This document shows, in pieces, positions 1-64,000 of a stretch of DNA of 64,000 nucleotides. Location: positions 1 to 64,000 of the forward strand of contig JAPSGB010000018.1 of NCBI GenBank assembly GCA_035063585.1, given 5' to 3'. Position 1 is the first letter of the stretch. The number at the start of each line of letters is the position of its first letter. The notes under the pieces are model-generated. The model worked only from the letters and a program-made list of their open reading frames with translations. It did no database searches and had not been told where the DNA came from. This DNA comes from Polyangiaceae bacterium. GTDB lineage: Bacteria; Myxococcota_A; Polyangia; Polyangiales; Polyangiaceae. Position numbers and translations under genes: made by a program.

Positions 1-168
1 TCGCCGAGCGCACCGGCGAGCGCGACGCCGCCAACCACACGATCGAGGCGCGCGACGCCCGCATCGCCTCCCTCGAGGCCGACCTCGCCGAGCGCACCGG
101 CGAGCGCGACGCCGCCAACCAGACGATCGAGGCGCGCGATACCCGCGTCGCTGCGCTCGAGGGGGAGC
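1..168 (+). repeat. 84-bp (28-aa) tandem repeat in the coiled-coil gene
   Basis: tcgccgagcgcaccggcgagcgcgacgccgccaacca... starts at 1 and again at 85. Confidence 0.85.
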
Positions 169-347
169 TCGCCGCGACCAGAGCGGACCTCGAAGAGGAG
201 CGCGGCGCGCTCGCTGGCGAGCGGAGGCGACTCGAGAAGGCGCGCGGCAAGTGGAGCGACGATCGCGCCTCGCTCGAACGCGCGAAGGACGCGCTCGCCG
301 CCGCGCTCGCGCAGATCGAGGAGGCGGAGGGGCGACCGCTCGATTGA
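1..347 (+). CDS. C-terminal fragment of a coiled-coil protein (5' end outside window)
   Basis: Open frame from position 3 reads AERTGERDAANHTIEARDARIASLEADL-AERTGERDAANQTIEARDTRVAALEGEL...EEAEGRPLD, with TGA at 345-347. Heptad-like composition and an internal 28-aa (84-bp) repeat. Confidence 0.7.
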   Translation, partial: AERTGERDAANHTIEARDARIASLEADLAERTGERDAANQTIEARDTRVAALEGELAATRADLEEERGALAGERRRLEKARGKWSDDRASLERAKDALAAALAQIEEAEGRPLD

Positions 348-364
348 GCGGACGCCGCGTGAGC

Positions 365-1855
365 ATGCGACCGAGCGGAGCCCTCGCGCTCTTCGTCACG
401 GTGCTCGTTCTCGACGCGGCGTGCTCGGAGCCGCCGCCTGCCGGCGGCGCCCCGAGCGCGGGAGGCGGTGGCGCGGCCGGCGACGGCGCGGCCGGCAGCG
501 GCGCGGCGAGCGGTGGCGCGGGCGGTCCGAGCGCGGGAGCCGGTGGCGCGAGCGGCGCGGCTGGCGCGACGGTGAGCGCGACCTTCACTCCCTCGGAGGC
601 GCCGCTCGCGAACCCGGAGCGCGGTTGGTATGGCTGGGCGAGCGACGATTTCGGCGCGTCGCTCGAGGTCGACACCGTCGACGCGGCGTTCGCCAAGGGC
701 TACCGCCTGATGTTCGCCAAGGTCGAGCTCGGCGCATTTCGCTCATCGCCCATCTCCGCGACGTTCCTGAGCGAGCTGTCCGCGCGCCTCGCCACTCTGC
801 GAGCGCACGGCATGAAGGCCGTGCTGCGCTTCGCCTACGACTACACGGAGGGCGGGAACGACGCGCCGGCCACGCAGATCGAGAGCCACGTCGAGCAACT
901 CGCGCCGGTGCTCACCGAGAACGCCGACGCGCTCGCGGTGTTCCAAGCGGGGTTCATCGGCGCTTGGGGCGAGTGGCACAGCTCGAAGCACTCGAACTCC
1001 TACGGGTACCACACCAACCCCGGCGTTACCCTGGCCGAGGCCAACCAGAACCGCCTCATCGTGCGCGACGCGCTCCTCGCGGCGACGCCGGCCTCGGTGC
1101 CGCTCGTGTTTCGCGATCCGGGTGATCTGCTCCGCTGGTACCCCGACCCGACCACGCCCTCACGCGTCGGGCTCCACAACGACTGCTTCCTCGCCGGGCC
1201 GACCGACACCGGCACCTACGAGTCGCAAGCGGAGCGAAGCTACGTGATGAGCCTGACCGAGCGAAACTCCTTCGGCGGCGAGACGTGCGACGCCGACACG
1301 CCGCTCCGCACGAGCTGCGACGACATCCGGCGTGAAGGCGCGAGCTACCACCTCGCGTACCTGAACCGCGAATACTTCGAGGGTTTCTTCACGGCGTGGC
1401 AGGCGGGCGGCTGCCTCGACGAGGTCGAGCGGAGGATGGGCTACCGGCTCGAACTCGACGCCGTCCGTCACGCCACCCGCGCGACGCCCGGCTCCACGCT
1501 GCGCGTCGAGGTCGAGCTGCGCAACGTGGGCTGGGCGAGCGTCACCGGCGAGCGCAAGCTCGTGGTCCGCCTCGTGCGGGACGGCAACGTCACCACGGCC
1601 GCCAGCACGACTCGACTGTCGGCGCTCGAGGCTCAGGCGACGAAGTCGACCACGATTCCCATCGACATCGTGCTCCCGACCACCGAGGGCGACTACGCCG
1701 TCGAGCTCGCGGCGCCCGACGTCCATCCTCGAACCATGAGCGACGCGCGCTTCGCCATCCGGTTCGCCAACGCCGACGCTGGAGCGCAGGCGTGGAGGCC
1801 CGCCAGCGCGAGCTTCGCGACCGGGACCATCGTGAGCGTGAGAGCCGGTGACTAG
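365..1855 (+). CDS. Secreted/lipoprotein DUF4832/DUF4874-type protein (glycoside-hydrolase-like TIM barrel)
   Basis: ATG at 365, hydrophobic signal ending AAC, Gly/Ala linker, motifs NPERGWY, GFIGAWGEWH, HNDCFLA, FGGETC, MGYRLEL. Confidence 0.7.
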   Translation: MRPSGALALFVTVLVLDAACSEPPPAGGAPSAGGGGAAGDGAAGSGAASGGAGGPSAGAGGASGAAGATVSATFTPSEAPLANPERGWYGWASDDFGASLEVDTVDAAFAKGYRLMFAKVELGAFRSSPISATFLSELSARLATLRAHGMKAVLRFAYDYTEGGNDAPATQIESHVEQLAPVLTENADALAVFQAGFIGAWGEWHSSKHSNSYGYHTNPGVTLAEANQNRLIVRDALLAATPASVPLVFRDPGDLLRWYPDPTTPSRVGLHNDCFLAGPTDTGTYESQAERSYVMSLTERNSFGGETCDADTPLRTSCDDIRREGASYHLAYLNREYFEGFFTAWQAGGCLDEVERRMGYRLELDAVRHATRATPGSTLRVEVELRNVGWASVTGERKLVVRLVRDGNVTTAASTTRLSALEAQATKSTTIPIDIVLPTTEGDYAVELAAPDVHPRTMSDARFAIRFANADAGAQAWRPASASFATGTIVSVRAGD

Positions 1856-1920
1856 CGCGCTCACCCGGTTCGAGCGCGCGCCACAGAGGCGGCCGCGGAG
1901 GCTCGCCTGCGCGCGACGAG

Positions 1921-2703
1921 CTACTTCATGACGGGAGATTGTTGGCGCGTGGCGGAATCCCGCGCCGCGGCCGCCGCCGCGTCGAGCTCACGCCACTCGC
2001 CGTCGATGAGCCGCTCGTGCGGCAGATAGCGGGCCTTATACTGCATCGCGCTCGACTCGGCGATGTAGAGACCGAGATACAAGTGGCGGAGCCCCCAGCG
2101 CTGGCAGAGCTCGACCTGCTTCATGATGGAATAGGTGCCCGGGCCAAATCGCGCGAAGCGCGGACTATAGTGACAGTACACCGCCGATAGAGAGAAGCTC
2201 CCGCGATCGACGACGGCCACCGCAGCGAGCTCGTCACCGACGTAGTACGCGAGCTCGAAGGACTCACAGCAGGTGTTCACCAGGAACTCGCGGTAGCCGT
2301 CCGCGCCAATCGGTGGCTGGCCGTCCCCGAGACCCCGCGCGCACTTGTGCGCGTTGTAGAGCGCGACGCGCTCGGTATCGACGCGCGGCGGGCCGACCTC
2401 TACCCGAAACACCCGCTCGCCGCGCTGGAAGATGCGGCGCTGCGAGCCGCTCGCGCGAAAGCGAGTGACATCGAGGCGGATCGGCTCACAAGCGCGGCAG
2501 GCAGGGCACGCGGTGCGATAGAGCATGGCGCCCTGGCGACGATCGCCGGCCGCGAGCCGCACCTCGAGCTGACCCGGCTCGAGCATGCGCACCGGAAGAC
2601 GGAGCGGCATCCGCGCCACCCGTCCGGGGAGGTAGGGGCAGGGGCTCAGGTGGTCGAGCACGACGAGCTCGGGCGGGTTGCCGGGCAAGAGCGGGATCGT
2701 CAC
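1921..2703 (-). CDS. ate: Arginyl-tRNA-protein transferase family (Ate/Bpt)
   Basis: CPYLPGR, LYRTACPACRACEPIRL, SAVYCHY, LYLGLYI, MQYKARYLPHE motifs. Confidence 0.85.
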   Translation of the reverse strand: MTIPLLPGNPPELVVLDHLSPCPYLPGRVARMPLRLPVRMLEPGQLEVRLAAGDRRQGAMLYRTACPACRACEPIRLDVTRFRASGSQRRIFQRGERVFRVEVGPPRVDTERVALYNAHKCARGLGDGQPPIGADGYREFLVNTCCESFELAYYVGDELAAVAVVDRGSFSLSAVYCHYSPRFARFGPGTYSIMKQVELCQRWGLRHLYLGLYIAESSAMQYKARYLPHERLIDGEWRELDAAAAAARDSATRQQSPVMK

Positions 2704-2746
2704 GGGCGCGGTACGAGTTCTACGCCACGCGGCGCTGGCGGGCGAG

Positions 2747-3289
2747 TCAACGCGCGGGCGCCTCGGCCAGCAGCGCGGTGAGACGCGGCAAGAGCTCGCC
2801 GACCGCGCCCGGCCCCTTGATCGAGCCTGCCATCCGGCGCGAGGTCCCGCGACCCTCGGCGTCGGGAAGGCAGAAGAGCGGGATCATCGGCGACTCATAG
2901 CCCGCCTCCGCGAGGAGCTCGCCGCTCCGGTCGAGATCATAGCCGATGAAGCGAACCCCGCGGAGCTCGCGGTCGAGCTCGCCCGCCGCGAGCGCGCGAT
3001 GGAACCGCTCGCACGGCTCGCACCATTTCGCCCCGACGTAGACCACGACCGTCGCGCGAGCCTCCTCCGCACGCGTGAGCTCGGCGCGCACGAACGCGGC
3101 CACGTCTTCGCCCGGCGGCGCCTCGATGAACCGCGGCGCGGCCCCCGGAGCCGGCGGTGGCGCTGCCCGAGCGGAGCTCACCGGGCGTGACTCAGGCTCG
3201 CTCGGCGCGCTCGAGTGGCATCCGGTCAGGATGGTCATCGCGAGCACGAGCGGCGCGGCGCGGCGCGACGAGCGGGCGCGACGGCTCAT
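2747..3289 (-). CDS. Thioredoxin-like lipoprotein
   Basis: ATG 3289 overlaps the upstream stop (ATGA). Lipobox-like ILTGC and WCEPC CxxC motif. Confidence 0.7.
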   Translation of the reverse strand: MSRRARSSRRAAPLVLAMTILTGCHSSAPSEPESRPVSSARAAPPPAPGAAPRFIEAPPGEDVAAFVRAELTRAEEARATVVVYVGAKWCEPCERFHRALAAGELDRELRGVRFIGYDLDRSGELLAEAGYESPMIPLFCLPDAEGRGTSRRMAGSIKGPGAVGELLPRLTALLAEAPAR

Positions 3290-4623
3290 GCGAGCCCCGC
3301 GCGCCGCAGGAGCCGCCGCGCCTCGGTGCGCGCGGTGCGGGCGACGCGCTCGGCGTCGAGGGTGCGAAGCACACCGCCATCCACCACCGGCACGCCGTCG
3401 ACCAGCACCGTCTCGACGTCGCGCGCCTGGGTCGCGTAGACGAGCGTCCCGATCGGGTCGAGGGCGGGCGCGACGTGCGGCCGATCGCGCCGCACGACCA
3501 CCAAGTCTGCTCGCTTGCCCGGCTCGATGGAGCCAACGCGCTCGGCGAGCCCAAGAATGCGCGCGCCGTCGATGGTGGCCATCCGCAGTACCGCGCGGGC
3601 GGGGAGGGCGCCCGGCCCGCTGCACGCGCTCGCGACGAGCGCCGCGTGCCGCAGCTCGAGCCATGGATCCAGGTTGTTGTTACAAGGCGCGCCGTCGGCG
3701 CCGAGCCCGGTAACCACCCCCGCACGTCGCATCTCCGCGACCCGCGCCAGCCCGCTTCCCAGCTTCAGGTTTGCGCTCGGGCAGTGCACGAGCTGTGTGC
3801 CGTCCGCGGCGAGGCGACGGAGCTGCGCCTTCGTAAACTGCACGCCGTGGGCGAGCGACGCGCGCGGCCCGCAAAATCCCCAGCGTCGCAAGACGTCGAC
3901 GTCATCCATACCGAGCGCGCGCCGCACCGCGCGGCGCTCGCCGGCATGCTCGCCGGCGTGGGTGTGAAGCCGCGCCCCGGAGTCCGCGGCGCGCTCGACC
4001 GCGCCGCGGACGAGCGCCTCCGAGCACGAGAGCACGAAGCGCGGGATGTAAGCGTACTTTACGCGCCCCGAAGGGTGTGCTGCCCAGGTGCGCTCGAGCC
4101 GCGCCGCCTCGCGGAGTTCGGCGGCCGTCGAACGGCGGAGCCGGCGCGGCACCCGATCACCCGTGTCCATGAGCGTCTTGCCGCCGAGCACGCGCACGCC
4201 GGCCCGCACGCAGGCGTCGAAGACCACGTCGTGGTGGTTCACCGTGCCGAGATCGAGGAGGGCCGTGGCACCGGCCGACAAGAGCTCGGTGAGCCCGAGC
4301 TCGGCGCTCGCGCGCAGGCTCGCCTCGTCGTGCGCGGCCTCGAGCGGCCAGATGCGCCGCTCGAGCCACTCGAGGAGCGGGAGATCGTCCGCCATGCCGC
4401 GGAGCAGCGCCTGGCAGAGGTGGACGTGCGCCATCACGAGCCCCGGCAAGACGATCCGATCCTCGGCGCGCACCAGGCGAGCGCCCGGCGCGGCGCGCAC
4501 GCGACCGACCGCGACGATCTCGCCGTCGCGCACGAGGACGTCGCCGCGCATCACGCGGTCGGAGGCGTCGCAGGTGACCAGCGTCCCGCCGCGGATCCAG
4601 AGCTCGTCGGGCGGGACGCTCAT
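3286..4623 (-). CDS. Amidohydrolase, MTA/SAH or 5'-deoxyadenosine deaminase family
   Basis: PGLVMAHVH, LHTHAGE, AHGV, HCPSANLKLGSG, GLGADG, GSIEPGKRADLVV motifs; in operon with cdd and PNP. Confidence 0.85.
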   Translation of the reverse strand: MSVPPDELWIRGGTLVTCDASDRVMRGDVLVRDGEIVAVGRVRAAPGARLVRAEDRIVLPGLVMAHVHLCQALLRGMADDLPLLEWLERRIWPLEAAHDEASLRASAELGLTELLSAGATALLDLGTVNHHDVVFDACVRAGVRVLGGKTLMDTGDRVPRRLRRSTAAELREAARLERTWAAHPSGRVKYAYIPRFVLSCSEALVRGAVERAADSGARLHTHAGEHAGERRAVRRALGMDDVDVLRRWGFCGPRASLAHGVQFTKAQLRRLAADGTQLVHCPSANLKLGSGLARVAEMRRAGVVTGLGADGAPCNNNLDPWLELRHAALVASACSGPGALPARAVLRMATIDGARILGLAERVGSIEPGKRADLVVVRRDRPHVAPALDPIGTLVYATQARDVETVLVDGVPVVDGGVLRTLDAERVARTARTEARRLLRRAGLA

Positions 4624-5021
4624 CGCTCGAGCTCGAAGGCGCGCGGCAGCAGTTCGCCGATGGTCGTGCGCTCGAAGCCGCGCGGGTTGGCGCTGACGAT
4701 CTCCGCGCCTTCGCCGTGCTCATGGATGACTTGGCGACAGATCCCGCAGGGCATGGCGAGCTCGGAGGCGTCGGTGAAGACGGCGACCGCCGCGAGCCCG
4801 TGGTCGCCGGCCGCGATCATCTGGACGATGGCGGCTCGCTCCGCGCAAATCGTCGCGCCGTAGGTCGCGTTCTCGACGTTGCAGCCGATGTAGACGTTAC
4901 CCGCCATGGAGCGCACCGCCGCTCCCACCAGGAAGCTCGAGTACGGCGCGTAGGCGTGCGCTCTCACCGCGCGCGCGCGCTCGATGAGCGCGCGCTCGTC
5001 CGTCGTGAGCGGCGCGGTCAT
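4620..5021 (-). CDS. cdd: Cytidine deaminase
   Basis: AYAPYSSFLVGAA, GCNVENATYGATICAER, PCGICRQ. Confidence 0.93.
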   Translation of the reverse strand: MTAPLTTDERALIERARAVRAHAYAPYSSFLVGAAVRSMAGNVYIGCNVENATYGATICAERAAIVQMIAAGDHGLAAVAVFTDASELAMPCGICRQVIHEHGEGAEIVSANPRGFERTTIGELLPRAFELER

Positions 5022-5851
5022 CGCTTCACCTGCTCGCCGGTGAGCTCGGTCCAGCGGGTGAGGAGCCGGATGAAGCGCTCGCGCGCCCTCCCGGCCGTCT
5101 CCTCGACCTCGCGGTGGTCGAGCAGCGCGCCGCTCATGCCGGCGGCGAGGTTGGTGATGCAGCTCACCGCGCCGACCCGGACGCCGCGCTGGCGGAGCGC
5201 GATGACCTCGGGCACCGTGCTCATCCCGACCGCGTCGGCGCCGACGGTGCGGAGCATGCGGATCTCGGCAGGGGTCTCGTAGCTCGGCCCGAGCATCGCG
5301 GCGTACACGCCTTCGCGGAGCGACACGCTCGTCTCTCGCGCGGCCTGTCGCGCCGCGCCGGCGAGCTCCGCGTCGTAGGCGCAGGTCATGTCGGGGAATC
5401 GCGGCCCGCGCGCGTCGTTCGGGCCGACCAGCGGATTTCTCCCCATGAGGTTCAAGTGATCGACGATGAGCATGAGGTCGCCCGCCGCGAACTCTTGCGA
5501 GATCCCGCCGGCCGCGTTGGTGAGCAGCACCGCGCGGCAGCCGAGCTGCGCGAGCAGACGCACCCCGAATACGACGCGCTCGAGCGGGTGCCCCTCATAG
5601 GCGTGCACCCGCCCTTGGAGGCAAGCGACCTCCACCGCGCCGACCCGGCCGAGGCAGAGGTTGCCCGCGTGCCCGACCACCGCCGAGCGCGGCATCTCCG
5701 GCACCGCGTCGTAAGGGATCTTTTCGAGGTCGGCGAGCGTGTCGCCGAAGGCGCCGAGACCCGAGCCGAGCACGACCCCGACGCAGGGCTCCGGGCGCCC
5801 GAGTCGGCGGACGAAGCGCTCAGCGAGACCGAGAGGGTTCGAGGAGTCCAT
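5018..5851 (-). CDS. Purine nucleoside phosphorylase (trimeric type)
   Basis: VLGSGLG, GHAG, GRVHAYEG, LTNAAGG, GPSYETPAE, VGMSTVPE, ITNLAAG; start re-picked at ATG 5851. Confidence 0.92.
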   Translation of the reverse strand: MDSSNPLGLAERFVRRLGRPEPCVGVVLGSGLGAFGDTLADLEKIPYDAVPEMPRSAVVGHAGNLCLGRVGAVEVACLQGRVHAYEGHPLERVVFGVRLLAQLGCRAVLLTNAAGGISQEFAAGDLMLIVDHLNLMGRNPLVGPNDARGPRFPDMTCAYDAELAGAARQAARETSVSLREGVYAAMLGPSYETPAEIRMLRTVGADAVGMSTVPEVIALRQRGVRVGAVSCITNLAAGMSGALLDHREVEETAGRARERFIRLLTRWTELTGEQVKR

Positions 5852-5943
5852 GGGCGAAACCGTACACCCCTTGGCCGAGAGCCGGAGTGGGTCTATGTTC
5901 CGGGCCCCGCGCTCTTCCGCGCCTTCAAACCACGTAGCGAGCC

Positions 5944-6267
5944 ATGGCAAGCAAGTTCGAGCAGTTCATCACCGACAAGCAGATCGACCCCCGGCGGATC
6001 CTCGCCACCTCCAAGCGACTCGAGCAGCTCCGCCCGGCGGATCGAGCGCTTCGGCTCGAGCGCCGGCAGGGGAAGTCCAAGGACGCCAAGCAGAGCGAGA
6101 CCACGGGTAAGCCGCGGAGCGGGCGCCCGGTGACCCCGCGACTCATCGCCCAGGCGACGGCCGGAAAGCCGGTATCCGGCCCCGCAAAGACCCGCATCTT
6201 GCGGGCCGTCAACCATATCCTCGAGCAGAAAAAGCAGCCCGCAGCCGAATTGAAGTCGCTCTTCTGA
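5944..6267 (+). CDS. Small basic hypothetical protein
   Basis: Compact 107-aa Lys/Arg-rich ORF with coding-like codon use, divergent from the PNP operon. Confidence 0.65.
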   Translation: MASKFEQFITDKQIDPRRILATSKRLEQLRPADRALRLERRQGKSKDAKQSETTGKPRSGRPVTPRLIAQATAGKPVSGPAKTRILRAVNHILEQKKQPAAELKSLF

Positions 6268-6456
6268 GCCGGGATGGCCCGATGGCCCGATGGCCCGGCG
6301 GCTCCGCGGGGCCCGTGAAGATCGTGCGGGCGGCGCGCACCGGAGGGGGGGATGCAGTCGAGCCGCGCCGCCCTGGAGTCGTGGGTCGCGGTCGGGCGCG
6401 TCGCGCCGCCGGCCGACCCGCGGCGCCTGCGTGGGAGTGGCGCTAGACTCGCGCGC

Positions 6457-7077
6457 GTGACTGAGGGCGACGATCTCGTGTCTCGCGCCGCCCAGGGCGA
6501 CGAGCGCGCGTTCCGCGCGCTCTTCCGCGCGCACCGGAGCGATGTCACCCGGCTCGTGCATCGCATGCTCGGGCGCTCGAATGACGTCGAGGACGTGGTG
6601 CAGGAAGCGTGGGTGCAGGTGCACCGCTGCATCAAGGACTTCCGGTATCAGGCGCGTTTCTCGACTTGGCTCTACCGCGTCACGGTGAACGTGGTGCTCA
6701 TGCACCGGCGCGCGGCGCGGTCTCGACCGACCCTCGTCGAGGCGCCGCCCACGCTGGTGACCCGAGACCGCGCGCCGCTCCCGGACGAGCAGGTCGCGCG
6801 CGGCGCTCGGCTCGAGGCATTTACGCGGCTGCTCGAGCGGCTGAGCGAGAAGAAGCGCACCGTGTTCGTGCTCCACGACCTGGAAGGCGTGGCACCGACC
6901 GACATCGCGGAGATCGTCGGCGCGCCGGTGCTGACGGTGCGGACGCGTCTCTTCTACGCGCGCCGCGAGCTCGCGGCGATGATGCACGAGGAACCCACGC
7001 TCGCGGCGCTGGTCGCCGAGCTCGAAGCATCGGGCAGCTCCGCGGCCGCGCGCCGCCCCGAGTCAGAGGTGACGTAA
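6457..7077 (+). CDS. ECF sigma factor
   Basis: GDERAFRALF, DVEDVVQEAW, FSTWLYRVTVN, region 4 IAEIVGAPVLTVRTRLFYAR; GTG start at 6457 inferred. Confidence 0.9.
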   Translation: MTEGDDLVSRAAQGDERAFRALFRAHRSDVTRLVHRMLGRSNDVEDVVQEAWVQVHRCIKDFRYQARFSTWLYRVTVNVVLMHRRAARSRPTLVEAPPTLVTRDRAPLPDEQVARGARLEAFTRLLERLSEKKRTVFVLHDLEGVAPTDIAEIVGAPVLTVRTRLFYARRELAAMMHEEPTLAALVAELEASGSSAAARRPESEVT

Positions 7078-8201
7078 TGTCCAACGAATCCGCCAGGATA
7101 CGAGCGCTTCGCCAGCTCACGGAGGAGGCGAGACAGGCGCCCTCGCCGAAGCTCGACTGGGACGCGCTCGAGGAGCGCCTCTTCACCGCCGAGCCCGGGC
7201 TTACGCTCGCGCGGGTCACGCCGTCCCGAGCGCGCTGGGCGCTCCTCGCGGCGGCGGCGGCCGCGGTGGTCGCGGGAGGCGTCGGGCTCCGCGGCGGAGC
7301 GCCATCGCAGCCGAGCGCCGCGGTCAGCGAGCCCAACCACCCGAGGGTGTTCGGTCCGGCCGGCGCGGCGCTCGACGGCGCGGCGCTCATCGAGGGCGAT
7401 CGCGTGCTCGCGGGAGACGCGCCGGTCGTGGTCTCGGAGCCTGGTCGCGCGACGTGGACGCTCGCGCCGCACGGCTCGGCGACGCTGGTCGACGCGGGCC
7501 GGTTCCGCACCGTTCGACTCGAAGCCGGCGCGATCAGCGTGGCCGTCGTGCCCAAGCTCGCTCCGGAGTCGTTCGCGATCGAGGTCGGGCACACTCGGGT
7601 CGCGGCGCACGGCACGCGCTTCACCGTGAAGCGCGCGGGAGAGCGCGCGGAGGTGACGCTCGAGGAGGGCGTGGTAGCGGTCGGCGCTTCGGCGGACCGC
7701 GGGCGCACGCGGGGTTTCGTGATGCGCGCGCCGTCGACCGGCCGTTTCTCGCTGGACGGCGCGAAGCTCGGCGAGGTGAACGGACCGCCCGCGGACTCGC
7801 TCGAAGCGGCGCGAGCGGGCGCGGAGGACGAGCGCGCCGCGACGCCGGCCGCGACGCCCCGACCCCCGAAGTCGACGGGCCCGAGCGCTCGGCCCGAACC
7901 CGACGCGGCGCGGCCGGACGTGCCCGACGCGGTGGCGCTCGAGCGCGGCGCAGCTCGGGTCATGGCGCTCGTCGAGGAGTGTTTCTCGAAGGGCACCGCG
8001 GCGCCGAGAGGAGTCGCGATCAGCGCTCGCGTGAGCCTCTCGTTCTCGGTGCTGCCTTCCGGCGAGGTGGCGGCGCTCACCGCTGAGCCGCCGCTGTCCC
8101 CGGAGGTCCAGGCGTGCAGCGAGCGCGAGCTGTCGGGGCCGCTCTTCGCGGCCTCGCGTCGCGGTGCGACCATCACTCGGACGCTGCACCTGGCGCGCTA
8201 G
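7077..8201 (+). CDS. FecR-domain anti-sigma-like membrane protein
   Basis: TAATG overlap with the sigma gene, one TM segment, FecR-like VRLEAGAI...VAAHGTRFTV...VTLEEGVVAV, Pro-rich linker. Confidence 0.75.
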   Translation: MSNESARIRALRQLTEEARQAPSPKLDWDALEERLFTAEPGLTLARVTPSRARWALLAAAAAAVVAGGVGLRGGAPSQPSAAVSEPNHPRVFGPAGAALDGAALIEGDRVLAGDAPVVVSEPGRATWTLAPHGSATLVDAGRFRTVRLEAGAISVAVVPKLAPESFAIEVGHTRVAAHGTRFTVKRAGERAEVTLEEGVVAVGASADRGRTRGFVMRAPSTGRFSLDGAKLGEVNGPPADSLEAARAGAEDERAATPAATPRPPKSTGPSARPEPDAARPDVPDAVALERGAARVMALVEECFSKGTAAPRGVAISARVSLSFSVLPSGEVAALTAEPPLSPEVQACSERELSGPLFAASRRGATITRTLHLAR

Positions 8202-8211
8202 CCGGGGCCGC

Positions 8212-8643
8212 TCATTCCTGGCGCCGGAGGAGGACCGAGCGCCCTCCGGACAGGCGCCAGCGCATCCGAGCGTCGTCATCGAGGCTGAACCGCGCCCGAT
8301 CGATCGCGCCGTCCTTTCGGGTGACGGCGATGTCGACGTCGTTTCGGTTCACCTTCACGACCTTGTAGGACCCGCTGCGGGCCTCCTCGGCCGGGATCGA
8401 GACGGTCAGGTCCGAGCCGGCAAACTCCAGGCTGGTGCCGCGGGCCCAGCCGGTCGCCGCGGCCGTCAGCGCGTCGTCGAAGTTCTCTACGCCCTCGCCG
8501 AGCCAGCGCCCCTGGAGCTTGCGCTCCACCGGGTGCCCGCACGCCCCCACCCCGAGCGCGAGCAACGCAGCACCGACGAGCGCCCCGAACCGTCGTGTTG
8601 ATTGGATGGGCAATCTCATCGAGGAGAATGGTACGATACGCAC
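8212..8643 (-). CDS. Hypothetical lipoprotein
   Basis: Hydrophobic signal ending VGAC, then LQGRW beta-rich domain; start uncertain. Confidence 0.6.
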   Translation of the reverse strand: MRIVPFSSMRLPIQSTRRFGALVGAALLALGVGACGHPVERKLQGRWLGEGVENFDDALTAAATGWARGTSLEFAGSDLTVSIPAEEARSGSYKVVKVNRNDVDIAVTRKDGAIDRARFSLDDDARMRWRLSGGRSVLLRRQE

Positions 8644-8773
8644 CTACACATTCCCACAAATCCTCACATTTGATCGGGCAGGCAGGGTCGCGACGCCGGA
8701 AGCGGTCGAGATCTGCCTAGTTCCGCCGAGATGCGCTAAGTTCGCGCCCCGCGACCGCCCGACGCCACCGACG

Positions 8774-9421
8774 ATGACCTCCTCTCTGACCTTGCCTCAG
8801 CTCCGTCGGGTCGTGCAGAACGGCTGGGAGGAGGTCGTCGGCTGGCTGATCTCGAAGCCGCGGATCACCGAGCTGCCGCACCCCGAGCAGCAGATCCTGT
8901 TCGAGTTCGCCTCGCGGCTCCGGACCACGCTGCGGAGCTTGGCGAACAACCTCGCGTGGGACCGCCTCATCTTCGACGCGTCGAGCTCGACGCTCGGCGC
9001 GCACGCGCTCGCCGACGCGGTCGGGCGGCGCGCGCCGATCCACATCGACACCCGACAGCTCTTTGGGATCCCGCAGCGCCGCCGGCGCACCGCTGCGGAG
9101 CCGGATCTCGCCATCGCGGTGCACGTGCTCCGCTCGGCCCCCGAGCTCGTGGATCTCGACGACGACGCCACGCCCCGTCACCAGGCCTACCTCCCGACCA
9201 ACATCCACACCCAAGGGTGGCTCCTCGAAGAGCACGTCCGCCAGCTCGACGACATCACCGACGAGCCGTGCGACGGCTTCCTGTTCGTCGTGTACTCGAA
9301 CAAGGCGCAGCGGCGCACCGCCGTCGACCGGCGCGAGGTCGCCTCCTGGGCCTCTTGGCACCAGCCGAGCGACGCGCTCTGGTGGGCGTCGCGACATTTT
9401 CGCGCGCGCGAGCCGCGCTAG
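8774..9421 (+). CDS. Hypothetical protein
   Basis: Protein-like composition from ATG 8774 with strong GC3 bias; no recognised motif. Confidence 0.65.
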   Translation: MTSSLTLPQLRRVVQNGWEEVVGWLISKPRITELPHPEQQILFEFASRLRTTLRSLANNLAWDRLIFDASSSTLGAHALADAVGRRAPIHIDTRQLFGIPQRRRRTAAEPDLAIAVHVLRSAPELVDLDDDATPRHQAYLPTNIHTQGWLLEEHVRQLDDITDEPCDGFLFVVYSNKAQRRTAVDRREVASWASWHQPSDALWWASRHFRAREPR

Positions 9422-9422
9422 C

Positions 9423-10412
9423 TCACTTGCAGCAACGGACGCCGAGGCTGTAGTCGAAATACTGGCGCGGGTGCGCGGAGACGCTCGAGTCGCACCCCTC
9501 GCGGGTGCTCCGCGAGTAGAACCCGCCGAGGAACAGCCCGCGCTCGCTGTCGACCCACTCGTCGAGGTTGCCGACCATGTCGTAGATGGCGTCCTCGCCC
9601 CACTGGCTCCGGCAGTCGGGGGTCGCGCCGGTCGCGCGGAGGAGCCTGCGACCGCCGACCGCCACCAGGTTCAGCCGCGGATCGAGGTGACCCGTCGACG
9701 CGTTGCCGTGCAGCACCGCCGCCGGGTGGGCCTCGCGAAACACGTTGCACTTCCCTTGCTGATACGTGGCTCCATAAGGAAATTTGCGGCCCTGCTCGCC
9801 GCGGCAGGCCATCATCCACTCGTCGGGAGCGCAGAGCCGCTTGCCCGCCGCGCCGCAAGCGCGCGCCGCGGTCATCGCGTCGAGATAACCGTTCGGGGTG
9901 ACTCCCGCGCGCGAGGTAGCCTTCGGCTCCGGGTCGGAGGAGAGCTGCCACGCGGGCGGCGCCGGCACCGTCATCGAGCGCCCGGCCTCGGTCGGCTCGT
10001 CGCCGCGCCGCTTCTGCCAGAGCCCGTAGAGCTCGGCCGTCGCGCGGCGCGTCGGGTGATAGTAGGGCGAGAGCTCGCGACCGCTCCGGGCGTCCACCAG
10101 CGACGCCTCGTAGCGGTCGATACAGAAGCGCCCGCGGACGTCGACCATCTCGGGCGGACAGCGTGAGGGACCGCGCAGCCCCCAGGGCCCCGGCAGGAGC
10201 TCTTGGCCGGACGCCCGCGGCGGCGCGACGTCGCCGCCGTCGGGCAAGTAAAGGAGCCGCGGAGGCCCGGCCGGCTCGACCGCGACCGCGCTCACGCTCG
10301 CCCCGACGCGCGGCGCGCTCGCGTCCGCGTCGGCGCGCGGCTCGGTCCGCGAGCAGCCGAGGAGCGTGCCGAGGAGCACCAGCGCGGCGAGCCGACGCAT
10401 GCCGGCGATCAT
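9423..10412 (-). CDS. SUMF1/FGE-sulfatase domain lipoprotein
   Basis: Lipobox LLGC, CPPEMV, FCIDRYEA, GKRLC, EWMMAC, YDMVGNLDEWV, GVRCC. Confidence 0.85.
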   Translation of the reverse strand: MIAGMRRLAALVLLGTLLGCSRTEPRADADASAPRVGASVSAVAVEPAGPPRLLYLPDGGDVAPPRASGQELLPGPWGLRGPSRCPPEMVDVRGRFCIDRYEASLVDARSGRELSPYYHPTRRATAELYGLWQKRRGDEPTEAGRSMTVPAPPAWQLSSDPEPKATSRAGVTPNGYLDAMTAARACGAAGKRLCAPDEWMMACRGEQGRKFPYGATYQQGKCNVFREAHPAAVLHGNASTGHLDPRLNLVAVGGRRLLRATGATPDCRSQWGEDAIYDMVGNLDEWVDSERGLFLGGFYSRSTREGCDSSVSAHPRQYFDYSLGVRCCK

Positions 10413-10431
10413 CCCACGAGCGTGCGGCGAA

Positions 10432-10656
10432 TCAGGTTCGACCGCGGAAGACGATCAGCCCGTGGGTGAGATCGTACGGCGAGACCGCGACGCGCACCCG
10501 ATCTCCCGGCAGCACCCGGATGTGGTGGCGACGCATGCGACCCGAGAGCTGCGCGCGGACCAGCGCCCCGCCCTGGTCCACCTTGATGGTGTATTGACCA
10601 CCGCCGAGGGCGTCCTGAATCACGCCCTCCATCTCGAGAAGATCGCCTTTGCTCAT
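10432..10656 (-). CDS. infA: Translation initiation factor IF-1
   Basis: 74 aa MSKGDLLEMEG...LSGRMRRHHIRVLPGDRVRVAVSPYDLTHGLIVFR. Confidence 0.95.
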   Translation of the reverse strand: MSKGDLLEMEGVIQDALGGGQYTIKVDQGGALVRAQLSGRMRRHHIRVLPGDRVRVAVSPYDLTHGLIVFRGRT

Positions 10657-10890
10657 GAGGGAAGCCGCGCGGAACCTGGCACAGTCGCCCTCGTGATGCA
10701 AGCACGATGCCGGCCGCGGCGCCGCTCGGCCCGGGCGGCGCGAGTGAGGCGTCGCGCTCCGGACGCGGACCGGCCGGACGCTCGAGCGCCAGCGGGGGAC
10801 CGCGCTCGGTCGCCGGCCGCGACGGAGCGGCAGCCCTCGAGCAGATGGCGGTCGACGTCGGGCGCGCGCGAGGCTAACCCGTTGCCGAGC

Positions 10891-11580
10891 GTGTTTCCGG
10901 CGACGTTGTTCGATTATAATGGCGTGCTCGTCGACGACGAGGCGGTGCACCTCGCGGCATTTCGCGACGCGCTCTTACCCATCGGGCTCACGCTCGACGA
11001 GGAGCGATACTGGGAGCGCTACCTCGGCTTCGACGACGCGGGGGCGTTTCGAGCGATCCTACGCGACGCGGGGCGCCCGGCCGACGACGAGACCGTGCGC
11101 GCGCTCGTCGAGGCGAAGCAGCCGCTCTACCTCGAGCGAGCGCAGCGGGGGCTCGAGCCGTTCCCGGGCGCGGCGGAGCTGGTCCGCCGTCGCGCGCAGA
11201 GCGGGCCGGTGGTCGTGGTGAGCGGCGCGCTCCGCCACGAGATCCGACTCGGGCTCGAGCTGCTGGGCGTCGCGGACGCGGTGAGCGGCGTCGTGGCCGC
11301 CGAGGACACGCGCGAATCGAAGCCGGATCCGGAGGGTTATCGCCTCGGACTCGAGCGGCTCGCGGCGCTCGCGAGCCCCGAGGTCGCACGCCGCGCGCTG
11401 GTCATCGAGGACTCGCGCGCGGGCGTCGAGGCCGCCAAGGCCGCGGGCCTGGTCTGCCTGGCCGTGGCGCACACCTACGAGGCGGCCGAGCTCGAGGCGG
11501 CGGGCGCCGACGCGGTGGTCGGCGAGATCGCGCAAGTGACCGAAGATGTGCTCGAGGCGCTGTTCCAGAAGACGTCGTGA
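10891..11580 (+). CDS. HAD-superfamily phosphatase (CbbY/beta-PGM-like)
   Basis: LFDYNGVLVD, SKPDPEGY, VIEDSRAGVEAAKAAG; GTG start inferred. Confidence 0.85.
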   Translation: MFPATLFDYNGVLVDDEAVHLAAFRDALLPIGLTLDEERYWERYLGFDDAGAFRAILRDAGRPADDETVRALVEAKQPLYLERAQRGLEPFPGAAELVRRRAQSGPVVVVSGALRHEIRLGLELLGVADAVSGVVAAEDTRESKPDPEGYRLGLERLAALASPEVARRALVIEDSRAGVEAAKAAGLVCLAVAHTYEAAELEAAGADAVVGEIAQVTEDVLEALFQKTS

Positions 11581-12742
11581 GCGCGCGCTCGCCGCGCTCG
11601 CGACGCTCGGCCTCGCGCTCGTTTCGCTCGTTTCGCGCGGAGCGGGCGCTGCGCCGCTCACCGTGCTGCCCGGCGCGACCGGCTGGCGCGACGCCGGGCT
11701 CGGGGCCGTGCGCGGCGTCACGGTGGGCCCCATCGAGAACGCGCTCCACCCGGAGCGCGGCTACGGGAGCCCGGCCTGCGCGCGCACGCTCGGCGAGATC
11801 CGCGCGCTCGGAGGCACTTGGGTCAGCCTCACGCCGTTCGGGCGCGTGCAGGATCTCACGCCGTCCGGCGTGTCCTTGAGCTTCGAGGCGCCGTTCCAGA
11901 AGAACCGCGCGGACGTCATCCGCGCCGTCGCGCAGGCGCACGACGCGGGGCTGCGGGTGATGCTCGTCCCGCACCTGTGGGTGGAGAGCGGCGAGTGGCG
12001 CGCGCTCATCGACCCCGGGACCGACGCCGGCTGGCGCGCCTGGGCGGCGGGCTACCGCGACTTCCTGCTGAGCTGGGCGAAGGTCGCGAAGGAGAGCGGC
12101 GCGGACCTGCTCTCGCTGGGCGTCGAGCTCCGGAGCTGGGTGACGACGCCGCGCGCGCCGAGCTTCGTCGAGCTCATCCATGAGGTGCGCGCCATCTATC
12201 CGGGGCTCCTCACCTACGCCGCCAACTGGGACGACGTGAACCGCACCGTGATCCTCGGAGAGCTCGACGTCATCGGCGTGAACGCGTTCTTCCCGCTCGC
12301 CGAGCGGGAGGGCGCCTCGTTCGCGGAGCTCCAGGCGGGGGGCGCGCGCGTCGCCGCCGAGCTCGCGGAGGTCTCCGCGAGCTGGCAGAAGCCCATCTTG
12401 TTCACCGAGTTCGGGTACACCACGCGCGCGGACCCGGCGGTGAAGCCGTGGGAGTGGCCCGACCATCTCGAGCACGTGGTGGTCGACGAGGTGGCGCAGG
12501 CCGAGGCCTACGCCGCGCTCCTCGGCGCGTTCCAGGACGAGCCGTGGTTCGCCGGCTTCTTCGTCTGGCGCGTGTACGCCGATCCGGACGACGTCTCGCA
12601 AGAGGCGGAGTGGGGGTTCTCGCCGCGCGGCAAGCTCGCCGAGCGCGTGCTCGCCGACGCCTTCGCGAGCCACTGGGCGGCGGACGGACCGCGTCCGCCA
12701 GGCGGCGGCGTGCTCACGCCGTCGGCGTGGCTCGCGCGCTGA
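11546..12742 (+). CDS. Secreted glycoside hydrolase, GH113-like TIM barrel
   Basis: GLRVMLVPHLW, LSLGVEL, LTYAANWD, IGVNAFFPL, KPILFTEFGY, GFFVW, FSPRGKLAE; start uncertain. Confidence 0.75.
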   Translation: MCSRRCSRRRRERALAALATLGLALVSLVSRGAGAAPLTVLPGATGWRDAGLGAVRGVTVGPIENALHPERGYGSPACARTLGEIRALGGTWVSLTPFGRVQDLTPSGVSLSFEAPFQKNRADVIRAVAQAHDAGLRVMLVPHLWVESGEWRALIDPGTDAGWRAWAAGYRDFLLSWAKVAKESGADLLSLGVELRSWVTTPRAPSFVELIHEVRAIYPGLLTYAANWDDVNRTVILGELDVIGVNAFFPLAEREGASFAELQAGGARVAAELAEVSASWQKPILFTEFGYTTRADPAVKPWEWPDHLEHVVVDEVAQAEAYAALLGAFQDEPWFAGFFVWRVYADPDDVSQEAEWGFSPRGKLAERVLADAFASHWAADGPRPPGGGVLTPSAWLAR

Positions 12743-12774
12743 GCGCGGCTTTACACGCGGCGCCGGCTGCCAAG

Positions 12775-15045
12775 CTAGTACGCGTCCGGCGCGGCGCGGA
12801 GCCCGCGCGGGAGCTCGAGGGACAGCTCCGGGATCGCGCCGGCGCCTCCCTCGAGGAACGCGTAGCGCGCCATGTTACCGACCACGCGACAGACGTAGCC
12901 GCGCGTCTCGGAGAACGGGATCCGCGCCACCCAGACGTCGAGTGGCAGGTGCTCGCCGCTCGCGAGCCACTGCGACACCGCGTGCGGCCCGGCGTTGTAG
13001 GCGGCGGCCGCCAGCGCCGCGTTGCCGCCGAACGTCTTCAGCACCTTGCCGAGGTAGTACGAGCCGAGCCGGATGTTGTAGGGCGGGCTCTCGAGGAGGA
13101 GCGGCTCGAAGGGCACCTCGAGCTCACTCGCGGCCTGCCGCGCGGTGGCCGGCATCAGCTGCAAGAGTCCCACCGCCTGGGCCGGAGACACCACGTCAGG
13201 TGAAAACGCGCTCTCCTGACGCATGATCGCGTAGACGATGTGCTCGGGGAGCTCCCACTCCTTCTCGGCCTCGCGCACCGCGGGCGCGTAGGGCCGGGGA
13301 TAGACGCAGTCCCACTTCCAGCGCGTGCCCGCCGACGGCGCGCTCTCGAGGTCCGCCCAGCCGATCGCGCGCTGCCCCGCGCGATAGCGCCGCGCCGCGA
13401 GGCTCAGCTTGCCGTAGGCCTCGCACACCGCCTCCTCACCGCGCTCGCCGTGCTCGCGGCGAAGCTCGGGCTCGAAGCCGATGAGCGCATCCTCCGCCTC
13501 GCCGTCGAGGCCGAGGCTCGAGAGCACCGCGACCTTGGGGGGCAGCGCGATCTCGAGCGGCGCGCGCGCCGCGGCGCCGGGCGGCGGCGCGATGGGCGGC
13601 GGCGCGGGCTCGCCGAGCGCCGACAGCCGCGCCGCGCTCGCGAGCGCCGGGAACGAGAGCGGCGACTCTTCGATGACCTGACGGAAGCGCGTCGCGGCGT
13701 CCCGCTGCTTCCCCGCGCCCATCAGCGCGACGCCCTCGAGCTCGCGGTAGCGCGGGGCCAGGTTGCGGTCGCGCGTGGTCTTCACCAGCGACGCGAACGC
13801 GCGCGCGGCCTCGGTGGCTCGCTCGCCGGCGAGCCAGGCGACCGCGCGCTCGTACTCGGCCGAGCGCGCGTAGCGCCCCTTGCCTCGGTATCGCTCGAGA
13901 TATTCGGCGTAGCCGCTCGCAGCCTGCTTCCAGTGCCCCAGGATGAAGTGCAGGCGCGCGGCGAGATAGCGCGCGGACTCGGCGTGCGCGGTCTTCGGGA
14001 AGCGGCGCGCGAGGTTCTCGTACTCCTTGATGGCCCGCTCGTCTTGCATCGCGCGCGACCAGGAGCGCGCGGCGTAGAAGAGCTCCCCGGCAGGGTCGCT
14101 GGGGTTTGTCTGCGCGGCGCGGGAAAAGAGCTGCGCGGCCTCCTTCGGCTCGACGCGCGCTCGGTACCGCGCGAGCGCGCGCAGGTGCAGGAGCTCGCCC
14201 GCCCTCGCAGGCGTCTTCGGGAGCTTGCCGAGCGCCTCCGCTTCGGCGTCGGTGTCCGCGACGCGACCAGCCTCCGCGAGCGCGCGCGCGCGCACCAAGC
14301 GCTCCGCGGGGCCGAGCGTGACGCGCGCGGCGACCTCGGCGGCTTCCGGGGTCGTCGGCGCGCTGACGGCGATCCAGCGCCGGTCACGCTCGGCCAGCTT
14401 CAGGTCGCCGGCCGCCTCGGCGAGCCGCGCCCGGAGCGCGCGCGCGCGCGCTCCTCGAGCGAGGGACGGGCGCTTGGCGCGGGCGAGCGCCTGGAGCGCG
14501 CGATCGACCGCGCGGCGCGCCGGGTCGCGCTCACCCGCGCGCTCATGGGCGGTCGCGGCGTCGAGCGCGGCGTCGACGCCGGGCTGCGCGTCGAACCAGG
14601 CCGCGGCCGCCGTGAACGGGCCGGCCTCGAGCTCGGACTCGGCGCGGTGGCGCGCGATCTCGCTCGCGAGCACCGGGAGCTTCGTCTCGAGCTCGCTCAA
14701 GAGCTCGACCGCGCGCTCATGCTCGCCGAGCCGAGCCGCGACGCGGGCGCGGGCGTACCTCACGCCCGGCGCGTTTCGCGACGCCTCGGGGAGCGCATCG
14801 ATGAGGGTCGCCGCCTCTTCCCAGCGCTCCATGCGGAGCGCCTCGGCCCACGCGCCTCCGACCGGCGGCGCGTCGGCCACCGCCGGCGCGCTCGCGCTCG
14901 AGGCGACCGCGCTCGGAGCGGCCTTCATCGCCTTGGCGGCGGGCGGCGTGCTCTGCGGCCCCGCCTCCCCGGCCCCGGCCGGCGAGCTCCGCGCGCAGGC
15001 CCCCGCGAAGAGCACCCACACGCCGACCGCACGAAGCGCCCGCAT
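12775..15045 (-). CDS. TPR-containing soluble lytic transglycosylase
   Basis: C-terminal SLT motifs AIMRQESAF, AVGLLQLMPATA, AAYNAG, ETRGYV; helical repeat N-terminus. Confidence 0.9.
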   Translation of the reverse strand: MRALRAVGVWVLFAGACARSSPAGAGEAGPQSTPPAAKAMKAAPSAVASSASAPAVADAPPVGGAWAEALRMERWEEAATLIDALPEASRNAPGVRYARARVAARLGEHERAVELLSELETKLPVLASEIARHRAESELEAGPFTAAAAWFDAQPGVDAALDAATAHERAGERDPARRAVDRALQALARAKRPSLARGARARALRARLAEAAGDLKLAERDRRWIAVSAPTTPEAAEVAARVTLGPAERLVRARALAEAGRVADTDAEAEALGKLPKTPARAGELLHLRALARYRARVEPKEAAQLFSRAAQTNPSDPAGELFYAARSWSRAMQDERAIKEYENLARRFPKTAHAESARYLAARLHFILGHWKQAASGYAEYLERYRGKGRYARSAEYERAVAWLAGERATEAARAFASLVKTTRDRNLAPRYRELEGVALMGAGKQRDAATRFRQVIEESPLSFPALASAARLSALGEPAPPPIAPPPGAAARAPLEIALPPKVAVLSSLGLDGEAEDALIGFEPELRREHGERGEEAVCEAYGKLSLAARRYRAGQRAIGWADLESAPSAGTRWKWDCVYPRPYAPAVREAEKEWELPEHIVYAIMRQESAFSPDVVSPAQAVGLLQLMPATARQAASELEVPFEPLLLESPPYNIRLGSYYLGKVLKTFGGNAALAAAAYNAGPHAVSQWLASGEHLPLDVWVARIPFSETRGYVCRVVGNMARYAFLEGGAGAIPELSLELPRGLRAAPDAY

Positions 15046-15106
15046 ACTAGGTTCCCTAGCATGCGGCGCGCCCGCGGCTGAAATCTCCGGCGCAAGCGCC
15101 GGGCGG

Positions 15107-15661
15107 TCAGAACCCCCAGGAGTACTCGACGCGAAACATTCCGGTCAGATACGGCGTGTCGGCGAGGCTGGTCGGAGCGTCGCGCAAGAACCCGTGATAG
15201 CGGAGCTCCGCCCCCAGGCCGAGGTCGCGCGAGAACGCGTAGTCGATGCCGAGCCCGAACGAGGCGCCGACGTCGTTCGCGTGGCGGCCGCCAGGCGCGG
15301 GGCCATCGATACGGTAGTAGCCGAGCTGGAGGTCGGCCCAGGGGACCCATTCGATGACGTCGAGCTTGTAGGCGAGCCCCGCGCTCGCCGAGCTGACCCA
15401 CGTCCCCTCGGACGCACCCGAGAAGGCGAGCCGCGACGCGGTGAGCTGAGCCCGCAGGTCGAACAGGTCACTCAGCCCGTAGCCGGCGTAGGCGCCAACG
15501 GCCGGCCCGACCGCGCTGCTCGGGCTCGAGAAGGCGCCGCCCCCGATGGTCGCGCCGACGTGCCACTGCCGCTCGAAGGCGCGCGCGGGGCGGCTCGCGA
15601 GCGCCGCGAGGGCGAGCGCGACGAGTCCGGCGGCGAGCCGGGGAGCCGTCCGGACGAGCAT
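15107..15661 (-). CDS. Outer-membrane beta-barrel protein
   Basis: Signal peptide (ARA-F), alternating beta strands, C-terminal VEYSWGF. Confidence 0.7.
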   Translation of the reverse strand: MLVRTAPRLAAGLVALALAALASRPARAFERQWHVGATIGGGAFSSPSSAVGPAVGAYAGYGLSDLFDLRAQLTASRLAFSGASEGTWVSSASAGLAYKLDVIEWVPWADLQLGYYRIDGPAPGGRHANDVGASFGLGIDYAFSRDLGLGAELRYHGFLRDAPTSLADTPYLTGMFRVEYSWGF

Positions 15662-15748
15662 GGCCCCCGTGTCTACTACGTTCCCTGGCGGCCCGCGCCC
15701 CATCCGGTGGATCGTTCCTATATTATCGTCTCCGACGATATATGAGCG

Positions 15749-16081
15749 TCAGGCGCGCCGGCGCCCGGCGCGGATCTGGGCGAGCTCCCAGCGCCCGACC
15801 GCGTTGCGGAGCTGCTGGAGTCGGCCCGGGCTGAGCCCCGGGTCGGGGAGCACGCGCGGGCGCGCGTCCTCCGCGACGCAGCGCACGCGCGCCTTCGGCA
15901 CCGGTGGGCGACCGAGCACGTCTTCGAGGTCCGCGAGCAGGCGCGGCGGCAGGCGTCCGCGACGAACGGTCACCTTACCGTCACGGACCTCGAGCACGAA
16001 CAGCTCCGTGGAGGCCCGGATGGCGGCGACGAGCGGCAGCGAGAGGAGCGCGAGGATGGCGAAGCCGACGACGATCCACAT
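15749..16081 (-). CDS. Small membrane-anchored protein (DUF3634-like)
   Basis: N-terminal TM then ELFVLEVRDGKV...RGRLPPRLL...QQLRNAVG. Confidence 0.6.
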   Translation of the reverse strand: MWIVVGFAILALLSLPLVAAIRASTELFVLEVRDGKVTVRRGRLPPRLLADLEDVLGRPPVPKARVRCVAEDARPRVLPDPGLSPGRLQQLRNAVGRWELAQIRAGRRRA

Positions 16082-16225
16082 GATGACGAGCGCGCGCGAG
16101 CGCGACCGCGAGAGGCTACACCCAGACGCGCGGCGCGTCCCGTGCCGCGCCAGGTTCCGCGCCGAACCGGCAAAACCCATCGACGCTTGACCGCGCACGC
16201 GCCGGCTGCCAAGACCGCGAGGATC

Positions 16226-17392
16226 GTGAACGCCTCGGAGCTGCCCGCCGACCCGCTGCCGCGCCGCTTTGGCCGGTACGTGCTCTTCGACAAGATCGGC
16301 GAGGGTGGGATGGCGCGCATCTACCTCGGGCGCACCAAGACCGAGCTCGGCGGCGACAAGCTCGCGGTCGTAAAACAGATCTTGCCGCTCCTCGCCGGCA
16401 GCCCGGACTTCGCGCGCCTCCTGGTCGACGAAGCGAAGCTCGCCGCGCAGCTCTCGCACGGCAACGTGGTGCAGGTCGCCGACCTCGGGCGAGAGGACGA
16501 CACGCTCTATATCGCGATGGAGTACGTCGAGGGGTTCGACCTCCGCGAGCTGCTCCGCCAGTGTTCTCGCACCGCGACGCCGCTGCCCATCGAGTTCTCG
16601 CTCCTCATCATCATCGAGACGCTCCGCGCGCTCGACTACGCGCATCGGAAGAAGGACGAGGCGGGTCAGCCGCTCGGCATCGTGCACCGCGACGTCTCGC
16701 CCTCGAACGTGCTCGTGAGCTTCGACGGCGAGGTGAAGCTCTGCGATTTCGGGATCGCGCGCGCGATGGGGGTGAGCGGGGACGTGCCCGAAGAGGCCAT
16801 CCAAGGGAAAGCCGGCTACATGAGCCCCGAGGCCGCGCGCGGGGAGCCGCTCGATGGGCGCTCGGACGTCTTCGCGGCGGGCGTCATCTCGTGGGAGCTG
16901 ATCGCGGGGCGTCGCCTATACAAGGGAGAGGGCGGGCGCGGGCCGTCGCTCGAGCAGGCGCGCGCCGCGGTGATCCCCGAGCTCCCCTCACGCGGCTACG
17001 CGAACGAGGCGGAGCTCCACGCCATCGTGATGAAGTCTCTCGCCCGCGAGCGGGACGAGCGCTATCCGAGCGCGCAGGCGATGCTCCGCGAGCTGGAAGG
17101 GTACGTCGCCGGAGCCGGGCTCGTGGCGAGCCCGCTACGGCTGGGCGAGTGGCTGGTCGACCACTTCGGCGCCGAGATCCTCGAGCGGCGGAGCGCGCAC
17201 GAGCGCGCCGCGCGCGCGGTGGACGCCGAGGGCGCCGAAGTCGCCAAGCCCCCGCCCCCCAGCGTCACACCGCCGGCGGCGCTCACCGCCGGGGCGCCGT
17301 CCGGCGCGCCGGCCCCGAAGCGGCGCGGGTGGGTGCCGTTGGTCGCGCTCCTCGCGGTCGCGCTGGTCGTGCTCGCGTGGCTCATGAAGTAG
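16226..17392 (+). CDS. Ser/Thr protein kinase (Hanks type) with C-terminal TM
   Basis: IGEGGMA, VVK, HRDVSPSN, DFG, GYMSPE, SDVFAAG motifs. Confidence 0.93.
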   Translation: MNASELPADPLPRRFGRYVLFDKIGEGGMARIYLGRTKTELGGDKLAVVKQILPLLAGSPDFARLLVDEAKLAAQLSHGNVVQVADLGREDDTLYIAMEYVEGFDLRELLRQCSRTATPLPIEFSLLIIIETLRALDYAHRKKDEAGQPLGIVHRDVSPSNVLVSFDGEVKLCDFGIARAMGVSGDVPEEAIQGKAGYMSPEAARGEPLDGRSDVFAAGVISWELIAGRRLYKGEGGRGPSLEQARAAVIPELPSRGYANEAELHAIVMKSLARERDERYPSAQAMLRELEGYVAGAGLVASPLRLGEWLVDHFGAEILERRSAHERAARAVDAEGAEVAKPPPPSVTPPAALTAGAPSGAPAPKRRGWVPLVALLAVALVVLAWLMK

Positions 17393-17395
17393 CCC

Positions 17396-19633
17396 GTGCG
17401 GTTCGTTCGCGTCGCGGTTCCCGTGCCGCTCGGCCAGGGCTTCACCTACTCGGTACCCGAGGAGCACGCGGCACGCGCGCAGCGCGGCGCTCGCGTGCTG
17501 GTGGAGTTCGGCCGGCGCCGGGTGCTCGGCGTGGTGATGGGCTCGTCGGAGGAGACGGACCTCCCGCTCGAGCGCGTGAAGCCCATCCAGGCGGTGGTGG
17601 ACGACGAACCGGTGATCCCGGGCGAGCTGGTGGATTTCCTCGTCGAGCTCGCGCGCTACTACCTCGCGCCGATCGGCGAGGTGGTGCGCCTCGCGCTCCC
17701 CGCGGTGGAGCGCGCCGCCGCGGAAGCGCTCGACGAGCAGGGGCTGCTCGAGGGCGCGCGGGTAGCGACCGTCGGGCGGATGGTGCAGGTCGCGCGCGCG
17801 ATCGGCGAGGCGCCGCCCGAGCTGCGCGGCCAAGCGAGCGCGGTCTTCGAGCACCTCCGCGCGCTCGGCCCGACCCCACTCGCCGCGCTCGAGGAGCGGT
17901 GGGGAAACGCGCGCGACGCCGTGCGGCGCTTGGCGAGAGCGGGCGCGGTGGTCGTCGAGCGGGTGAGCCAAGCCGTCGATCCGTTCTTCGAGGAGCCCGC
18001 CGCGCGCGACGCGGCGCCGGCGCTCACGCCGGCCCAGGCAGCGGCGCTCGGCGCGGTGGTGGCCGCGCTCGACGCGGGCGTGGCGCGCGCGTTCCTGCTG
18101 CACGGCGTGACGGCCTCCGGCAAGACGGAGGTCTACCTCGGCGCGGTCGGCCGGGTGCTCGAGAGCGGCGGTGGCGCCATCGTGCTGGTGCCCGAGATCG
18201 CGCTCACGCCCCAGCTCGTGGCGCGCTTCCGCGCGCGCCTCGGTGAGGGCATCGCGGTCCTGCACAGCGGGCTCTCCGACCGAGATCGCTATTCCATGTG
18301 GAAGCGGCTCCGCTCCGGAGAGCTGCGGGTCGCGGTGGGCGCGCGATCGGCGCTCTTCGCGCCGGTGCGCGAGCTCCGCCTCATCTGCGTGGATGAGGAG
18401 CACGACGGCTCGTTCAAGCAGGAGGAGGGTGTGCGCTACAGCGGGCGGGACATGGCGCTCCTCCGCGCGCACCGCGCCGGGGCGGTGTGCGTCCTCGGCA
18501 GCGCCACGCCGTCGGTGGCGAGCGAGGCGGCGGTGCGCGCGGGGAGGCTCGAGCGGCTCCGACTCCCGGCGCGCGCGCGGGCGGCCACCCGGCTCCCCGA
18601 GGTGGAGGTGGTCGACTTGCGCCGCACCGGGCCCGGCCCGAGCGGGCACCGACTCATCAGCTTGCCGCTCCACCGCGCGCTCGAGCGCACGCTCGAGGCG
18701 CACGGACAGGCGATCCTCTTCTTGAACCGCCGCGGATTCGCGCCGAGCGTGGTCTGCGAGGGGTGCGGCGAAATCGCCGGTTGCCCGAGCTGCTCGGTCG
18801 CGCTCACCCTGCACCGCGAGCGCGGCGGGCGGCTCACCTGTCACTACTGCGACTACTCGACCAAGCTCCCCGAAGCCTGCCCGAAGTGCGGCTCGAGCCG
18901 GCTCGCGCTCGAGGGAGCCGGGACCGAGCGCATCGAGGAGCTCCTCGCGACGAGCTTTCCGAGCGCGCGGGTCGCGCGGCTCGATCGCGACGTCGCGGCC
19001 GGCCTGAAGAGCGCGCGCGTCCTCGAGCGGATGCGACGCGGCGAGCTCGACATCCTGGTCGGCACCCAAATGGTCACCAAGGGGCACGATCTGCCCGAGG
19101 TCACCCTGGTCGGCGTGCTCAACGCCGACGCCGCGCTCGGCTTGCCGGATTTCCGCGCGGCGGAGCGGACGTTCCAGCTGCTCGTCCAGGTCGCCGGGCG
19201 CGCCGGCCGCGGCGACGCCCCGGGCAAGGTCATCATCCAGACCTGGGATCCGGAGCACCCCGCGATCCGCGCGAGCGTCCGCCACGACGTGGACGGCTTC
19301 GTGGAGCGAGAACTCCGCGACCGCGAGGAGCTCGGCTACCCGCCGTTCTCACGCATGGCGCTGGTGCGCGTCGAAGGCACGGACGAGCGCCGCGCGGAGG
19401 CGGAGGCACGGCGCCTAGCGGCGGTCGCGCGGCGCGCCGCGACCCCGGGCGTGCTGGTGGTCGGGCCGGCGGCCGCGCCGCTCGCCAAGCTCCGCAGCCG
19501 CTACCGGTTCCGGTTCATGGTGCGGAGCGCCGAGCGCGCGCCGCTCCGGCAGACGCTGCTCGCGGTCGCGCGCGCACCCTTCGATCGCCGGATCCACGTC
19601 GTCATCGACGTGGATCCGGTGAGCATGCTGTGA
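17396..19633 (+). CDS. priA: Primosomal protein N' (replication restart helicase)
   Basis: HGVTASGKTEVY, VPEIALTPQ, DEEHDGSFKQ, LNRRGF, Zn-finger Cys pairs, GTQMVTKGHD, QVAGRAGR, DVDPVSML. Confidence 0.97.
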   Translation: MRFVRVAVPVPLGQGFTYSVPEEHAARAQRGARVLVEFGRRRVLGVVMGSSEETDLPLERVKPIQAVVDDEPVIPGELVDFLVELARYYLAPIGEVVRLALPAVERAAAEALDEQGLLEGARVATVGRMVQVARAIGEAPPELRGQASAVFEHLRALGPTPLAALEERWGNARDAVRRLARAGAVVVERVSQAVDPFFEEPAARDAAPALTPAQAAALGAVVAALDAGVARAFLLHGVTASGKTEVYLGAVGRVLESGGGAIVLVPEIALTPQLVARFRARLGEGIAVLHSGLSDRDRYSMWKRLRSGELRVAVGARSALFAPVRELRLICVDEEHDGSFKQEEGVRYSGRDMALLRAHRAGAVCVLGSATPSVASEAAVRAGRLERLRLPARARAATRLPEVEVVDLRRTGPGPSGHRLISLPLHRALERTLEAHGQAILFLNRRGFAPSVVCEGCGEIAGCPSCSVALTLHRERGGRLTCHYCDYSTKLPEACPKCGSSRLALEGAGTERIEELLATSFPSARVARLDRDVAAGLKSARVLERMRRGELDILVGTQMVTKGHDLPEVTLVGVLNADAALGLPDFRAAERTFQLLVQVAGRAGRGDAPGKVIIQTWDPEHPAIRASVRHDVDGFVERELRDREELGYPPFSRMALVRVEGTDERRAEAEARRLAAVARRAATPGVLVVGPAAAPLAKLRSRYRFRFMVRSAERAPLRQTLLAVARAPFDRRIHVVIDVDPVSML

Positions 19634-19660
19634 CGCGCGGCTCCGGAGCCGTCGGCAGCG

Positions 19661-20797
19661 TCAGGGCGGGCAGCCGTCGCTCGCCGGCGCGACGTCGAGG
19701 CACTTGTCGCGCGGGCTGAGCGCCCAGGTGCAGTAATCGAGGTACGCGATGCCGGTCATCTTCGTGAAGGTGACCGGCGAGGCCGCGTAGGCCCACGCCT
19801 TGCCCGCGCCCTTCGGCCCGCCATCGGCGAGGTCGTAATAGAAGAGCTTGTCGTGCGCCTCGAGGTCGTTCTCTTGGAAGGTGATGACGCCGAACGGGCC
19901 GACCACCTTCCCGCCCGCGGTCTTCGGCGCGGTCACGTTCTCGAGGGCGACCAGCGCGCCGGCCCACTTGCGGACGACGGTCGCGTCGGTGCCCGCCGCG
20001 AGAGCGTTGGCGGTAGCGGTGTCGAGGATGTGCGGCGCAGGGACCGCGGCGGTGCCGGTCTTGGTGACCGGGCAGCTCTTGAAGGTGCGAAGCTGAGTCT
20101 GCGCGACCTTGCCCGCGCAGTCGGCCGTCGCCGGTAGGTACGAGCTGGTCTTGGCGTAGACGTGGAGCTCGTCGCCCGGCTTCACGTCATCCGGGATCGC
20201 GTCGGTGCCGGTCGGACACTCGCCGACTCCGCCGTCGCCGGTGGTGGAGGACGGCGTGCCATACGAGTACACCATCACGCCTGAGTATTCGGTGGCGGTG
20301 GCGAGCCCGGGCGCCGAGACGAAGACCGCCCAAAGGCAGGAGCCGGTGGATTTGCTCTGCGAGGCGAGGAACTTCTGGCTGGTCGCCACCACGCCGGTGA
20401 GCTCGACGTTCTGATCGGCGCCGATGGTGCCATTGGTCACCTGCACCACGGTCGCCGTCTGGCCCGCGCAGGTGACGCCACCGTCACTCCCGCCCGCGCC
20501 GCCGGTGCTCGTGCCGCCCGCCGCGCCGCCGGTGCTCGTGCCGCCCGCCGCGCCGCCGGTACTCGTGCCGCCCGCCGCGCCGCCGGTACTCGTGCCGCCC
20601 GCCGCGCCGCCGGTGCTCGTGCCGCCCGCCGCGCCGCCGGTGCTCGTGCCGCCCGCCGCGCCGCCGGTGCTGGTCCCGCCCGCCGCGCCGCCGGTCCCTC
20701 CTCCGGGCGAGGAGTCGTCGTCCGCGCGGCACGCGGCCACGGCGCTCGCGACCGTGAGCGCGAAGATCCCGTACTTGAAGAAACGCTGGTTCGTCAT
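19661..20797 (-). CDS. Lipoprotein with Gly/Thr-rich repeat linker and Cys-containing beta domain
   Basis: Lipobox VAAC, (GGTSTGGAA)n linker, globular C-terminal region. Confidence 0.75.
   Translation of the reverse strand: MTNQRFFKYGIFALTVASAVAACRADDDSSPGGGTGGAAGGTSTGGAAGGTSTGGAAGGTSTGGAAGGTSTGGAAGGTSTGGAAGGTSTGGAAGGTSTGGAGGSDGGVTCAGQTATVVQVTNGTIGADQNVELTGVVATSQKFLASQSKSTGSCLWAVFVSAPGLATATEYSGVMVYSYGTPSSTTGDGGVGECPTGTDAIPDDVKPGDELHVYAKTSSYLPATADCAGKVAQTQLRTFKSCPVTKTGTAAVPAPHILDTATANALAAGTDATVVRKWAGALVALENVTAPKTAGGKVVGPFGVITFQENDLEAHDKLFYYDLADGGPKGAGKAWAYAASPVTFTKMTGIAYLDYCTWALSPRDKCLDVAPASDGCPP
20495..20695 (-). repeat. 27-bp tandem repeat, ~7.5 copies (GGTSTGGAA)
   Basis: cgcgccgccggtRctcgtgccgcccgc repeated without spacers. 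Confidence 0.92.
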
Positions 20798-20845
20798 GGC
20801 TGTCTCCCTGAGGTCCGTGAAGGGTAGCGCTCGAGCGCCGCGCTG

Positions 20846-22072
20846 TCAGTCGTCAGCTCGATCCAGGCCAAATCCACTGTGCAGAGTCCGCACCGCGAGC
20901 TCGGTGTACTTGGCCTCGATGATGCAGCTCACCTTGATTTCGCTGGTGCTGATGGCCTGGATGTTGATCCCCTCGGCCGCCAGGAGCTCGAACATGCGGC
21001 TCGCCACACCCGCGTGCGAGCGCATGCCGAGCCCGACGATCGACACCTTCGCGATGTCCTCGGCGTAGTCGACCGCCTGGACCCCGACCTCGCGCGCGTG
21101 CCGCTCGATGAGCTCCTTCGAGCGCGCGAGCTCGGCCTTGGCAATGGTGAAGGTGACGTCGGTGGTCTGGTCACCTCCGCGCGACGGGCTCTGGATGATC
21201 ATGTCGACGCACACGTTCTGGCGCGCGAGCATGCCGAAGATCCCGGCGACCACTCCCGGCCGGTCCGGCACCCGGATGAGCTGCACCTTGGCGTCGCCTT
21301 TGTCGTGGGCGATGCCCGTGACGACCACCGACTCGAGCCCTTCTTCGCCGACCACCATGGTACCCTCCGCATTCGAGAACGACGAGCGCACGTGCACCGG
21401 CACTCCATACTTCATGGCGAGCTCGACGGAGCGGATCTGCAGCACTTTCGCGCCGAGCGACGCGAGCTCGAGCATCTCTTCGTAGCTGATGCGCTCGATC
21501 TTCCGCGCCCGCCCGCAGACGTTCGGATCGGTCGTGTAGACGCCCTCCACGTCCGTATAGATCTCGCATACGTCGGCCTTGATGGCCGCCGCGACGGCGA
21601 CCGCGGTGGTGTCCGAGCCGCCGCGCCCGAGGGTCGTGATGTTGCCCTCGTCGTCCACGCCCTGAAAGCCGGCCACCACCGCGACGCGGCCGCCCCGCAC
21701 CGTGTCGAGCAGCTTCGACCCCTCGATGGTGCGGATGCGCGCCTTCGTGAACGCGCCGTCGGTCGAGATCCTCACCTGATGGCCGAGCAGGCTCCGCGCG
21801 CGCCCGCTCAGGCTCTCGATGGTGATGGCGGTGAGCGCGGCGCTCACCTGCTCACCGGTCGCCGCGAGCGCGTCGAGCTCGCGCGCCTCGGGCGTCGGCG
21901 TGATGGCTTGGGCGAGGCCGAGCAGCCGGTTCGTCTCGCCCGCCATCGCGCTCACGATCACGACGACCTGGTTACCCGCGCGCTGCGTCGCGAGCGCGCG
22001 CTCGGCCACCGCGCGAATGCGGTCGAGATCTCGGACGGACGTGCCGCCGTACTTTTGGACGATGAGCGCCAT
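20846..22072 (-). CDS. lysC: Aspartate kinase
   Basis: [40 protein letters not shown], two ACT domains ending STSEIKVSC. Confidence 0.96.
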
Positions 22073-22136
22073 CGGTCGAGGGCCGCGCGTTACCGCTTGT
22101 CCCGCACTGGGGCAAGTCGTTACGCTCCGGGCCGGG

Positions 22137-22496
22137 GTGACTCCGCTCGCTACATACGTCGTCGAGACGCTCTTCACGCTCTTGGCGGTGATCGCGCTCG
22201 CGGTCGTGGTCCTCTACGGGGCGCGCCGCGCGGGGATGGGCCGCCCGGGAGGTCCCCTCACGCTGGTCGGGCGGTTGCCGCTCGACGGCCGCCGCACGGT
22301 GTACCTGGTGCGCGTCGGCGCGCAGCTCTACGTGCTCGGCGCGAGCGAGTCCGGCCTCACCAAGCTGGGCGAGCTCCCGAGCGACTCACTCGAGCTCTCC
22401 GCGCCTCCACCCGAGAGCGAGAGCTTCCGGAGCGCGCTCGCCCGCGTCCTCGGGAGCAAGCGCGACGCGAACGAGAAGAGCGCTGGCGATGGCTGA
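22137..22496 (+). CDS. fliO: FliO-like export-apparatus accessory protein
   Basis: TM helix then [31 protein letters not shown]; immediately upstream of the FliP/SctR gene. Confidence 0.7.
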
Positions 22497-23307
22497 GCCG
22501 TCCTCCAGGGGGTGTCGGTCCGGCGCGGAATCACGCGGCAAGAGCGCGCGCCTCGCGTGCTCGCTCGGCGCGCTCGCGCTCACCGCGTTGTCGGCCGCGG
22601 GTGCGGCTGCGGCACCGGCCGCGACGCCGGCCGCGACGCCGAATCCAGATGATCTCCTCACGCGCCCGGTCGCGCTGGTGGTCGCGCTCGCGCTGGTCGG
22701 GATCCTGCCGTTCGCGTTCATGACGCTGACCTCGTTCGTGAAGATCTCGACGGTGCTCCAGATCGTGCGCGGCGCGATCGGCGCGCAGAACGTCCCTTCG
22801 AACACCGTGGTGATGGCGCTCGCCGGTGCGCTCACGCTCATCGCCATGGCACCGGTCGGCTCGCGCATCGCGGACCGTGCCGCGCCCCTGCTCGAGGGAA
22901 AGCACGAGACGAGTGAGCTCGTGAGCGGGATCATCGAGGCGACCCGCGAGCCGATCCGCGCCTTCCTCAGGGCGAACGCCTCGGCGCGCGAGCGCGGGCG
23001 CTTCTACGAGATCGCGCGCGCCGCGCGCCCGGAGGCCGAGCGCAGCCGAGTCGGCCGAGACGACCTCGTGGTGGTCATCCCGGCCTTCGTGGTGAGCGAG
23101 CTCATCGAGGCCTTCGCGCTCGGGTTCGCCATCTACCTCCCCTTTCTCATCGTCGATCTGGTGGTGTCGAACGTGCTCCTCGCGCTCGGCATGCAGATGA
23201 TGAATCCGACCCAGGTGAGCCTGCCCTTCAAGCTGCTCTTGTTCGTCGCGGTGGACGGCTGGGGGCTGCTCGCGCAGGCGCTGGTCACTGGCTACAAGCC
23301 GGGGTAG
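22489..23307 (+). CDS. sctR: Type III export apparatus subunit FliP/SctR
   Basis: LTSFVKI, AIGAQNVPSN, PAFVVSEL, YLPFLIVDLVVSNVLLALGM, SLPFKLLLFVAVDGW. Confidence 0.9.
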   Translation: MAEPSSRGCRSGAESRGKSARLACSLGALALTALSAAGAAAAPAATPAATPNPDDLLTRPVALVVALALVGILPFAFMTLTSFVKISTVLQIVRGAIGAQNVPSNTVVMALAGALTLIAMAPVGSRIADRAAPLLEGKHETSELVSGIIEATREPIRAFLRANASARERGRFYEIARAARPEAERSRVGRDDLVVVIPAFVVSELIEAFALGFAIYLPFLIVDLVVSNVLLALGMQMMNPTQVSLPFKLLLFVAVDGWGLLAQALVTGYKPG

Positions 23308-23385
23308 CGCCGTCACCAAGCGGCGCGCCGTGTCGCGCGGCGCGGTGCCGGCGAGGGATTTCGTAGGCTATCCCGCTCAATACGA

Positions 23386-23453
23386 GGTCTATGGCCCCCA
23401 CATATGTGGTCTATGGGCCCCATAGATGGGGGCCGTAGGCCCCACATCACCTC
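23386..23453. promoter_or_regulatory. Palindrome-rich 22-bp imperfect repeat cluster (possible operator or structured RNA)
   Basis: GGTCTATGGCCCCCACATATGT / GGTCTATGGGCCCCATAGATGG / GGGCCGTAGGCCCCACATCACC. Contains palindrome CCACATATGTGG and inverted repeat TCTATGGG-C-CCCATAGA. Confidence 0.5.
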
Positions 23454-23535
23454 GGTTGCGTGACCAGGAATACCTGGCGGCCCGGATGGTTTCCTCGCGT
23501 GCCGGAGTCCGCCGAGACCGGCAGGTTTCGCTGTG

Positions 23536-23563
23536 TTGACACGGATCGAGTCGTCGCTAGGAT
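23536..23563 (+). promoter_or_regulatory. Sigma70-like promoter of the ABC operon
   Basis: TTGACA-16 nt-TAGGAT; GGAGG RBS at 23637-23641 ahead of ATG 23646. Confidence 0.6.
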
Positions 23564-23645
23564 GCCGCCGCTCCGCGCCTCGAATGGGATCGGAGGCGGA
23601 GTTTCTCGGCGGCAGGGACGCTCTCAGTCCCTCCTTGGAGGCCGG

Positions 23646-24800
23646 ATGAGTACGGACATCATGATCCAGGCCGATGGCCTGACGAAGCGGTTCGGGGCGG
23701 TGCGCGCCCTCGACAACGTGAGCTTCGAGGTGAAAAAGGGCGAGGTGGTGGGCTTCCTCGGCCCGAACGGCGCGGGCAAGTCGACCACCATGCGCATCTT
23801 GACGTGCTTCATCTCGCCGACCGCGGGGACGGCGAGCGTGCGCGGGCACGACGTCTTCGACGAGCCGCTCGAAGTGCGTCGCTCGATCGGCTACCTGCCC
23901 CAGCGAGCGCCGCTCTACACCGACATGAAGGTGTACGAGTATCTGAGCTTCGCGGCCCACGTCCGCGGGCTCGACGACTCCACCTTCCGCTCGCGGCTGA
24001 AGAAGGTGGTCGAGGTCTGCGGCCTGGCGCAGGTGCTCGGGAGCGACATCGGCACGCTCTCGCACGGGTACCGTCAGCGCGTCGGGCTCGGCCAGGCGCT
24101 CATCCACGATCCGGCGATTTTGATCCTCGACGAGCCGACCAGCGATCTCGACCCGAACGAGAAGGCGGAGGTGCTCCGGTACATCAAGGAGATCGGCAAG
24201 GATCGGACCATCCTCCTTTCTACGCACAACCTCTCCGAGGTGGAGGAGGCGTGCGCTCGCGCCATCATCGTCAGCAAGGGGCGGGTGGTCGCGGACGGCC
24301 CGCTCGACGAGATCCGCGCGCGGACCGGGAACGTCCGCTACACGGTCACCATCGACGAGCAGCACGCCGAGGCCGGGAACAAGCCGCCTACGGCCACGGC
24401 CGTCCAGGAGGCGCTCGAGCGAATGACCGGCGCCGGGAAGGTGCGCGAGCTTCCCACCGATGAGAGCGCGCACAAATTCGAGCTCACCAGCGGCCGCGAC
24501 GGGGATCTGCGGGCGGAGATCTTCCGGCTCGTGGTCGCGAAGAACTGGACGCTGCTCGAGCTCCGGCGCGAGGCGCAGAGCCTCGACGCGGTGTTCCGAG
24601 ACCTCACCCGCGGCGACGAGCGGCTCGACCGCGGCGCCGGCTGGGCGGGACACGGCGACGAGCCCGACGAGGACGAGTCCGACGAGGACGAGTCCGACGA
24701 GGACGAGTCCGGCGAGGACGAGCCCGATGATGACGAGTCCGACGAGGACGAGCCCGATGATGACGAGTCCGACGAGGACGAGCCCAAGGGGAAAGGTTGA
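23646..24800 (+). CDS. ABC transporter ATP-binding protein (GldA-like) with acidic tail
   Basis: GPNGAGKST, LSHGYRQRVGL, ILDEPT, LSTH; C-terminal (DEDES/DEPDD)n repeats. Confidence 0.9.
   Translation: MSTDIMIQADGLTKRFGAVRALDNVSFEVKKGEVVGFLGPNGAGKSTTMRILTCFISPTAGTASVRGHDVFDEPLEVRRSIGYLPQRAPLYTDMKVYEYLSFAAHVRGLDDSTFRSRLKKVVEVCGLAQVLGSDIGTLSHGYRQRVGLGQALIHDPAILILDEPTSDLDPNEKAEVLRYIKEIGKDRTILLSTHNLSEVEEACARAIIVSKGRVVADGPLDEIRARTGNVRYTVTIDEQHAEAGNKPPTATAVQEALERMTGAGKVRELPTDESAHKFELTSGRDGDLRAEIFRLVVAKNWTLLELRREAQSLDAVFRDLTRGDERLDRGAGWAGHGDEPDEDESDEDESDEDESGEDEPDDDESDEDEPDDDESDEDEPKGKG
24657..24783 (+). repeat. 15-bp degenerate tandem repeat encoding the Asp/Glu tail
   Basis: gacgaggacgagtcc-type units in tandem. 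Confidence 0.8.
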
Positions 24801-24803
24801 GCG

Positions 24804-25538
24804 ATGTCTCCCATGTTGACGATCGCCAAGCGTGAGTTCCGGTCCTATTTCGACTCACCGCTGGCTTACGTGGTCATCTGCGTGAGCTTCCTGGCCCTCG
24901 GCGGCTTCTTCTTCATGTTCCGGGGCGGCTTCTGGCAGCTCGACCGCGCCACCCTCCAGAACATGTTCGAGTACATGCCGTGGGGTCTGTCGATCCTGGT
25001 CATCCCGGTGGTGACCATGCGGCTCATCGCGGAAGAGAAGCGGAGCGGCACGCTCGAGATGCTCATCACGCTGCCGGTGAAGGACAGCGACGTGGTGCTC
25101 GGGAAGTATCTGGGCGCGCTCGGCCTGGTGCTGACCCTGGTCCTCGCGTCGCTCATCTACCCGCTCGCGATGTTCAAGTGGCCGTGGAACCTCGGCCCGC
25201 TCGACATGGGCCCGGTGCTCTCGGGCTACCTCGGGCTCATCTTGTTCAGCGCCGCCGCGACCGCGCTCGGACTCCTCATCAGCGCGCTGACCGACAGTCA
25301 GGCCATCGCGTTCTTCATCACCTTCTTCGTGCTGCTCGTCTTGTGGCTCATCGGCACCTTCGCCGAGAGCATGGGCGGGGTGCTGGGCAACGTCCTCAGC
25401 TTCATCAGCTTCCAATCGCGCCTCGACGGCTTCACGCGGGGCCTGATGGATACCCGCGACATCGTGTACTTCCTCTCCGTCACGGGCCTGGCGCTCGTGG
25501 TGGCATTCCGGGCGCTCGAGCGCCGCAAGTGGGCATGA
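24804..25538 (+). CDS. ABC-2 permease (GldF-like)
   Basis: IAKREFRSYFDSPLAY, TMRLIAEEKRSGTLEMLITLP, multiple TM helices. Confidence 0.88.
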   Translation: MSPMLTIAKREFRSYFDSPLAYVVICVSFLALGGFFFMFRGGFWQLDRATLQNMFEYMPWGLSILVIPVVTMRLIAEEKRSGTLEMLITLPVKDSDVVLGKYLGALGLVLTLVLASLIYPLAMFKWPWNLGPLDMGPVLSGYLGLILFSAAATALGLLISALTDSQAIAFFITFFVLLVLWLIGTFAESMGGVLGNVLSFISFQSRLDGFTRGLMDTRDIVYFLSVTGLALVVAFRALERRKWA

Positions 25539-27388
25539 GCATGGCGACCCAAGACAAGAAACGAACCGCGGCGGCGCAGACCGGCATCTACTTGCTGGTC
25601 CTGACCGGGATCCTGGTCCTCGCCAACGTGTTCTCCGCGCGCGCCTACAAGCGCGTGGACGTCACCAAGAACGAGCGATACACGCTGAGCGAGGGAAGCG
25701 GTCGGCTCCTGAAGACGCTGCACGGCCCGGTCCAGGTCGACGCCTACGTCACCCGCGGCCTCGCGCAGCTCGACGCCTTCGTGCGCGACCTCACCGATCT
25801 CCTGAAGGAGTACGAGCGGGCGGGGCAGGGCAAGTTCAAGTTCACCATCATCGAGGCCAAGACGGACGAGCTCCGCGAGCAGGCGAAGGACGCCGGGCTC
25901 CAGCCCTCCGCCTTCGGCGAGGCCAGCGCCACCGGCGAAGATCAGGCCTCGGTCGCCCAGGGCTACATGGGCCTGGTCTTCAAGTACGGCAGCGAGAAGG
26001 GCGTCATCCCGCAGCTCGCGCCAGGCCGCTCCGAGGGGCTCGAGTTCTGGATCACCAACAAGATCCGTGAGGTCCGCGACAAGTCGGACGACATCAAGCA
26101 CCGCATCGGCGTCGTCACCGGCAAGGACGAGCTCAAGCTCTCGGACACCAACCTGGTGCCCCGTCAGGGGCGCTCCGGCTCGCCGAGCATCCAGAGCATC
26201 ATCGAGCAGGCCTTCCCCTTCTACAAGATCGAGGAGGTCGACCTGAAGGACGGCGAGTCCGAAATCGACAAGGGACTCGACGGCCTCATCATCACCCAGC
26301 CGCGCAAGGACTACACCGAGAAGGAGCTCCGGCGGATCGACCAATTCTTGATGCTGGGCAACAAGAGCCTGGCGGTGTTCGCCTCGGCGGTCACGCTCAA
26401 GCCGCAAGATCCGGCCATGGAGGCGACGCTCGATCTCCACGGGCTCGACAAGCTCCTCCCCGGCTACGGCATCGACCTCAAGAAGGACGCGGTCCTCGAC
26501 TACGGCGCGCAGTTCCGGCTACCCGTGATGACGCAGACCGGCTCGGTGGTGTCGATCCGCGACCCCGCCATCGCGCACGTGGTCGCCGATCCCCGCTTCG
26601 AGGGCGACGAGAAGCTGCTCGACGACGGCTTTCCAGCCTTCTTCCGCATGGAGGAAATCGCCTTCCCGTTTCCGTCCAGCATCGAGCTCTTGAAGGACAA
26701 GCAACCGAAGGACGTCAAGCTGTTCGCGGTGGCTCGCACCACGCCCGCGGCGGGGGTGGACAAGAGCGCCACCATCGACATGAAGCTGAAGGCGGAGTGG
26801 GCTCCGAAGCCGCCCTTCGCGCAGCACATCATCGCCGCGGTCGCCGAGGGCAAGCTGAAGAGCGCGTTCGCGGGGAGCAAGGCTGACGGCATCACCACCA
26901 ACGAGCTTGCGCCGAAGGAGTCGCGGGTGCTGGTGATCGCCTCGAGCCAGTTTCTGACCAACCCGTTCGCCTACGCCGGCAACGGGCCGGACCTCGGCGG
27001 GCAGTTCGCCATGATGGGCGCGATCGGCGGCGATCCGCAGCTCCAGATGTTCGCCGGCCCCTACGCTCAGCGATACCTCACCAACACCATCATCTCGGTC
27101 AAGAACACCCTCGACTGGATGAGCGGTGACGCAGACCTCCTCGCGGCCAGCGCCAAGATCCTCCAGGACGCGAACCTCACCTACTCGAGCGTCGCCAAGC
27201 CCAAGGTCAGCGCGCAGGACGACGACGCCGCGATCAAGAAGAAGGACGAGGAGTATCGTGAGGCGCGCAAGCAGGTACAACGTCAGGTTCAGTGGAGCCT
27301 GACCCTCGGGGTTCCGCTCATCTTCGCGGCGTTTGGGCTGCTCCGGTGGCGCGGTCGCTCGGGCCGCACGAGCAAGTACAAGGTGTGA
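25535..27388 (+). CDS. ABC auxiliary component (GldG-like)
   Basis: ATGA overlap, N- and C-terminal TMs, RVDVTKNERYTLS, large periplasmic domain. Confidence 0.8.
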   Translation: MSMATQDKKRTAAAQTGIYLLVLTGILVLANVFSARAYKRVDVTKNERYTLSEGSGRLLKTLHGPVQVDAYVTRGLAQLDAFVRDLTDLLKEYERAGQGKFKFTIIEAKTDELREQAKDAGLQPSAFGEASATGEDQASVAQGYMGLVFKYGSEKGVIPQLAPGRSEGLEFWITNKIREVRDKSDDIKHRIGVVTGKDELKLSDTNLVPRQGRSGSPSIQSIIEQAFPFYKIEEVDLKDGESEIDKGLDGLIITQPRKDYTEKELRRIDQFLMLGNKSLAVFASAVTLKPQDPAMEATLDLHGLDKLLPGYGIDLKKDAVLDYGAQFRLPVMTQTGSVVSIRDPAIAHVVADPRFEGDEKLLDDGFPAFFRMEEIAFPFPSSIELLKDKQPKDVKLFAVARTTPAAGVDKSATIDMKLKAEWAPKPPFAQHIIAAVAEGKLKSAFAGSKADGITTNELAPKESRVLVIASSQFLTNPFAYAGNGPDLGGQFAMMGAIGGDPQLQMFAGPYAQRYLTNTIISVKNTLDWMSGDADLLAASAKILQDANLTYSSVAKPKVSAQDDDAAIKKKDEEYREARKQVQRQVQWSLTLGVPLIFAAFGLLRWRGRSGRTSKYKV

Positions 27389-27402
27389 AGGACCAGCCTA
27401 CG

Positions 27403-28452
27403 ATGGCCATCAGTACGGACAAGAAGCTCTATATCGCGATCGGCGTGTTGGTCCTGGCAGGCGGCGCCGTCTACCTGCAAAACCAGAACCAATCCAAGGA
27501 GGCGGAGGCCCACTCGCAGGTCGACCAGGCCAAGAACCTCCCGAAGCTCGAGCTCAAGGACGAGCAGCTCAAGAAGGTCGATCGCGTCACCATCACGCAG
27601 CCCGCTGGCGACGCCGGGCTGCCGACCGAGGTGGTGCTGGTCAAGAAGGGTGAGGAGTGGGAGCTCGAGAAGCCGGTGGCTGCCAAGGCCAACCAGGCCA
27701 ACGTGAAGAGCCTCATCGACAACCTGAAGACGCTGAAGGTGACCGACGTCATCAACCCGGACGCCAGCGCGTACGCGAAATACAAGGTGAGCGACGACAC
27801 CGCGCTCCACGCGGTGTTCAAGGCCGGAAGCGACACGGTCGCCGACTACTACTTCGGCGAGGGCGGCTCGCGCGGGCAAATGACGCGTTTTGCGGGCAAG
27901 GACGGCGTGTTCGCGGTGGACGGCTACTCGAGCTTCCTCTACTCGCGCGACCTCAAGGACTGGCGCGACCGCGAGATCTTCAAGTTCGAGGAGAAGGACG
28001 CGACCGCCGTCGAGATCGAGAACGAGAACGGCGTCTTCAGCTTCGAGAAGTCCGGCGACACCTGGGCGGCGAAGTTCAAGAAGCCGAAGGGCGCCGCCGC
28101 GGCCAAGCTCGACCGCTTCGACTCCGCAAAGATCGAGGATCTCCTGCGCGCGTACAAGGCGCTCAGCGCCAATGACTTTACGCAAGACAAGAAGCCCGAA
28201 GACATCGGCCTCGCGACGCCCAAGGCGAAGCTCACCATCACCATGAAGGACGGCGGGAAGAAGACCCTGTACGTCGGCGACAAGGCGGAGGGCTCGGACC
28301 GCTACGCCAAGGCCGAGGGGAGCGACGCCATCATCACGGTGTCGAGCTTCGCGGCCGACTGGGCTACCGCCGAGCCGAGCAAGTTCCAGAAGCCCGACGA
28401 CAAGAAGGACAAGGACAAGGACAAGCCGAAGGCGGGCGAAGACGCCGAGTAG
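27403..28452 (+). CDS. DUF4340-like periplasmic protein
   Basis: N-terminal TM, two similar domains, LKDWRDREIF; typical fourth gene of Gld-like ABC operons. Confidence 0.75.
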   Translation: MAISTDKKLYIAIGVLVLAGGAVYLQNQNQSKEAEAHSQVDQAKNLPKLELKDEQLKKVDRVTITQPAGDAGLPTEVVLVKKGEEWELEKPVAAKANQANVKSLIDNLKTLKVTDVINPDASAYAKYKVSDDTALHAVFKAGSDTVADYYFGEGGSRGQMTRFAGKDGVFAVDGYSSFLYSRDLKDWRDREIFKFEEKDATAVEIENENGVFSFEKSGDTWAAKFKKPKGAAAAKLDRFDSAKIEDLLRAYKALSANDFTQDKKPEDIGLATPKAKLTITMKDGGKKTLYVGDKAEGSDRYAKAEGSDAIITVSSFAADWATAEPSKFQKPDDKKDKDKDKPKAGEDAE

Positions 28453-28461
28453 GCGCGACGG

Positions 28462-29334
28462 GTGACCGCCCCGAAGAGCCCGCGGATCGACGTCGAGTGG
28501 TGCGCGTTCCGCGCCGGGTTGAAGCCGGCGCTGCGGCTCAGCGCCGCGCCGGACGAGGCGGACGCGATCGCGGCGCGCTACCGCGCCGGCGGTGCATGGA
28601 TCGCGATGAGCGAGCCCGTGGCGCTGCGCGAACGAGTGACGCGGCTCGTTTACGTGGCGGGCACCGAGCGCGGGGCCGCTCTGCTCGTGCAGCTCGAACG
28701 GCGACTCTTGAATGCGCCGTCGCGACGAGCGCAGCGCGAGGCGTCGCTCGAGCTCGGCTATCGTCTCGGTTACCCGCGCTGCTGCGTGGAGGGGTTCGTG
28801 TACCGAAACCACGGTCCGCCGAGCAGCGCGCTCGCGAGCCTGCTCGCGCGAAGGCTCGGACACGACGCTTACAAGGGCGCGCGCGACGCGTGGGTCGCGC
28901 GGCCGTTGCCGCGCTTGAACGTCCTCTTCATGCCGGCGCGGCGCGGGTACTTGAGCTTCGATCCTTGCCGCTACGACTGCGAGCTCGCCCGGGCGCTCGC
29001 GGAGCGAACGGCGGACGCCGTCGCCGCGGAGGCCCCGGCGGCGGTGGCGGAAATCGACGCTGAGCTCGCCTGCGCGGCGGCGATCTCGGCGAGCGGAGCC
29101 CGCGCTCGCGTGGTGCTCGAGCGCGGGCCGAAGCGGCGCCTACGGGTGGCTCACGCCGAAGCGCCGCGCGACCTCGACGGGGTGGCGAGCGACGCGGACG
29201 CCCGCTTCGCGCGCGCGCTCGTCGCGCGCGAGGTCGGGCGGCGCGGCTTGGTGCTCGGCGGGTGGAGCTTCTCGCCACCGGTCGTGGTGGACTTCGCGGC
29301 GGGGGGGCGTGTGCCGGACGAGACAGCGTGGTAG
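28462..29334 (+). CDS. Hypothetical Cys-motif protein (DUF483-like)
   Basis: AFRAGLKPALRL, LGYRLGYPRCCVEGF, LSFDPCRYDC motifs. Confidence 0.6.
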   Translation: MTAPKSPRIDVEWCAFRAGLKPALRLSAAPDEADAIAARYRAGGAWIAMSEPVALRERVTRLVYVAGTERGAALLVQLERRLLNAPSRRAQREASLELGYRLGYPRCCVEGFVYRNHGPPSSALASLLARRLGHDAYKGARDAWVARPLPRLNVLFMPARRGYLSFDPCRYDCELARALAERTADAVAAEAPAAVAEIDAELACAAAISASGARARVVLERGPKRRLRVAHAEAPRDLDGVASDADARFARALVAREVGRRGLVLGGWSFSPPVVVDFAAGGRVPDETAW

Positions 29335-29346
29335 AAAGCCGCCACA

Positions 29347-31851
29347 ATGCTCGTGTCGTACCGCTGGCTGAGGGAGCTGCTCCCTTCGCTCGAGGCTCCC
29401 GTCGAGATCATCGCCGACCGGCTCACCTCGGCCGGGCTGGAGGTCGAGTCGCGGGAGGAGCGGGGCGAGGCGGCCGATCGCGTGGTGGTCGCCGAGGTTC
29501 GCGAGGTGGCGCCACACCCGAGCCGCTCCGGGCTGCGACTGGTGACGGTGGACCGCGGCGGCGTGGTGCAGCGCGTCGTGTGCGGCGCGCCGAACGTCCC
29601 CGGGCCGGGCGGGCGCGTCGTGCTCGCGCCGCTCGGAGCCACGCTGCCGGCGGTCGGGCTCACCATGGCGCCACGCGAGATCGGCGGGGTGCTGAGCGAG
29701 GGCATGCTCTGCAGCGAGGTCGAGCTGGGGCTCGCCGACGAGTCGGACGGGCTGCTGCTCCTGCCGGCCACCGCGGGCGCCCCCGGGGACCTGCTCTCTC
29801 GAGCGCTGCCCGAGTCGCGCGACACCATCCTCGGCCTCGGCGTGACGCCGAATCGGCCCGACGCCCTCGGGCACGTCGGGGTCGCGCGCGAGCTCGCCGC
29901 GCTCCTCGGTCTCGACTTCGCCTTTCCCGCGCCGGGCCGACCCAAGCAGCAGGCGGAGGGCGTGCTCTCCGAGTTGGTGCGGGTCGAGATCGAAGATGGG
30001 GAGCGCTGTCCGGAGTACGACGCCGGCGCGGTGCTCGGCGTGACGGTCGCGCCCTCCCCGGCCTGGCTGCGCTGGCGGCTCCACGCGCTCGGCGTGCGGC
30101 CCATCTCGAACGTGGTGGACGTCACGAATTGGGTCCTGCTCGGCTTCGGTCAGCCGATGCACGCCTTCGACCTCGATCGGCTCCGGGGCAGCCAGCTCGC
30201 GGTGCGACGCGCGCGGCAGGGCGAGCCATTCACCACGCTCGACGGCGTCGAGCGCGTCCTCGACGCGGACGATCTCTTGATCGTCGACGGCGAGGGACCG
30301 GTCGCGCTCGCAGGCGTGATGGGCGGGCTCGACAGCGAGATCAAGCCGCACACCCGGCGAGTGCTGCTCGAGTCGGCCTACTTTACCCCGCGCGGGGTCC
30401 GGCGGACCTCACGCCGCCACTCGCTCAAGACGGAGGCGAGCTTCCGCTTCGAGCGCGGCGTCGACTGGGGCGCGACCGCGACGGTGCTCGAGCACGCGAA
30501 GGTGCTGCTCTCGGAGCTCGCCGGTGGCGCGGTCGTCGCGGGCACGCTCCGGGTGGAGGCGCGCGCGCTCCAGCGGCCGCGCATGCGGCTCCGCTCCAAG
30601 CGGCTCGACGCGCTGCTCGGGGCCCACGTGCCGTTCGAGGAGGCGACCCGCACGCTCGCGCGGCTGGGGCTCGAGGTCGGCGCCCCCGAAGGCGCGCGCG
30701 GAGACGAGGCGGTCGAGGTGACGGGCGCCTCCTGGCGTCCGGATCTCGAGCGGGAGGTCGACCTCATCGAAGAGGTAGCGCGCGTGCGGGGGCTCGACGC
30801 CATCCCGACCGTGCTACCGGCCATTCAGCCACAGACACCGCGCACCGCCGGCAAGCTCGAGCGCGCGGTGGCGGAGCTCGCTCGCGACTTGGGCCTCGAT
30901 GAGGCGCTCACTTACGCGTTCGTGTCGCCACGCGAGCTCGCTATGCTCCACGCTCCGGAGCCGGTGGTCACGCTCATGAATCCGCTCACCGACGAGCGCA
31001 GCGTGATGCGGACGAGCCTGTTGCCGGGCCTGCTCGAGGCGCTTCGCCACGCGCGACGTTACGGCGAGCGGAGCGTGCGCTTGTACAGCGTCGGCGCTCG
31101 CTTCCTGCACCCGGACGGCGCTGCGCAGAGCTCGAGCGGCGCGGCCGCACGCCCTCGCCTCGCCGCGGATCAGGGCGTTCTGCCCGAGGAGCGGCCGTCG
31201 TTCGCCGCGGTGCTCGCGGGAGCGCGCCCAGGCTACCTCGCGGCCAACCCGGAGGAGCACGACATCTACGACGCCAAGGGGCTCGCCTGCGCGCTCGTCG
31301 AGCGGTTGATCGGGCGTCCCGTCTCGGTTCGTCGCGTGAAGGAGTTGGACCACGCGGCGCACCTGCACCCGCGTGGGGCGGCCGAGCTCTTCGTCGATGA
31401 GGTCCGGGTCGGCACCTTCGGCCCGCTCCACCCGGACGTGGTCGACGCGCTCGACCTCGACGGGACGGCGCAGACGATCGAGCTCGATCTCGCCGCGCTC
31501 GAAGCGCTCGGCAAGCGAGTGCCGCGCTACCGCCCGGTTCCGCGCCTCCCTGCCGTGTCTCGTGACCTCGCGTTGGTGGTGAGCGACGACGTCCCGGCCG
31601 GTGACGTCGAGGAGCTGATCCGAGGTGAGGCGGGCGAGCTCTGCGAGTCGGTGCGACTGTTCGACGTGTTCCGCGGCGGGGCGCTGCCGCCGGAGCACCG
31701 CTCGCTCGCGTTCCGCGTCATCTACCGCGATCCACGCGCGGCGACGGCGCCGGACGCCGCCCGCGCGCTGACGGACAAGGAAGTCGACGAGCGCCACGCG
31801 CGCGTGGTGAAGGTGGCAGCCGAGCGGCTCGGCGCCGCGCTCAGAGGGTAG
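29347..31851 (+). CDS. pheT: Phenylalanine-tRNA ligase beta subunit
   Basis: MLVSYRWLREL, VCGAPNV, SEGMLCS, TPNRPDAL, ISNVVDVTN, RFERGVD, DLIEEVAR, MRTSLLPGL, RDLA, SLAFR. Confidence 0.97.
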   Translation: MLVSYRWLRELLPSLEAPVEIIADRLTSAGLEVESREERGEAADRVVVAEVREVAPHPSRSGLRLVTVDRGGVVQRVVCGAPNVPGPGGRVVLAPLGATLPAVGLTMAPREIGGVLSEGMLCSEVELGLADESDGLLLLPATAGAPGDLLSRALPESRDTILGLGVTPNRPDALGHVGVARELAALLGLDFAFPAPGRPKQQAEGVLSELVRVEIEDGERCPEYDAGAVLGVTVAPSPAWLRWRLHALGVRPISNVVDVTNWVLLGFGQPMHAFDLDRLRGSQLAVRRARQGEPFTTLDGVERVLDADDLLIVDGEGPVALAGVMGGLDSEIKPHTRRVLLESAYFTPRGVRRTSRRHSLKTEASFRFERGVDWGATATVLEHAKVLLSELAGGAVVAGTLRVEARALQRPRMRLRSKRLDALLGAHVPFEEATRTLARLGLEVGAPEGARGDEAVEVTGASWRPDLEREVDLIEEVARVRGLDAIPTVLPAIQPQTPRTAGKLERAVAELARDLGLDEALTYAFVSPRELAMLHAPEPVVTLMNPLTDERSVMRTSLLPGLLEALRHARRYGERSVRLYSVGARFLHPDGAAQSSSGAAARPRLAADQGVLPEERPSFAAVLAGARPGYLAANPEEHDIYDAKGLACALVERLIGRPVSVRRVKELDHAAHLHPRGAAELFVDEVRVGTFGPLHPDVVDALDLDGTAQTIELDLAALEALGKRVPRYRPVPRLPAVSRDLALVVSDDVPAGDVEELIRGEAGELCESVRLFDVFRGGALPPEHRSLAFRVIYRDPRAATAPDAARALTDKEVDERHARVVKVAAERLGAALRG

Positions 31852-31852
31852 C

Positions 31853-32680
31853 GTGAGACGTCACACGGGGGTCCCGATCATCATCGCGCTCGCGCTCGGC
31901 GCGGGACACGCGCTCGGCGCCGAGCCGAGCGAAAGCAGCGGCGAGCCCGCGACCCGGACCTACGCCGAGCCTCCGCCCCTCCACGAGGACGGCGAACGCG
32001 CCCCTGCGCCGCCGCCCCCGCGCGCGGACTCGCAGGAGCCGCGCCCGTTCCTCGAGGCGCCACGCGCCGGCAGGCGTGAGCGGAGGCTCGACTTTGGTCC
32101 GGACTTCGGGCTGGCGCTCCGCCCCCCCGAGGGCGACGCCGCGAGCTACGCGCCGGGCGTCGCGTGGGGGCTTCACGCTCGAATCGAGGGGACGTCGTGG
32201 CTCGCGCTGCGGCTCTCCTTTGCGAACTGCCGTCACGCGGTGACCGTGACGCGCGGCGCGCTCCGCCTGCCAGACTCCACGCTGGAGCAGTCGGCCCTCC
32301 AGGCCACCTTACTCACCGCGCGCCTCGAGCCCACCTGGGTGCTGACGCCCGAGGTGCGGCTGTTCGCCGGCGTCGGCGCAGGCTGGGCGCGGGTCGTGGC
32401 CGAACGAGCGACCAGCACCGGCGCGCTCCGCGTGGAGACGAGCGAGCGCGCGGGGGTCGGGCTCGAGTTCTCCGGCGCGCTCGGCGCGATCATCGACGTC
32501 GTGCCCGACTGGCTCGCCGCGACGCTGGCGCTCTCGGGCGCCACCGTCACGAACCAGTCGGGCTCACTCTTCAGCGACTCGGCGGGGTTCGACTCGCAAG
32601 GCAAGTCGCTCACGGTCGGCGGTTTGCCAAAGTTCTCGGCCTCGTACTCTGCGCTGCTCGGGCTCGGCGTCGTCCTCTAG
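31853..32680 (+). CDS. Secreted/outer-membrane beta-barrel protein
   Basis: Signal peptide, Pro-rich linker, amphipathic strands ending LGLGVVL. Confidence 0.6.
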
Positions 32681-34272
32681 GGCTTCGGCGCGGCGCCCAG
32701 GATCTCCGCAGACGCCTGCGACCGGTACGCCTCGAAGTTCTTCACGAACTGCGCGGCGAGCGCCTTCGCCTGGCGATCATAGGCGTCCTTGTCCTTCCAG
32801 GTGTTGCGGGGCTGCAGCACCTCGGACGGGACTCCGGGGACCTCGGACGGAATGCCGACACCGAAGATCGGGTCCGGCGTCACGGACACGTCAGTCAGCT
32901 TGCCGGCGAGCGCGGCGGCGACCATCGCGCGCGTGTAGGCGATCTTCATGCGCGACCCCACGCCGTACGGCCCGCCCGTCCACCCGGTGTTCACCAGCCA
33001 GACCGCTGCCTTGTGCTTCTCGATCTTCTCGCCGAGCATCTTCGCGTACGCGGTCGGGTGCATGGGGAGGAACGGCGCACCGAAGCAAGCGCTGAAGGTG
33101 GCCTGAGGCTCGGTGACGCCGCGCTCGGTGCCGGCCACCTTCGCGGTGTAGCCGCTGATGAAGTGGTACATCGCCTGCGCCGGCGTGAGCCGTGCGATGG
33201 GCGGGAGCACACCGTAGGCGTCCGCGGTCAGCATGATGACCGTCTTCGGGTGCCCGGTGATTCCGGTCGGCGAAGCGTTTCGGATCCGATCGAGCTGGTA
33301 GCCGGCGCGGGTGTTCTCGGTAAGCGCGTCGCTGTCGAGATCGAGCGCGCCGGTGTCCGGATCCATCACGACGTTCTCGAGCACGGTACCGAACGAGTGA
33401 ACGGCAACCCAGATATCCGGCTCCGCCTCCTGGGAGAGGCGGATGGTCTTCGCGTAGCAGCCTCCCTCGAAGTTGAACGCGCCCTCATCCGACCAGCCGT
33501 GCTCGTCGTCACCGATGAGGGTACGAGCCGGATCGGCCGAGAGCGTGGTCTTGCCGGTGCCCGAGAGCCCGAAGAACACCGCCGGATCCCCGTGCTCACC
33601 GACGTTCACCGAGGCGTGCATCGGGAGGATGCCGCGGAGCGGGAGGAGGTAGTTCAGGACCGAGAAGACGCTCTTCTTGATCTCGCCCGCGTACCGGGTG
33701 CCGCCGATGAGCACGATCTTCTTGGCGTAGTTCACGATGACGAACGCGCCGCTGTTGGTCCCGTCCGTCGCCGGATCCGCCTGGAACTCCGGCGCGTGGA
33801 GCACGGTGAATTCCGGAACCGCTTTCGAGCGCTCCTCGGTGGTCGGCCGGATGAACATGGTGCGCGCGAAGAGCACGTGCCATGCGCTGGTGCTGATGAC
33901 GCGGATGGGCAGCCCGCTCGCCGCGCCTGCGCGCGCCTCCTGGACGAACAGGTCACGTCCTTGGAGATACGCCGTGACGCGCGCGTAGAGGCGCTCGAAG
34001 GCGGCCGGCTCGAAGGGCTTGTTGACCTTGCCCCAGTCGATGTGGCCCTCGCTCGAGGGCTCCCTGACGATGAACTTGTCGTTCGGAGAGCGCCCCGTAT
34101 GCTTGCCCGTGGTCACCACCAGCGCACCGTCGGCGCTGAGCCGCCCTTCTCCGCGCCGTACGGCCTCCTCGATGAGCGAGGGCACCGTAAGGTTCCAGTA
34201 GACCCTCTTCGCGTTGGTGATCCCGCTCTTCTCGATGCCGTACTCGCTGCGACCCAGTCCCAGATGCTCCAT
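32677..34272 (-). CDS. pckA: Phosphoenolpyruvate carboxykinase (ATP)
   Basis: [57 protein letters not shown]. Confidence 0.97.
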
Positions 34273-34368
34273 CGATGACCTCCGTCAGAAGGCCAGCCCG
34301 TGCGCTGGCAAGGCGTCGCCAGGCCTCGAGCCTGGCACTGAGCGGATGCTCAGTAGGGCGGTGCGGCG

Positions 34369-34665
34369 ATGACCATTTCGCGCGCCGCCTTGGCGTGCTT
34401 CCTCCTACTTCCGGTCGGATGTTCGCGCAAGGCCCCGGGGCCCGATGACTGCCACGCGTTCGCGCGTCGGGTCTACCAGATCACCGACCGGCGCGCGCTC
34501 GCCGACCCGCGGGTGCTCGGGGCGGTGAGCGACCTCACCACCAAGTGCCTCGTCACGCCCTTCGATCGAGCGCTCCTTCGCTGCGTGGACGAGGGCGCCT
34601 CCCTGGACGACTGCCTCGCCGAGTTCGAGGTCCGTCGAGCGCGCGCCGTCGAACCGCCGCGTTAG
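34369..34665 (+). CDS. Small Cys-containing lipoprotein
   Basis: Lipobox PVGC followed by four further Cys; 98 aa. Confidence 0.6.
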   Translation: MTISRAALACFLLLPVGCSRKAPGPDDCHAFARRVYQITDRRALADPRVLGAVSDLTTKCLVTPFDRALLRCVDEGASLDDCLAEFEVRRARAVEPPR

Positions 34666-36251
34666 ATCGCCGAGCGCAGCGCGCGCAGCACGGACTCCGC
34701 CGCGCCGGCCGCGGCCTCCGGCGCGAGCGCAGCGACGCGCGCGCGCACACGAGGACTGCGAAAAGGCGGCTCGGTCTCGAGACGAAGCCGAACCGGACCC
34801 GTCGCCGAACCCTCCAGCGAGAAGACGACCTCTTCGCCGTCGGCGGACCGACGCTCGCGGACGATCTCGAGCCCGCCGAGCTCACGGCGACTGGCCAGGG
34901 CGTCGCACAGGCTCGCGAGCCGTGCGCGACTCTCGCGCCCCCAAGCGAGGCGGCGGCGCGTATCCTCCGCGCGGGGCCAGAGCTCTACCGGATCGTCGTC
35001 GACCGCGAGCACCTCGAGCGCCCACGCGGCGAGCGCCGACACGTCGTCGTCGTCCTCGGCGGCCTCGGCGAAGAGCGCGACCCGCCCCGTGAGCCCGATC
35101 GGCGCGCCGGGCGAACGACGGTGACGCAGCACGAGCGCGACTGGCCGACCAGCCCTCACGTACTCGAAGCGGGCGCTCGCCTCGCCGGGCCGCCACCGCG
35201 CGCCCGTGAGTAGGTGGTCTGATGGCGGTGCGGCGCGGGAGAGGCGCGTCAAGCGCGGCGCTTCGAGCAGCGTGAAGAGGCGCGGCGCGTTCCGCGCGCT
35301 CCGGAGCTGCTCGGCAGGCACGCTCACGAGCTCGTCCGTGCCGAATTTCTCCGCGTACTCGACGAAGACGCCGGTGCAAATCGGGTCGAAGACGCAGCTC
35401 GCGCAGGTCGCCGGCTTCAGCTTGTGCTCGGTCTTGCGCGCGTACTTGTCGTGGCCGCTCGGCGCGAGGCCGCCGAGGTTCGCCGAGACGACCGTGGTCT
35501 CTTCACCCGCGTGGTGGATGCGGTGCGCCCACTCGGGCATCACGCAGAAGGGGAGGTTGCCGAGGTTGACGTCGTAGTCCGCTCCGAGCCGGCGCTCGAA
35601 CTCCGCGAGCATCCGCGCGAGGTGTGGCGCCTCCTCGGAGTAACGGACCAGGATGGTCCCGAGATGACCCGGTGGCCGGTTGCCGATCTCGAGCGGGTTG
35701 ATTTGGTCGAGGTGCACCTCGGAGATCCCGTATCGCTCGGCGAGCTCGGGATACCCGGACACGCTCTCGTAGCTCAGCACGTTCAGGCAGGCGTTGGCGG
35801 TGATCTTCTGACCCAGCGCGCGCATCTCCTCGAGCCCGCCGAGGATACGGTCGAACGCGCCCGGACGGCCCGTGACGCGATCGTGGGTCGCGCGATCGCC
35901 GCCCTGAATCGACACTCGAAAGGTGAGCGGCCCCCCCGCGCAGAGTGACGCGAGATAACCCGGCTGGTGCGTGCGGACCCCATTGGTGAAGACCACAATC
36001 TCCTGGTAGCCGAGCTCGCGGGCGCGCTCGAGGAGCCGCGGAAACTCGCGCTGCAAGGTCGGCTCGCCGCCGACGAACGTCACCTTGCGCGCGCCGGCGG
36101 CACGCGCGCTCTCGAGCTCCTCGAGGGCGCGCGTGGGAGCCTCCTGACCGGCGAGCCCGAAGCTCGTGATGAGGCCGCTCGAGCAGAAGACGCAGCGGTT
36201 GTTGCAGAGGTGACCGAGCTGGATCTCGATTTGCTCGATCCGGTCGGTCAC
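34662..36251 (-). CDS. Radical SAM protein (HxsC-like) with SPASM/twitch-type Cys tail and extra C-terminal domain
   Basis: CNNRCVFC, FVGGEPT, TNG, PFC, CASCVFDPICTGV; GTG 36251 overlaps the upstream stop (GTGA). Confidence 0.88.
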   Translation of the reverse strand: MTDRIEQIEIQLGHLCNNRCVFCSSGLITSFGLAGQEAPTRALEELESARAAGARKVTFVGGEPTLQREFPRLLERARELGYQEIVVFTNGVRTHQPGYLASLCAGGPLTFRVSIQGGDRATHDRVTGRPGAFDRILGGLEEMRALGQKITANACLNVLSYESVSGYPELAERYGISEVHLDQINPLEIGNRPPGHLGTILVRYSEEAPHLARMLAEFERRLGADYDVNLGNLPFCVMPEWAHRIHHAGEETTVVSANLGGLAPSGHDKYARKTEHKLKPATCASCVFDPICTGVFVEYAEKFGTDELVSVPAEQLRSARNAPRLFTLLEAPRLTRLSRAAPPSDHLLTGARWRPGEASARFEYVRAGRPVALVLRHRRSPGAPIGLTGRVALFAEAAEDDDDVSALAAWALEVLAVDDDPVELWPRAEDTRRRLAWGRESRARLASLCDALASRRELGGLEIVRERRSADGEEVVFSLEGSATGPVRLRLETEPPFRSPRVRARVAALAPEAAAGAAESVLRALRSAI

Positions 36252-37921
36252 GGCTCGCCCTTGATGGGGCGAAGCGTTCGATAGCCAAACTGCCGGACGT
36301 AATTGATGTGCACCCCGTCGCACGCATCATAGAGGCGGCACTCGCGGCAGCGATCGCTCTTGGTCAGGTAACGCTCGAAGTAGAAGTGCTGCGCGTGCGC
36401 CGGGACGTCCTCGACCTCGCGGAGGAGCGTCTCGTCGACGAAGGTACGGGCCCGCGCGGACTCGCGCCGCCCCGACAAACAAGCGGGGATGTTGGTGAGG
36501 TGGGCTTCGGCGAGCGGCAGGGCGCGAAATACGCGATCGAGCTCGACCTGGCCGCGCCGGGCCGCCTCGAGCCGGAGGAAGACCTGTGGAAAGACGCCCA
36601 GCGCGGCGCCTCTCGCGATCACCCAGTCGTGGTGCGCCTCGAGCCAGCGCACCGTGTCCACGTTGAGCTCGACCTCGATCGGGTTCGGGAGCGCGGCGAC
36701 CGCCTCGAGCGCCTCGGCGGAGCCCACCACCAACCCGACCTCGGCGGGCACGGAGTCGACCCCAGCGAGCGAGTCGAGCTGAAGCGAGCGAGGACGCTTC
36801 GCGTGCTCGGCGAGGACGGGCGCCGCGCTCGCGGCATCCGGAGCAGCGACACGGATTGGTGCCTCCGGCTGGCGCGCGAGAGCGTCTGCGAAGCTCGGCG
36901 CGACCGAACGGCGCGCGTCGAGCGCGAACCCGTCGAAGCGCGCAGCGGTCCGCGTCTCGCGATGAGCCATCAAGTGCGTACAGAACGGCCGGTAGGCGCA
37001 GTAGGCGCAGCGTTCCCCCCAGCACTTGACCGCGCCCCCGCGCTTGTACGGCTCGTGACGATCGGGGCGACGCCAGTCGATTTCGGCGAGCTCGAGCGCC
37101 CAGCCGACCGGCTCGGGGATGTGCTCCTCGAAGTCCTCGAAGAAGTTGTCCGGAAACTTCTTGAATTCCACTGGGAACTCGAGCTCGCGCGCGACGTGGA
37201 GCGCGTCGCGCACGGCCTGCCGCCCGAGCTCCGTCTCGTAGTAGATACTGTTGCGCGACCGCTCCCAGTCACGGTCGTTGGGGACGAGCTGGAGAAAGGT
37301 GGCCGAGCGCGCGCCGAGCGTGTGGTACGCGCGAACCATCGGAGCGAGCTGTTCAAAGTTCTTACGAGTGACCACCACGTTCATGCGAAACGGACACCCG
37401 AGCGCGCGGACGTTGGCGATCCCCTTCACGACCTGCTGATACGCACCCTTCACGCCTACGAGCGCGTCGTGCGTCTTCTCGTCGTGCGAGTTCAAGCTGA
37501 AGATCACCTCGCTCAGACCCGCGCGCACGCTCTTTCGGGCGAACTCCTCATAGAAGAACATTCGGCCGTTGGTGATGGTGATGATCTGGTCGTAGCCGAG
37601 CGTTCGGCCGAGGTGGACGAAGCGGATGAAGTCGGGGTGGATGGTGGGCTCGCCCCCGCTCAGGAAGAGGCGCTTGAGCCCCTTCGCCGCACCCTCTCGG
37701 ATCTTGGCGTAGACCCGCTCCGCTTCCATGTGCGTTCCGTTCCAAAACACGGTGTCGCAGCAGAACGAGCAAATGTTGTTGCAGGTCCGTGTGAGCTTCA
37801 AGAAGACCTGATCTTCGCTGAGGAACAGGAAGAGGAGATCCTCGTCCTCGTGCGGGTCACGGTCCTTCAGCACCGGGAGGGGGCTTCGCGGATACCGCTC
37901 ACGCTCGACGGGAGCGCTCAT
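36248..37921 (-). CDS. Radical SAM protein, HxsC-like paralog 1
   Basis: CNNICSFC, LSGGEPTIHP, TNGRMF, CWGERCAYCAYRPFC, TKSDRCRECRLYDACDGVHIN. Confidence 0.9.
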   Translation of the reverse strand: MSAPVERERYPRSPLPVLKDRDPHEDEDLLFLFLSEDQVFLKLTRTCNNICSFCCDTVFWNGTHMEAERVYAKIREGAAKGLKRLFLSGGEPTIHPDFIRFVHLGRTLGYDQIITITNGRMFFYEEFARKSVRAGLSEVIFSLNSHDEKTHDALVGVKGAYQQVVKGIANVRALGCPFRMNVVVTRKNFEQLAPMVRAYHTLGARSATFLQLVPNDRDWERSRNSIYYETELGRQAVRDALHVARELEFPVEFKKFPDNFFEDFEEHIPEPVGWALELAEIDWRRPDRHEPYKRGGAVKCWGERCAYCAYRPFCTHLMAHRETRTAARFDGFALDARRSVAPSFADALARQPEAPIRVAAPDAASAAPVLAEHAKRPRSLQLDSLAGVDSVPAEVGLVVGSAEALEAVAALPNPIEVELNVDTVRWLEAHHDWVIARGAALGVFPQVFLRLEAARRGQVELDRVFRALPLAEAHLTNIPACLSGRRESARARTFVDETLLREVEDVPAHAQHFYFERYLTKSDRCRECRLYDACDGVHINYVRQFGYRTLRPIKGEP

Positions 37922-38009
37922 GAGCTCCTTATACCACGCGCTGCCTCGCTGCCGAGGAGCGGCCGGGCGCTCCCCTGCGCGCGTGAGGAACCAAGCTATA
38001 CTCGGGCGG

Positions 38010-39650
38010 ATGCGGATCCTTGGGCTGCACGCCGGCGGTCACGACACCGGCGCCTGCGCCATCGACGCGGGCCGAATCCTGGCGATCGGGGAGGAGCGCC
38101 TCAGCCGCGTGAAGAATGATGGCGCCTTCCCGGGGCGCGCGATCGAGCACGTGCTCGGCGGCGCGCCGCTCTCCTCCGTAGACCTGATCGTCCTCGACGT
38201 GTGCGACGGCCAGACGCGGAGGGCGCTCGGCGAGGTCCGCGCCCGCGGGTATGACGGGCCGCTCGAGGTGATCGATCACCACCTCGCGCACGCGGCGAGC
38301 GCGAGGTTCATGAGCGGCGCAGAGGAGGCAGCGATCCTGGTCGTCGACGCGGGCGGGACGCGACTCGACGAGTGGCCCGCCGAGTTTGCGCGCCCGGCGA
38401 GCTACCCTGCGCCGCCACGCGCTCAGGCGGTGCAGTCGTTCTTCCGAGCCTCGGGGCCTGCCATCGAGACACTGCATCAGACCTTCACGCGACCCGGGCT
38501 GCGCCTCGGGATCGGCTGGCTGTGGGCCCTGACCACCATCCATCTCGGCTTCGGCCCGCTCGAGGCCGGCAAGACGATGGGGCTCGCCGCGCACGCGCCG
38601 CCCGGCAGCGACCAGCTCGACTGGGTCGCGCCCGGCGGCGATCTGCTCTTCGCGGGCGAGCTCGACGTCGCCGACGAGCGGACCTGGAGCGCCCACGCGG
38701 AGCGGCTGTTCATGGGCGTGCCGCGCCGGCAACGCGACGAGCCGCTCGATGAGCGCCACGCTCGACTCGCAGCGCGCCTGCAGCGCACGACGGAGGCGCT
38801 CCTCCTCACGCTCGCGCGGCAGCTCCACGACGCCACCCGAGCGCGGACGCTATGCCTGTCGGGCGGCGTCGCGCTCAACGTGCTCGCCAACCGTCGCCTC
38901 GCGGAGGACTCTCGCTTCGCAGAGGTCGTCGTGCAACCGGCGGCCAGCGACAGCGGGATCGCGCTCGGCTGCGCGCTCTACGGGGCGATGAGCCGAAAAG
39001 AAGCGCTCCCGGAGGCACCAGAGCTCAGCTCGTACGCGCGGCCGCCGAGGCCGAGCGAGCTCCGGGCGGCGGCGGAGCGCGCGGCGCAGAGCGGGTTCTC
39101 GCTCAGCGAACCGAAGGACCTCTACGAAGACGTCGTGGAGCGGCTGGTGGGCGGACAGGTGATCGGCTGGTTCGACGGAGCGAGCGAGCTCGGTCCGCGC
39201 GCGCTCGGCCGACGGAGCCTGCTCGCCGATCCGCGCGACCCGGGCGCGAAGGACCGCGTGAACGCGCTCGTCAAGCACCGCGAGGCGTTTCGACCTTTTG
39301 CGCCGGTGGTCCTCGAAGAGCGCGCCGCCGAGCTCTTCGACCTCCACTTCCCGAGCCGAAACATGCTCTTCTCCGCCGCGGTGCTACCCGAAGCGCGCGG
39401 CCGAGTCCCCGCGATCACGCACGTCGACGGGACGGCGCGGGTACAGACTGTCTCGCGCAGCTATCCGGGCCGGCTCCGCGCGCTTCTCGAGCGGTTCGAC
39501 GCGCGCACGGGAGTGCCCGCCCTCCTCAACACCTCGCTCAACGGACCGGGCGAGCCCATCGCCGAGACGGCGGAGGACGCACTCGCCCTCTTCGCGCGCT
39601 CGGACATGCACGCGCTCGTGCTCGATGGGCTCGTGCTCGCGCGCGCCTGA
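38010..39650 (+). CDS. Carbamoyltransferase (NodU/CmcH/TobZ family)
   Basis: HDTGAC, EERLSRVK, HHLAHAAS, GKTMGLA, SGGVALN, ELGPRALGRRS, KHREAFRPFAP, HVDGTARVQTV, LNTSLN. Confidence 0.93.
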   Translation: MRILGLHAGGHDTGACAIDAGRILAIGEERLSRVKNDGAFPGRAIEHVLGGAPLSSVDLIVLDVCDGQTRRALGEVRARGYDGPLEVIDHHLAHAASARFMSGAEEAAILVVDAGGTRLDEWPAEFARPASYPAPPRAQAVQSFFRASGPAIETLHQTFTRPGLRLGIGWLWALTTIHLGFGPLEAGKTMGLAAHAPPGSDQLDWVAPGGDLLFAGELDVADERTWSAHAERLFMGVPRRQRDEPLDERHARLAARLQRTTEALLLTLARQLHDATRARTLCLSGGVALNVLANRRLAEDSRFAEVVVQPAASDSGIALGCALYGAMSRKEALPEAPELSSYARPPRPSELRAAAERAAQSGFSLSEPKDLYEDVVERLVGGQVIGWFDGASELGPRALGRRSLLADPRDPGAKDRVNALVKHREAFRPFAPVVLEERAAELFDLHFPSRNMLFSAAVLPEARGRVPAITHVDGTARVQTVSRSYPGRLRALLERFDARTGVPALLNTSLNGPGEPIAETAEDALALFARSDMHALVLDGLVLARA

Positions 39651-39673
39651 GCGCCGTGCGATAATCGCGGGCG

Positions 39674-41500
39674 ATGGGGAAGCCGCTTCCCAGACTCGAG
39701 CCCGCGCGGGCGCGCGCGCCCAGCCACGTGCTCGTGGAGACGCAGTGCAACCTCGGCTGCGCGAGCTGCGCGAAGTGCGCGGCGCGCGGCGCGGTCGAGC
39801 TGGGAGCGTGGCCCCCCGGCCCCGTAGTCATCACGGGGGGCGAGCCGATGCTGGCGCGCGGGCTGCTCACGCGGATTCGCGCGAGTAGTGAGCTGACCTG
39901 GCTCGAGACGAACGGAACGCTCCTCTCGAGTGAGGTCAACGTCGCTCGGCTCGCGCGCGCCGGGCTCCACGGGGTGCGGCTGTTCCTGCCAGGCTGGGAC
40001 CGGACGTCGACCGATCGCATCGCGCGCGTCGAGGGCGCCGGCGCGCTGCAGGAACGTGCGGCAGAGAACCTTCTCGCGGCCGGGCTCGCGCTCGCGTTCG
40101 TGGTGCCGGTGTGGCGCGCGTACGCCCTGCAGCTCCACGAGTGGCTCGGGCGCGCCGAGCGGCTCGCCGAGCGGCGCCGGCATCGCGACACGCCGCTCGA
40201 GGTGTCCCTCGCCTGGATGCTGGCACCGGATGAGCCGCTCGACGAGACCGTCGAGCTCGCGCTCGGTCGCTTCGCGCTCGAGGCGACTCGGCGGAGCATG
40301 GTGGCGCGCTTCGACGGGCCGCTCGCACCCGCGGCGTGCGCGTTCACGCGCCCCGAGGCGTTCGCTTCGCTCTTTGCGGATGCCGCGCCGCAACGGAAAA
40401 AAAAGCCCCCGACCTGCGCGGGATGCGCGCTCGACGAGTCCTGCCCGGGGCCCGGCGCGGGGCGACCGGCGCGGGCGCTCTCCCCGGACGGCCGCGCGCC
40501 CATCGCGTTCGAGCTGGCCGTCGACACCCTCCGGCGAGCGGGCGACGTGCACGCTTGGGTGCACGCGGGAGAGAGCCGGCGGTGGGGTCGTGAGAACTTC
40601 GTGAGCATCGGCAGCGAGCCTGAGATCGGGGCGGCGCGCGCAGTCCCCTCCGCGCTCCTCCGCGCGTTTTACAACTGCAACGAGGACTGCACGTTCTGCT
40701 GGGTCGATCTCAAACAGCCGCGCGTGCCGGACGCGGCCGTAAATCAGACGCTCGCGTTGATGGGGCTCGAGAAGCTCCGCGCGCTCAGCATCACGGGCGG
40801 CGAACCTACCCTCGACAGGCGGCTAGAGGCGCAGATCCGCCTGGCGCGCGCGCTCGGAGTCACTCAGGTGACACTTCAGACCAACGCGGTGATGCTGGCA
40901 GACGCGGAACACGCGCGGCGGCTAGCCCACGCTGGGCTGACCCGCGCCTTCGTCTCGCTGCACGGCTCGACCCGCGCGACGTCCGAGCGGATCACCCGGA
41001 CGCCGGACACCTTCGAGCGCACCATCGACGGCATCCAGAACCTGCTCGCGGCGGGCGTCTCGGTGGGAGTCGGGGTGGTGTTCACCCACGAGAATCGAGA
41101 GGAGGCGCGCGCGCTCGTGGAGCTCGTCGCGACCCGCCTCGCTGGAGCCGACCTGACCCTGAGCGTCGCGGCGCCGATCAATGATCGGCTCGAGGTGGAG
41201 GCGATAACGCCTCGCTATGGTGAGCTCGCGCCGACGCTCCGCGAGGCAGCGTACGCGGCCCACGAGCTCGGTGTCCCGTTCGCTGGGCTGTTCGGTCAGT
41301 GCGGAGTGCCGCCATGCGTCCTCGACGCCGACCCGGTGTGTTTCCCTGAGCTCGCTCGAGAGCACCCCGACTGGTCGGCCGCGGAAGATTTCCTCCACGC
41401 CGAGGCCTGCTCGGGGTGCAGGCTCGAGAAGAAGTGCCCCGGCATCCGCCGGAGCTACGCTGCCGTGTACGGGACGAGCGAGCTCCGGAGGCTGCGCTGA
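39674..41500 (+). CDS. Tandem two-domain radical SAM protein
   Basis: Domain 1: CNLGCASC, ITGGEP, ETNG, CAGCALDESCPG. Domain 2: CNEDCTFC, ITGGEPT, QTNA, CSGCRLEKKCPG. Confidence 0.85.
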   Translation: MGKPLPRLEPARARAPSHVLVETQCNLGCASCAKCAARGAVELGAWPPGPVVITGGEPMLARGLLTRIRASSELTWLETNGTLLSSEVNVARLARAGLHGVRLFLPGWDRTSTDRIARVEGAGALQERAAENLLAAGLALAFVVPVWRAYALQLHEWLGRAERLAERRRHRDTPLEVSLAWMLAPDEPLDETVELALGRFALEATRRSMVARFDGPLAPAACAFTRPEAFASLFADAAPQRKKKPPTCAGCALDESCPGPGAGRPARALSPDGRAPIAFELAVDTLRRAGDVHAWVHAGESRRWGRENFVSIGSEPEIGAARAVPSALLRAFYNCNEDCTFCWVDLKQPRVPDAAVNQTLALMGLEKLRALSITGGEPTLDRRLEAQIRLARALGVTQVTLQTNAVMLADAEHARRLAHAGLTRAFVSLHGSTRATSERITRTPDTFERTIDGIQNLLAAGVSVGVGVVFTHENREEARALVELVATRLAGADLTLSVAAPINDRLEVEAITPRYGELAPTLREAAYAAHELGVPFAGLFGQCGVPPCVLDADPVCFPELAREHPDWSAAEDFLHAEACSGCRLEKKCPGIRRSYAAVYGTSELRRLR

Positions 41501-41504
41501 CCGC

Positions 41505-42056
41505 TCACGGCACCTTGAGATCGCAGTCGGTGCCGCAGTTCGACCGGACGCAGTCGACCGCGTCGGCCGCGAGCTGGCCCCCGGCGGTTTCCATGGTGGA
41601 GATGCAGGTCGCGACGTCTCCGCCGGCGTTCATCTGAGCGTTGCACAGGCACGGCCCGAAGGTGCCGAGCGCCCCCTTGCAGGCGCCATCACTCTCGCAC
41701 GCGGCCGCGGCAGCGCTGCAAGAGTCCTTGATGCAGGACTGGCAGGCCTTCGACATGATGGCGCAGCTGAACCCTCCGCCAGCTCCCGCTCCGCCAGCTG
41801 CGCCCGAACTACCGCTCGCGCCGCCGGCTGCGAGGCCGCCCGCGCCGGCGGAGCCGGACGCTCCGCCCGCGCCGGCGGAGCCGCCGGTCGAGCCCGCCGC
41901 GCCTCCGGTCGCGGAGCCCGCGCTCCCGCCCGTGTTCGAGCCCCCACCGCTCCCGCCCGTGTTCGAGCCGCCGCCGGGTGAGTCATCGCTGCCGCATCCA
42001 CCGATGATCGCTGCCCCTAGGACCACCGTCGTGAGCCAGACCGATTTCGTGCCCAT
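41505..42056 (-). CDS. Cys-rich lipoprotein with Gly/Ser linker
   Basis: Lipobox IGGC, GGSNTGG linker, about 12 Cys in the C-terminal domain. Confidence 0.75.
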   Translation of the reverse strand: MGTKSVWLTTVVLGAAIIGGCGSDDSPGGGSNTGGSGGGSNTGGSAGSATGGAAGSTGGSAGAGGASGSAGAGGLAAGGASGSSGAAGGAGAGGGFSCAIMSKACQSCIKDSCSAAAAACESDGACKGALGTFGPCLCNAQMNAGGDVATCISTMETAGGQLAADAVDCVRSNCGTDCDLKVP

Positions 42057-42171
42057 GCTCTCTCCTTTTCGCGACGTCGCGCACGTCGCGGCACCCAGGA
42101 TAGTCGTGGGCCCGTGGTCGCTGCAAGCTCCCGTCATCGACGAACTTCCGAAGGTGTGCCTTGATCCGCGC

Positions 42172-43968
42172 ATGAGCAGGGCGAAGGTCGATTTGGATGG
42201 TGTCGATGTCGTGGTGATCGGAGGCGGCCCGGCGGGCAGCACCGCCGCCAACATCCTCGCGCAGGCAGGTTGGCGCGTGCGACTCTTCGAGCGAGAGCGA
42301 TTCCCGCGCTACCACATAGGGGAGTCGCTCCAGGCCGGCACTCACTTCCTCTGGGACGCGCTCGGAGTGCGCGAGCGTCTCGCCAGCGCCGGCTTCGTCA
42401 TCAAGAAGGGCGCTACCTATCGCTGGGGGCAGAACGAGGCGCCTTGGAGCGTCACCTTCGCGGAAGAGGGCTCGTTCCCCACCGCGTATCAGGTTGATCG
42501 CGGAAAATTCGACCAGATCATGCTCGAGCGCGCGGCCGAGGTTGGCGTCGAGGTCCGCGAAGAGCACACCGTGCTCGGCCCCATCGTGGAAGATGGTCGA
42601 TGTGTAGGCGTGCGCGTCATCGGGCCCGACGAAGTGGAGCACGAGGTGCGAGCGCGCTACGTGGTGGACGCCTCCGGGCAAGCGCGCTGCCTCGACAAAC
42701 TCTTGCCCCCAACCACTCTGAACAAGAAGCTCGGGCGCGCGGCGATCTGGACCTACTTCGAGGGCGTCAGCTTCCTCCCCGACGTCGATCACGGAAACAT
42801 CTTCATCTCCACGATGCCGGAAGGTTGGTGCTGGTTCATCCCGCTCGCCGGTGATCGAACCAGCGTCGGGTGCGTCATCGGGAGCGAGTTCAAGGGCCGC
42901 TCGGCGCATGGGAGCGGTGACGGCGAGCCCGCGGATCTCCAGCAGCTCTTCGACTCGCTCTTGTCGACCTGCAAGCCGATCCACGAGCTTACCCGCTCTG
43001 CCCGACAGACAGAGGGCATCCACACCCTCTCGAACTGGTCGTACCGGCGAGAGCGCATCATCGCGCCGGGGCTCGTCGCGGTGGGAGACGCGGCGGGGTT
43101 CCTCGACCCCGTGCTCTCTGCCGGTGTCTTCCTCGCGACCATGACCGGCTACGTCGCGGCGGTGACGCTCAACACGGCGCTCCACGCGCCCGGCGATGAG
43201 CAGACCGCATGGAATTTCTTCGAGACCTGGACGTCGGAAGCCTATGGCGTGCACCGCTCGATGTGCGAGTACTGGTATGACGTCGAAGGCGTGGAAGACG
43301 ACCTCTTCTGGCACTCGCGCCAGCTGGTCGATCCCGCCGGTCACCTCACCGCCCGGCGCGCGTTCGTTCGCGCCACCGCGGGCTATGTCGGAAACCTCGC
43401 GGCGGTCGGCGCGCGAGGCCGCATCGATGCCGAGAACTTCCGACACCTCGGGGTGCGAAATCCGGAGCGGTTCGCCGACACCGACGTCGCTGCCGCGCAC
43501 GCAGATCAGGACCGCATCAACCACGCGAGCCAGCTCGCCGTGAGCGTCGGCGGCGATGCGTCCGTGCGCGTCACGGCGCCCGACGCGGACAGCTCGGAGC
43601 CGGTGCAGTACATCAGCCGCTATCGGCTCTTCACCATCCCCCCCGGGCTCGACGTCCCCTCCAAGGACGCAGCGGATCACGTGCTCTTCGTCGTGGAGCC
43701 TACCGACGGCAGGCGCGGAAGCTTCGTCGAGCTGAACCGAGCCCCAGCGAGCGCGTACAAGACGCTCGGTCAGGTCGCGTTCGGTTACCGCGCCAGACCA
43801 AACGACAGCGAGCGGCTCGGGCTCGCCCAGCTCGAGCGGCTACTGTCGCTCATCGGCCGCGAGGCACCGCCGAGCGCGCTCGAGTCGCCGGCCGCGGCGG
43901 CCGCCTGGCTCTGCGCGAACGGCGCGGAGGCCGGGCTCAGCGTCGCGCTGTGGTCGGTCCGCGGCTGA
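42172..43968 (+). CDS. Flavin-dependent halogenase-like FAD protein with C-terminal extension
   Basis: IGGGPAG, RYHIGESL, GFVIKKG, VDASG, GWCWFIPL (WxWxIP), VGDAAGFLDPVLSAGV. Confidence 0.85.
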   Translation: MSRAKVDLDGVDVVVIGGGPAGSTAANILAQAGWRVRLFERERFPRYHIGESLQAGTHFLWDALGVRERLASAGFVIKKGATYRWGQNEAPWSVTFAEEGSFPTAYQVDRGKFDQIMLERAAEVGVEVREEHTVLGPIVEDGRCVGVRVIGPDEVEHEVRARYVVDASGQARCLDKLLPPTTLNKKLGRAAIWTYFEGVSFLPDVDHGNIFISTMPEGWCWFIPLAGDRTSVGCVIGSEFKGRSAHGSGDGEPADLQQLFDSLLSTCKPIHELTRSARQTEGIHTLSNWSYRRERIIAPGLVAVGDAAGFLDPVLSAGVFLATMTGYVAAVTLNTALHAPGDEQTAWNFFETWTSEAYGVHRSMCEYWYDVEGVEDDLFWHSRQLVDPAGHLTARRAFVRATAGYVGNLAAVGARGRIDAENFRHLGVRNPERFADTDVAAAHADQDRINHASQLAVSVGGDASVRVTAPDADSSEPVQYISRYRLFTIPPGLDVPSKDAADHVLFVVEPTDGRRGSFVELNRAPASAYKTLGQVAFGYRARPNDSERLGLAQLERLLSLIGREAPPSALESPAAAAAWLCANGAEAGLSVALWSVRG

Positions 43969-44048
43969 CGCGAACGTCAGCGATACGAATCAACGCCTCG
44001 TGGGACGCCACCGGCCGCCGCTCGTCGCGGCTGACGTGAACGTCAGCG
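43960..44048. repeat. Two 23-bp palindromic direct repeats between convergent genes (possible terminator or REP-like element)
   Basis: cgcggCTGACGYGAACGTCAGcg at 43960-43982 and 44026-44048, separated by 43 bp. Confidence 0.7.
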
Positions 44049-44894
44049 CGCCGCGCGCGCGAGCTCGGCGAGCCCCTCGGCGAGGCTGATGCGCGGCGCC
44101 CAGCCGAGCTCGGTGAGCGCGCGGGCGCACGCCCGCTCCTCGACGACCTCGCCTGGGCGGAGCCGCGCCGGGTCGACGACGAGGTCGAGCGCCCTCCCGC
44201 TCGCAGTCTCGAGCAGCCTCGCGAGCTCGCGCGGAGTGGTCGCTCGCCCGCTCGCGACGTTCATCGCGCGCACCTCGCCGATCGCGGGCGGGTGAGCGAG
44301 CGCCGTGACGATGGCGTCGCACACGTCCTTCACGTGGAGGTAGTCGCGGCCGTGCTCGAGCTCGCCGACCGGCACTCGCGCGCGCCCGAGCGCTGCGAGC
44401 AGGTGCGCGACGATGAACTCGTCGCGCTGCCCCGGACCATACACGTTGAAGATCCGGAGGGCGCTCACGCCAAACGTGGTTCCGCGCCGGGCCGACAGGC
44501 CAGCCAAGCGCTCGCACGCGAGCTTCAGTTCCCCGAGGAACGTCGTCGGGACGAGCGGAAAATTCTCTTCGATGGGGAGCCGCGCGGGAGGGGCGTAGAC
44601 CTTGCCGCTCGAGGCGATGACGAGGTGACGAGCACCGGCGCTCGCTGCTCGGGAGACGGCCGCGAGCGTAGCGCCGATCGCGCTCGCGAGCGCTTCGACG
44701 GGAGCGCCGCGGCGGAGCGCCGCGCTGGTCGGGAAGGCGAGGTGCACGACGGCGTCGACCGGCTCGTGCGGCGCATCGAGCATGCCCCCCGCGCGCATGA
44801 GCGGCAGCACGCGGTCGCCTCGCGCGGCGAGCGCGCGCGTGAGATGCGCGCCGATGAAGCCCCCGGCGCCGCTCACGGCGACCACCCGCGTCAC
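44043..44894 (-). CDS. NAD-dependent epimerase/reductase (extended SDR)
   Basis: SGAGGFIG, ASSGKVY, LRIFNVYGPG, RDYLHVKD; GTG start inferred. Confidence 0.85.
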   Translation of the reverse strand: MTRVVAVSGAGGFIGAHLTRALAARGDRVLPLMRAGGMLDAPHEPVDAVVHLAFPTSAALRRGAPVEALASAIGATLAAVSRAASAGARHLVIASSGKVYAPPARLPIEENFPLVPTTFLGELKLACERLAGLSARRGTTFGVSALRIFNVYGPGQRDEFIVAHLLAALGRARVPVGELEHGRDYLHVKDVCDAIVTALAHPPAIGEVRAMNVASGRATTPRELARLLETASGRALDLVVDPARLRPGEVVEERACARALTELGWAPRISLAEGLAELARAAR

Positions 44895-44896
44895 GT

Positions 44897-45883
44897 TCAG
44901 GCCGTCCCGGCGGCGACCCGCTCGCGCCAGTATGCGAGGGTGTCGCTGAGCGTGTCGTCGAGCGAGCGCTCGGGCCGCCACCCGGTGACCTCGTGGAACG
45001 GGCGAGTGTCGGCGACCAACCGGCGCACTTCAGTGGGACGGACGAGCGCCGGATCCGTTTCGATGCGGATCGCCGCGGGCATCGACGAGGCCGCGAGCAG
45101 CCGCTCGAGACACTCGCGAACCGTGAGCACTTGGTCACTGCCGATGAGGAAGAGCTCGCCCGGCGGGCACCGCTCGAGCGCAAGCTCATAGGCGTTCACC
45201 ATGTCGCGCACGTCCGTCCAGTTGCGGCGCGCCTCGAGGTTACCGACGCGCACCACGGGCGGCGCGAGCCCCGCCTCGATGCGCGCGATTTGCCACGCAA
45301 AGCTCGGGAGTGCGAACACGCGATCGCGCCGCGGCCCCTCATGGTTGAAGGCTCGTATCCGGATCACGTGGAGCCCGTAGCTCGCATGGTGCTCGTAGCC
45401 GAGCAGATCCTGCGCGACCTTGCTCACGGCGTAGGGGTTGAGCGGTCGGAGCGGCGTGGCCGGCGTGATGGGAAGCTCGGCCTCGGGCACCTCGCCGTAC
45501 TCTTCTCCGGAGCCGGGGAGGAGCACGCGGGTCGCCGCGAGCGCGGTCCGCCGGAGCGCCTCGAGCAGATAGAGGGTGCCGAGCGTGTTGGTCCGAAAGT
45601 ACACCTCGGGGGCGCCCCACGAGGGCGACACGAAGCTCTGCGCGCCGAGGTGGAAGATGCGCTCTGGTCGGACGCTCGCGACGACGTCATGCACGCTAAA
45701 TGGGTCGGTGAGATCGACCGTATGCCATCGCACCCGCGTCTCGACATCGGGGATGTGACGCACCAAGTCCATCCGCGACGACCAGCGGCGCGTCGCATGC
45801 ACCTCGACTTCCGGGCGCGGGAGGAGGCGCTCGAGCAGGTGGCTGCCGACGAAACCCGTCGCTCCGGTAACCAGGACTTTCAT
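44897..45883 (-). CDS. GDP-sugar 4,6-dehydratase/reductase family (GMD/Rmd-like)
   Basis: VTGATGFVGSHL, HLGAQSFV, GSGEEYG, PYAVSK, RAFNHEGPRR, VGNLEARRNWTDVRD, RPTEV. Confidence 0.88.
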   Translation of the reverse strand: MKVLVTGATGFVGSHLLERLLPRPEVEVHATRRWSSRMDLVRHIPDVETRVRWHTVDLTDPFSVHDVVASVRPERIFHLGAQSFVSPSWGAPEVYFRTNTLGTLYLLEALRRTALAATRVLLPGSGEEYGEVPEAELPITPATPLRPLNPYAVSKVAQDLLGYEHHASYGLHVIRIRAFNHEGPRRDRVFALPSFAWQIARIEAGLAPPVVRVGNLEARRNWTDVRDMVNAYELALERCPPGELFLIGSDQVLTVRECLERLLAASSMPAAIRIETDPALVRPTEVRRLVADTRPFHEVTGWRPERSLDDTLSDTLAYWRERVAAGTA

Positions 45884-46641
45884 GATGTGCCCGCGCGCGA
45901 GCTTGCCATGAATCGCCGCACGGCAATAACGAGTGTCTCGCGCGCGATCGCCCACGCTTCGGTGGGCCGGGGGACCGCGCCGAGGCGGCCGACCCGCAGC
46001 TCGAAGCGGGCGCGACCGGCGGTGCGCGCGAGGTGCGTGACTGGCACCTCGGCGAGCCGCGCGCCCCGCGCGAGCGCGCGGCCGAGGAGCTCGGCGTTGA
46101 TGACGCCAGTGCGGCTGCGGAGGGGCGGGCCCTCGACGAGGCGCGCGCGGACGAGCTTGAAGGCGCAGTCGAGATCGGTGACGCCAGAGGTCCCGGTGAG
46201 TCGGGTCGCGACCTCGCCGTAGAGCCGGCTCGCGGCGCGGCGCGCCAGCGAGTCGTGACGCGACGCGCGGTAGCCAACTACCAGATCGCGCCCGGGGGTG
46301 AGAGCGACCAAGCGGGGAAGCTCGGCGTGGTCGAACTGACCGTCGGCGTCGGTGAGCAAGAGCCACTCGAAGCGCGCAGCCTCGAGCCCGAGCGCGAGCG
46401 CGCGCCCGTAGCCCGGATCGGCCGCGCGCTGGGTGAGCACGCGCACGTCGCCCCGCACCTCTGCGAGCCGGCGCGCGAGCTCTGGCGTGCCGTCGCGGGC
46501 GCGCTCGCTCACCACCAGGAGGATCTCGTGCGACGACGCTACCTCGACGAGCGCCCGGCCGAGCCGTGCGACCACGCCCGGCAGGTTCTCGACCTCCTCG
46601 AAGCACGGTAAGACCGCGCTGATGGCGAGCCGCTCGGTCAC
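45880..46641 (-). CDS. Glycosyltransferase family 2
   Basis: VLPCFEE, GYGRAL, TDADGQFD, DLDCAFKL. Confidence 0.88.
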   Translation of the reverse strand: MTERLAISAVLPCFEEVENLPGVVARLGRALVEVASSHEILLVVSERARDGTPELARRLAEVRGDVRVLTQRAADPGYGRALALGLEAARFEWLLLTDADGQFDHAELPRLVALTPGRDLVVGYRASRHDSLARRAASRLYGEVATRLTGTSGVTDLDCAFKLVRARLVEGPPLRSRTGVINAELLGRALARGARLAEVPVTHLARTAGRARFELRVGRLGAVPRPTEAWAIARETLVIAVRRFMASSRAGTS

Positions 46642-47243
46642 GGGTGAGCGATGCGCCGGCGGAAACCGTCGGTGATCAAGTGCTCGAGCGCGCTGTGCGC
46701 GCTCTCCACGATCCCGAATTTTCGGCTCTGGAGCACCAAGGCATGATCGACCAGCGCGCGCGCGCGCCCGCCGCCGAACCCGAGGATCCCGACCGTCACC
46801 GCGCCGTGATCGCTGGCGGCGCGCACGGCGCGGAGCACGTTCTCCGAGTCGCCCGAGGCGGTGAGCACGATCACGATGTCGCCGGCCGCGACGTTGCTCG
46901 CCACCTGCTCGGAGAAGACGTTCTCGTAGCCGAGATCGTTGGCGAGCGCGGTGAGCACCGGCACGTTGTCGTTGAGGCTACTTACCCGCAGCCGCTTGCC
47001 GCTGCGCGCGGCAGCCTGCAAGTCGCACGCGAAGTGCGACGCGGTCGCCGCGCTCCCACCGTTGCCCATGATGAGCACCGCGCGGCCGGCGCGGTGCGCG
47101 TCCGCGAGGAGCCCGACGATACGCTCGACGGCGCGCTCGTCGATTTCCCCGAGCGCAGCGACGAGCTCGTCGAGGAACGCCCGGGTCGGACTCGGCTCGA
47201 GCCGGCTCACTGACTTCAGGGGCGGGTGCTTCGCAGAGACCAT
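46638..47243 (-). CDS. gmhA: SIS-domain phosphoheptose isomerase
   Basis: MGNGGSAATASHFACDL, LTALANDLGYENVFSEQ, TASGDSENV, ESAH. Confidence 0.85.
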   Translation of the reverse strand: MVSAKHPPLKSVSRLEPSPTRAFLDELVAALGEIDERAVERIVGLLADAHRAGRAVLIMGNGGSAATASHFACDLQAAARSGKRLRVSSLNDNVPVLTALANDLGYENVFSEQVASNVAAGDIVIVLTASGDSENVLRAVRAASDHGAVTVGILGFGGGRARALVDHALVLQSRKFGIVESAHSALEHLITDGFRRRIAHP

Positions 47244-47282
47244 GACGAGCCTCGAGGTCGGGCCCTCATTATGGCACCTCGG

Positions 47283-48524
47283 TCACCCGTTCGCGATGCC
47301 TTCCGCCACGAGGCGCATCACCTCGAAATCCTCGAGAGGGAGCAACTCGACCCCAGCCCCGAGCCTCCCCGCGAGCGCGGCGTGTCGCACGAGCGGCGCG
47401 TACACCGCGCGCACGGCGGAGAGCGGGATGGGCGAGCCGACCAGCCGCTCGTCCGTCCAGGCGTAAGCCGGATCGGCACGACAAGAGAGCCCGGTCGAGT
47501 CGATCGCCAGCAACACCGGGAATTGCGCCTTCAGCGCCTCGAGGATCCGCGCCTTCTCGGCCGTCCGCGCGGCGTCGTCCTCGGGCAGCGCGCAAAGCAG
47601 GCGCGCCCGGAGCGCGGGCGCGTGAGCGAGCACCCCTCTGCGCAGCCGATCGGCGGCCGGCGTGGAAGGAAGCCTCGGAGCCCGCGCCATCCGCATCACG
47701 ACCGCCGCCAGCGCGTTGTTCACCGCGGTGGCGTGGTCGGCGGGCGGACCGAGGCGACGGCTGTACTGGCGGCCGTCGCCGGGGAGCGCGTCGCGTGCCG
47801 CCCGCTCCAAGACCTCGTCGAAGGCGGCGCAGAGGGCCTGCTCCATCTCGAGAGTCCGGTAGCGAACGAGGCTCCGAGCCTTCTCGAGCCACTCTTCGGT
47901 AACGCGCGGCTCGCCCTGAGCGAAGAGCAGCACGCTGACGAAGGCGGCGAGCGGCACATGCCCCGCGCGGACCGCCGAGATCGTGAGCTCAGCTCCGGTG
48001 GAGTCGGCGTTCGTGTGAGCGAAGGTCGCCGCAGCGTAGAGCGCGACCACGCTCCGCGCGAGGCACACGAACACTTCCGGCTGCTCGATCCCGGTGAGCG
48101 CGACCTCGCCGGTGTAGCCATCACCACCCGGACGGAGCGCGCTATCCCGCAAGATCCCGTCGAGCGCCCATGAGCCAGTGCCATGGATCCAGTAGCCGCT
48201 GCGGAGGAGCGCCGCGAACCGTGGGAGCGTGTCGAGCGCGAGCGCGGCCCCCGCCGCTCCGGCCTGCGAGTACGCGACGCTCACGGCGCGGGAGAGCCGG
48301 CGCTCGAGCTCGGCCGCCGTGACGTCGTCCACGCAGTGCGCTCGAGGCTCGAGGGCTCGCGCGAGCCGGGCGGCACGCGCGAGCCACTCCTCCGGCGCAG
48401 CCGGCACGTCGAGGAGGCCTTGCTGGCCGGAGAGCTCGACGAACCGGCGCGGCAGCTCCCCGTACACGGCGCTCGAGTCCTCGGTCGGCGCGTCTTCACC
48501 GAGCTCCGAGCCGTCTTCGCTCAC
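47283..48524 (-). CDS. Hypothetical protein (possible ADP-ribosyltransferase-like fold)
   Basis: GTGA-coupled to the upstream radical SAM gene; WIHGTGSWALDGILRDSALRP segment. Confidence 0.55.
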   Translation of the reverse strand: MSEDGSELGEDAPTEDSSAVYGELPRRFVELSGQQGLLDVPAAPEEWLARAARLARALEPRAHCVDDVTAAELERRLSRAVSVAYSQAGAAGAALALDTLPRFAALLRSGYWIHGTGSWALDGILRDSALRPGGDGYTGEVALTGIEQPEVFVCLARSVVALYAAATFAHTNADSTGAELTISAVRAGHVPLAAFVSVLLFAQGEPRVTEEWLEKARSLVRYRTLEMEQALCAAFDEVLERAARDALPGDGRQYSRRLGPPADHATAVNNALAAVVMRMARAPRLPSTPAADRLRRGVLAHAPALRARLLCALPEDDAARTAEKARILEALKAQFPVLLAIDSTGLSCRADPAYAWTDERLVGSPIPLSAVRAVYAPLVRHAALAGRLGAGVELLPLEDFEVMRLVAEGIANG

Positions 48525-50137
48525 TTGTCCCCGAGCGGCGTGAGGCGCGCGAGGCCGATGCGGCGCGCCAGGTTGACGTGCACGCCGCCGCAGGTATCCG
48601 CCACGCGACAGGTGCGGCAGCGAACGCTCTTCGTGCGGTCCAGGCGCCGGAGAAACAGGTGGGTGAAGCCGACCACGTCGAGGCTGTTCGGACCCTTCAC
48701 GGCGATCAGATCGATGACGTCCTCCTCCGGGGGCAGCTCCGCTCGCGAGCGCGCGAGGCAGGCCGGCAAGCCCGCCACCGGCAACTCAGTGGCCTCGGCA
48801 GCGCGCGGGTCCACCCCGTGGCGCTGCTCGTCACGCATGCGCTCCCAGGTCGGCACGACGACGAGCTCCGCGCGTGCGCGGAGCGCTGGCGTTGGCTCTG
48901 CCCCAGCGCTCAGTACGAGCCCGACCCGTTCGGCGGGCGAGAAATCCGTGGACGGCGACAGGACCGCGTCGGCGCGGACCAGGAGCATCGCCGAGCGCGG
49001 TACGGGCCCGTCACCCAGCTCGTCGATTTCCACGATCGCGGGCGGCTCCTCGAGCTGGAGTTCCTCGAGCGCTCGACGCACGGTGTCGCCGTGGCGCGCC
49101 ACGAGCCAGAGCCGGCGCTCGCCACGCACCGAGGCGAGCAGGGTCAGCTGACGCTCATCGTCGAGATCGCAGCGCACGATGGCGCGCCTCCCGGCAAGCA
49201 AGTCCTTGCGTAAGGCGTAGAGCGCGTCGCAGAACGGACGCCGATAACACACTCGGCACGCCTCACCGCGGCAGAGAATGTCCTCTCCAGCCTCGGCAAA
49301 CCGGCTGAAGAGTCGGGTGCGAAGCTCGGTGTCCTTGATCTCCGGCAGATACTCCTCGTGATGGACGTACTCCGTCTCGAACCCCTCGAAGTAGTCGGCA
49401 GGGAAGAGCTTCGGGCGAAACTCGAGGCCTAGCGCCTCGGCGACGCTCCGCGCCTGCGCGACATGCGGACGGGCGGCCTCATCATCGAGCCCGAGCTCAT
49501 CGAGAGACTCGAAGAGCGCGCGCCCAGCCGGCGCGACCCTCACCGCGGTGAGGCCCGCTACCCCCGGAATCAAGGTCAACAGCTCGGAGAGCTGGCTCAC
49601 GTTGACCTTGTTCACGACCGTCGAGAGGCTGACGCGACAGCGCCCGGTCGCGAGTAGATTCTGGATACCCGCGCGCGTCTGCTCGAAGGAACCGGGATTC
49701 TGGCTGAGGTGGTCGTGCGTCGCCGCGTCGCGGCCGAGCACGGCCACGAACGCCTCGCTGAGCCCGCGCGCGACCGCGCGTTTCGCGAACGACTCATAGG
49801 CGAACATGCGACCGTTGGTGATGACCGTCACGCGCTCGGCGCCGCGGTCGCGCGCGTAAGCGATGACGTCGAGGAAGCGCGGGTGGATGGTCGGCTCACC
49901 TCCTGAGAGGAAGACCCGACGGACGCCCTGTGCGAGACCCTCGTCGATCATCGCGGTCATCGCCTCGAAGTCCCAGAACGTGCCGTCCTGAAAGGGCGCG
50001 TCGTTGCAGAACCGGCAATGATTGTTCGAGGCGCGGCTCATCTTGAGGAAGATCTCGCCGCGCCGACGGATCGCTATGGAGAGCGTCTCGGCCTTGTTCT
50101 CGACGATCTTCAGCCGGAGGTCGGGGCGAGCGAGCAT
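48521..50137 (-). CDS. Radical SAM protein, HxsC-like paralog 2, with degenerate motif (SxxxCxxC)
   Basis: SNNHCRFC, LSGGEPTIHP, TNGRMF, CRGEACRVCYRRPFC, TKSVRCRTCRVADTCGGVHVN. Confidence 0.85.
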   Translation of the reverse strand: MLARPDLRLKIVENKAETLSIAIRRRGEIFLKMSRASNNHCRFCNDAPFQDGTFWDFEAMTAMIDEGLAQGVRRVFLSGGEPTIHPRFLDVIAYARDRGAERVTVITNGRMFAYESFAKRAVARGLSEAFVAVLGRDAATHDHLSQNPGSFEQTRAGIQNLLATGRCRVSLSTVVNKVNVSQLSELLTLIPGVAGLTAVRVAPAGRALFESLDELGLDDEAARPHVAQARSVAEALGLEFRPKLFPADYFEGFETEYVHHEEYLPEIKDTELRTRLFSRFAEAGEDILCRGEACRVCYRRPFCDALYALRKDLLAGRRAIVRCDLDDERQLTLLASVRGERRLWLVARHGDTVRRALEELQLEEPPAIVEIDELGDGPVPRSAMLLVRADAVLSPSTDFSPAERVGLVLSAGAEPTPALRARAELVVVPTWERMRDEQRHGVDPRAAEATELPVAGLPACLARSRAELPPEEDVIDLIAVKGPNSLDVVGFTHLFLRRLDRTKSVRCRTCRVADTCGGVHVNLARRIGLARLTPLGDK

Positions 50138-50310
50138 GGGTCGAGCTGACGAGGAGGCGTCGAAGACGCGCAGTCTACACCGGAGCGCACCCGGTCGCGA
50201 GCCGGCCGCCTGCACCGGCACCCGCGCTCTCCGCTGGTCCAAGGACCGCCGCTCGCGGGGCGACGGCTCACGCGCCTTCGATGCGCGTGGTAGTGTGGGC
50301 GCGCGAGGCG

Positions 50311-51393
50311 ATGCGGATCCTGCTTGTCACCAACGAGGGCCGAGGGCGGTACGCTGGCCGGCGCTTCGAGTGGCTGGGCATGGATCTTACCTATTCGAGT
50401 TTCACGTTCGAGGCGCTCGTACGCTTTCGCGACGCACCCGACGCCCGCCCCGTCATCCATCGCCAAGCGCTCGAGCGCGCCCTCGAGGAACTCGAGGCCT
50501 TCGACGGCGTCGTGGCCGAGGAACCGGAGACGGTGCTGCTCGAGTACGTCCGGCGGCGGCGAGGGCTCGCGCGCAAGCGCTGGCTGGTCAACACCGTGCA
50601 GCTCTTCCGCCGCGCGGGGCCGCTTCGGGAGTTGATACGAGCTCACTATGGCGAGGACCCGCTAGCGGTGGTGGCCGCGGACCCAAGCCTTCACTGGATC
50701 GTCACCACTTCGGCGCATCGCGAGCAGCTCACCGCGCTCGGCGTGCCCGACGAGCGCTCGAGCTACATCCCAACGACGAGCGCCATCCAGACCGGCTTCT
50801 TCCCCGACTCGACGCCTGCCTTCGTCGCCGGCCGGCGCGCAGCGCTCCCGCAGACCCTCGAGAGCCTGCGAGGCCAGGTGCTCCTGGCCGGCACCAACCA
50901 TCGAGATCTTCCCACCCTCGCACGAGCCGCCGCGCTCTTGCCGGCGCCCGTCCACGTGCTCACGGATCTCGAGCGGAACCAGCGGGTAGAGTCGCCGCAC
51001 CTCCGCTACCACGGGCTGGTCCCACTCGACACGTTCATCGGCGCGGTGGCCCACGCGGGCGTGCTCGTGCTCCCGCTGCTTCCGACCACCGAGAGCTGCG
51101 GCCAGCAGACGCTCGCCGCCGCACAACGCGTCGGCACGCTCGTGGTCGCCAGCGACGTGCCCGCGCTGCGCGACTACATCGAAGACGGCCGGTCCGGGTT
51201 TCTGGTGCGACCGGACGACGCGGAGGCGCTCGCACTCGGCATCGAGCGAGCGCTCGCTCACCGCGATGACGAGAGCATCATCGCGGCCGGGCGCGCTCGC
51301 GACGAACGGGACGCCCAGCGCATCATCGAGCTCATGCACCGCGTGTTCGCCGGCGACGGGGGTCGGCTTGAGAGCGCTCGGGCGTCGGGATAG
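50311..51393 (+). CDS. Glycosyltransferase (GT4/GT-B-like)
   Basis: MRILLVTN; C-terminal ESCGQQTLAAA...VVASDVPALRDYIEDGRSGFLVRPDDAEALA. Confidence 0.75.
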   Translation: MRILLVTNEGRGRYAGRRFEWLGMDLTYSSFTFEALVRFRDAPDARPVIHRQALERALEELEAFDGVVAEEPETVLLEYVRRRRGLARKRWLVNTVQLFRRAGPLRELIRAHYGEDPLAVVAADPSLHWIVTTSAHREQLTALGVPDERSSYIPTTSAIQTGFFPDSTPAFVAGRRAALPQTLESLRGQVLLAGTNHRDLPTLARAAALLPAPVHVLTDLERNQRVESPHLRYHGLVPLDTFIGAVAHAGVLVLPLLPTTESCGQQTLAAAQRVGTLVVASDVPALRDYIEDGRSGFLVRPDDAEALALGIERALAHRDDESIIAAGRARDERDAQRIIELMHRVFAGDGGRLESARASG

Positions 51394-51402
51394 AATCACG
51401 GA

Positions 51403-53382
51403 GTGACCTCGGAATTCGGCCGGCGTGTCTATCTCATCCAGATATGCAACGTCTTCGCCGACAGTATCTACCTCCCGCTCGCCGCCGGGATGTTGCGCGC
51501 GTCCGCCGCCTCGGATCCCGAGGTCGGTGCCGCGTTTTGCTTCGCGCCCATCATCAACGAACGCTTCGATCTGAGCGAGGTAGGGACGCGAATCGAGGCG
51601 CCAGCCGTGGTTGGTCTCTCCACGTACATTTGGAACTGGGAGTACAGCCTGGCGCTCGCGAAGAGGCTGAAGTCGCTGTACCCGAACGTGCTCATCGTGG
51701 CGGGCGGCCCCCAGATCCCGGAAGACTCGAGAGCGTTGGTCGCCGACGGGCCGCTCGACGTGACGGTCCATGGGGAGGGTGAGCTCACCTTTACGGAGCT
51801 GCTTCGAGCGCTGGCGCGAGGAGCGGCGCTCGAGACGGTGGACGGGGTGACGACTCGTACCGCGCGCGGCGCGTCGGTCGCGCCGCGTCGCCCACGCATC
51901 GAGCACCTCGATGCGCTGCCGTCACCGTTCCTTCGGGGAGATTTCGAGGATCTCTTGAGCGGAGGCCGTTCACTCATCGGGCTCTGGGAGACGAACCGAG
52001 GCTGCCCGTTCGAGTGCGCGTTCTGCTACTGGGGTTCGGCGGTAAACACCCGCGTTCGCGAGTTCGACATGAGACGCCTGCTCGCCGAGCTCGCCTGGTT
52101 CGAGGACCATCGAATCGACTATGTCCTCTGCGCGGACGCGAATTTCGGGATCAAGAAGCGAGACCTCGAGATCGCGCAGAGCGTGGTCGCGGCCAAGCGT
52201 CGGAGCGGGTTTCCCCGAAAATTTCGGGTCTTCTCTACCAAGAATGCCTCGGAGCGCGTGGTCGACGTCATGGAGACGCTACGCAGCGAGGGCCTCGACA
52301 TGGGGCTCAGCCTGACCATGCAGTCGCTCGACGAGAGCACGCTCGCGGCCATCGGCAGAAAGAACATCAAGCTCTCCACCTATCTCGAGCTTCGCCGCGA
52401 GGCCGGGAAGCGTAACATGCCAACCTACTGCGATCTCATCGTGGGGCTCCCGGGGGAGACCTACGACTCGTTCTTGGACGGGCTCGACCGCTTGATGTCG
52501 CTCGGCCAGCACGACAACGTGCACGTCTATACCTGCACGCTGCTGGTCGGCTCAGCGATGGCAGATCCGGCCTACCAGGCCGAGCACGGCCTCGTGACCG
52601 TCGAGAACCCCATCCTCGAGCGCCATATGCGAGCGGACGCCATCCGCGACACCAGCATCCCCGAATACGAACGGGTAGTGGTCGCCACGCGAACCATGCC
52701 AAGAGAGAGTTGGATCGAGACGAACACCGCGACCGTCCTCGTGAACGTCCTTCATTATCAGAAGGTTGGGCATTTCATCGCCATCTACCTCCACCACGAG
52801 CACGGGGTTCGCTATCGCGACTTCTACGAACACCTCGTGCGCCGAGCGACCGACTCGGAGGCGTTCCCGAGGCTCGCGGCCGTGCTCGGGTTCACTCGCG
52901 CCTACTATCGCTCGCTCACCGAGGGGCGCGCCGAGCGGCTCACCTTCCCGGAGTTCGGCAACGTCGTGTGGCCGGTCGAAGAGGCCGCGTTCCTCCTCGC
53001 CTCGAAGGACTTCGACGCGCTCTTCGAGGAACTCCGTGCGCTCGTCCTCGAGCTCGGGCGCGCAAACGAGCTCACGCTCGATGCCGCGCTACTGTCGGAG
53101 CTCGTCGACTATCAGCGCGCGCTGGTCCCGCGCCCTTCCGGTCCGGTCGCGCCCGAGCTCACGCTCCGCCATGACTGGCCCGCCTACTTCCAAGCGGCGC
53201 TCGGCGAGGAGCCGGCGCGGCTCCGTACCGCTGAGGTCCGTCTGAGAGTCCTCGATCAGCACCAGGCCGGCGGCGATGTCGCGACTTACGCTCGCAAGGT
53301 CGCGTGGTACGCGCGCTCATCCACCGACATCCCCTACCACCTCGAGCGCCTCTCGCCAGCGCGAGCGCAGGTGACTCCGTAG
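51403..53382 (+). CDS. Cobalamin-dependent radical SAM protein
   Basis: B12-binding-type YLPLAAGML, VVGLSTYIWN, AGGP, GEGE; ETNRGCPFECAFC; DANFG; IVGLPGET. Confidence 0.9.
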   Translation: MTSEFGRRVYLIQICNVFADSIYLPLAAGMLRASAASDPEVGAAFCFAPIINERFDLSEVGTRIEAPAVVGLSTYIWNWEYSLALAKRLKSLYPNVLIVAGGPQIPEDSRALVADGPLDVTVHGEGELTFTELLRALARGAALETVDGVTTRTARGASVAPRRPRIEHLDALPSPFLRGDFEDLLSGGRSLIGLWETNRGCPFECAFCYWGSAVNTRVREFDMRRLLAELAWFEDHRIDYVLCADANFGIKKRDLEIAQSVVAAKRRSGFPRKFRVFSTKNASERVVDVMETLRSEGLDMGLSLTMQSLDESTLAAIGRKNIKLSTYLELRREAGKRNMPTYCDLIVGLPGETYDSFLDGLDRLMSLGQHDNVHVYTCTLLVGSAMADPAYQAEHGLVTVENPILERHMRADAIRDTSIPEYERVVVATRTMPRESWIETNTATVLVNVLHYQKVGHFIAIYLHHEHGVRYRDFYEHLVRRATDSEAFPRLAAVLGFTRAYYRSLTEGRAERLTFPEFGNVVWPVEEAAFLLASKDFDALFEELRALVLELGRANELTLDAALLSELVDYQRALVPRPSGPVAPELTLRHDWPAYFQAALGEEPARLRTAEVRLRVLDQHQAGGDVATYARKVAWYARSSTDIPYHLERLSPARAQVTP

Positions 53383-53384
53383 CC

Positions 53385-54095
53385 ATGCGGATCTCGTTCT
53401 TCTTCCCGGCCTACCACGACGAGGCGACGGTCGAGCCGCTCGCTCGGCGGCTCGACGAGGTGCTCGGCGAAGTCTGCGATGAGCACGAGATCATCATCGT
53501 CGACGACGCGAGCCCGGACCGCTCGGGACGGATCGCAGACGAGCTCGCCGCAAGGAATCCCCGGATCCGCGCCATCCATCACCCGGAAAACCGAGGATAT
53601 GGGCAGGCCGTGTGGAGTGGGCTCACGGCCGCCCGCTACGAGTGGGTCGGCTTCACCGACGGCGACATGCAGTATGACGTCGCCGAGCTGCCGCGCTTCA
53701 TCGAGGCGGCGAGAGCGGGGGCCGACGCCGTCATCGGGTACAAGACGAGCCGAGCCGAGGGGTGGAAGCGAGAGCTCACGAGCGCCGCTTACAATCGCGC
53801 GATCCGCCTCCTGCTCGGGCTCGAGCTCACGGACATCGACTGCGCGTTCAAGCTGATGCGCCGGAGGCTCGTTACCGATTACACCCCAAGCACCTACTAC
53901 GCCGAGGCCTTCATCATGGTGGAGGCGCTCTACAAGGCGCAGCGGAGTGGCGCACGCATCGTCCAAGTTCCGGTATCCCATCATCCGCGCCTCGCTGGAG
54001 AGTCGCAGTGCTTCACCTGGCGAACCGCGCGCCGCCTCGCGTGGAACACCGCGCGTGGCGCCGTCTACGGGAGGCTGCTCGGCGCGTGGCGATGA
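53385..54095 (+). CDS. Glycosyltransferase family 2
   Basis: FFPAYHDE, IVDDASPD, NRGYG, TDGDMQYD, DIDCAFKL. Confidence 0.9.
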   Translation: MRISFFFPAYHDEATVEPLARRLDEVLGEVCDEHEIIIVDDASPDRSGRIADELAARNPRIRAIHHPENRGYGQAVWSGLTAARYEWVGFTDGDMQYDVAELPRFIEAARAGADAVIGYKTSRAEGWKRELTSAAYNRAIRLLLGLELTDIDCAFKLMRRRLVTDYTPSTYYAEAFIMVEALYKAQRSGARIVQVPVSHHPRLAGESQCFTWRTARRLAWNTARGAVYGRLLGAWR

Positions 54096-55432
54096 GCGCG
54101 CGGGAGGGACTTGGCCAAGCGGTCGTGCTCTGCGGCGGGCAGGGGCTCAGGCTGCAGCGCGTCCTCGGCGAGACGCCCAAGCCGCTCGCGCCCATCGCGG
54201 GCGAGCCGCTCCTCGGGCATCTCCTCGAGGGTTTGGGTCGGTCCGGCGCGGAAGAGGTGCTGCTCGTGGCAGGACACCGCGCGGAGCATCTCGCGCGGGC
54301 GCTGCCGAGCGTCACGCCTCGCGGACTCCGGGTCGAGCTCATTGTCGAAAAGGAGCCGCGAGGCACTGCCGGCGCGCTCCTCCAGATCGAGCAGAAGCTG
54401 CGGGAGCGCTTCCTCCTCGTCTACGGAGATCTCTTCACTGACCTTGATTTTCGCACCTTCGCGAGAGCCGCCGGCGCGCGCGGCGGGCTCGGGACGCTGC
54501 TCGTCCACCGATCGAGCCACCCCGAGGACAGCGACGTGCTGGCCGTCGACGACGCGCAGCGGGTGATCGCGTGGCTGCCGCGTGGCCCCGCGCGTCCGCC
54601 AGGCGCGGTCGTGAGCGCCGCGGCGCTCACCAACTCGGCGGTGGGTGCGTTTCACCGCTCGCTGCTCGACTACATCCCTCGCGATCGCGCGTGCGACCTC
54701 TACGGCGAGGTGCTACCGGCGTTGATCGACGCGAGGGCGAGCGTTCACGGCTACCTCTCCTCCGAGTACGTGCGCGACATCGGGACGCCAGAGCGCCTGT
54801 CCGCGGTGGACGCCGACGTGCGAGCCGGGAGGACCCGGCGACGCGCGGACATCGCGTTGCTCGATCGCGACGGGGTCTTGTCGCCCGAGGCGCCGCCGCT
54901 GGTGGATCGCCGAGCGCGACTGAGCCTCCTCCCCGGAGCCGCGGCCGGCGTACGGGCGCTGAATCAGGCCGGGCTCCGCGTGGCAGTGGTCACCAACCAG
55001 GCGATCGTCGCGCGCGGACTCTGCACGCCGAGTGGGCTCGAGGAAATTCACGATCGTCTCCGCGAGCTTCTCGCTCGAGAGGGAGCGACGCTGGACGCCA
55101 TCTACGCGTGCCCACATCACCCGGAGACTCATCACCCCGGCGGCGTGGCGGCGCTGCGGGGCCCGTGTCGCTGTCGCAAGCCCGCCACGGGCATGGTCGC
55201 CGACGCGCTGCGCGACCTCGCGGTCCCGGCCTGGCGTGCGCTCGTCGTGGGCGACTCGTCGGTCGACCTGCAGCTCGCGCACAACGCCGGCCTCGCGGCG
55301 GCCGCGGTCGCCACCGGGCAGGGCGGGCGCGACGGCAGGCACCCTGCGCGACCCTCCTGGCGCTTCGCGGATCTCGAGCATGCGGCCGCTTGGATCGCGG
55401 GCGGCGAGGCGAGCGAGCCCGACGTCACGTGA
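54092..55432 (+). CDS. Fusion of sugar-1-phosphate nucleotidyltransferase (HddC-like) and heptose bisphosphate phosphatase (GmhB-like)
   Basis: LCGGQGLRL, PKPLAPI, GTAGAL, YGD, DIGTPER; then LDRDGVL, VTNQ, CPHHP, CRCRKP, VGD. Confidence 0.9.
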   Translation: MSAREGLGQAVVLCGGQGLRLQRVLGETPKPLAPIAGEPLLGHLLEGLGRSGAEEVLLVAGHRAEHLARALPSVTPRGLRVELIVEKEPRGTAGALLQIEQKLRERFLLVYGDLFTDLDFRTFARAAGARGGLGTLLVHRSSHPEDSDVLAVDDAQRVIAWLPRGPARPPGAVVSAAALTNSAVGAFHRSLLDYIPRDRACDLYGEVLPALIDARASVHGYLSSEYVRDIGTPERLSAVDADVRAGRTRRRADIALLDRDGVLSPEAPPLVDRRARLSLLPGAAAGVRALNQAGLRVAVVTNQAIVARGLCTPSGLEEIHDRLRELLAREGATLDAIYACPHHPETHHPGGVAALRGPCRCRKPATGMVADALRDLAVPAWRALVVGDSSVDLQLAHNAGLAAAAVATGQGGRDGRHPARPSWRFADLEHAAAWIAGGEASEPDVT

Positions 55433-58400
55433 TAGACTCGGCCCGCGTGCACGCGATCGGTCCGGTGACGAAGGTCGAGCAAGAGCTCCTCCAGCTCGAG
55501 CTCGGGCTGAAGTCCGCGCTCAAGGTCGAGCACGCTGGCCCCGAGCTGGAGGCCTGGCTGCGCGCCGAGGCAGCGCGTCGTGGGCTCTCGGTACTCCCGG
55601 ACCGGGAGCCGACGCCCTCCTACGCGGGCGTCGAGGCGGAGCTCGCCACCTCGCTCTTCGTCGGTCCGAACGAGGCGCTCCTCGCCGAGCTGCGCGAGTG
55701 GTCGCATCGCCAACGCGACCCGCACGCGCAGAGCAGCGACAAGGCGGCGGCCATTCGCAGCATCGGCGCGGCGCTCGGATATCCGAGCTGCTGCGTCGAG
55801 GCCTACATCGCAGGGCGGGAGTTTCCGGACCAGTCGCTGGTGTTCCTGCGGCCGTTGTTCGCGACGAAGGGCACTCTAGAGCCTCTGCTCAACCTCGCCG
55901 GAAACGACGAGCTCATCAGTCATGTACCGTGCAGCTACGGGTGCGGAGCGAGCTTGGAGCTCGCGCGACGCACCGCGCACGAGCTCGAACGACGAGAGCC
56001 GAGTGTCTGGCACGCGCGGTGGGCGCGAATGTGTGCGCCGGTGCTCGTCCTCGGGCCACGAGGGCTGGTTCGCCTCGAGCCGCGCCCGGACGACGCGGCC
56101 ACTTGGGGCGGAGTACGCTACGCGAGGGCAGACTCCTCCATGCTCTCCGACGACGCGCTCCGAGCGGCGCTCGAGAGCGGCGACGAGCTCGTGCTTCGAC
56201 CGAGCTCGGTCGAGATCAGGCGCGGGGGGCAAGCGACCTACCGCGAGCGGCGCGCGGGTCCGCTGGACCTTCCTGTCCTCCTCCGCTTCGGGGGCGCGGC
56301 TCGTCGCCCGGCGCGGGTCGCGTTGGTAGATCTTCACCGGTCGCTCATCGACTACATGGACACGATGACGCTCGCGATGGCGTCGGGCGATCTGACACGG
56401 CTCGGCGTGTCGAACGAGCTCGTCCGGCTGTACGTCGATCGCGAGAGGCCGGAGACCTGGGAGAGATCATACCTTCGTCTGGAACGGTACTTACTCGACC
56501 ATCAGTTCACGGCCGCCGTCTGGAACATGGCGTTCGACGACGGGGTCGTCTCGCGACTCGGCCGCGCGGGGATGCTCCAGGTGCTCATCGACAGCCGGTT
56601 CTCGGGCGCCGCCGTCCCCTTCGATTTCGTGCTGACCTCGGCATCCCGCCAGGCGTTCTGCCGATTCTTCAGGCTCTGGTGCGAGGGAGAGGAGGATCCG
56701 GAGGTTCGTGAGCTCCTCTCACACAAGAGCGATGGTGGCTGGAGCTCCCACGCCCTCGCGGAGCCGTTGGCGCAGAGGGCGCGCATCGATGAGGACTCCT
56801 TCTGGCCAACCACGCAGTACGTCGTGCCGGACGGCGAGCACCGGCCGGCGAGCGACGTCTGGCACTTGTGCGTGAACCCCGGGTGCCCGTATGGCAAGCG
56901 GCTCGACGACAACCCTCATTTCGAAGGGCTCGAGCTCCCGGACTCGGCGAGCGCGCGCGGGTGCTCGTTCTGCGAAGAGGGCGGCGACTACGAGGGCGCT
57001 CCCGCGGAGCCGACCATGCGGGGGCTCCTCCACCAGTTCGAGTACATAGCCAGGCGCGCGCCGCACTCGCGCTTCATCCTGCTCGAGCGAGCCGTCTTTC
57101 GCTTCCTCGAGCGCTTCCTGGTGCGCGCCGATCAGATCTCGCGCGGCTCCGCGCGCCGCGGTCAGCGGCTGGAGTTCTTCGTGACCGCGCGCACGGACGA
57201 GATCGTCCGCGAGCAAGCACATCTCCGCGAGGCGCTCGTGGTAGCCGCCGAGCGCGGCCTATTGGTGAACCTCTACCTGGTCGGCATCGAAAGCTTCTCG
57301 CAGACCGCGCTCGATCTCTTCAATAAGGGCACGCGTGTGGAGGTTCAAGTCGAGGCCATCGAGATCATGCGCGAGCTCGAGGCGGCGTTCCCCGGGACGT
57401 TCACGGCCTCGCGGAGCTCCGCGCACGGCTTCATGTTGTTCACCCCATGGACGACCATGGCCGAGCTCGTGGAAAATTGCGAGTGGATGGAGCGCACTCG
57501 GTTCTGGGAGTTTCGCTCGGAAGCCACCTTGAGCAAGCTCCGGCTCTACCCGACGGTACCTCTCTTCTACAAAGCTCGCGCCGAGGGGCTCCTCGCCCCG
57601 GGGTACGACGATGAAGAGTTCGACATGTCGATCCGCCTCGGCTACTCGAAGGAGGTCCCCTGGCGGTTCATCGACGCGAAGGTGGAGGCCGTGTATCGGC
57701 TGCTGGCCGCGGCCGCCGATCACTATCCGCGGGGTTCCCGTGAGCTCACGTTGCTCCGTGACGCGATCGCGGAGGTCGAGACGCACGGCACCGAGGTCGA
57801 CGCCGAGACTTTTCACGCTCCTCGCCGCGCCCGGCGCGCCGTCCGACCCGGCCTCGGCCGCCCGCGACGCCGGCGCTTCACCTTGGCCCTCGGCTCGCGC
57901 TCGAACCTCGGCTGCACCTACTACGACCATGGAGACGAGGCTCCGCCACCGCCCCGCGAGGAGCTCGCACAGCGGCTGCTCGACGGGCGGAAGACCGGCG
58001 AGAGCGCGGTGACCCTCGGGGGCGCCGAGCCGCTGCTCTCGCCCTCGCTGATGTTCGCCGTGCGAGCTGCGCGGCGGTGCGGATACTCGAGCATCGCGCT
58101 CGAGACGAACGCGCTCGGGCTCGATACGGCGCGGATGACCGCGCTCCGCGAGGCCGGTCTCACACGAGTGCTGCCGTTCCTCCCGGCCTGGGATCGCGAG
58201 CCGATCGACCGCATCGCGCGCGTAGCAGGAGCCGCGGCGCTGCTCTTCCGCGCCGCGCCGGCAATCGAAGGCTCGGGGCTCGAGGTCCAACCGGTGATTC
58301 CCGTCGCTCGGGAGACGCTCGCAGAGCTGCCGCGCTTCGTCGAGCTGGCAGAGCTCCTGTTCCCCTCGGCTCGCGGGCTCGCGCTCCGCTTCTTCCCGTC

Positions 58401-58719
58401 GGAGGGCACGCTCCCCCACGCGCGCACGGATGGTCCAGGTGAGCGTCCGCTCGTCCGCTTCGTGGAGGCGGCCGACAGCGCTGGCCTCGGCGTGACTCAG
58501 GTCGCGGACGTGATCGTCCCTCCGTGCGCGTTCTCCGACACGCGCGCGCTCGAGGGGCTCATGGTGCTCGACACCCCACCGTCCGCGGACTTCCGCCGGA
58601 TCCCGGAGTGTAGCGGCTGCGCGCTCGTCGAGCGGTGTCGCGGGGTCTCGGAGGGATTTGCGCGCGCGTTTCCGAACGCGCCGCTCACCTCGGTGCGCTC
58701 CAAGCTACCGGCGCAGTGA
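55429..58719 (+). CDS. Multidomain protein (~1096 aa): DUF483-like domain, class-B-like radical SAM (CX25CX2C) and degenerate radical SAM/SPASM domain
   Basis: GTGA-coupled start; LGYPSCCVE, SHVPCSYGC; GCPY...RGCSFC, GIESFS, FNKG, FMLFTPWTT; SNLGCTYY, GGAEP, ETNA, CSGCALVERCRG. Confidence 0.75.
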   Translation: MIDSARVHAIGPVTKVEQELLQLELGLKSALKVEHAGPELEAWLRAEAARRGLSVLPDREPTPSYAGVEAELATSLFVGPNEALLAELREWSHRQRDPHAQSSDKAAAIRSIGAALGYPSCCVEAYIAGREFPDQSLVFLRPLFATKGTLEPLLNLAGNDELISHVPCSYGCGASLELARRTAHELERREPSVWHARWARMCAPVLVLGPRGLVRLEPRPDDAATWGGVRYARADSSMLSDDALRAALESGDELVLRPSSVEIRRGGQATYRERRAGPLDLPVLLRFGGAARRPARVALVDLHRSLIDYMDTMTLAMASGDLTRLGVSNELVRLYVDRERPETWERSYLRLERYLLDHQFTAAVWNMAFDDGVVSRLGRAGMLQVLIDSRFSGAAVPFDFVLTSASRQAFCRFFRLWCEGEEDPEVRELLSHKSDGGWSSHALAEPLAQRARIDEDSFWPTTQYVVPDGEHRPASDVWHLCVNPGCPYGKRLDDNPHFEGLELPDSASARGCSFCEEGGDYEGAPAEPTMRGLLHQFEYIARRAPHSRFILLERAVFRFLERFLVRADQISRGSARRGQRLEFFVTARTDEIVREQAHLREALVVAAERGLLVNLYLVGIESFSQTALDLFNKGTRVEVQVEAIEIMRELEAAFPGTFTASRSSAHGFMLFTPWTTMAELVENCEWMERTRFWEFRSEATLSKLRLYPTVPLFYKARAEGLLAPGYDDEEFDMSIRLGYSKEVPWRFIDAKVEAVYRLLAAAADHYPRGSRELTLLRDAIAEVETHGTEVDAETFHAPRRARRAVRPGLGRPRRRRFTLALGSRSNLGCTYYDHGDEAPPPPREELAQRLLDGRKTGESAVTLGGAEPLLSPSLMFAVRAARRCGYSSIALETNALGLDTARMTALREAGLTRVLPFLPAWDREPIDRIARVAGAAALLFRAAPAIEGSGLEVQPVIPVARETLAELPRFVELAELLFPSARGLALRFFPSEGTLPHARTDGPGERPLVRFVEAADSAGLGVTQVADVIVPPCAFSDTRALEGLMVLDTPPSADFRRIPECSGCALVERCRGVSEGFARAFPNAPLTSVRSKLPAQ

Positions 58720-58721
58720 CG

Positions 58722-60398
58722 CTATTTCTCGAGCTCGGGCTCCTCGTCGACCACCGGCTCGAGCGCGGCGTAGCCGTGCGCGCGCACGAAGTTGATGTGA
58801 ACGCCAGGGCATGTCGAGTCATACTTGCAGGTCTGGCAGCGGCGGCTCTTGGTGTAGAAGCGATCTGCCACGAAGCGGTGCGTGAAGTGCGTCATCTCGA
58901 GCTTGGCGTCGAGCCCGAGCATCCCCGCATCGAGCGCTGAGCCAATCGCCAGCGGCTCACGGCCTCCGATGCACGGGGGAATGTTCTCGGTCTCGACCTC
59001 GGGGGGGAGCGCGGCGAGGAGCGCGCGAACGTCCACGTCATTGCGCCGTTGCTCCGTCACCCGCTCGTAGTTCGGCTGCACCACGATGAGGCGCGGCGCG
59101 GTCGAGCCGAGGCGACGCAAGGCGTCCGCCGTGCCCTTGTTCGCGTAGACGGCGACCGTGAAATCACCCGGGACCTCGACGAGCCGCGTGAGCTCCTCGC
59201 AGCTGCTCACGTAGCAGCGCTCGAGATGCTTCCCGCCGAGCGTGCCGTCACCGGCGAGCGCGTTGGCGAGGCCCGTGTAGTCGGTGAGCTCGAGCCAGAG
59301 CGCGGGCGCCTTCGCGAGCTTCGCGAGCTCGAGCGCGCGCTCGACGGAACCCGCGACCACCCGCACCACCTTCGCGCTCGGGAGGGTGCCCGGGGCCGGC
59401 GCTGGATCCTCGAGCCGAAGGACGTCCACCTCGCCGAGCCTGCGCTCCTCGATGACTGCGTCGAGTGTGTCGCAGAGGGGGCTCAAGTAGCAGTAGTGAC
59501 AGCGCTCCGGCTGCCGGCAATGCAGCGGCTCTCCGGTAGCGAGGTACTTGTCGTACTCCTCGCGCCGTCCCCTCACCTCGTCGTGGAGTTTGTGCGGGTC
59601 TTGGATGAGCTCTTCGAAACCCTCGGTGAAGGGCGGCGGAAAGCGGTTGAGCCAGATATGGATGTCAGGACGACGCGAGTATTCGAACGCCTCGCGGAGG
59701 GACTCCTCGTTCCCTTCGAGGTCATAGAACAGATGCTCTCGAGCTTTCCCCCACGCGCTCCCGAACGGGATGATGTGGAGGAGGTCGAACTCCTTCACGC
59801 CCCAGCCGATGAAGGTATCGAGCATGGTGGGGAGATGCTTCACGTTCTGCTTGTTGATGACGATGTCGACGTTGACGATGAACCGACCGTCGGCGAGCGC
59901 GGCCTTGAGCCCGGCCGTCTCCTCTACGAACGCGCCCGGCGTCCCGACCAGCGCATCGTGGAGCTTCGGGGTGTGCCCATGGAGAGAGAACGTGATCTCG
60001 TCGAGCCCGTTTCGCGCGGCCGTCTCGAGGAAGTCGGGGTACGCGAACATCCTGCCGTTCGTCACCGTCTGCACCTTGGGATAACCCGCTCGCTTCCCGA
60101 GCTTCACGAAGTCGAGAAAGTTCGGGTGCATGGTCGGCTCGCCTCCGCTCAGGATGAGGCGCGCCGCGCCCTTCTTTCGCCCCTCGATGATCTGGACCTT
60201 GATGTCCAGATTGGCGCGCATGGTGCCGTTGTGCGCCATGGTGTCGAGGCAGAACGAGCAGTGGTTGTTGCAATCGTAGCTGAGCCGGACCCAATTTCTC
60301 TTCTCGTGGGCGGCTTGCTCGTGATCCTCGACCTTCTCGAGATCGTCCGCGGCGGAGGTCAGGGTATTCGGAGCGACGGCGTCGTGTTCCGCAATCAT
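58722..60398 (-). CDS. Radical SAM protein, HxsC-like paralog 3 (probable core maturase)
   Basis: CNNHCSFC, LSGGEPTMHP, TNGRMF, CRQPERCHYCYLSPLC, TKSRRCQTCKYDSTCPGVHIN; ATGA-coupled to the methyltransferase, in the same-strand run with the precursor. Confidence 0.9.
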   Translation of the reverse strand: MIAEHDAVAPNTLTSAADDLEKVEDHEQAAHEKRNWVRLSYDCNNHCSFCLDTMAHNGTMRANLDIKVQIIEGRKKGAARLILSGGEPTMHPNFLDFVKLGKRAGYPKVQTVTNGRMFAYPDFLETAARNGLDEITFSLHGHTPKLHDALVGTPGAFVEETAGLKAALADGRFIVNVDIVINKQNVKHLPTMLDTFIGWGVKEFDLLHIIPFGSAWGKAREHLFYDLEGNEESLREAFEYSRRPDIHIWLNRFPPPFTEGFEELIQDPHKLHDEVRGRREEYDKYLATGEPLHCRQPERCHYCYLSPLCDTLDAVIEERRLGEVDVLRLEDPAPAPGTLPSAKVVRVVAGSVERALELAKLAKAPALWLELTDYTGLANALAGDGTLGGKHLERCYVSSCEELTRLVEVPGDFTVAVYANKGTADALRRLGSTAPRLIVVQPNYERVTEQRRNDVDVRALLAALPPEVETENIPPCIGGREPLAIGSALDAGMLGLDAKLEMTHFTHRFVADRFYTKSRRCQTCKYDSTCPGVHINFVRAHGYAALEPVVDEEPELEK

Positions 60399-61321
60399 TC
60401 GCGTGTCTCCGGGAGTCTCTGATAGTGAAGTAGCCACTGGTTGCTGGTCGAGGGTGCGATCTCTCGCCGCTCGAGGAGGGCGAGCGGGGCTCGGGCGAGC
60501 AGCGCGTCGACCTCGCGGGTAGAGTCATTGCGAAAGTGCTCGAACCTCGCCGAGCTCGCCTCGGCGCGCGCCACCTGCGCGCGCGTCCGCACCAACCCGA
60601 ACGCCACGTTGTCCACGACGAGCAGCGTCCCTCCCACGCGGAGCCTGGTGATGACCGAGCGAAGCGTCGCGTCTGGGTCCGGCAGGTGGTTATAGCTCCT
60701 CAGGATGAGCGCGTGGTCGAAGCGCGCGGGCGCCTCGCCCAGCGCGTCGAGCTCCCCCACCTGGTAGTCAGCCCAGGGGTAGCGCGACCTTAGCACCGCG
60801 ATCCGACCGGCGTCCGGATCGAGCCCGAGGTAGCGGACCTTGCCCGTCATCGCGCGCGGCGTGAGCGCGTCGAGGTATGGGCCCTCGCCGCAGCCGACGT
60901 CGAGTACGTCCCCGTCGAGGGAACGGAGCAACTCGCGCACCCGCGCGTCATCGCGCTGGAACACATCGACCGAGACGGCGTGGAAGCAGCCCGGGCAGCG
61001 CTCGCGAAGCTCGCAGTCACGACACTCGGCGTCTAGCTCGAGCTTGCGCAGATCGGCGGAGAAGTCGTCCGGGGCGAGCTTGGTCGAGATGTCGACGTAG
61101 AGCTGCCCGAACTCGTATTTTGTGTCCGCGACCTCTCCGGGAGAGAAATCGGTCGTCGCGGTGCGGTGGAGGCGCATCCGATCGCGGAGCCGCACGAAGA
61201 CGTCACGGAGCGGCTCGACACGCGCGAGCGGCGCGCCTCCGCTCCGCAGCGGACACGCTCCCCGAGCGCTGCGCGGGACGTCGAGGACTGGCTCGAAATT
61301 GAAGGAGTTCGAGCGCGTCAT
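60395..61321 (-). CDS. Class I SAM-dependent methyltransferase with N-terminal Cys cluster
   Basis: CRDCELRERCPGC then VLDVGCGEG, GLDPD, SYNHL, GGTLLVVD; start is ATG 61321 or GTG 61369. Confidence 0.8.
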   Translation of the reverse strand: MTRSNSFNFEPVLDVPRSARGACPLRSGGAPLARVEPLRDVFVRLRDRMRLHRTATTDFSPGEVADTKYEFGQLYVDISTKLAPDDFSADLRKLELDAECRDCELRERCPGCFHAVSVDVFQRDDARVRELLRSLDGDVLDVGCGEGPYLDALTPRAMTGKVRYLGLDPDAGRIAVLRSRYPWADYQVGELDALGEAPARFDHALILRSYNHLPDPDATLRSVITRLRVGGTLLVVDNVAFGLVRTRAQVARAEASSARFEHFRNDSTREVDALLARAPLALLERREIAPSTSNQWLLHYQRLPETRE

Positions 61322-61406
61322 GACATCGCCCCTCGCGGGGACCGGATCTCGAAGATCGATCGCGCCCACGAGGCAAGGATAGCAAAATTGTGACGTTACG
61401 GCAGAT

Positions 61407-61700
61407 CTACCAGGAGCCGTGGCTACCGTGACTGCCATGGCTGCCGTGGCTGCCGTGGCTGCCGTGGCTGCCGTGGCTGCCGTGGCTGCCGTGGCTACCG
61501 TGGCTGCCGTGGCTGCCGTGGCTGCCGTGCGAGCAGTGCTGGGCGGGAATGACGCCGCCGCTGTCACCGTCGACGCCTGGCGCTTGATCGCAGTTGTCTC
61601 GAGCCTTGTCGATGACGGCGTCTTCCGACTTGCTGAGCATCCCGCGCGCGCTGCGGGTGAAGCTCGGCAGGTTCCCGGGGTTTCCTCTTCGCGTGCTCAT
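61407..61700 (-). CDS. hxsA: His-Xaa-Ser repeat precursor peptide (HxsA-type)
   Basis: 97 aa: 54-aa leader then HCS-(HGS)13-W. GGAGG RBS 5 nt upstream. Repeat variants are all synonymous in this frame. Adjacent to HxsD-like and radical SAM genes. Confidence 0.9.
   Translation of the reverse strand: MSTRRGNPGNLPSFTRSARGMLSKSEDAVIDKARDNCDQAPGVDGDSGGVIPAQHCSHGSHGSHGSHGSHGSHGSHGSHGSHGSHGSHGSHGSHGSW
61413..61529 (-). repeat. 9-bp tandem repeat x13 (CAC GGC AGC = His-Gly-Ser)
   Basis: gctgccgtg units on the + strand, with variants gctaccgtg, actgccatg and ggagccgtg. Confidence 0.95.
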
Positions 61701-61728
61701 GTGCGCCTCCCGTCGATGCCGTGCGGCT

Positions 61729-61953
61729 CTAGCCCATTCCGGTGCGGTGCTGCTCGATGGTGGTACCGAGCGCGTAGTTGGAGAACTCTTCTGCGATCAT
61801 GGCCTCGTCAGCGTCTCCGGTGGAGGTCAGCTTGACGAAATAGACGCCATCCTTCTGCTCGAGCTCGAACTTCGCGTAATCGGCATAGACCTTCACCGCG
61901 GCGTCGACGGCAAAGCCCGAGTAGAGATCGGCGCGGAAGCGGAGCTCGGTCAT
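61729..61953 (-). CDS. Short HxsD-like protein
   Basis: 74 aa, LRFRADLYSGFAVDAAVKVY...AEEFSNYAL; resembles the N-terminal part of the neighbouring HxsD; TGATG-coupled. Confidence 0.7.
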   Translation of the reverse strand: MTELRFRADLYSGFAVDAAVKVYADYAKFELEQKDGVYFVKLTSTGDADEAMIAEEFSNYALGTTIEQHRTGMG

Positions 61954-62459
61954 CAGTGCTTGTCGGCGGGCACCGACCCTCCGTCTTCGCTTGGCTCCGA
62001 GGAGGCCTCATCGCCAGCCTTCATCTTCACGTCGCTGCCCTTCTTCTTGTACTTGTCTTCCCAGCTCATCGCGATTCCGAGCGGATCCTCGAAGGCCGTC
62101 TCGTCGTCGATGTCCATCGCCAGGAGATCGTCGAGCCCGGGCGGCCCGGCAGCGCCCGCGAGGGCCTGCGTCGTGACCTGCTCGATGAGCTGCCGATTCT
62201 CCTCGACGATCTGCCGCCGCCACGCCTGACCAAGCAGCTCGTTCTCGAACTCGCCCGCGAGCTCGCCGAGCTCGCGCTCGACGCCCGGCTTGAGCTTCAT
62301 TCGAACCGACACGCGCGAGGGTGACGGGCGGTCCAAGTGCACATAGCAGCGATCGATGAAGATGTAGGCGGCGCCGTAGATGGCGTCTTTCGGGTAGAGC
62401 GCCTCGTCGAACTCGAGGACGAGGGTATCGGTGTCGATGGTCTTGTCGACGTTGGGCAT
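61953..62459 (-). CDS. hxsD: His-Xaa-Ser system protein HxsD
   Basis: FDEALYPKDAIYGAAYIFIDRCYVHL...AGEFENELL...RRQIVEEN pattern matches my recollection of HxsD; context next to the HxS precursor. Confidence 0.8.
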   Translation of the reverse strand: MPNVDKTIDTDTLVLEFDEALYPKDAIYGAAYIFIDRCYVHLDRPSPSRVSVRMKLKPGVERELGELAGEFENELLGQAWRRQIVEENRQLIEQVTTQALAGAAGPPGLDDLLAMDIDDETAFEDPLGIAMSWEDKYKKKGSDVKMKAGDEASSEPSEDGGSVPADKH

Positions 62460-62478
62460 GACGGTTCGAATTTCTGGG

Positions 62479-64000
62479 TTACTGACTCGCCACGACGGTG
62501 AACTGATTGCACTCGGGGGTTCCCCCGCCGCCGGTGACGTTGGTGCGGGTGATCTTCACCCAGATCGATGCTGGCACGAGCGAGTTGTTCGTGCACGCCC
62601 CGAGGCCGCTCCCCAGGCCGCACGCGATGGCATTCGTGAAGTTCATCGACCACGTGATGATACCACTGCCGCTGCCCACGCTACCGCCGGGGAGCACCCC
62701 CCCCGCCTGGGGGCAACTGATCGGGGTGCTCGGGCAGCTCGAGAGCACGTCCATCCGGTAGTCCGTGGAGCCCTGGGTCAGCTCGATCTTCCGCACCGAG
62801 TTCACACCCGGCGAGGCCCCCGAGAAGGTCACCACGAAGTACGCGGCGTCGTTCACGCTGAGTAGCTGGCCGGTGAACGGCGACCCGACCGCCAGCGCGC
62901 TGGCGGTCGCGCAGTTGTTCGGGGTTGGGTTCTGGCTGCAGCTCTTGGCCTCGCAGCCGTCGCAGTAGTTGCCGTTGTTGTCGTACCACCCGAGGTCACA
63001 ACCGCCGATCTGGCAACTCCCGCTGCACTGGATGGAGGTCACGTGCGGGAGGGTCGAGCCTCCAGCGCAGCCGCGGATGCACATGGTGCGCGGATCGTCC
63101 TCGTCCGAGGAGCCGTCACAGTCGTTGTCCTTGCCGTCGCAGAGCTCTTGGGTCGCGCTGTTGTCGGGGACGCAGCTCAGCGTACCGGCGCTGCACAGCG
63201 AGTGGCCGGTCGCGCACACCCCCGGCTGAGCGGTCATGCACGGGACGTTGTTCAGACCCTCGTCGGTGTTGCCGTCGCAGTTGTCGTCGAGGCTGTTGCA
63301 GCTCTCGGAGCCCGGATAGTTCATCTGCGGACAGCTCAGCTGCCCGCCCGCGCAGACCCACTTGCTCACGGCGCAGACGCCCTTCTGACCCGACACCTGG
63401 CAGTCGGTACCGAGCTGCGGATCGGTCGGGTTGTTATCGACCTGACCGTCGCAGTTGTCGTCGAGGCCGTTGCACATCTCGGACGAGGGTAACGACTTCT
63501 GGATACACTCGACCTTACCGCTCTGGCAGGCCGTAGTTCCGAACGCGCAGACACCCTGCGCGCCGGTGTTGCAGTTGACGCCACTGCCCGGGTTGCCTTC
63601 GTCGACCGAACCGTTGCAATTGTTGTCGAGACCGTCGCAGGTCTCGGGCGACGGCTGGTTCTTCGACACGCAGATGAGCATGCCGTTCTTGCACTGAGTG
63701 GTGCCCTCCGCGCAGACGCCCCTGGCTCCCGAGACCGTGCAGTCGCCACCGCCGCCCGGGTTGCCTTCGTCGATCTGTCCGTTGCAGTTGTCGTCGAGAC
63801 CGTTGCACACCTCGGTACGACACGAGCAGGAGTTGCACGCGCCGCCGGAGCCGGCGCTCCCGCCGGTACCGCTCGCACCGGAAGCGCCCGCCTGACCGGC
63901 GACCCCGCCTGCACCGGCCGCTCCAGCCTGACCGCCGCCACCAGCCTGACCGCCGCCACCAGCCTGACCGCCGCCACCAGCCTGACCGCCGCCACCAGCC
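62479..64000 (-). CDS. Cys-rich protein with MopE-like putative metal-binding repeats (5' end outside window)
   Basis: Five ExC(N/D)xxD(D/N)(N/D)C(N/D)G repeats. The frame stays open upstream of 63810 through an (AGGGGQ)n linker to the window edge. Confidence 0.82.
   Translation of the reverse strand, partial: AGGGGQAGGGGQAGGGGQAGGGGQAGAAGAGGVAGQAGASGASGTGGSAGSGGACNSCSCRTEVCNGLDDNCNGQIDEGNPGGGGDCTVSGARGVCAEGTTQCKNGMLICVSKNQPSPETCDGLDNNCNGSVDEGNPGSGVNCNTGAQGVCAFGTTACQSGKVECIQKSLPSSEMCNGLDDNCDGQVDNNPTDPQLGTDCQVSGQKGVCAVSKWVCAGGQLSCPQMNYPGSESCNSLDDNCDGNTDEGLNNVPCMTAQPGVCATGHSLCSAGTLSCVPDNSATQELCDGKDNDCDGSSDEDDPRTMCIRGCAGGSTLPHVTSIQCSGSCQIGGCDLGWYDNNGNYCDGCEAKSCSQNPTPNNCATASALAVGSPFTGQLLSVNDAAYFVVTFSGASPGVNSVRKIELTQGSTDYRMDVLSSCPSTPISCPQAGGVLPGGSVGSGSGIITWSMNFTNAIACGLGSGLGACTNNSLVPASIWVKITRTNVTGGGGTPECNQFTVVASQ
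63924..64000 (-). repeat. 18-bp tandem repeat (AGGGGQ linker)
   Basis: cagcctgaccgccgccac, at least 4 copies, truncated by the window end. Confidence 0.88.

Follow-up and report, generated by a model that had tools for sequence, protein, structure and literature searches.

A radical SAM module with a 22-residue insertion in its cluster-binding loop on a class B scaffold, encoded in a four-module protein of a Polyangiaceae bacterium

One gene in the stretch of Polyangiaceae DNA analysed here (64,000 nucleotides, hereafter the window) encodes a 1096-aa protein in which the radical SAM (rSAM) cluster motif reads CX25CX2C, and it raises the question of whether so long a cluster-binding loop belongs to a working enzyme and, if so, what that enzyme acts on. 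A preliminary description had taken the protein for a three-part fusion with an unrecognised combination of domains. The fusion is real and is shared by four full-length orthologs (54-67% identity, 94-99% coverage), but it comprises four modules (Table 1), a B12-binding-like Rossmann domain at about residues 296-465 having been overlooked, and the order of its domains is one of many shuffled architectures in the family.

Table 1. Coordinates of the features discussed, numbered from the first letter of the window.
Feature	Position	Strand	Basis
Upstream co-oriented genes: GT4, B12 rSAM, GT2, HddC/GmhB-like fusion	50281..55432	+	Family matches
Canonical B12 rSAM	51403..53382	+	Upstream, co-oriented
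HddC/GmhB-like heptose fusion	54092..55432	+	Directly upstream of long-loop gene
Whole gene, 1096 aa, four modules	55429..58719	+	ORF translation, motifs, orthologs
Module 1, DUF483-like domain, aa 12-292	55462..56304	+	PF04467 matches of family, conserved Cys, fold searches
Module 2, B12-binding-like Rossmann domain without GxS, GG, GE cobalamin motifs	56314..56823	+	Model, hhalign, motif counts
Module 3, rSAM partial TIM barrel	56851..57798	+	Conservation, model, fold search, class B profile alignment
CX25CX2C motif (C486, C512, C515)	56884..56973	+	Sequence, conservation
22-residue insertion G489-R510, conserved N-P-x-F/Y-x-G core	56893..56958	+	Conservation, profile alignment
Module 4, MoaA/PqqE-type rSAM module, degenerate cluster motif	57871..58716	+	Ortholog alignment, family matches
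Module 4 motif S825-x3-C829-x2-Y832	57901..57924	+	No other letter in three DNA runs
HxsC4-like rSAM, below cut-off	58722..60437	-	Convergent on long-loop gene
Class I methyltransferase	60395..~61330	-	Convergent on long-loop gene
HxsA4 His-Xaa-Ser repeat precursor, 97 aa, candidate substrate	61407..61700	-	NF038313, 112 bits (cut-off 55)
HxsD-like	61729..61953	-	NF038315, 71 bits (cut-off 41)
HxsD	61953..62459	-	TIGR03976, 62 bits (cut-off 50)

A long cluster-binding loop on a class B scaffold

The Cys motif (GC-...-CSFC) and the class-B-like motifs GIESFS, FNKG and FMLFTPWTT that had been assigned to the middle of the protein are all found in the open reading frame, the former exactly where it had been placed, as C486-x25-C512-x2-C515. 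Profile alignment against 9 canonical class B cores bore out the proposed insertion, which occupies exactly 22 columns after GCPY; the motif is the class B motif GCPYxCxFC with a clean 22-residue insert, and CX3CX2C occurs nowhere in the 1096-aa protein. Module 3 aligned with the class B cores by hhalign with a probability of 97.8 (local) or 98.7 (global). The long spacing is kept by homologs, with C486 present in 122/123 and both C512 and C515 in 123/123 members of alignment A3. The first spacer, 25 residues in the window protein, ranges from 23 to 32 across the family when counted by alignment column, regular-expression counts being distorted where a loop contains additional Cys.

The SAM motifs (GGE position, ribose, alpha4a basic, beta6) also align with the class B cores, and the corresponding stretch of module 3 includes E553 at the GGE position, the ribose motif G619-x-E621, K633, L670-x2-PWT and R705. 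Position 553 is Asp or Glu in 104 of the 123 members, E621 is kept in 100%, K633 in 98% and R705 in 122/123. Across deep divergence the three cluster Cys, ribose Glu, alpha4a Lys and beta6 Arg are all nearly invariant, which argues for a working active site. C481 was considered as a fourth ligand and rejected, since it is invariant in five orthologs yet outside the top four residues of its family column.

An AlphaFold2 model of modules 2-3 (pLDDT 90.9, pTM 0.92) contains, with high confidence, the partial TIM barrel that had been anticipated. In model numbering, the cluster Cys lie after strand 186-189 and before helix 235-252, within a confidently modelled loop (block pLDDT 89-98, residues 181-230). 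The best 25 structural matches of this model are rSAM enzymes, including CysS (Z 20.4, rmsd 5.0, 415 aligned), OxsB (Z 20.0, rmsd 4.3, 417 aligned; Foldseek E 5e-12), MgmA and AprD4 (Z 19.1). The whole protein matches PF04055 in two stretches with 48.7 bits (cut-off 29.5). When modules 2-3 were predicted in complex with module 1, 4Fe-4S and SAM, the score was 0.00, which weighs neither way. The look-alikes of modules 2-3 in the Atlas are generic rSAM clusters, many of them viral.

We consider it highly probable that C486, C512 and C515 are the ligands of a [4Fe-4S] cluster, the insertion being looped out, a geometry to which conservation and fold point, and that SAM, held by the retained class B motifs, would be cleaved to a 5'-deoxyadenosyl radical as elsewhere in the superfamily.

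The long-loop family comprises 600 clusters (E<=1e-10), with members in cultured Polyangium species, and its present annotation goes no further than 'radical SAM protein' or 'hypothetical'. The best NCBIfam score of the whole protein, 28.5 bits, lies under the curated cut-off, and among 30 family members only 3 families were matched, weakly, with 0/30 near any cut-off. The suggestion of a possible new subfamily is fair because the module falls in no curated family, but this is a widespread family and not a rare one. No member was confirmed among 57 pattern matches in viral contigs, and none was found in phage records; one weak plasmid match (23% identity) was recorded. A literature search reaching few subscription journals listed nothing on rSAM enzymes with CX23-28CX2C.

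The Rossmann module and the cobalamin question

The class B scaffold raises the question of whether module 2 holds cobalamin. Its model has a five-strand alpha/beta pattern. Pairwise BLAST against the class B enzyme encoded nearby gave no useful information, and profile alignment was needed; by hhalign, module 2 aligns with the canonical B12 class B enzyme of the window with a probability of 90.7. We took the definitions of the class B cobalamin and SAM motifs from the available text of PMC9204698. Aligned to the B12 domain, the window protein lacks the GxSxL, GG and GE cobalamin motifs, and regular-expression counts over this poorly conserved domain in the family (n = 118) gave GxS in 11, GG in 15, GEGE in 1 and GE[H/D] in 26.

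A genuine class B methyltransferase that depends on cobalamin through diverged B12 contacts, and in which the Cys loop touches the corrin and HxsA4 or another substrate is methylated, would explain why the whole Rossmann and barrel architecture follows OxsB, CysS, TsrM and TokK and why module 2 still aligns with a canonical B12 domain. It would also accord with the contacts that Cys-loop residues make with cobalamin in solved class B enzymes, according to the same text (PMC9204698), and with the GE[H/D] after strand 4, whose persistence in 26/118 members suggests that some of them may still bind cobalamin. We regard this reading as unlikely because GxS, GG and GEGE are mostly missing, the window protein gave no match to PF02310, and an invariant L-x2-P-W-T stands in the family in place of the class B GxIxGxxE region. 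A Rossmann-like domain that binds no cobalamin is described for the rSAM enzymes AprD4 and ArsL in the available part of PMC12931638. Modules 2-3 are thus probably independent of B12; as the loss of motifs suggests, the Rossmann domain would no longer hold the cofactor, and the inserted loop may cap the site.

Neighbouring genes and candidate substrates

An HxsA4 gene whose product carries 14 HxS triplets, 13 of them HGS, lies 2.7 kb from the end of the long-loop gene. Its product gave no peptidoglycan-binding domain match in Pfam, only a weak collagen-like one. PADLOC 2023, a library older than the description of the HXS anti-phage system in PMC13128918, gave no match for HxsA4 or the long-loop enzyme, and a literature search reaching few subscription journals listed nothing that names HxsA4, HxsC4 or HisXaaSer. 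The window holds five HxsC4-like rSAMs, all below cut-off, and two HxsB genes over cut-off are on other contigs of the same genome. HxsA4 was found over cut-off in 55/62 family-positive genomes against 41/239 others in an order-level sample, and in 54/65 against 43/236 in a phylum-level sample; this co-occurrence overstates independence because kin share gene content. Enzyme-free genomes make up 41/96 of those with HxsA4, so the enzyme is not a core component.

Several observations count against HxsA4 as the substrate. The physical linkage is loose: among the 55 genomes with both genes, these share a contig in 17, lie within 15 kb in 6 (the genome of the window included), within 70 kb in 12, and are 0.5-1.9 Mb apart in 4. 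HxsA4 is absent at the expected place in the syntenic locus L082, and in the window hxsA4 is on the strand opposite to the enzyme gene, which is transcribed with sugar genes. On balance, we narrowly favour HxsA4 as the substrate of the long-loop enzyme. Our overall proposal, held with a little less than even confidence, is that modules 2-3 form a class-B-scaffold rSAM enzyme with an accessory, tailoring role in the HxsA4 system, probably without B12. Judging from co-occurrence, its radical would take a hydrogen from HxsA4, either at its His-Gly-Ser repeats or once HxsB/HxsC-type enzymes have acted on the peptide.

The sugar genes suggest another substrate, namely a heptose nucleotide, glycan or small molecule of the adjacent sugar, carbamoyltransferase and halogenase genes, modified as by AprD4, which acts on an aminosugar and is among the top folds. 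The GTG start of the long-loop gene shares GTGA with the stop codon of the HddC/GmhB-like gene, pointing to translational coupling, and the gene is co-oriented with the GT2, GT4 and B12 rSAM genes, an arrangement conserved in the two syntenic loci L081 and L082, where the downstream order of HxsC4-like rSAM and class I methyltransferase is also the same. We find this improbable, given that heptose, GT, NodU and halogenase genes had no match in 20/20 other family loci examined, while an rSAM domain like module 4 is encoded, in a fused or nearby gene, in 17/20 of those loci. Moreover, the sugar genes could themselves decorate Ser residues of HxsA4.

The flanking modules and comparison with known systems

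Module 1 contains the N-terminal motifs noted in the preliminary description, as LGYPSCC (C121, C122) and HVPCSYGC (C168, C172). Its conserved positions are E19, K28, G-x-LLGYP-x-CC, the aromatic Y126 and H-x-PC-x3-C; each of the four Cys, a probable metal site, is kept in 72/73 domain matches among family representatives. PF04467 (DUF483) was matched by 46/46 aligned members at E<=1 (best 9.6e-8), the window protein itself reaching 15-17 bits, below the cut-off of 25. Among the nearest Atlas clusters, 34-41% of members carry DUF483 (score 0.81), which is no more than a lead. The domain accompanies the rSAM module in 57/62 genomes and is on the same chain, on either side, in 72/150 representatives; a search with alignment A4 found no stand-alone DUF483-like protein among 8000 candidates. 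Matches to DUF483 in the literature, most subscription journals lying outside the search, concerned other subjects by their titles.

The module 1 model (pLDDT 94.6) resembles in its first ~120 residues 2GUK, a P. gingivalis protein of unknown function that we take to be PG1857/DUF2023 (Z 11.3, rmsd 3.6, 106 aligned), and NleE (4R29; Z 7.9, rmsd 3.4, 108 aligned, where Z below 8 can reflect a common arrangement). The next row drops to Z 5.9, and the Foldseek E values for the two are only 0.02-0.03. Arg107, Glu191 and Tyr212 are the SAM contacts of NleE, Tyr212 stacking on the SAM adenine. Y126 (F/Y in 45/46) aligns with Tyr212 by end register; K28 corresponds to Arg107 only when the starts are set in register without gaps, and it precedes strand 1, whereas the NleE paper puts Arg107 after it; and Glu191 is without a counterpart. 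The match extends neither to the four-Cys site nor to the 160 residues at the C-terminus. A sequence-profile search against the PDB returned nothing meaningful, and a viral fold search only uncharacterised proteins (best E 8.5e-4). The modelled resemblance of module 1 to the SAM-binding fold of NleE is thus weak; the module might assist the enzyme with a metal site built from its four Cys and possibly also with a second SAM site.

Module 4 reads SNLGCTYY where all three Cys of CNLxCxxC are kept in 4/4 orthologs, two of the three cluster Cys being lost in the source organism only; its C-terminal Cys 1033/1061/1064/1070 are retained. There is no sign of relaxed selection, the module being 62-63% identical to the two closest orthologs, like modules 1 and 2. 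It matches PqqE, GeoRSP and MoaA models weakly. The earlier label 'HxsC-like' survives only indirectly: module 4 and two orthologs (E<=1e-5) and the whole protein (E<=1e-3) gave no match to TIGR03977/NF038332 (HxsC/HxsC4), and the label rests on the orthologs, whose C-terminal modules are 32-38% identical to the 39674-41500 protein of the window, itself a match to HxsC4 below cut-off. In the source organism, module 4 would be unable to cleave SAM and could act as a docking or auxiliary-cluster unit.

With the cluster motif of module 4 already lost, and with ArsL and CUAEP-tail rSAMs as the best, albeit weak, NCBIfam matches, modules 2-3 might use SAM non-canonically (aminocarboxypropyl or polar methyl transfer, as in ArsL or TsrM) or be a non-catalytic scaffold in a multi-rSAM complex; this is quite improbable in view of the almost invariant active-site residues and of an ArsL score of 21-23 bits against a cut-off of 450. 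That the long open frame or the degenerate module 4 is an assembly or sequencing artefact is a negligible prospect and already largely refuted, for although the genome is a metagenome-type assembly of 79 contigs, the gene has its four full-length orthologs and is covered without a differing letter by single contigs of three DNA runs from three studies (any of these runs may have supplied the DNA). One RNA run contains short fragments of the gene (56832-57043 and 58513-58796), which does not demonstrate transcription. Returning to the HxsA4 proposal, a bolder form of it, which we hold very doubtful, would make the family a cobalamin-free class B descendant in which the loop fills the B12 site, the role of cobalamin as methyl or one-carbon carrier passes to an NleE-fold DUF483-like domain bearing a four-Cys metal centre, and the His-Xaa-Ser modification adds carbon, like the +8 Da of HxsA, all within a myxobacterial counterpart of the HXS anti-phage system.

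Scans for CX3CX2C overlook this family despite its hundreds of clusters, and it offers a direct test of class B scaffold function once the cobalamin motifs are lost. For His-Xaa-Ser chemistry it would also supply candidate enzymes together with HxsA4 as a substrate that is short and expressible. It would further bring a first functional hypothesis for the DUF483 domain and stretch the rSAM spacer range well past the 14 residues of QueE.

The HXS anti-phage system, as described in the available text of PMC13128918, has four genes (HxsA-D) and no long-loop enzyme. Its HxsA is a periplasmic protein of 214 aa, 99.7% in Pseudomonadota, with a signal peptide, a peptidoglycan-binding domain and an unexplained +8 Da (+C/-4H) change; the His-Xaa-Ser chemistry is there unresolved, reconstitution having failed with insoluble HxsA. 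The genome of the window likewise encodes a His-Xaa-Ser repeat protein together with HxsB, HxsD and HxsC-like rSAMs, but there the genes are scattered and multiplied. The class B enzymes OxsB (5UL2-4; sequence-profile E 0.003), CysS (9N1D), MgmA/QCMT (9CCB), TsrM (6WTF) and TokK (7KDY) share with modules 2-3 the succession of a Rossmann domain and a partial TIM barrel (Z 16-20), and with module 3 GCPY...C-x-FC, the ribose Glu and the alpha4a Lys. The window protein differs from them by its Cys-loop insert, by an identity of 11-16%, by its fused DUF483-like and second rSAM modules and, as does most of its family, by the absence of the GxS, GG and GE motifs. AprD4 (6FD2) has the same scaffold (rmsd 4.0, 396 aligned, 11% identity), and AprD4 and ArsL have apparently lost the B12 motifs too; their gene context is unlike that of the window, and the available part of PMC12931638 reports no long loop for them. 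Extended cluster loops as such are already known: QueE has CX14CX2C (PMC4389238) and RadicalSAM.org lists CX4-CX11 variants (PMC9477430), likewise with a canonical cluster site in which a single loop, from the first Cys to the second, is lengthened. On its class B scaffold, the window family, with a spacer of 23-32, exceeds the variants given in the available text of these two sources.

Integrity and layout of the fusion gene

The open frame at 55429-58719 encodes 1096 aa and starts at a GTG overlapping the stop codon of the heptose gene that precedes it. Every motif quoted in the preliminary description was found in the translated frame, including C486-x25-C512-x2-C515 at 56884-56973, as it had stated. 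Identity to four full-length homologues is 54-67%, at a coverage of 94-99%. Contigs from three DNA runs of three studies spanned the gene without any differing letter; since all 15 runs holding the whole gene (wastewater, sludge or unlabelled) are flagged as possible sources of the DNA, this identity is evidence for a consistent assembly, not for a second strain. The gene product is a fusion, as proposed, with four modules instead of three, a Rossmann domain being the addition.

Coordinates of the modules of the fusion and of Hxs genes on other contigs of the same genome
Feature	Position	Description
Module 1	aa 12-292	DUF483-like
Module 2	about aa 296-465	Rossmann domain; alignment to B12-binding domain of neighbouring class B enzyme, probability 90.7
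Module 3	about aa 475-790	rSAM barrel
Module 4	aa 815-1096	MoaA/PqqE-type rSAM module
Second HxsA4	G000:C13:60321-60611	near-identical; other contig of own genome
HxsB	G000 C3:423275-424771	other contig of own genome
HxsB	G000 C30:27949-29448	other contig of own genome

A radical SAM (rSAM) family with a long cluster loop

At E≤1e-3 a search with module 3 matched 840 clusters; tightening the threshold to E≤1e-10 left 600, and to E≤1e-30, 146. The long motif was present in 144/150 among the matches listed; in five of the other six the match begins past the first Cys, and in the sixth that Cys is an Arg. We aligned 123 rows (the window module, 23/29 locus hits and 99/150 representatives, the latter picked for a module near the N-terminus). 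The anticipated CX~25CX2C was conserved, with C486 kept in 122/123 rows, C512 and C515 in 123/123, and spacers of 23 (1 row), 24 (22), 25 (32), 26 (39), 27 (26), 28 (1) and 32 (1). Alignment by hhalign to nine canonical class B cores, drawn from retrieved loci and from the window's own genome, placed exactly 22 extra residues after GCPY, the insertion length originally claimed, and N-P-x-F/Y-x-G forms its conserved core. The expected barrel fold was recovered in the model of modules 2-3 (pLDDT 90.9), which resembles CysS, OxsB, MgmA, AprD4, TsrM, TokK (Z 16-20). A subgroup (P0108, P0134, P0140, P0145, P0147) carries C-x3-C ahead of the loop and an extra Cys within the insertion, together a possible second metal site. 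Another locus, L044 (G004:C7:30000-49999), has a pair of long-loop rSAMs surrounded by four canonical B12 rSAMs and by a gene whose N-terminus presumably resembles nitrogenase iron protein/BchL.

Three cobalamin motifs are described: GxSxL follows strand 3, GG lies on strand 4, and GE sits at helix 5 (available part of PMC9204698). Of the family's Rossmann regions, 5 were dropped as too short; in the remaining 118, loose patterns gave GxS in 11, GG in 15, GEGE in 1 and GE[H/D] in 26, and alignment of the window protein to a neighbouring class B enzyme revealed no GxSxL, GG or GE at the aligned places. Because these motifs are mostly missing, and AprD4 and ArsL homologs reportedly possess such domains without binding cobalamin (PMC12931638, in the portion available), the long-loop enzyme is likely B12 independent.

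The module 3 family occurs in 62/301 genomes of the order (one marginal match dropped) and 65/301 of the phylum, with Polyangium species among its named members. Architectures among 146 proteins include R, R-N, R-C, N-R, R-C-C, R-C-N and R-C-C-N, while N-R-C occurs in 5/146, forming a single clade (FastTree support 100). Since architectures are shuffled and N-R-C is found in one clade, the fusion is one arrangement of three recurring partners.

For module 1 (model pLDDT 94.6), alignment A4 contained rows selected by the GYPxCC pattern, and we relied instead on a separate profile search of representatives, in which each of four Cys was present in 72/73 domain hits; K/R at the K28 position and F/Y at the Y126 position were each found in 66. 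Over its first ~120 residues, module 1 is structurally closest to 2GUK at Z 11.3 and to NleE at Z 7.9, the next match scoring 5.9; the same pair tops the Foldseek ranking, at E of just 0.02-0.03. If 2GUK is PG1857/DUF2023, an electron-relay role of module 1 would fit instead of SAM binding. In Bacteroidetes, the DUF2023 family is described as sharing transcripts with flavodoxin and as being induced when iron is scarce (PMC10434189, in part). NleE holds SAM through Arg107, Glu191 and Tyr212 (excerpt of PMC4239114). In end register, Y126 is the counterpart of NleE Tyr212, and helix 10 of NleE begins where a helix begins in the model; the Arg107 counterpart is doubtful and Glu191 has none. SAM binding by module 1 is considered possible but less likely than not. 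DUF483-like modules occur in 69/301 genomes, 57 of them among the 62 rSAM-family genomes. A stand-alone DUF483-like gene (window 28462-29334, +) adjoins an ABC/Gld-like transporter operon on one side and, presumably, pheT on the other; at two other loci (L042, L045), family rSAM and DUF483-like genes adjoin the same probable pheT gene.

In module 4 the cluster motif of the window protein reads SNLGCTYY, with three Cys kept in 4/4 orthologs; four C-terminal Cys are still present, and no faster divergence than in modules 1-2 was seen. Module 4 may be a non-catalytic unit in the window organism.

The His-Xaa-Ser island and its association with the family

The window island holds HxsA4, HxsD, an HxsD-like protein, five HxsC4-like rSAMs below cut-off, a methyltransferase, a KedN5-like B12 rSAM, a carbamoyltransferase, a halogenase-like protein, heptose genes and glycosyltransferases. 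At 34662-50242 lie four of these five HxsC4-like rSAM genes, one (39674-41500) with two rSAM modules, together with the carbamoyltransferase, which is NodU-like, and the halogenase-like protein, a CmlS-like halogenase/flavin monooxygenase; by its predicted gene content, the island next to the 97-aa peptide is unusually rich in tailoring enzymes. A 413-aa ORF inside it (47283-48524, -) had no match in NCBIfam, Pfam or PADLOC. Elsewhere in the genome, the second HxsA4 and both HxsB genes occur singly on other contigs, so the system is dispersed.

Gene order around the fusion is kept at both syntenic loci (L081, L082), and HxsA4 had no match at L082. HxsA4 was found in 55/62 family-positive versus 41/239 other genomes of the order sample (the 41 including G123, flagged unpublished), and in 54/65 versus 43/236 of the phylum sample, the samples sharing some genomes and kin not being independent. 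Physical linkage is loose: among the 55 genomes with both, the genes lie within 15 kb in 6, within 70 kb in 12 and 0.5-1.9 Mb apart in 4. Among 20 family loci chosen partly for known HxsA4 proximity, 17 have a module-4-like rSAM gene, 5 have HxsA4, and the sugar genes were found at none.

A precursor of the HxsA4 type, about 225 aa long and containing 53 HxS triplets, is encoded at L037:1077-1751. Immediately upstream of hxsD, a Cys-rich repeat lipoprotein-like gene with CNGLDDNC repeats (62482-64254, -) is present at L034, L081 and L082 as well. One contig of RNA run X16 (61682-63000) covers hxsD and its HxsD-like neighbour together with the gene upstream at depth 64, compared to 2-14 for pieces elsewhere in the window, which is only a hint because contig depth cannot rank genes.

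Proposed mechanism and comparison with known systems

The analysis established the fold, conserved Cys, SAM motifs, B12 motif loss, partner modules and genome association. C486, C512 and C515 would jointly bind one [4Fe-4S] cluster, module 3 would form the radical, and HxsA4 may be the substrate. HxsA is matured by HxsB, HxsC and HxsD with a +8 Da (+C/-4H) change, in an HXS system that blocks phage DNA entry (available part of PMC13128918). Unlike this HxsA, HxsA4 has no peptidoglycan-binding domain, and the defence role is therefore not automatically transferable to it. Our literature search found no published work on the long-loop rSAM family. Long cluster loops are already known, from the CX14CX2C of QueE (PMC4389238, in part) and the CX4-CX11 variants (PMC9477430, in part); the long-loop family is real and varies the class B rSAM scaffold in a novel form.

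Follow-up and report, generated by a model that had tools for sequence, protein, structure and literature searches.

The window analysed here is a stretch of 64,000 nucleotides from a Polyangiaceae bacterium. Towards its end lies a set of minus-strand genes encoding, in order, a MopE lipoprotein, HxsD, an HxsD-like protein, HxsA4, a methyltransferase and a 571-aa radical SAM enzyme. The features of this locus were as follows.

62479..64000, minus strand: Cys-rich lipoprotein with MopE-type putative metal-binding repeats (PF11617, 87.3 bits), continuing to contig position 64254
61953..62459, minus strand: HxsD, 168 aa (TIGR03976, 61.8 bits against a cut-off of 50), the sole such gene in the genome
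61729..61953, minus strand: HxsD-like protein, 74 aa (NF038315, 71.1 bits against a cut-off of 41)
61706..61710, minus strand: GGAGG ribosome-binding site, 5 nt before the hxsA4 ATG (upstream string ending GACGGGAGGCGCAC)
61407..61700, minus strand: hxsA4, 97-aa His-Xaa-Ser repeat protein (ATG 61698-61700, stop TAG 61407-61409; ORF listing and NF038313)
61539..61700, minus strand: hxsA4 leader, residues 1-54 (motif LPSF-x5-GMLSKSEDAVIDKA, junction ...PAQ/H; alignment of 44 distinct relatives)
61410..61538, minus strand: hxsA4 core, HCS followed by 13 HGS units and a terminal Trp (scripted split of the ORF; Tandem Repeats Finder)
61316..61395, minus strand: stem-loop between the stop codon of hxsA4 and the start of the methyltransferase gene (RNA fold -46.3 kcal/mol, z -2.5)
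60395..61321, minus strand: class I SAM-dependent methyltransferase (Pfam Methyltransf_25, _23, _12 and _11)
58722..60437, minus strand: 571-aa radical SAM enzyme (Pfam Radical_SAM; CxxxCxxC at C56/C60/C63)

The leader of HxsA4 ends in GGVIPAQ and, read directly from the sequence, has no hydrophobic segment; the core contains 14 His in 43 residues and no Lys or Arg. The ORF listing and the scripted split reproduced exactly the arrangement given in the initial annotation: a 54-aa leader, HCS followed by (HGS)13, a Trp and a GGAGG ribosome-binding site. Tandem Repeats Finder reported a single array with a 9-bp period at 61416-61529 (12.7 copies, 92% matches). The codons of the array were CAC (13) and CAT (1), GGC (11) and GGT (2), and AGC (11) with AGT, TCC and TCG once each. 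All of these variants were synonymous in the HxS frame, and the same variants altered residues in the overlapping +1 frame, which reads TAATAATAATVATAA...MAVTVATAPG; the codon listing thus upheld what had been claimed for the two frames. For the unit CAC-GGC-AGC, 5 of 27 single-base changes are synonymous. Because so few of the possible changes are silent, yet every variant is, the synonymous-only variation in the array exceeds chance.

A second copy of the gene was found on another contig of the same genome (contig C13, L006 9819-10112, minus strand), with the same 14 units and a score of 111.3 bits on NF038313. Over the whole ORF the two copies differed by 26 synonymous and 12 replacement codons, with 8 of the 12 replacements within the first 10 residues. 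Over residues 55-97 there were 9 synonymous differences, 6 of them serine switches between AGC and TCG, and no replacements. The paralog is an orphan next to ppdK, and this syntenic place is held in four genomes. The two loci do not form a segmental duplication, since blastn matched the gene alone (84% over 243 bp). A 470-aa ORF beside the orphan copy had no family hit and was set aside as a likely antisense artefact.

HxsA4 matched the NCBIfam model NF038313, "His-Xaa-Ser repeat protein HxsA4", at 112 bits (cut-off 55) over profile positions 2-93 of 93. When repeat number was compared in homologs, a check that the initial annotation had named, the H.S-(HGS)n-W frame was kept across 47 related ORFs while n ranged from 9 to 37, between a first unit of the form H[C/A/S/T/G]S and the Trp. 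The terminal Trp was present in 46 of the 47, and the sole exception runs off its contig. The leader motif LPxF...L...E.(I/V)SD(K/R)A was conserved in the 44 distinct sequences of the leader alignment. In other phyla, many units had Ala or Ser at the position of Gly (HAS, HSS), and His and Ser were retained. By sequence comparison, hxsA4 is a real, conserved small gene under protein-level selection: the synonymous-only variation in the array and paralog, together with the frame kept in relatives, confirmed the earlier view of a selected peptide and not a slippage artefact.

The gene is a member of an already catalogued branch (NF038313). The family is named in both NCBIfam and PGAP, and proteins of other phyla already carry the NCBI name "His-Xaa-Ser repeat protein HxsA4"; the discovery is hence a modest one. 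Our literature searches found no experimental paper on the HxsA4 branch. The gene shares its plan of leader, H.S-(HGS)n and terminal W with 46 relatives, and HxsD and the HxsD-like gene are adjacent. The catalogued partners of the family are HxsB (TIGR03978), HxsC4 (NF038332), HxsD (TIGR03976) and the HxsD-like protein (NF038315). At the present locus hxsA4 sits between the HxsD-like gene and the methyltransferase gene, and not after hxsB.

Some relatives were built differently at the N-terminus. Twin-arginine signals of the SRRxF type were seen on five of them (L079, L084, L086, L087 and L099), and the Omnitrophota and Elusimicrobia forms have a hydrophobic anchor. Relatives with Tat signals or membrane anchors have these in place of the leader. 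Metagenomic fragments made up most of the results of a broad protein search; some of them had 2-4 units only, which may be real or assembly-collapsed. This search was excluded from the counts because it missed Polyangia relatives that genome searches recovered.

Comparable loci were examined for conservation of the gene's position. The initial annotation had expected homologous loci to carry an HxS ORF at this place. An HxsA4 ORF was found at 3 of 14 comparable junctions between the HxsD-like and methyltransferase genes, and the expectation of a fixed position did not hold. The gene itself stood: junctions without the ORF do not count against hxsA4, as five of five such genomes encode HxsA4 elsewhere. 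The methyltransferase start at 61321 was matched downstream in relatives without the array, and 45 of 49 related loci had the methyltransferase gene next to that of the 571-aa enzyme. The Cys-rich MopE-type lipoprotein was found upstream of HxsD in related loci. The hxsA4 locus as a whole lies in a biosynthetic island, away from defence genes. The island also contains sugar genes (heptose pathway, glycosyltransferases and carbamoyltransferase), which were set aside because they had no homologs in four distant compact clusters described below.

The stem-loop between hxsA4 and the methyltransferase gene was matched in stability by 2 of 200 shuffled sequences, and its 3' arm covers a GAGGGG ahead of the methyltransferase ATG (61319-61321). 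Between 58500 and 64000, a sigma-70 promoter scan gave no sites, and terminator-like sites numbered 3 against 2.3 expected, none of them on the minus strand after hxsA4.

A contig from an RNA library (run X15) covered 61503-63952 with no mismatches, including the hxsA4 leader and the first 4 units; such contigs may contain DNA, give neither strand nor ends, and leave uncovered parts that are no sign of silence. This single contig spans the lipoprotein, HxsD, the HxsD-like gene and the hxsA4 leader. Repeat contigs of 39 nt were found in libraries X15, X16 and X19. Contig depth was 39-64 over the lipoprotein, HxsD and leader; for the methyltransferase and radical SAM genes it was 3-8. Contig depth is a measure that cannot rank genes. 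The contrast would fit higher transcript levels upstream of the hairpin, but we make no such claim.

The remaining Hxs proteins were then located. Two HxsB genes (TIGR03978; 548.4 and 546.9 bits against a cut-off of 370) were present on contigs C30 and C3, unlinked to hxsA4, and no HxsA lay beside either of them in this genome. In this 93%-complete genome no protein exceeded the cut-off for HxsC (TIGR03977; best 100.1 against 267.9 bits) or for HxsC4 (NF038332; best 165.6 against 500 bits). Matches above the cut-off for either model were also absent from three relatives (G154, G001 and G306), two of which, G001 and G306, share the gene arrangement. HxsC4 exceeded its cut-off in four other genomes (G222, G208, G147 and G175), and in G222 it directly follows hxsA4 at 613.8 bits.

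The 301 genomes of the class included 79 with HxsA4, 74 with the 571-aa enzyme and 85 with HxsB; 72 had all three and 212 had none. As counts among kin, these are no independent evidence. Of the 79 class genomes with HxsA4, 75 also had HxsB, and in 39 of the 74 tabulated the two genes were no more than 1 kb apart. HxsA4 was within 8 kb of the 571-aa enzyme in just 5 of 49 loci. The distribution followed lineage: 35 of 46 genomes of one family had the system, as against none of 46 and none of 23 in other families. In four distant compact clusters, homologs of HxsD, HxsB, HxsA4 and the 571-aa enzyme were found together. Homologs of the HxsD-like protein, the methyltransferase, radical SAM proteins of 268, 342, 608 and 1027 aa and a Tat-signal protein each occurred in two to four of these clusters. 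The contig of hxsA4 also carries these additional conserved radical SAM genes and the gene of the Tat-signal protein. The 1027-aa radical SAM enzyme had B12-type matches. For the 182-aa Tat-signal protein, the best protein-atlas match (0.76) was to a "twin-arginine signal" cluster, which we treat as a lead, and structure comparisons stayed below TM 0.5. The pairing of the peptide with radical SAM enzymes and HxsD, proposed from the first reading of the sequence, was borne out by these profile matches and by the co-occurrence.

A layout of three strands followed by three helices is that of the peptide-recognition domains of RiPP maturases. In the HxsB model, the N-terminus has strands at 22-27, 30-35 and 40-44, followed by helices at 45-52, 58-66 and 76-92. 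The best solved matches to the model were CteB (E 4.6e-15, 487 columns), anSME, TigE, ChlB with leader, SuiB and SkfB. The HxsB model resembles the leader-dependent radical SAM/SPASM maturases (CteB, SuiB, SkfB, ChlB and TigE) in that it aligns full-length with CteB and others, and the peptide has a conserved leader. With identities of 13-21%, the likeness is confined to the fold. The N-terminal domain of HxsB had no Pfam match, and Pfam searches (E up to 1) with HxsB, HxsD, the HxsD-like protein and the Tat-signal protein gave nothing informative beyond Radical_SAM, Fer4_12 and a weak SPASM. The HxsD domain comprises residues 17-103, and an alignment revealed an invariant C-terminal tail, DPLGIAxSWExKY, at residues 125-137. 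The best matches to the HxsD fold model were to RNA polymerase subunit Rpb11/L (TM 0.3-0.56), unlike a known peptide-recognition domain.

In addition to its CxxxCxxC motif, the 571-aa enzyme has Cys groups at C307/313/316/322 and C489/534/537/543, and these Cys were invariant in 24 sequences. Its assignment as HxsC or HxsC4 was rejected (90.5 against 267.9 bits and 116 against 500 bits, respectively). Every other island radical SAM protein scanned also had HxsC4 as its top NCBIfam match, at 73-113 bits, and the HxsC4 label is for that reason unspecific. No triceptide maturase family was among the best 25 of the 39 NCBIfam matches of the enzyme. The nearest solved relative by sequence was BlsE, a sugar-nucleoside decarboxylase, so the 571-aa enzyme might act on a small molecule. 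A complex model of the enzyme with HxsD(1-140) gave an ipSAE of 0.61, against 0.00 for the best of 3 controls. In calibration, 116 of 157 solved complexes attained the mark used, as did 2 of 215 mismatched pairs; these counts hold only roughly with the custom alignments used here. Runs agreed in at least 69% of contacts, with a partner pLDDT of at least 69. In the modelled interface, HxsD 109-137 contacts enzyme residues 55-59, 100-110 and 129-136. HxsD is thus predicted to bind the 571-aa enzyme.

The canonical HXS system of Pseudomonadota is an antiphage system that blocks phage DNA entry and needs every HxS repeat (Li et al., Nat Commun 2026, PMC13128918). As described there, its genes are ordered HxsD-HxsB-HxsC-HxsA with HxsB and HxsC adjacent, and its spread is patchy, with 99.7% in Pseudomonadota (PMC13128918). 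Canonical HxsA has both a signal peptide and a peptidoglycan-binding domain; in E. coli it is periplasmic after HxsBCD-dependent processing, and the model for E. coli depends on repeats rich in basic residues (PMC13128918). The locus studied here shares with that system a protein of repeated HxS units accompanied by a small HxsD protein and radical SAM enzymes. A radical SAM partner of HxsD would be a further likeness, HxsC there, as a complex seen by pull-down (PMC13128918), and here, by prediction, the 571-aa enzyme. The present protein differs in being 97 aa long, with 14 contiguous neutral HxS units and no HxsA-type domains. The gene set also differs: no HxsC exceeds the cut-off, HxsB is unlinked, and a methyltransferase gene and several additional radical SAM genes are present. 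The distribution in Polyangia follows lineages.

In triceptides a three-residue motif recurs whose first residue is aromatic or heteroaromatic, and they are encoded next to radical SAM enzymes. HxS is likewise a repeated three-residue motif with a heteroaromatic first residue beside radical SAM enzymes. A triceptide-type three-residue crosslink in the HxS units, as suggested initially, is only an analogy. Triceptides show -2 Da per motif, whereas the HxS motif that has been studied, SHRSS of E. coli HxsA, showed +8 Da by mass spectrometry, in work where one motif was mapped and reconstitution failed (PMC13128918).

HxsA4 would, in our preferred reading (to which we give a probability of about 70%), be a leader-guided ribosomal substrate of a multi-enzyme radical SAM system whose genes are scattered in the genome, with the His-rich tail exported. 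Several alternatives were weighed against this reading. We give practically no weight to a non-gene, a 9-bp microsatellite open by chance in the 5' region of the methyltransferase gene. The array is open in two other frames too, but synonymous-only variation that includes six AGC-TCG switches between paralogs, the conserved leader and terminal Trp (46/47), the strong family-model match and the methyltransferase start downstream at 61321 in array-less relatives all stand against it; as far as sequence analysis goes, the paralog and relatives refute it. A collagen-like triple helix of (Gly-Ser-His)n is very improbable. It would account for Gly at every third residue and for weak matches to Pfam Collagen (23.8 bits) and collagen-like adhesins; the Pfam score, however, is below the cut-off of 27.2, no other Pfam domain is found in HxsA4, the array has no Pro, and in other phyla it is Gly that is replaced (HAS, HSS) while His and Ser are kept. 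Histidine-rich metal-binding proteins have a high density of regularly spaced His, and to our knowledge they have neither a leader nor a tie to radical SAM maturases. With its dense, regularly spaced His (14 in 43 core residues), HxsA4 could resemble them as an unmodified metal-binding or storage peptide whose radical SAM association is incidental. The neighbouring lipoprotein with MopE-type putative metal-binding repeats, covered by the same RNA-library contig, and the orphan copy beside housekeeping genes would suit such a peptide. We consider it quite unlikely, given that HxsB is found in 75 of 79 carrier genomes and is adjacent in 39 of 74, and that conservation of the leader is difficult to account for unless some step recognises it.

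Two further alternatives accept maturation and differ in what the product does. The same role as in E. coli, with matured HxsA4 in the periplasm blocking phage DNA entry, is suggested by the homologous parts (an HxsA-type repeat protein, HxsB and HxsD) and by the export signals of some HxsA4 relatives. The only experimental work on any Hxs system also describes broad antiphage activity (PMC13128918). HxsA4, however, has no peptidoglycan-binding domain, signal peptide or core Lys/Arg, and the E. coli model needs basic repeats. Stable inheritance in lineages and the ppdK synteny are unlike the patchy spread of HXS, the locus lies in a biosynthetic island with no defence genes around, and PADLOC (2023 library, which predates HXS) gave generic viperin-like radical SAM and methyltransferase matches alone. 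We regard a defence role of this kind as a minority possibility that deserves some weight. It is improbable, in our estimate, that HxsA4 is a multi-copy precursor from which each HGS unit is converted and excised to give a small His-derived metabolite or cofactor. Free variation in unit number (9-37) at a fixed unit sequence and the co-conservation of many radical SAM enzymes with a methyltransferase fit such a precursor, as does the HxsB match TigE, whose pathway has a repeated TVG motif as its target (PMC9062424). Among the conserved partners in the loci examined, though, neither a protease nor a peptidase gene was found. That the first unit and the terminal Trp are invariant suggests a function of the whole array, and the modified protein of E. 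coli remains intact as the effector (PMC13128918).

Under the preferred reading, a leader-guided and exported radical SAM substrate, the HxsA4 leader would be bound by the N-terminal domain of HxsB. By analogy with E. coli HxsA, the radical SAM enzymes and the methyltransferase would modify His and/or Ser of each HxS unit. HxsD may serve as an adaptor on the 571-aa enzyme, its invariant tail being placed by the model at the cluster loop of the enzyme. The leader would be removed near the conserved AQ/H junction, and the His-rich tail would act outside the cytoplasm; export is proposed because some relatives have the leader replaced by a Tat signal or a membrane anchor. As rough odds for the role, an envelope function tied to metal binding with the MopE-type lipoprotein comes to a little under one half, defence to one in five and other roles to about one in three. 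The metal reading draws on two observations, the His content and the neighbouring MopE-type protein.

The locus indicates that the HxsA4 branch is larger than its four-gene relative and that its genes can be scattered across the genome. Lineage-wise inheritance in Polyangia, together with this scattering, suggests that the role may differ from phage defence. In a soluble-looking 97-aa peptide of 14 units, any per-unit mass change is multiplied fourteen-fold, which would make HxsA4 a convenient substrate for solving radical SAM chemistry on His-Xaa-Ser.

A more speculative extension, which we consider unlikely, is that (HGS)n serves as a polymeric substrate, each of its units being rebuilt by at least six co-conserved radical SAM enzymes and the methyltransferase, and is no defence effector. 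The resulting metal- or redox-active chain would be exported and work with the MopE-type lipoprotein, and the 571-aa enzyme would recognise the Ser-Trp end. The enzymes in question are HxsB, the 571-, 268-, 342- and 608-aa proteins and the 1027-aa protein with B12-type matches. The modelled HxsD tail, DPLGIAxSW, ends in Ser-Trp like the ...HGSW of HxsA4, and HxsD could for this reason be a built-in substrate mimic or gatekeeper.

On sequence grounds, hxsA4 is a real gene and a member of an already catalogued family. The ORF matched the NCBIfam model NF038313 (His-Xaa-Ser repeat protein HxsA4) with 112 bits against a cut-off of 55 and covered the whole model. The initial annotation described it correctly in all details: a script split of the translation gave a 54-aa leader ending in GGVIPAQ, one HCS unit, 13 HGS units, a terminal Trp and a TAG stop, and GGAGG lies 5 nt upstream of the ATG. 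Tandem Repeats Finder placed the array at 61416-61529 (9-bp period, 12.7 copies). Its codon variants (CAT, GGT, AGT, TCC and TCG) are all synonymous in the HxS frame and change residues in the +1 frame.

61407-61700, minus strand: hxsA4 ORF in the ORF listing, 97 aa, ATG start
61316-61395, minus strand: stable stem-loop after the hxsA4 stop

The 3′ arm of the stem-loop overlies the methyltransferase gene's Shine-Dalgarno-like GAGGGG, and the structure could dampen enzyme expression relative to the peptide.

The whole genome (5.14 Mb, 79 contigs, 71% G+C) was scanned in six frames for ORFs of this kind, and one more was found, on contig C13.

C13:60318-60611 (locus L006, 9819-10112), minus strand: second, orphan hxsA4 copy, 14 units

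The orphan copy lies directly 3′ of glyS and the pyruvate,phosphate dikinase gene ppdK, a site also occupied next to ppdK in loci L060, L071 and L076. Similarity between the two hxsA4 loci is confined to the gene itself (84% identity across 243 bp), and both copies have 14 units. Across the whole ORF they differ by 26 synonymous and 12 replacement codons, with eight of the replacements in the first ten residues. The repeat part holds nine synonymous differences and no replacements, and six of the nine are AGC-TCG serine switches, which are not attainable by a single base change. Because the paralogous repeats differ only synonymously, these switches included, there is strong evidence at the sequence level that the peptide is maintained and not the DNA repeat, bearing out the earlier claim of a real, selected peptide.

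Relatives retain the same anatomy. Among 47 related ORFs with 44 distinct leaders, the comparison of repeat number proposed in the initial annotation gave 9-37 units (mode 15-16). Arrays start with HCS in 32 ORFs, HAS in 12, and HSS, HTS or HGS in one each; the terminal Trp is present in 46 of 47, the remaining ORF running off its contig. The leader pattern LPxF...L...E.(I/V)SD(K/R)A is kept, and AQ usually precedes the first His. Five Polyangia relatives (L079, L084, L086, L087 and L099) carry a twin-arginine (Tat) signal in place of the leader. Forms from Omnitrophota/Elusimicrobia (P0028, P0049 and P0055), two of them already named HxsA4 by NCBI, have a KxFLxSEEG motif and a hydrophobic anchor instead. 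In many of their units Ala or Ser substitutes for Gly, which favours H-x-S as the repeating unit over a collagen-like Gly-X-Y repeat.

Near-identical DNA (97-98% of sampled words) was present in 14 DNA runs from sludge, wastewater and bioreactor metagenomes, and five runs recorded as RNA hold part of the stretch. In run X15, a 2450-nt contig without mismatches spans 61503-63952 and takes in the lipoprotein, HxsD and HxsD-like genes, the entire leader and the first four units; 39-nt repeat contigs were found in X15, X16 and X19. The gene is thus present in RNA libraries; the contigs are silent on strand, ends and level, and since an RNA library may hold DNA, they do not prove a sense transcript.

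Upstream of hxsA4 lie HxsD (61953-62459, minus strand; TIGR03976, 61.8 bits, cut-off 50) and an HxsD-like protein (NF038315, 71.1 bits, cut-off 41); downstream are a class I SAM methyltransferase and a 571-aa radical SAM protein. The top NCBIfam matches of this 571-aa enzyme were HxsC4 (116 bits, cut-off 500) and HxsC (90.5 bits, cut-off 267.9). Membership in either family was ruled out because both scores fall under the cut-offs. HxsC4 was also the best match, at 73-113 bits, of every other island radical SAM protein scanned, and the label is therefore unspecific here. By profile search, the closest solved structure to the enzyme was BlsE, a sugar-nucleoside decarboxylase. A genome search found one HxsD gene, no HxsC or HxsC4 over cut-off, and two full-length HxsB genes on contigs C30 and C3 (548 and 547 bits, cut-off 370).

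L008, 7950-9452, plus strand: HxsB gene
L009, 7273-8772, minus strand: HxsB gene

No HxsA-like ORF, HxsC or HxsD was found adjoining either. One of these lone genes adjoins a protein-kinase-like gene.

Co-occurrence and synteny support the link of hxsA4 to HxsB, HxsD and other partners well. In a sample of 301 genomes of the class Polyangia, which are kin so that counts overstate independence, 79 carry HxsA4 (68 over cut-off), 74 the 571-aa enzyme and 85 HxsB; 72 genomes combine all three, and 212 have none. HxsB is present in 75 of 79 HxsA4 genomes and 74 of 74 enzyme genomes, again kin and not independent, and lies within 1 kb of HxsA4 in 39 of 74 tabulated genomes. Homologs of HxsD, HxsB, HxsA4 and the enzyme all occur in four distant compact clusters. 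Each of the HxsD-like, methyltransferase, Tat-signal protein and 268-, 342-, 608- and 1027-aa radical SAM genes, all on our contig at 39-80 kb, has homologs in two to four of these clusters; the island sugar genes have none there.

Relatives of the 571-aa enzyme (56-80% identity) were found at 49 Myxococcota loci, a 50th, archaeal match at 25% being excluded. The methyltransferase adjoins the enzyme in 45 of 49, and 14 loci share the arrangement with the HxsD-like gene upstream; most of these 14 have a MopE-type lipoprotein 5′ of HxsD. An HxS ORF lies within 8 kb of the enzyme at only five of the 49. The initial annotation named homologous loci lacking a conserved HxS ORF at this position as grounds for refutation. 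By position alone this formally applies, as only 3 of 14 comparable loci have one at the exact HxsD-like/methyltransferase junction; however, each of the five tested genomes without it there has an HxsA4 of 12-17 units at another site, scoring over cut-off. The arrangement of the window is shared by L011 and L018, loci of genomes G001 and G306. A true HxsC4 (613.8 bits) lies directly 3′ of HxsA4 in genome G222, and three genomes of the present genome's own family also have HxsC4 over cut-off; G154, G001 and G306 have none.

The HxsD model was confident at residues 10-90 (four strands, one short and one long helix). Its fold resembles the RNA polymerase subunit Rpb11/L modestly (TM 0.3-0.56) and type III secretion chaperones more weakly, with no likeness to a known peptide-recognition domain among the structure matches. 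The best-conserved part in the alignment is the tail past the domain, the invariant DPLGIAxSWExKY at residues 125-137; it holds the same Ser-Trp pair as the HxsA4 end. Modelling of the 571-aa enzyme with HxsD(1-140) supports, as a prediction, binding of the two: ipSAE was 0.61, compared with 0.00 for the best of three controls. Of 157 solved complexes 116 attain this mark, as do 2 of 215 mismatched pairs, counts only roughly valid here since custom alignments were used. Runs shared at least 69% of contacts, with partner pLDDT of at least 69. In the modelled interface, the HxsD tail (residues 109-137) contacts enzyme residues 55-59 (CxxxCxxC loop), 100-110 and 129-136. To our knowledge, there is no solved structure of an HxsC-HxsD pair for the model to have reproduced. 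In the HxsB model (six sequences, mean pLDDT 68), the N-terminal domain consists of three strands and three helices, and the model's top solved-structure matches were CteB, anSME, TigE, ChlB with leader, SuiB and SkfB.

Li et al. (2026, PMC13128918) show that the four-gene E. coli HXS system blocks entry of phage DNA, with +8 Da on an SHRSS motif and HxsD bound by HxsC; a JBC 2022 paper (PMC9062424) credits the HxsB/HxsC prediction to Haft and Basu. A full-text search, with most subscription journals outside its coverage, found no literature on HxsA4 or His-Gly-Ser repeat peptides. Judging from the E. coli work, the fold of HxsB and the relatives' export signals, HxsA4 may be modified, with the leader guiding modification, and the product probably leaves the cytoplasm. 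The E. coli precedent would make HxsA4 a phage defence peptide. We lean against this role because, unlike the E. coli system, the core here has neither basic residues nor a wall-binding domain, the HxsA4 system is distributed along lineages, and one copy is syntenic beside ppdK in four genomes. The MopE-type lipoprotein on the same RNA-library contig hints at a metal connection. The initial interpretation is right in kind; the chemistry it proposes, in which each H-x-S could be a site of radical SAM crosslinking or Ser/His tailoring, or the product could bind metal, is putative.

The operon lies in a radical-SAM-rich island (window 34662-58719 and L007, C18:64001-83900) with at least ten radical SAM genes at about 35-80 kb of the contig. 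Two of these genes show B12-type domains or matches, and two encode very large double-domain proteins. Companions are a carbamoyltransferase, a Trp-halogenase-like FAD enzyme, glycosyltransferases and a GDP-heptose-type set (SIS isomerase, nucleotidyltransferase/HAD phosphatase and epimerase); of these island genes, only the radical SAM ones recur with HxsA4 in distant clusters.

L007 1091-1639 (C18:65091-65639), minus strand: Tat-signal protein, 182 aa, twin-arginine signal SRRFVVG
62479-64000, minus strand: MopE-type lipoprotein with lipobox LAGGC, a GGGGQA repeat run and many CNGxDDNCDG MopE-type repeats
54571-58719, plus strand: very long ORF of uncertain start, at most 1382 aa; one radical SAM domain close to the C-terminus and another, weak one

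The Tat-signal protein had no family match; in other lineages, its homologs adjoin either HxsA4 or the gene for the 268-aa radical SAM protein. The lipoprotein sits 5′ of HxsD in most related loci that have HxsD. The very long ORF is convergent with the 571-aa gene, their stops 2 bp apart, and is conserved in L011 and L018.
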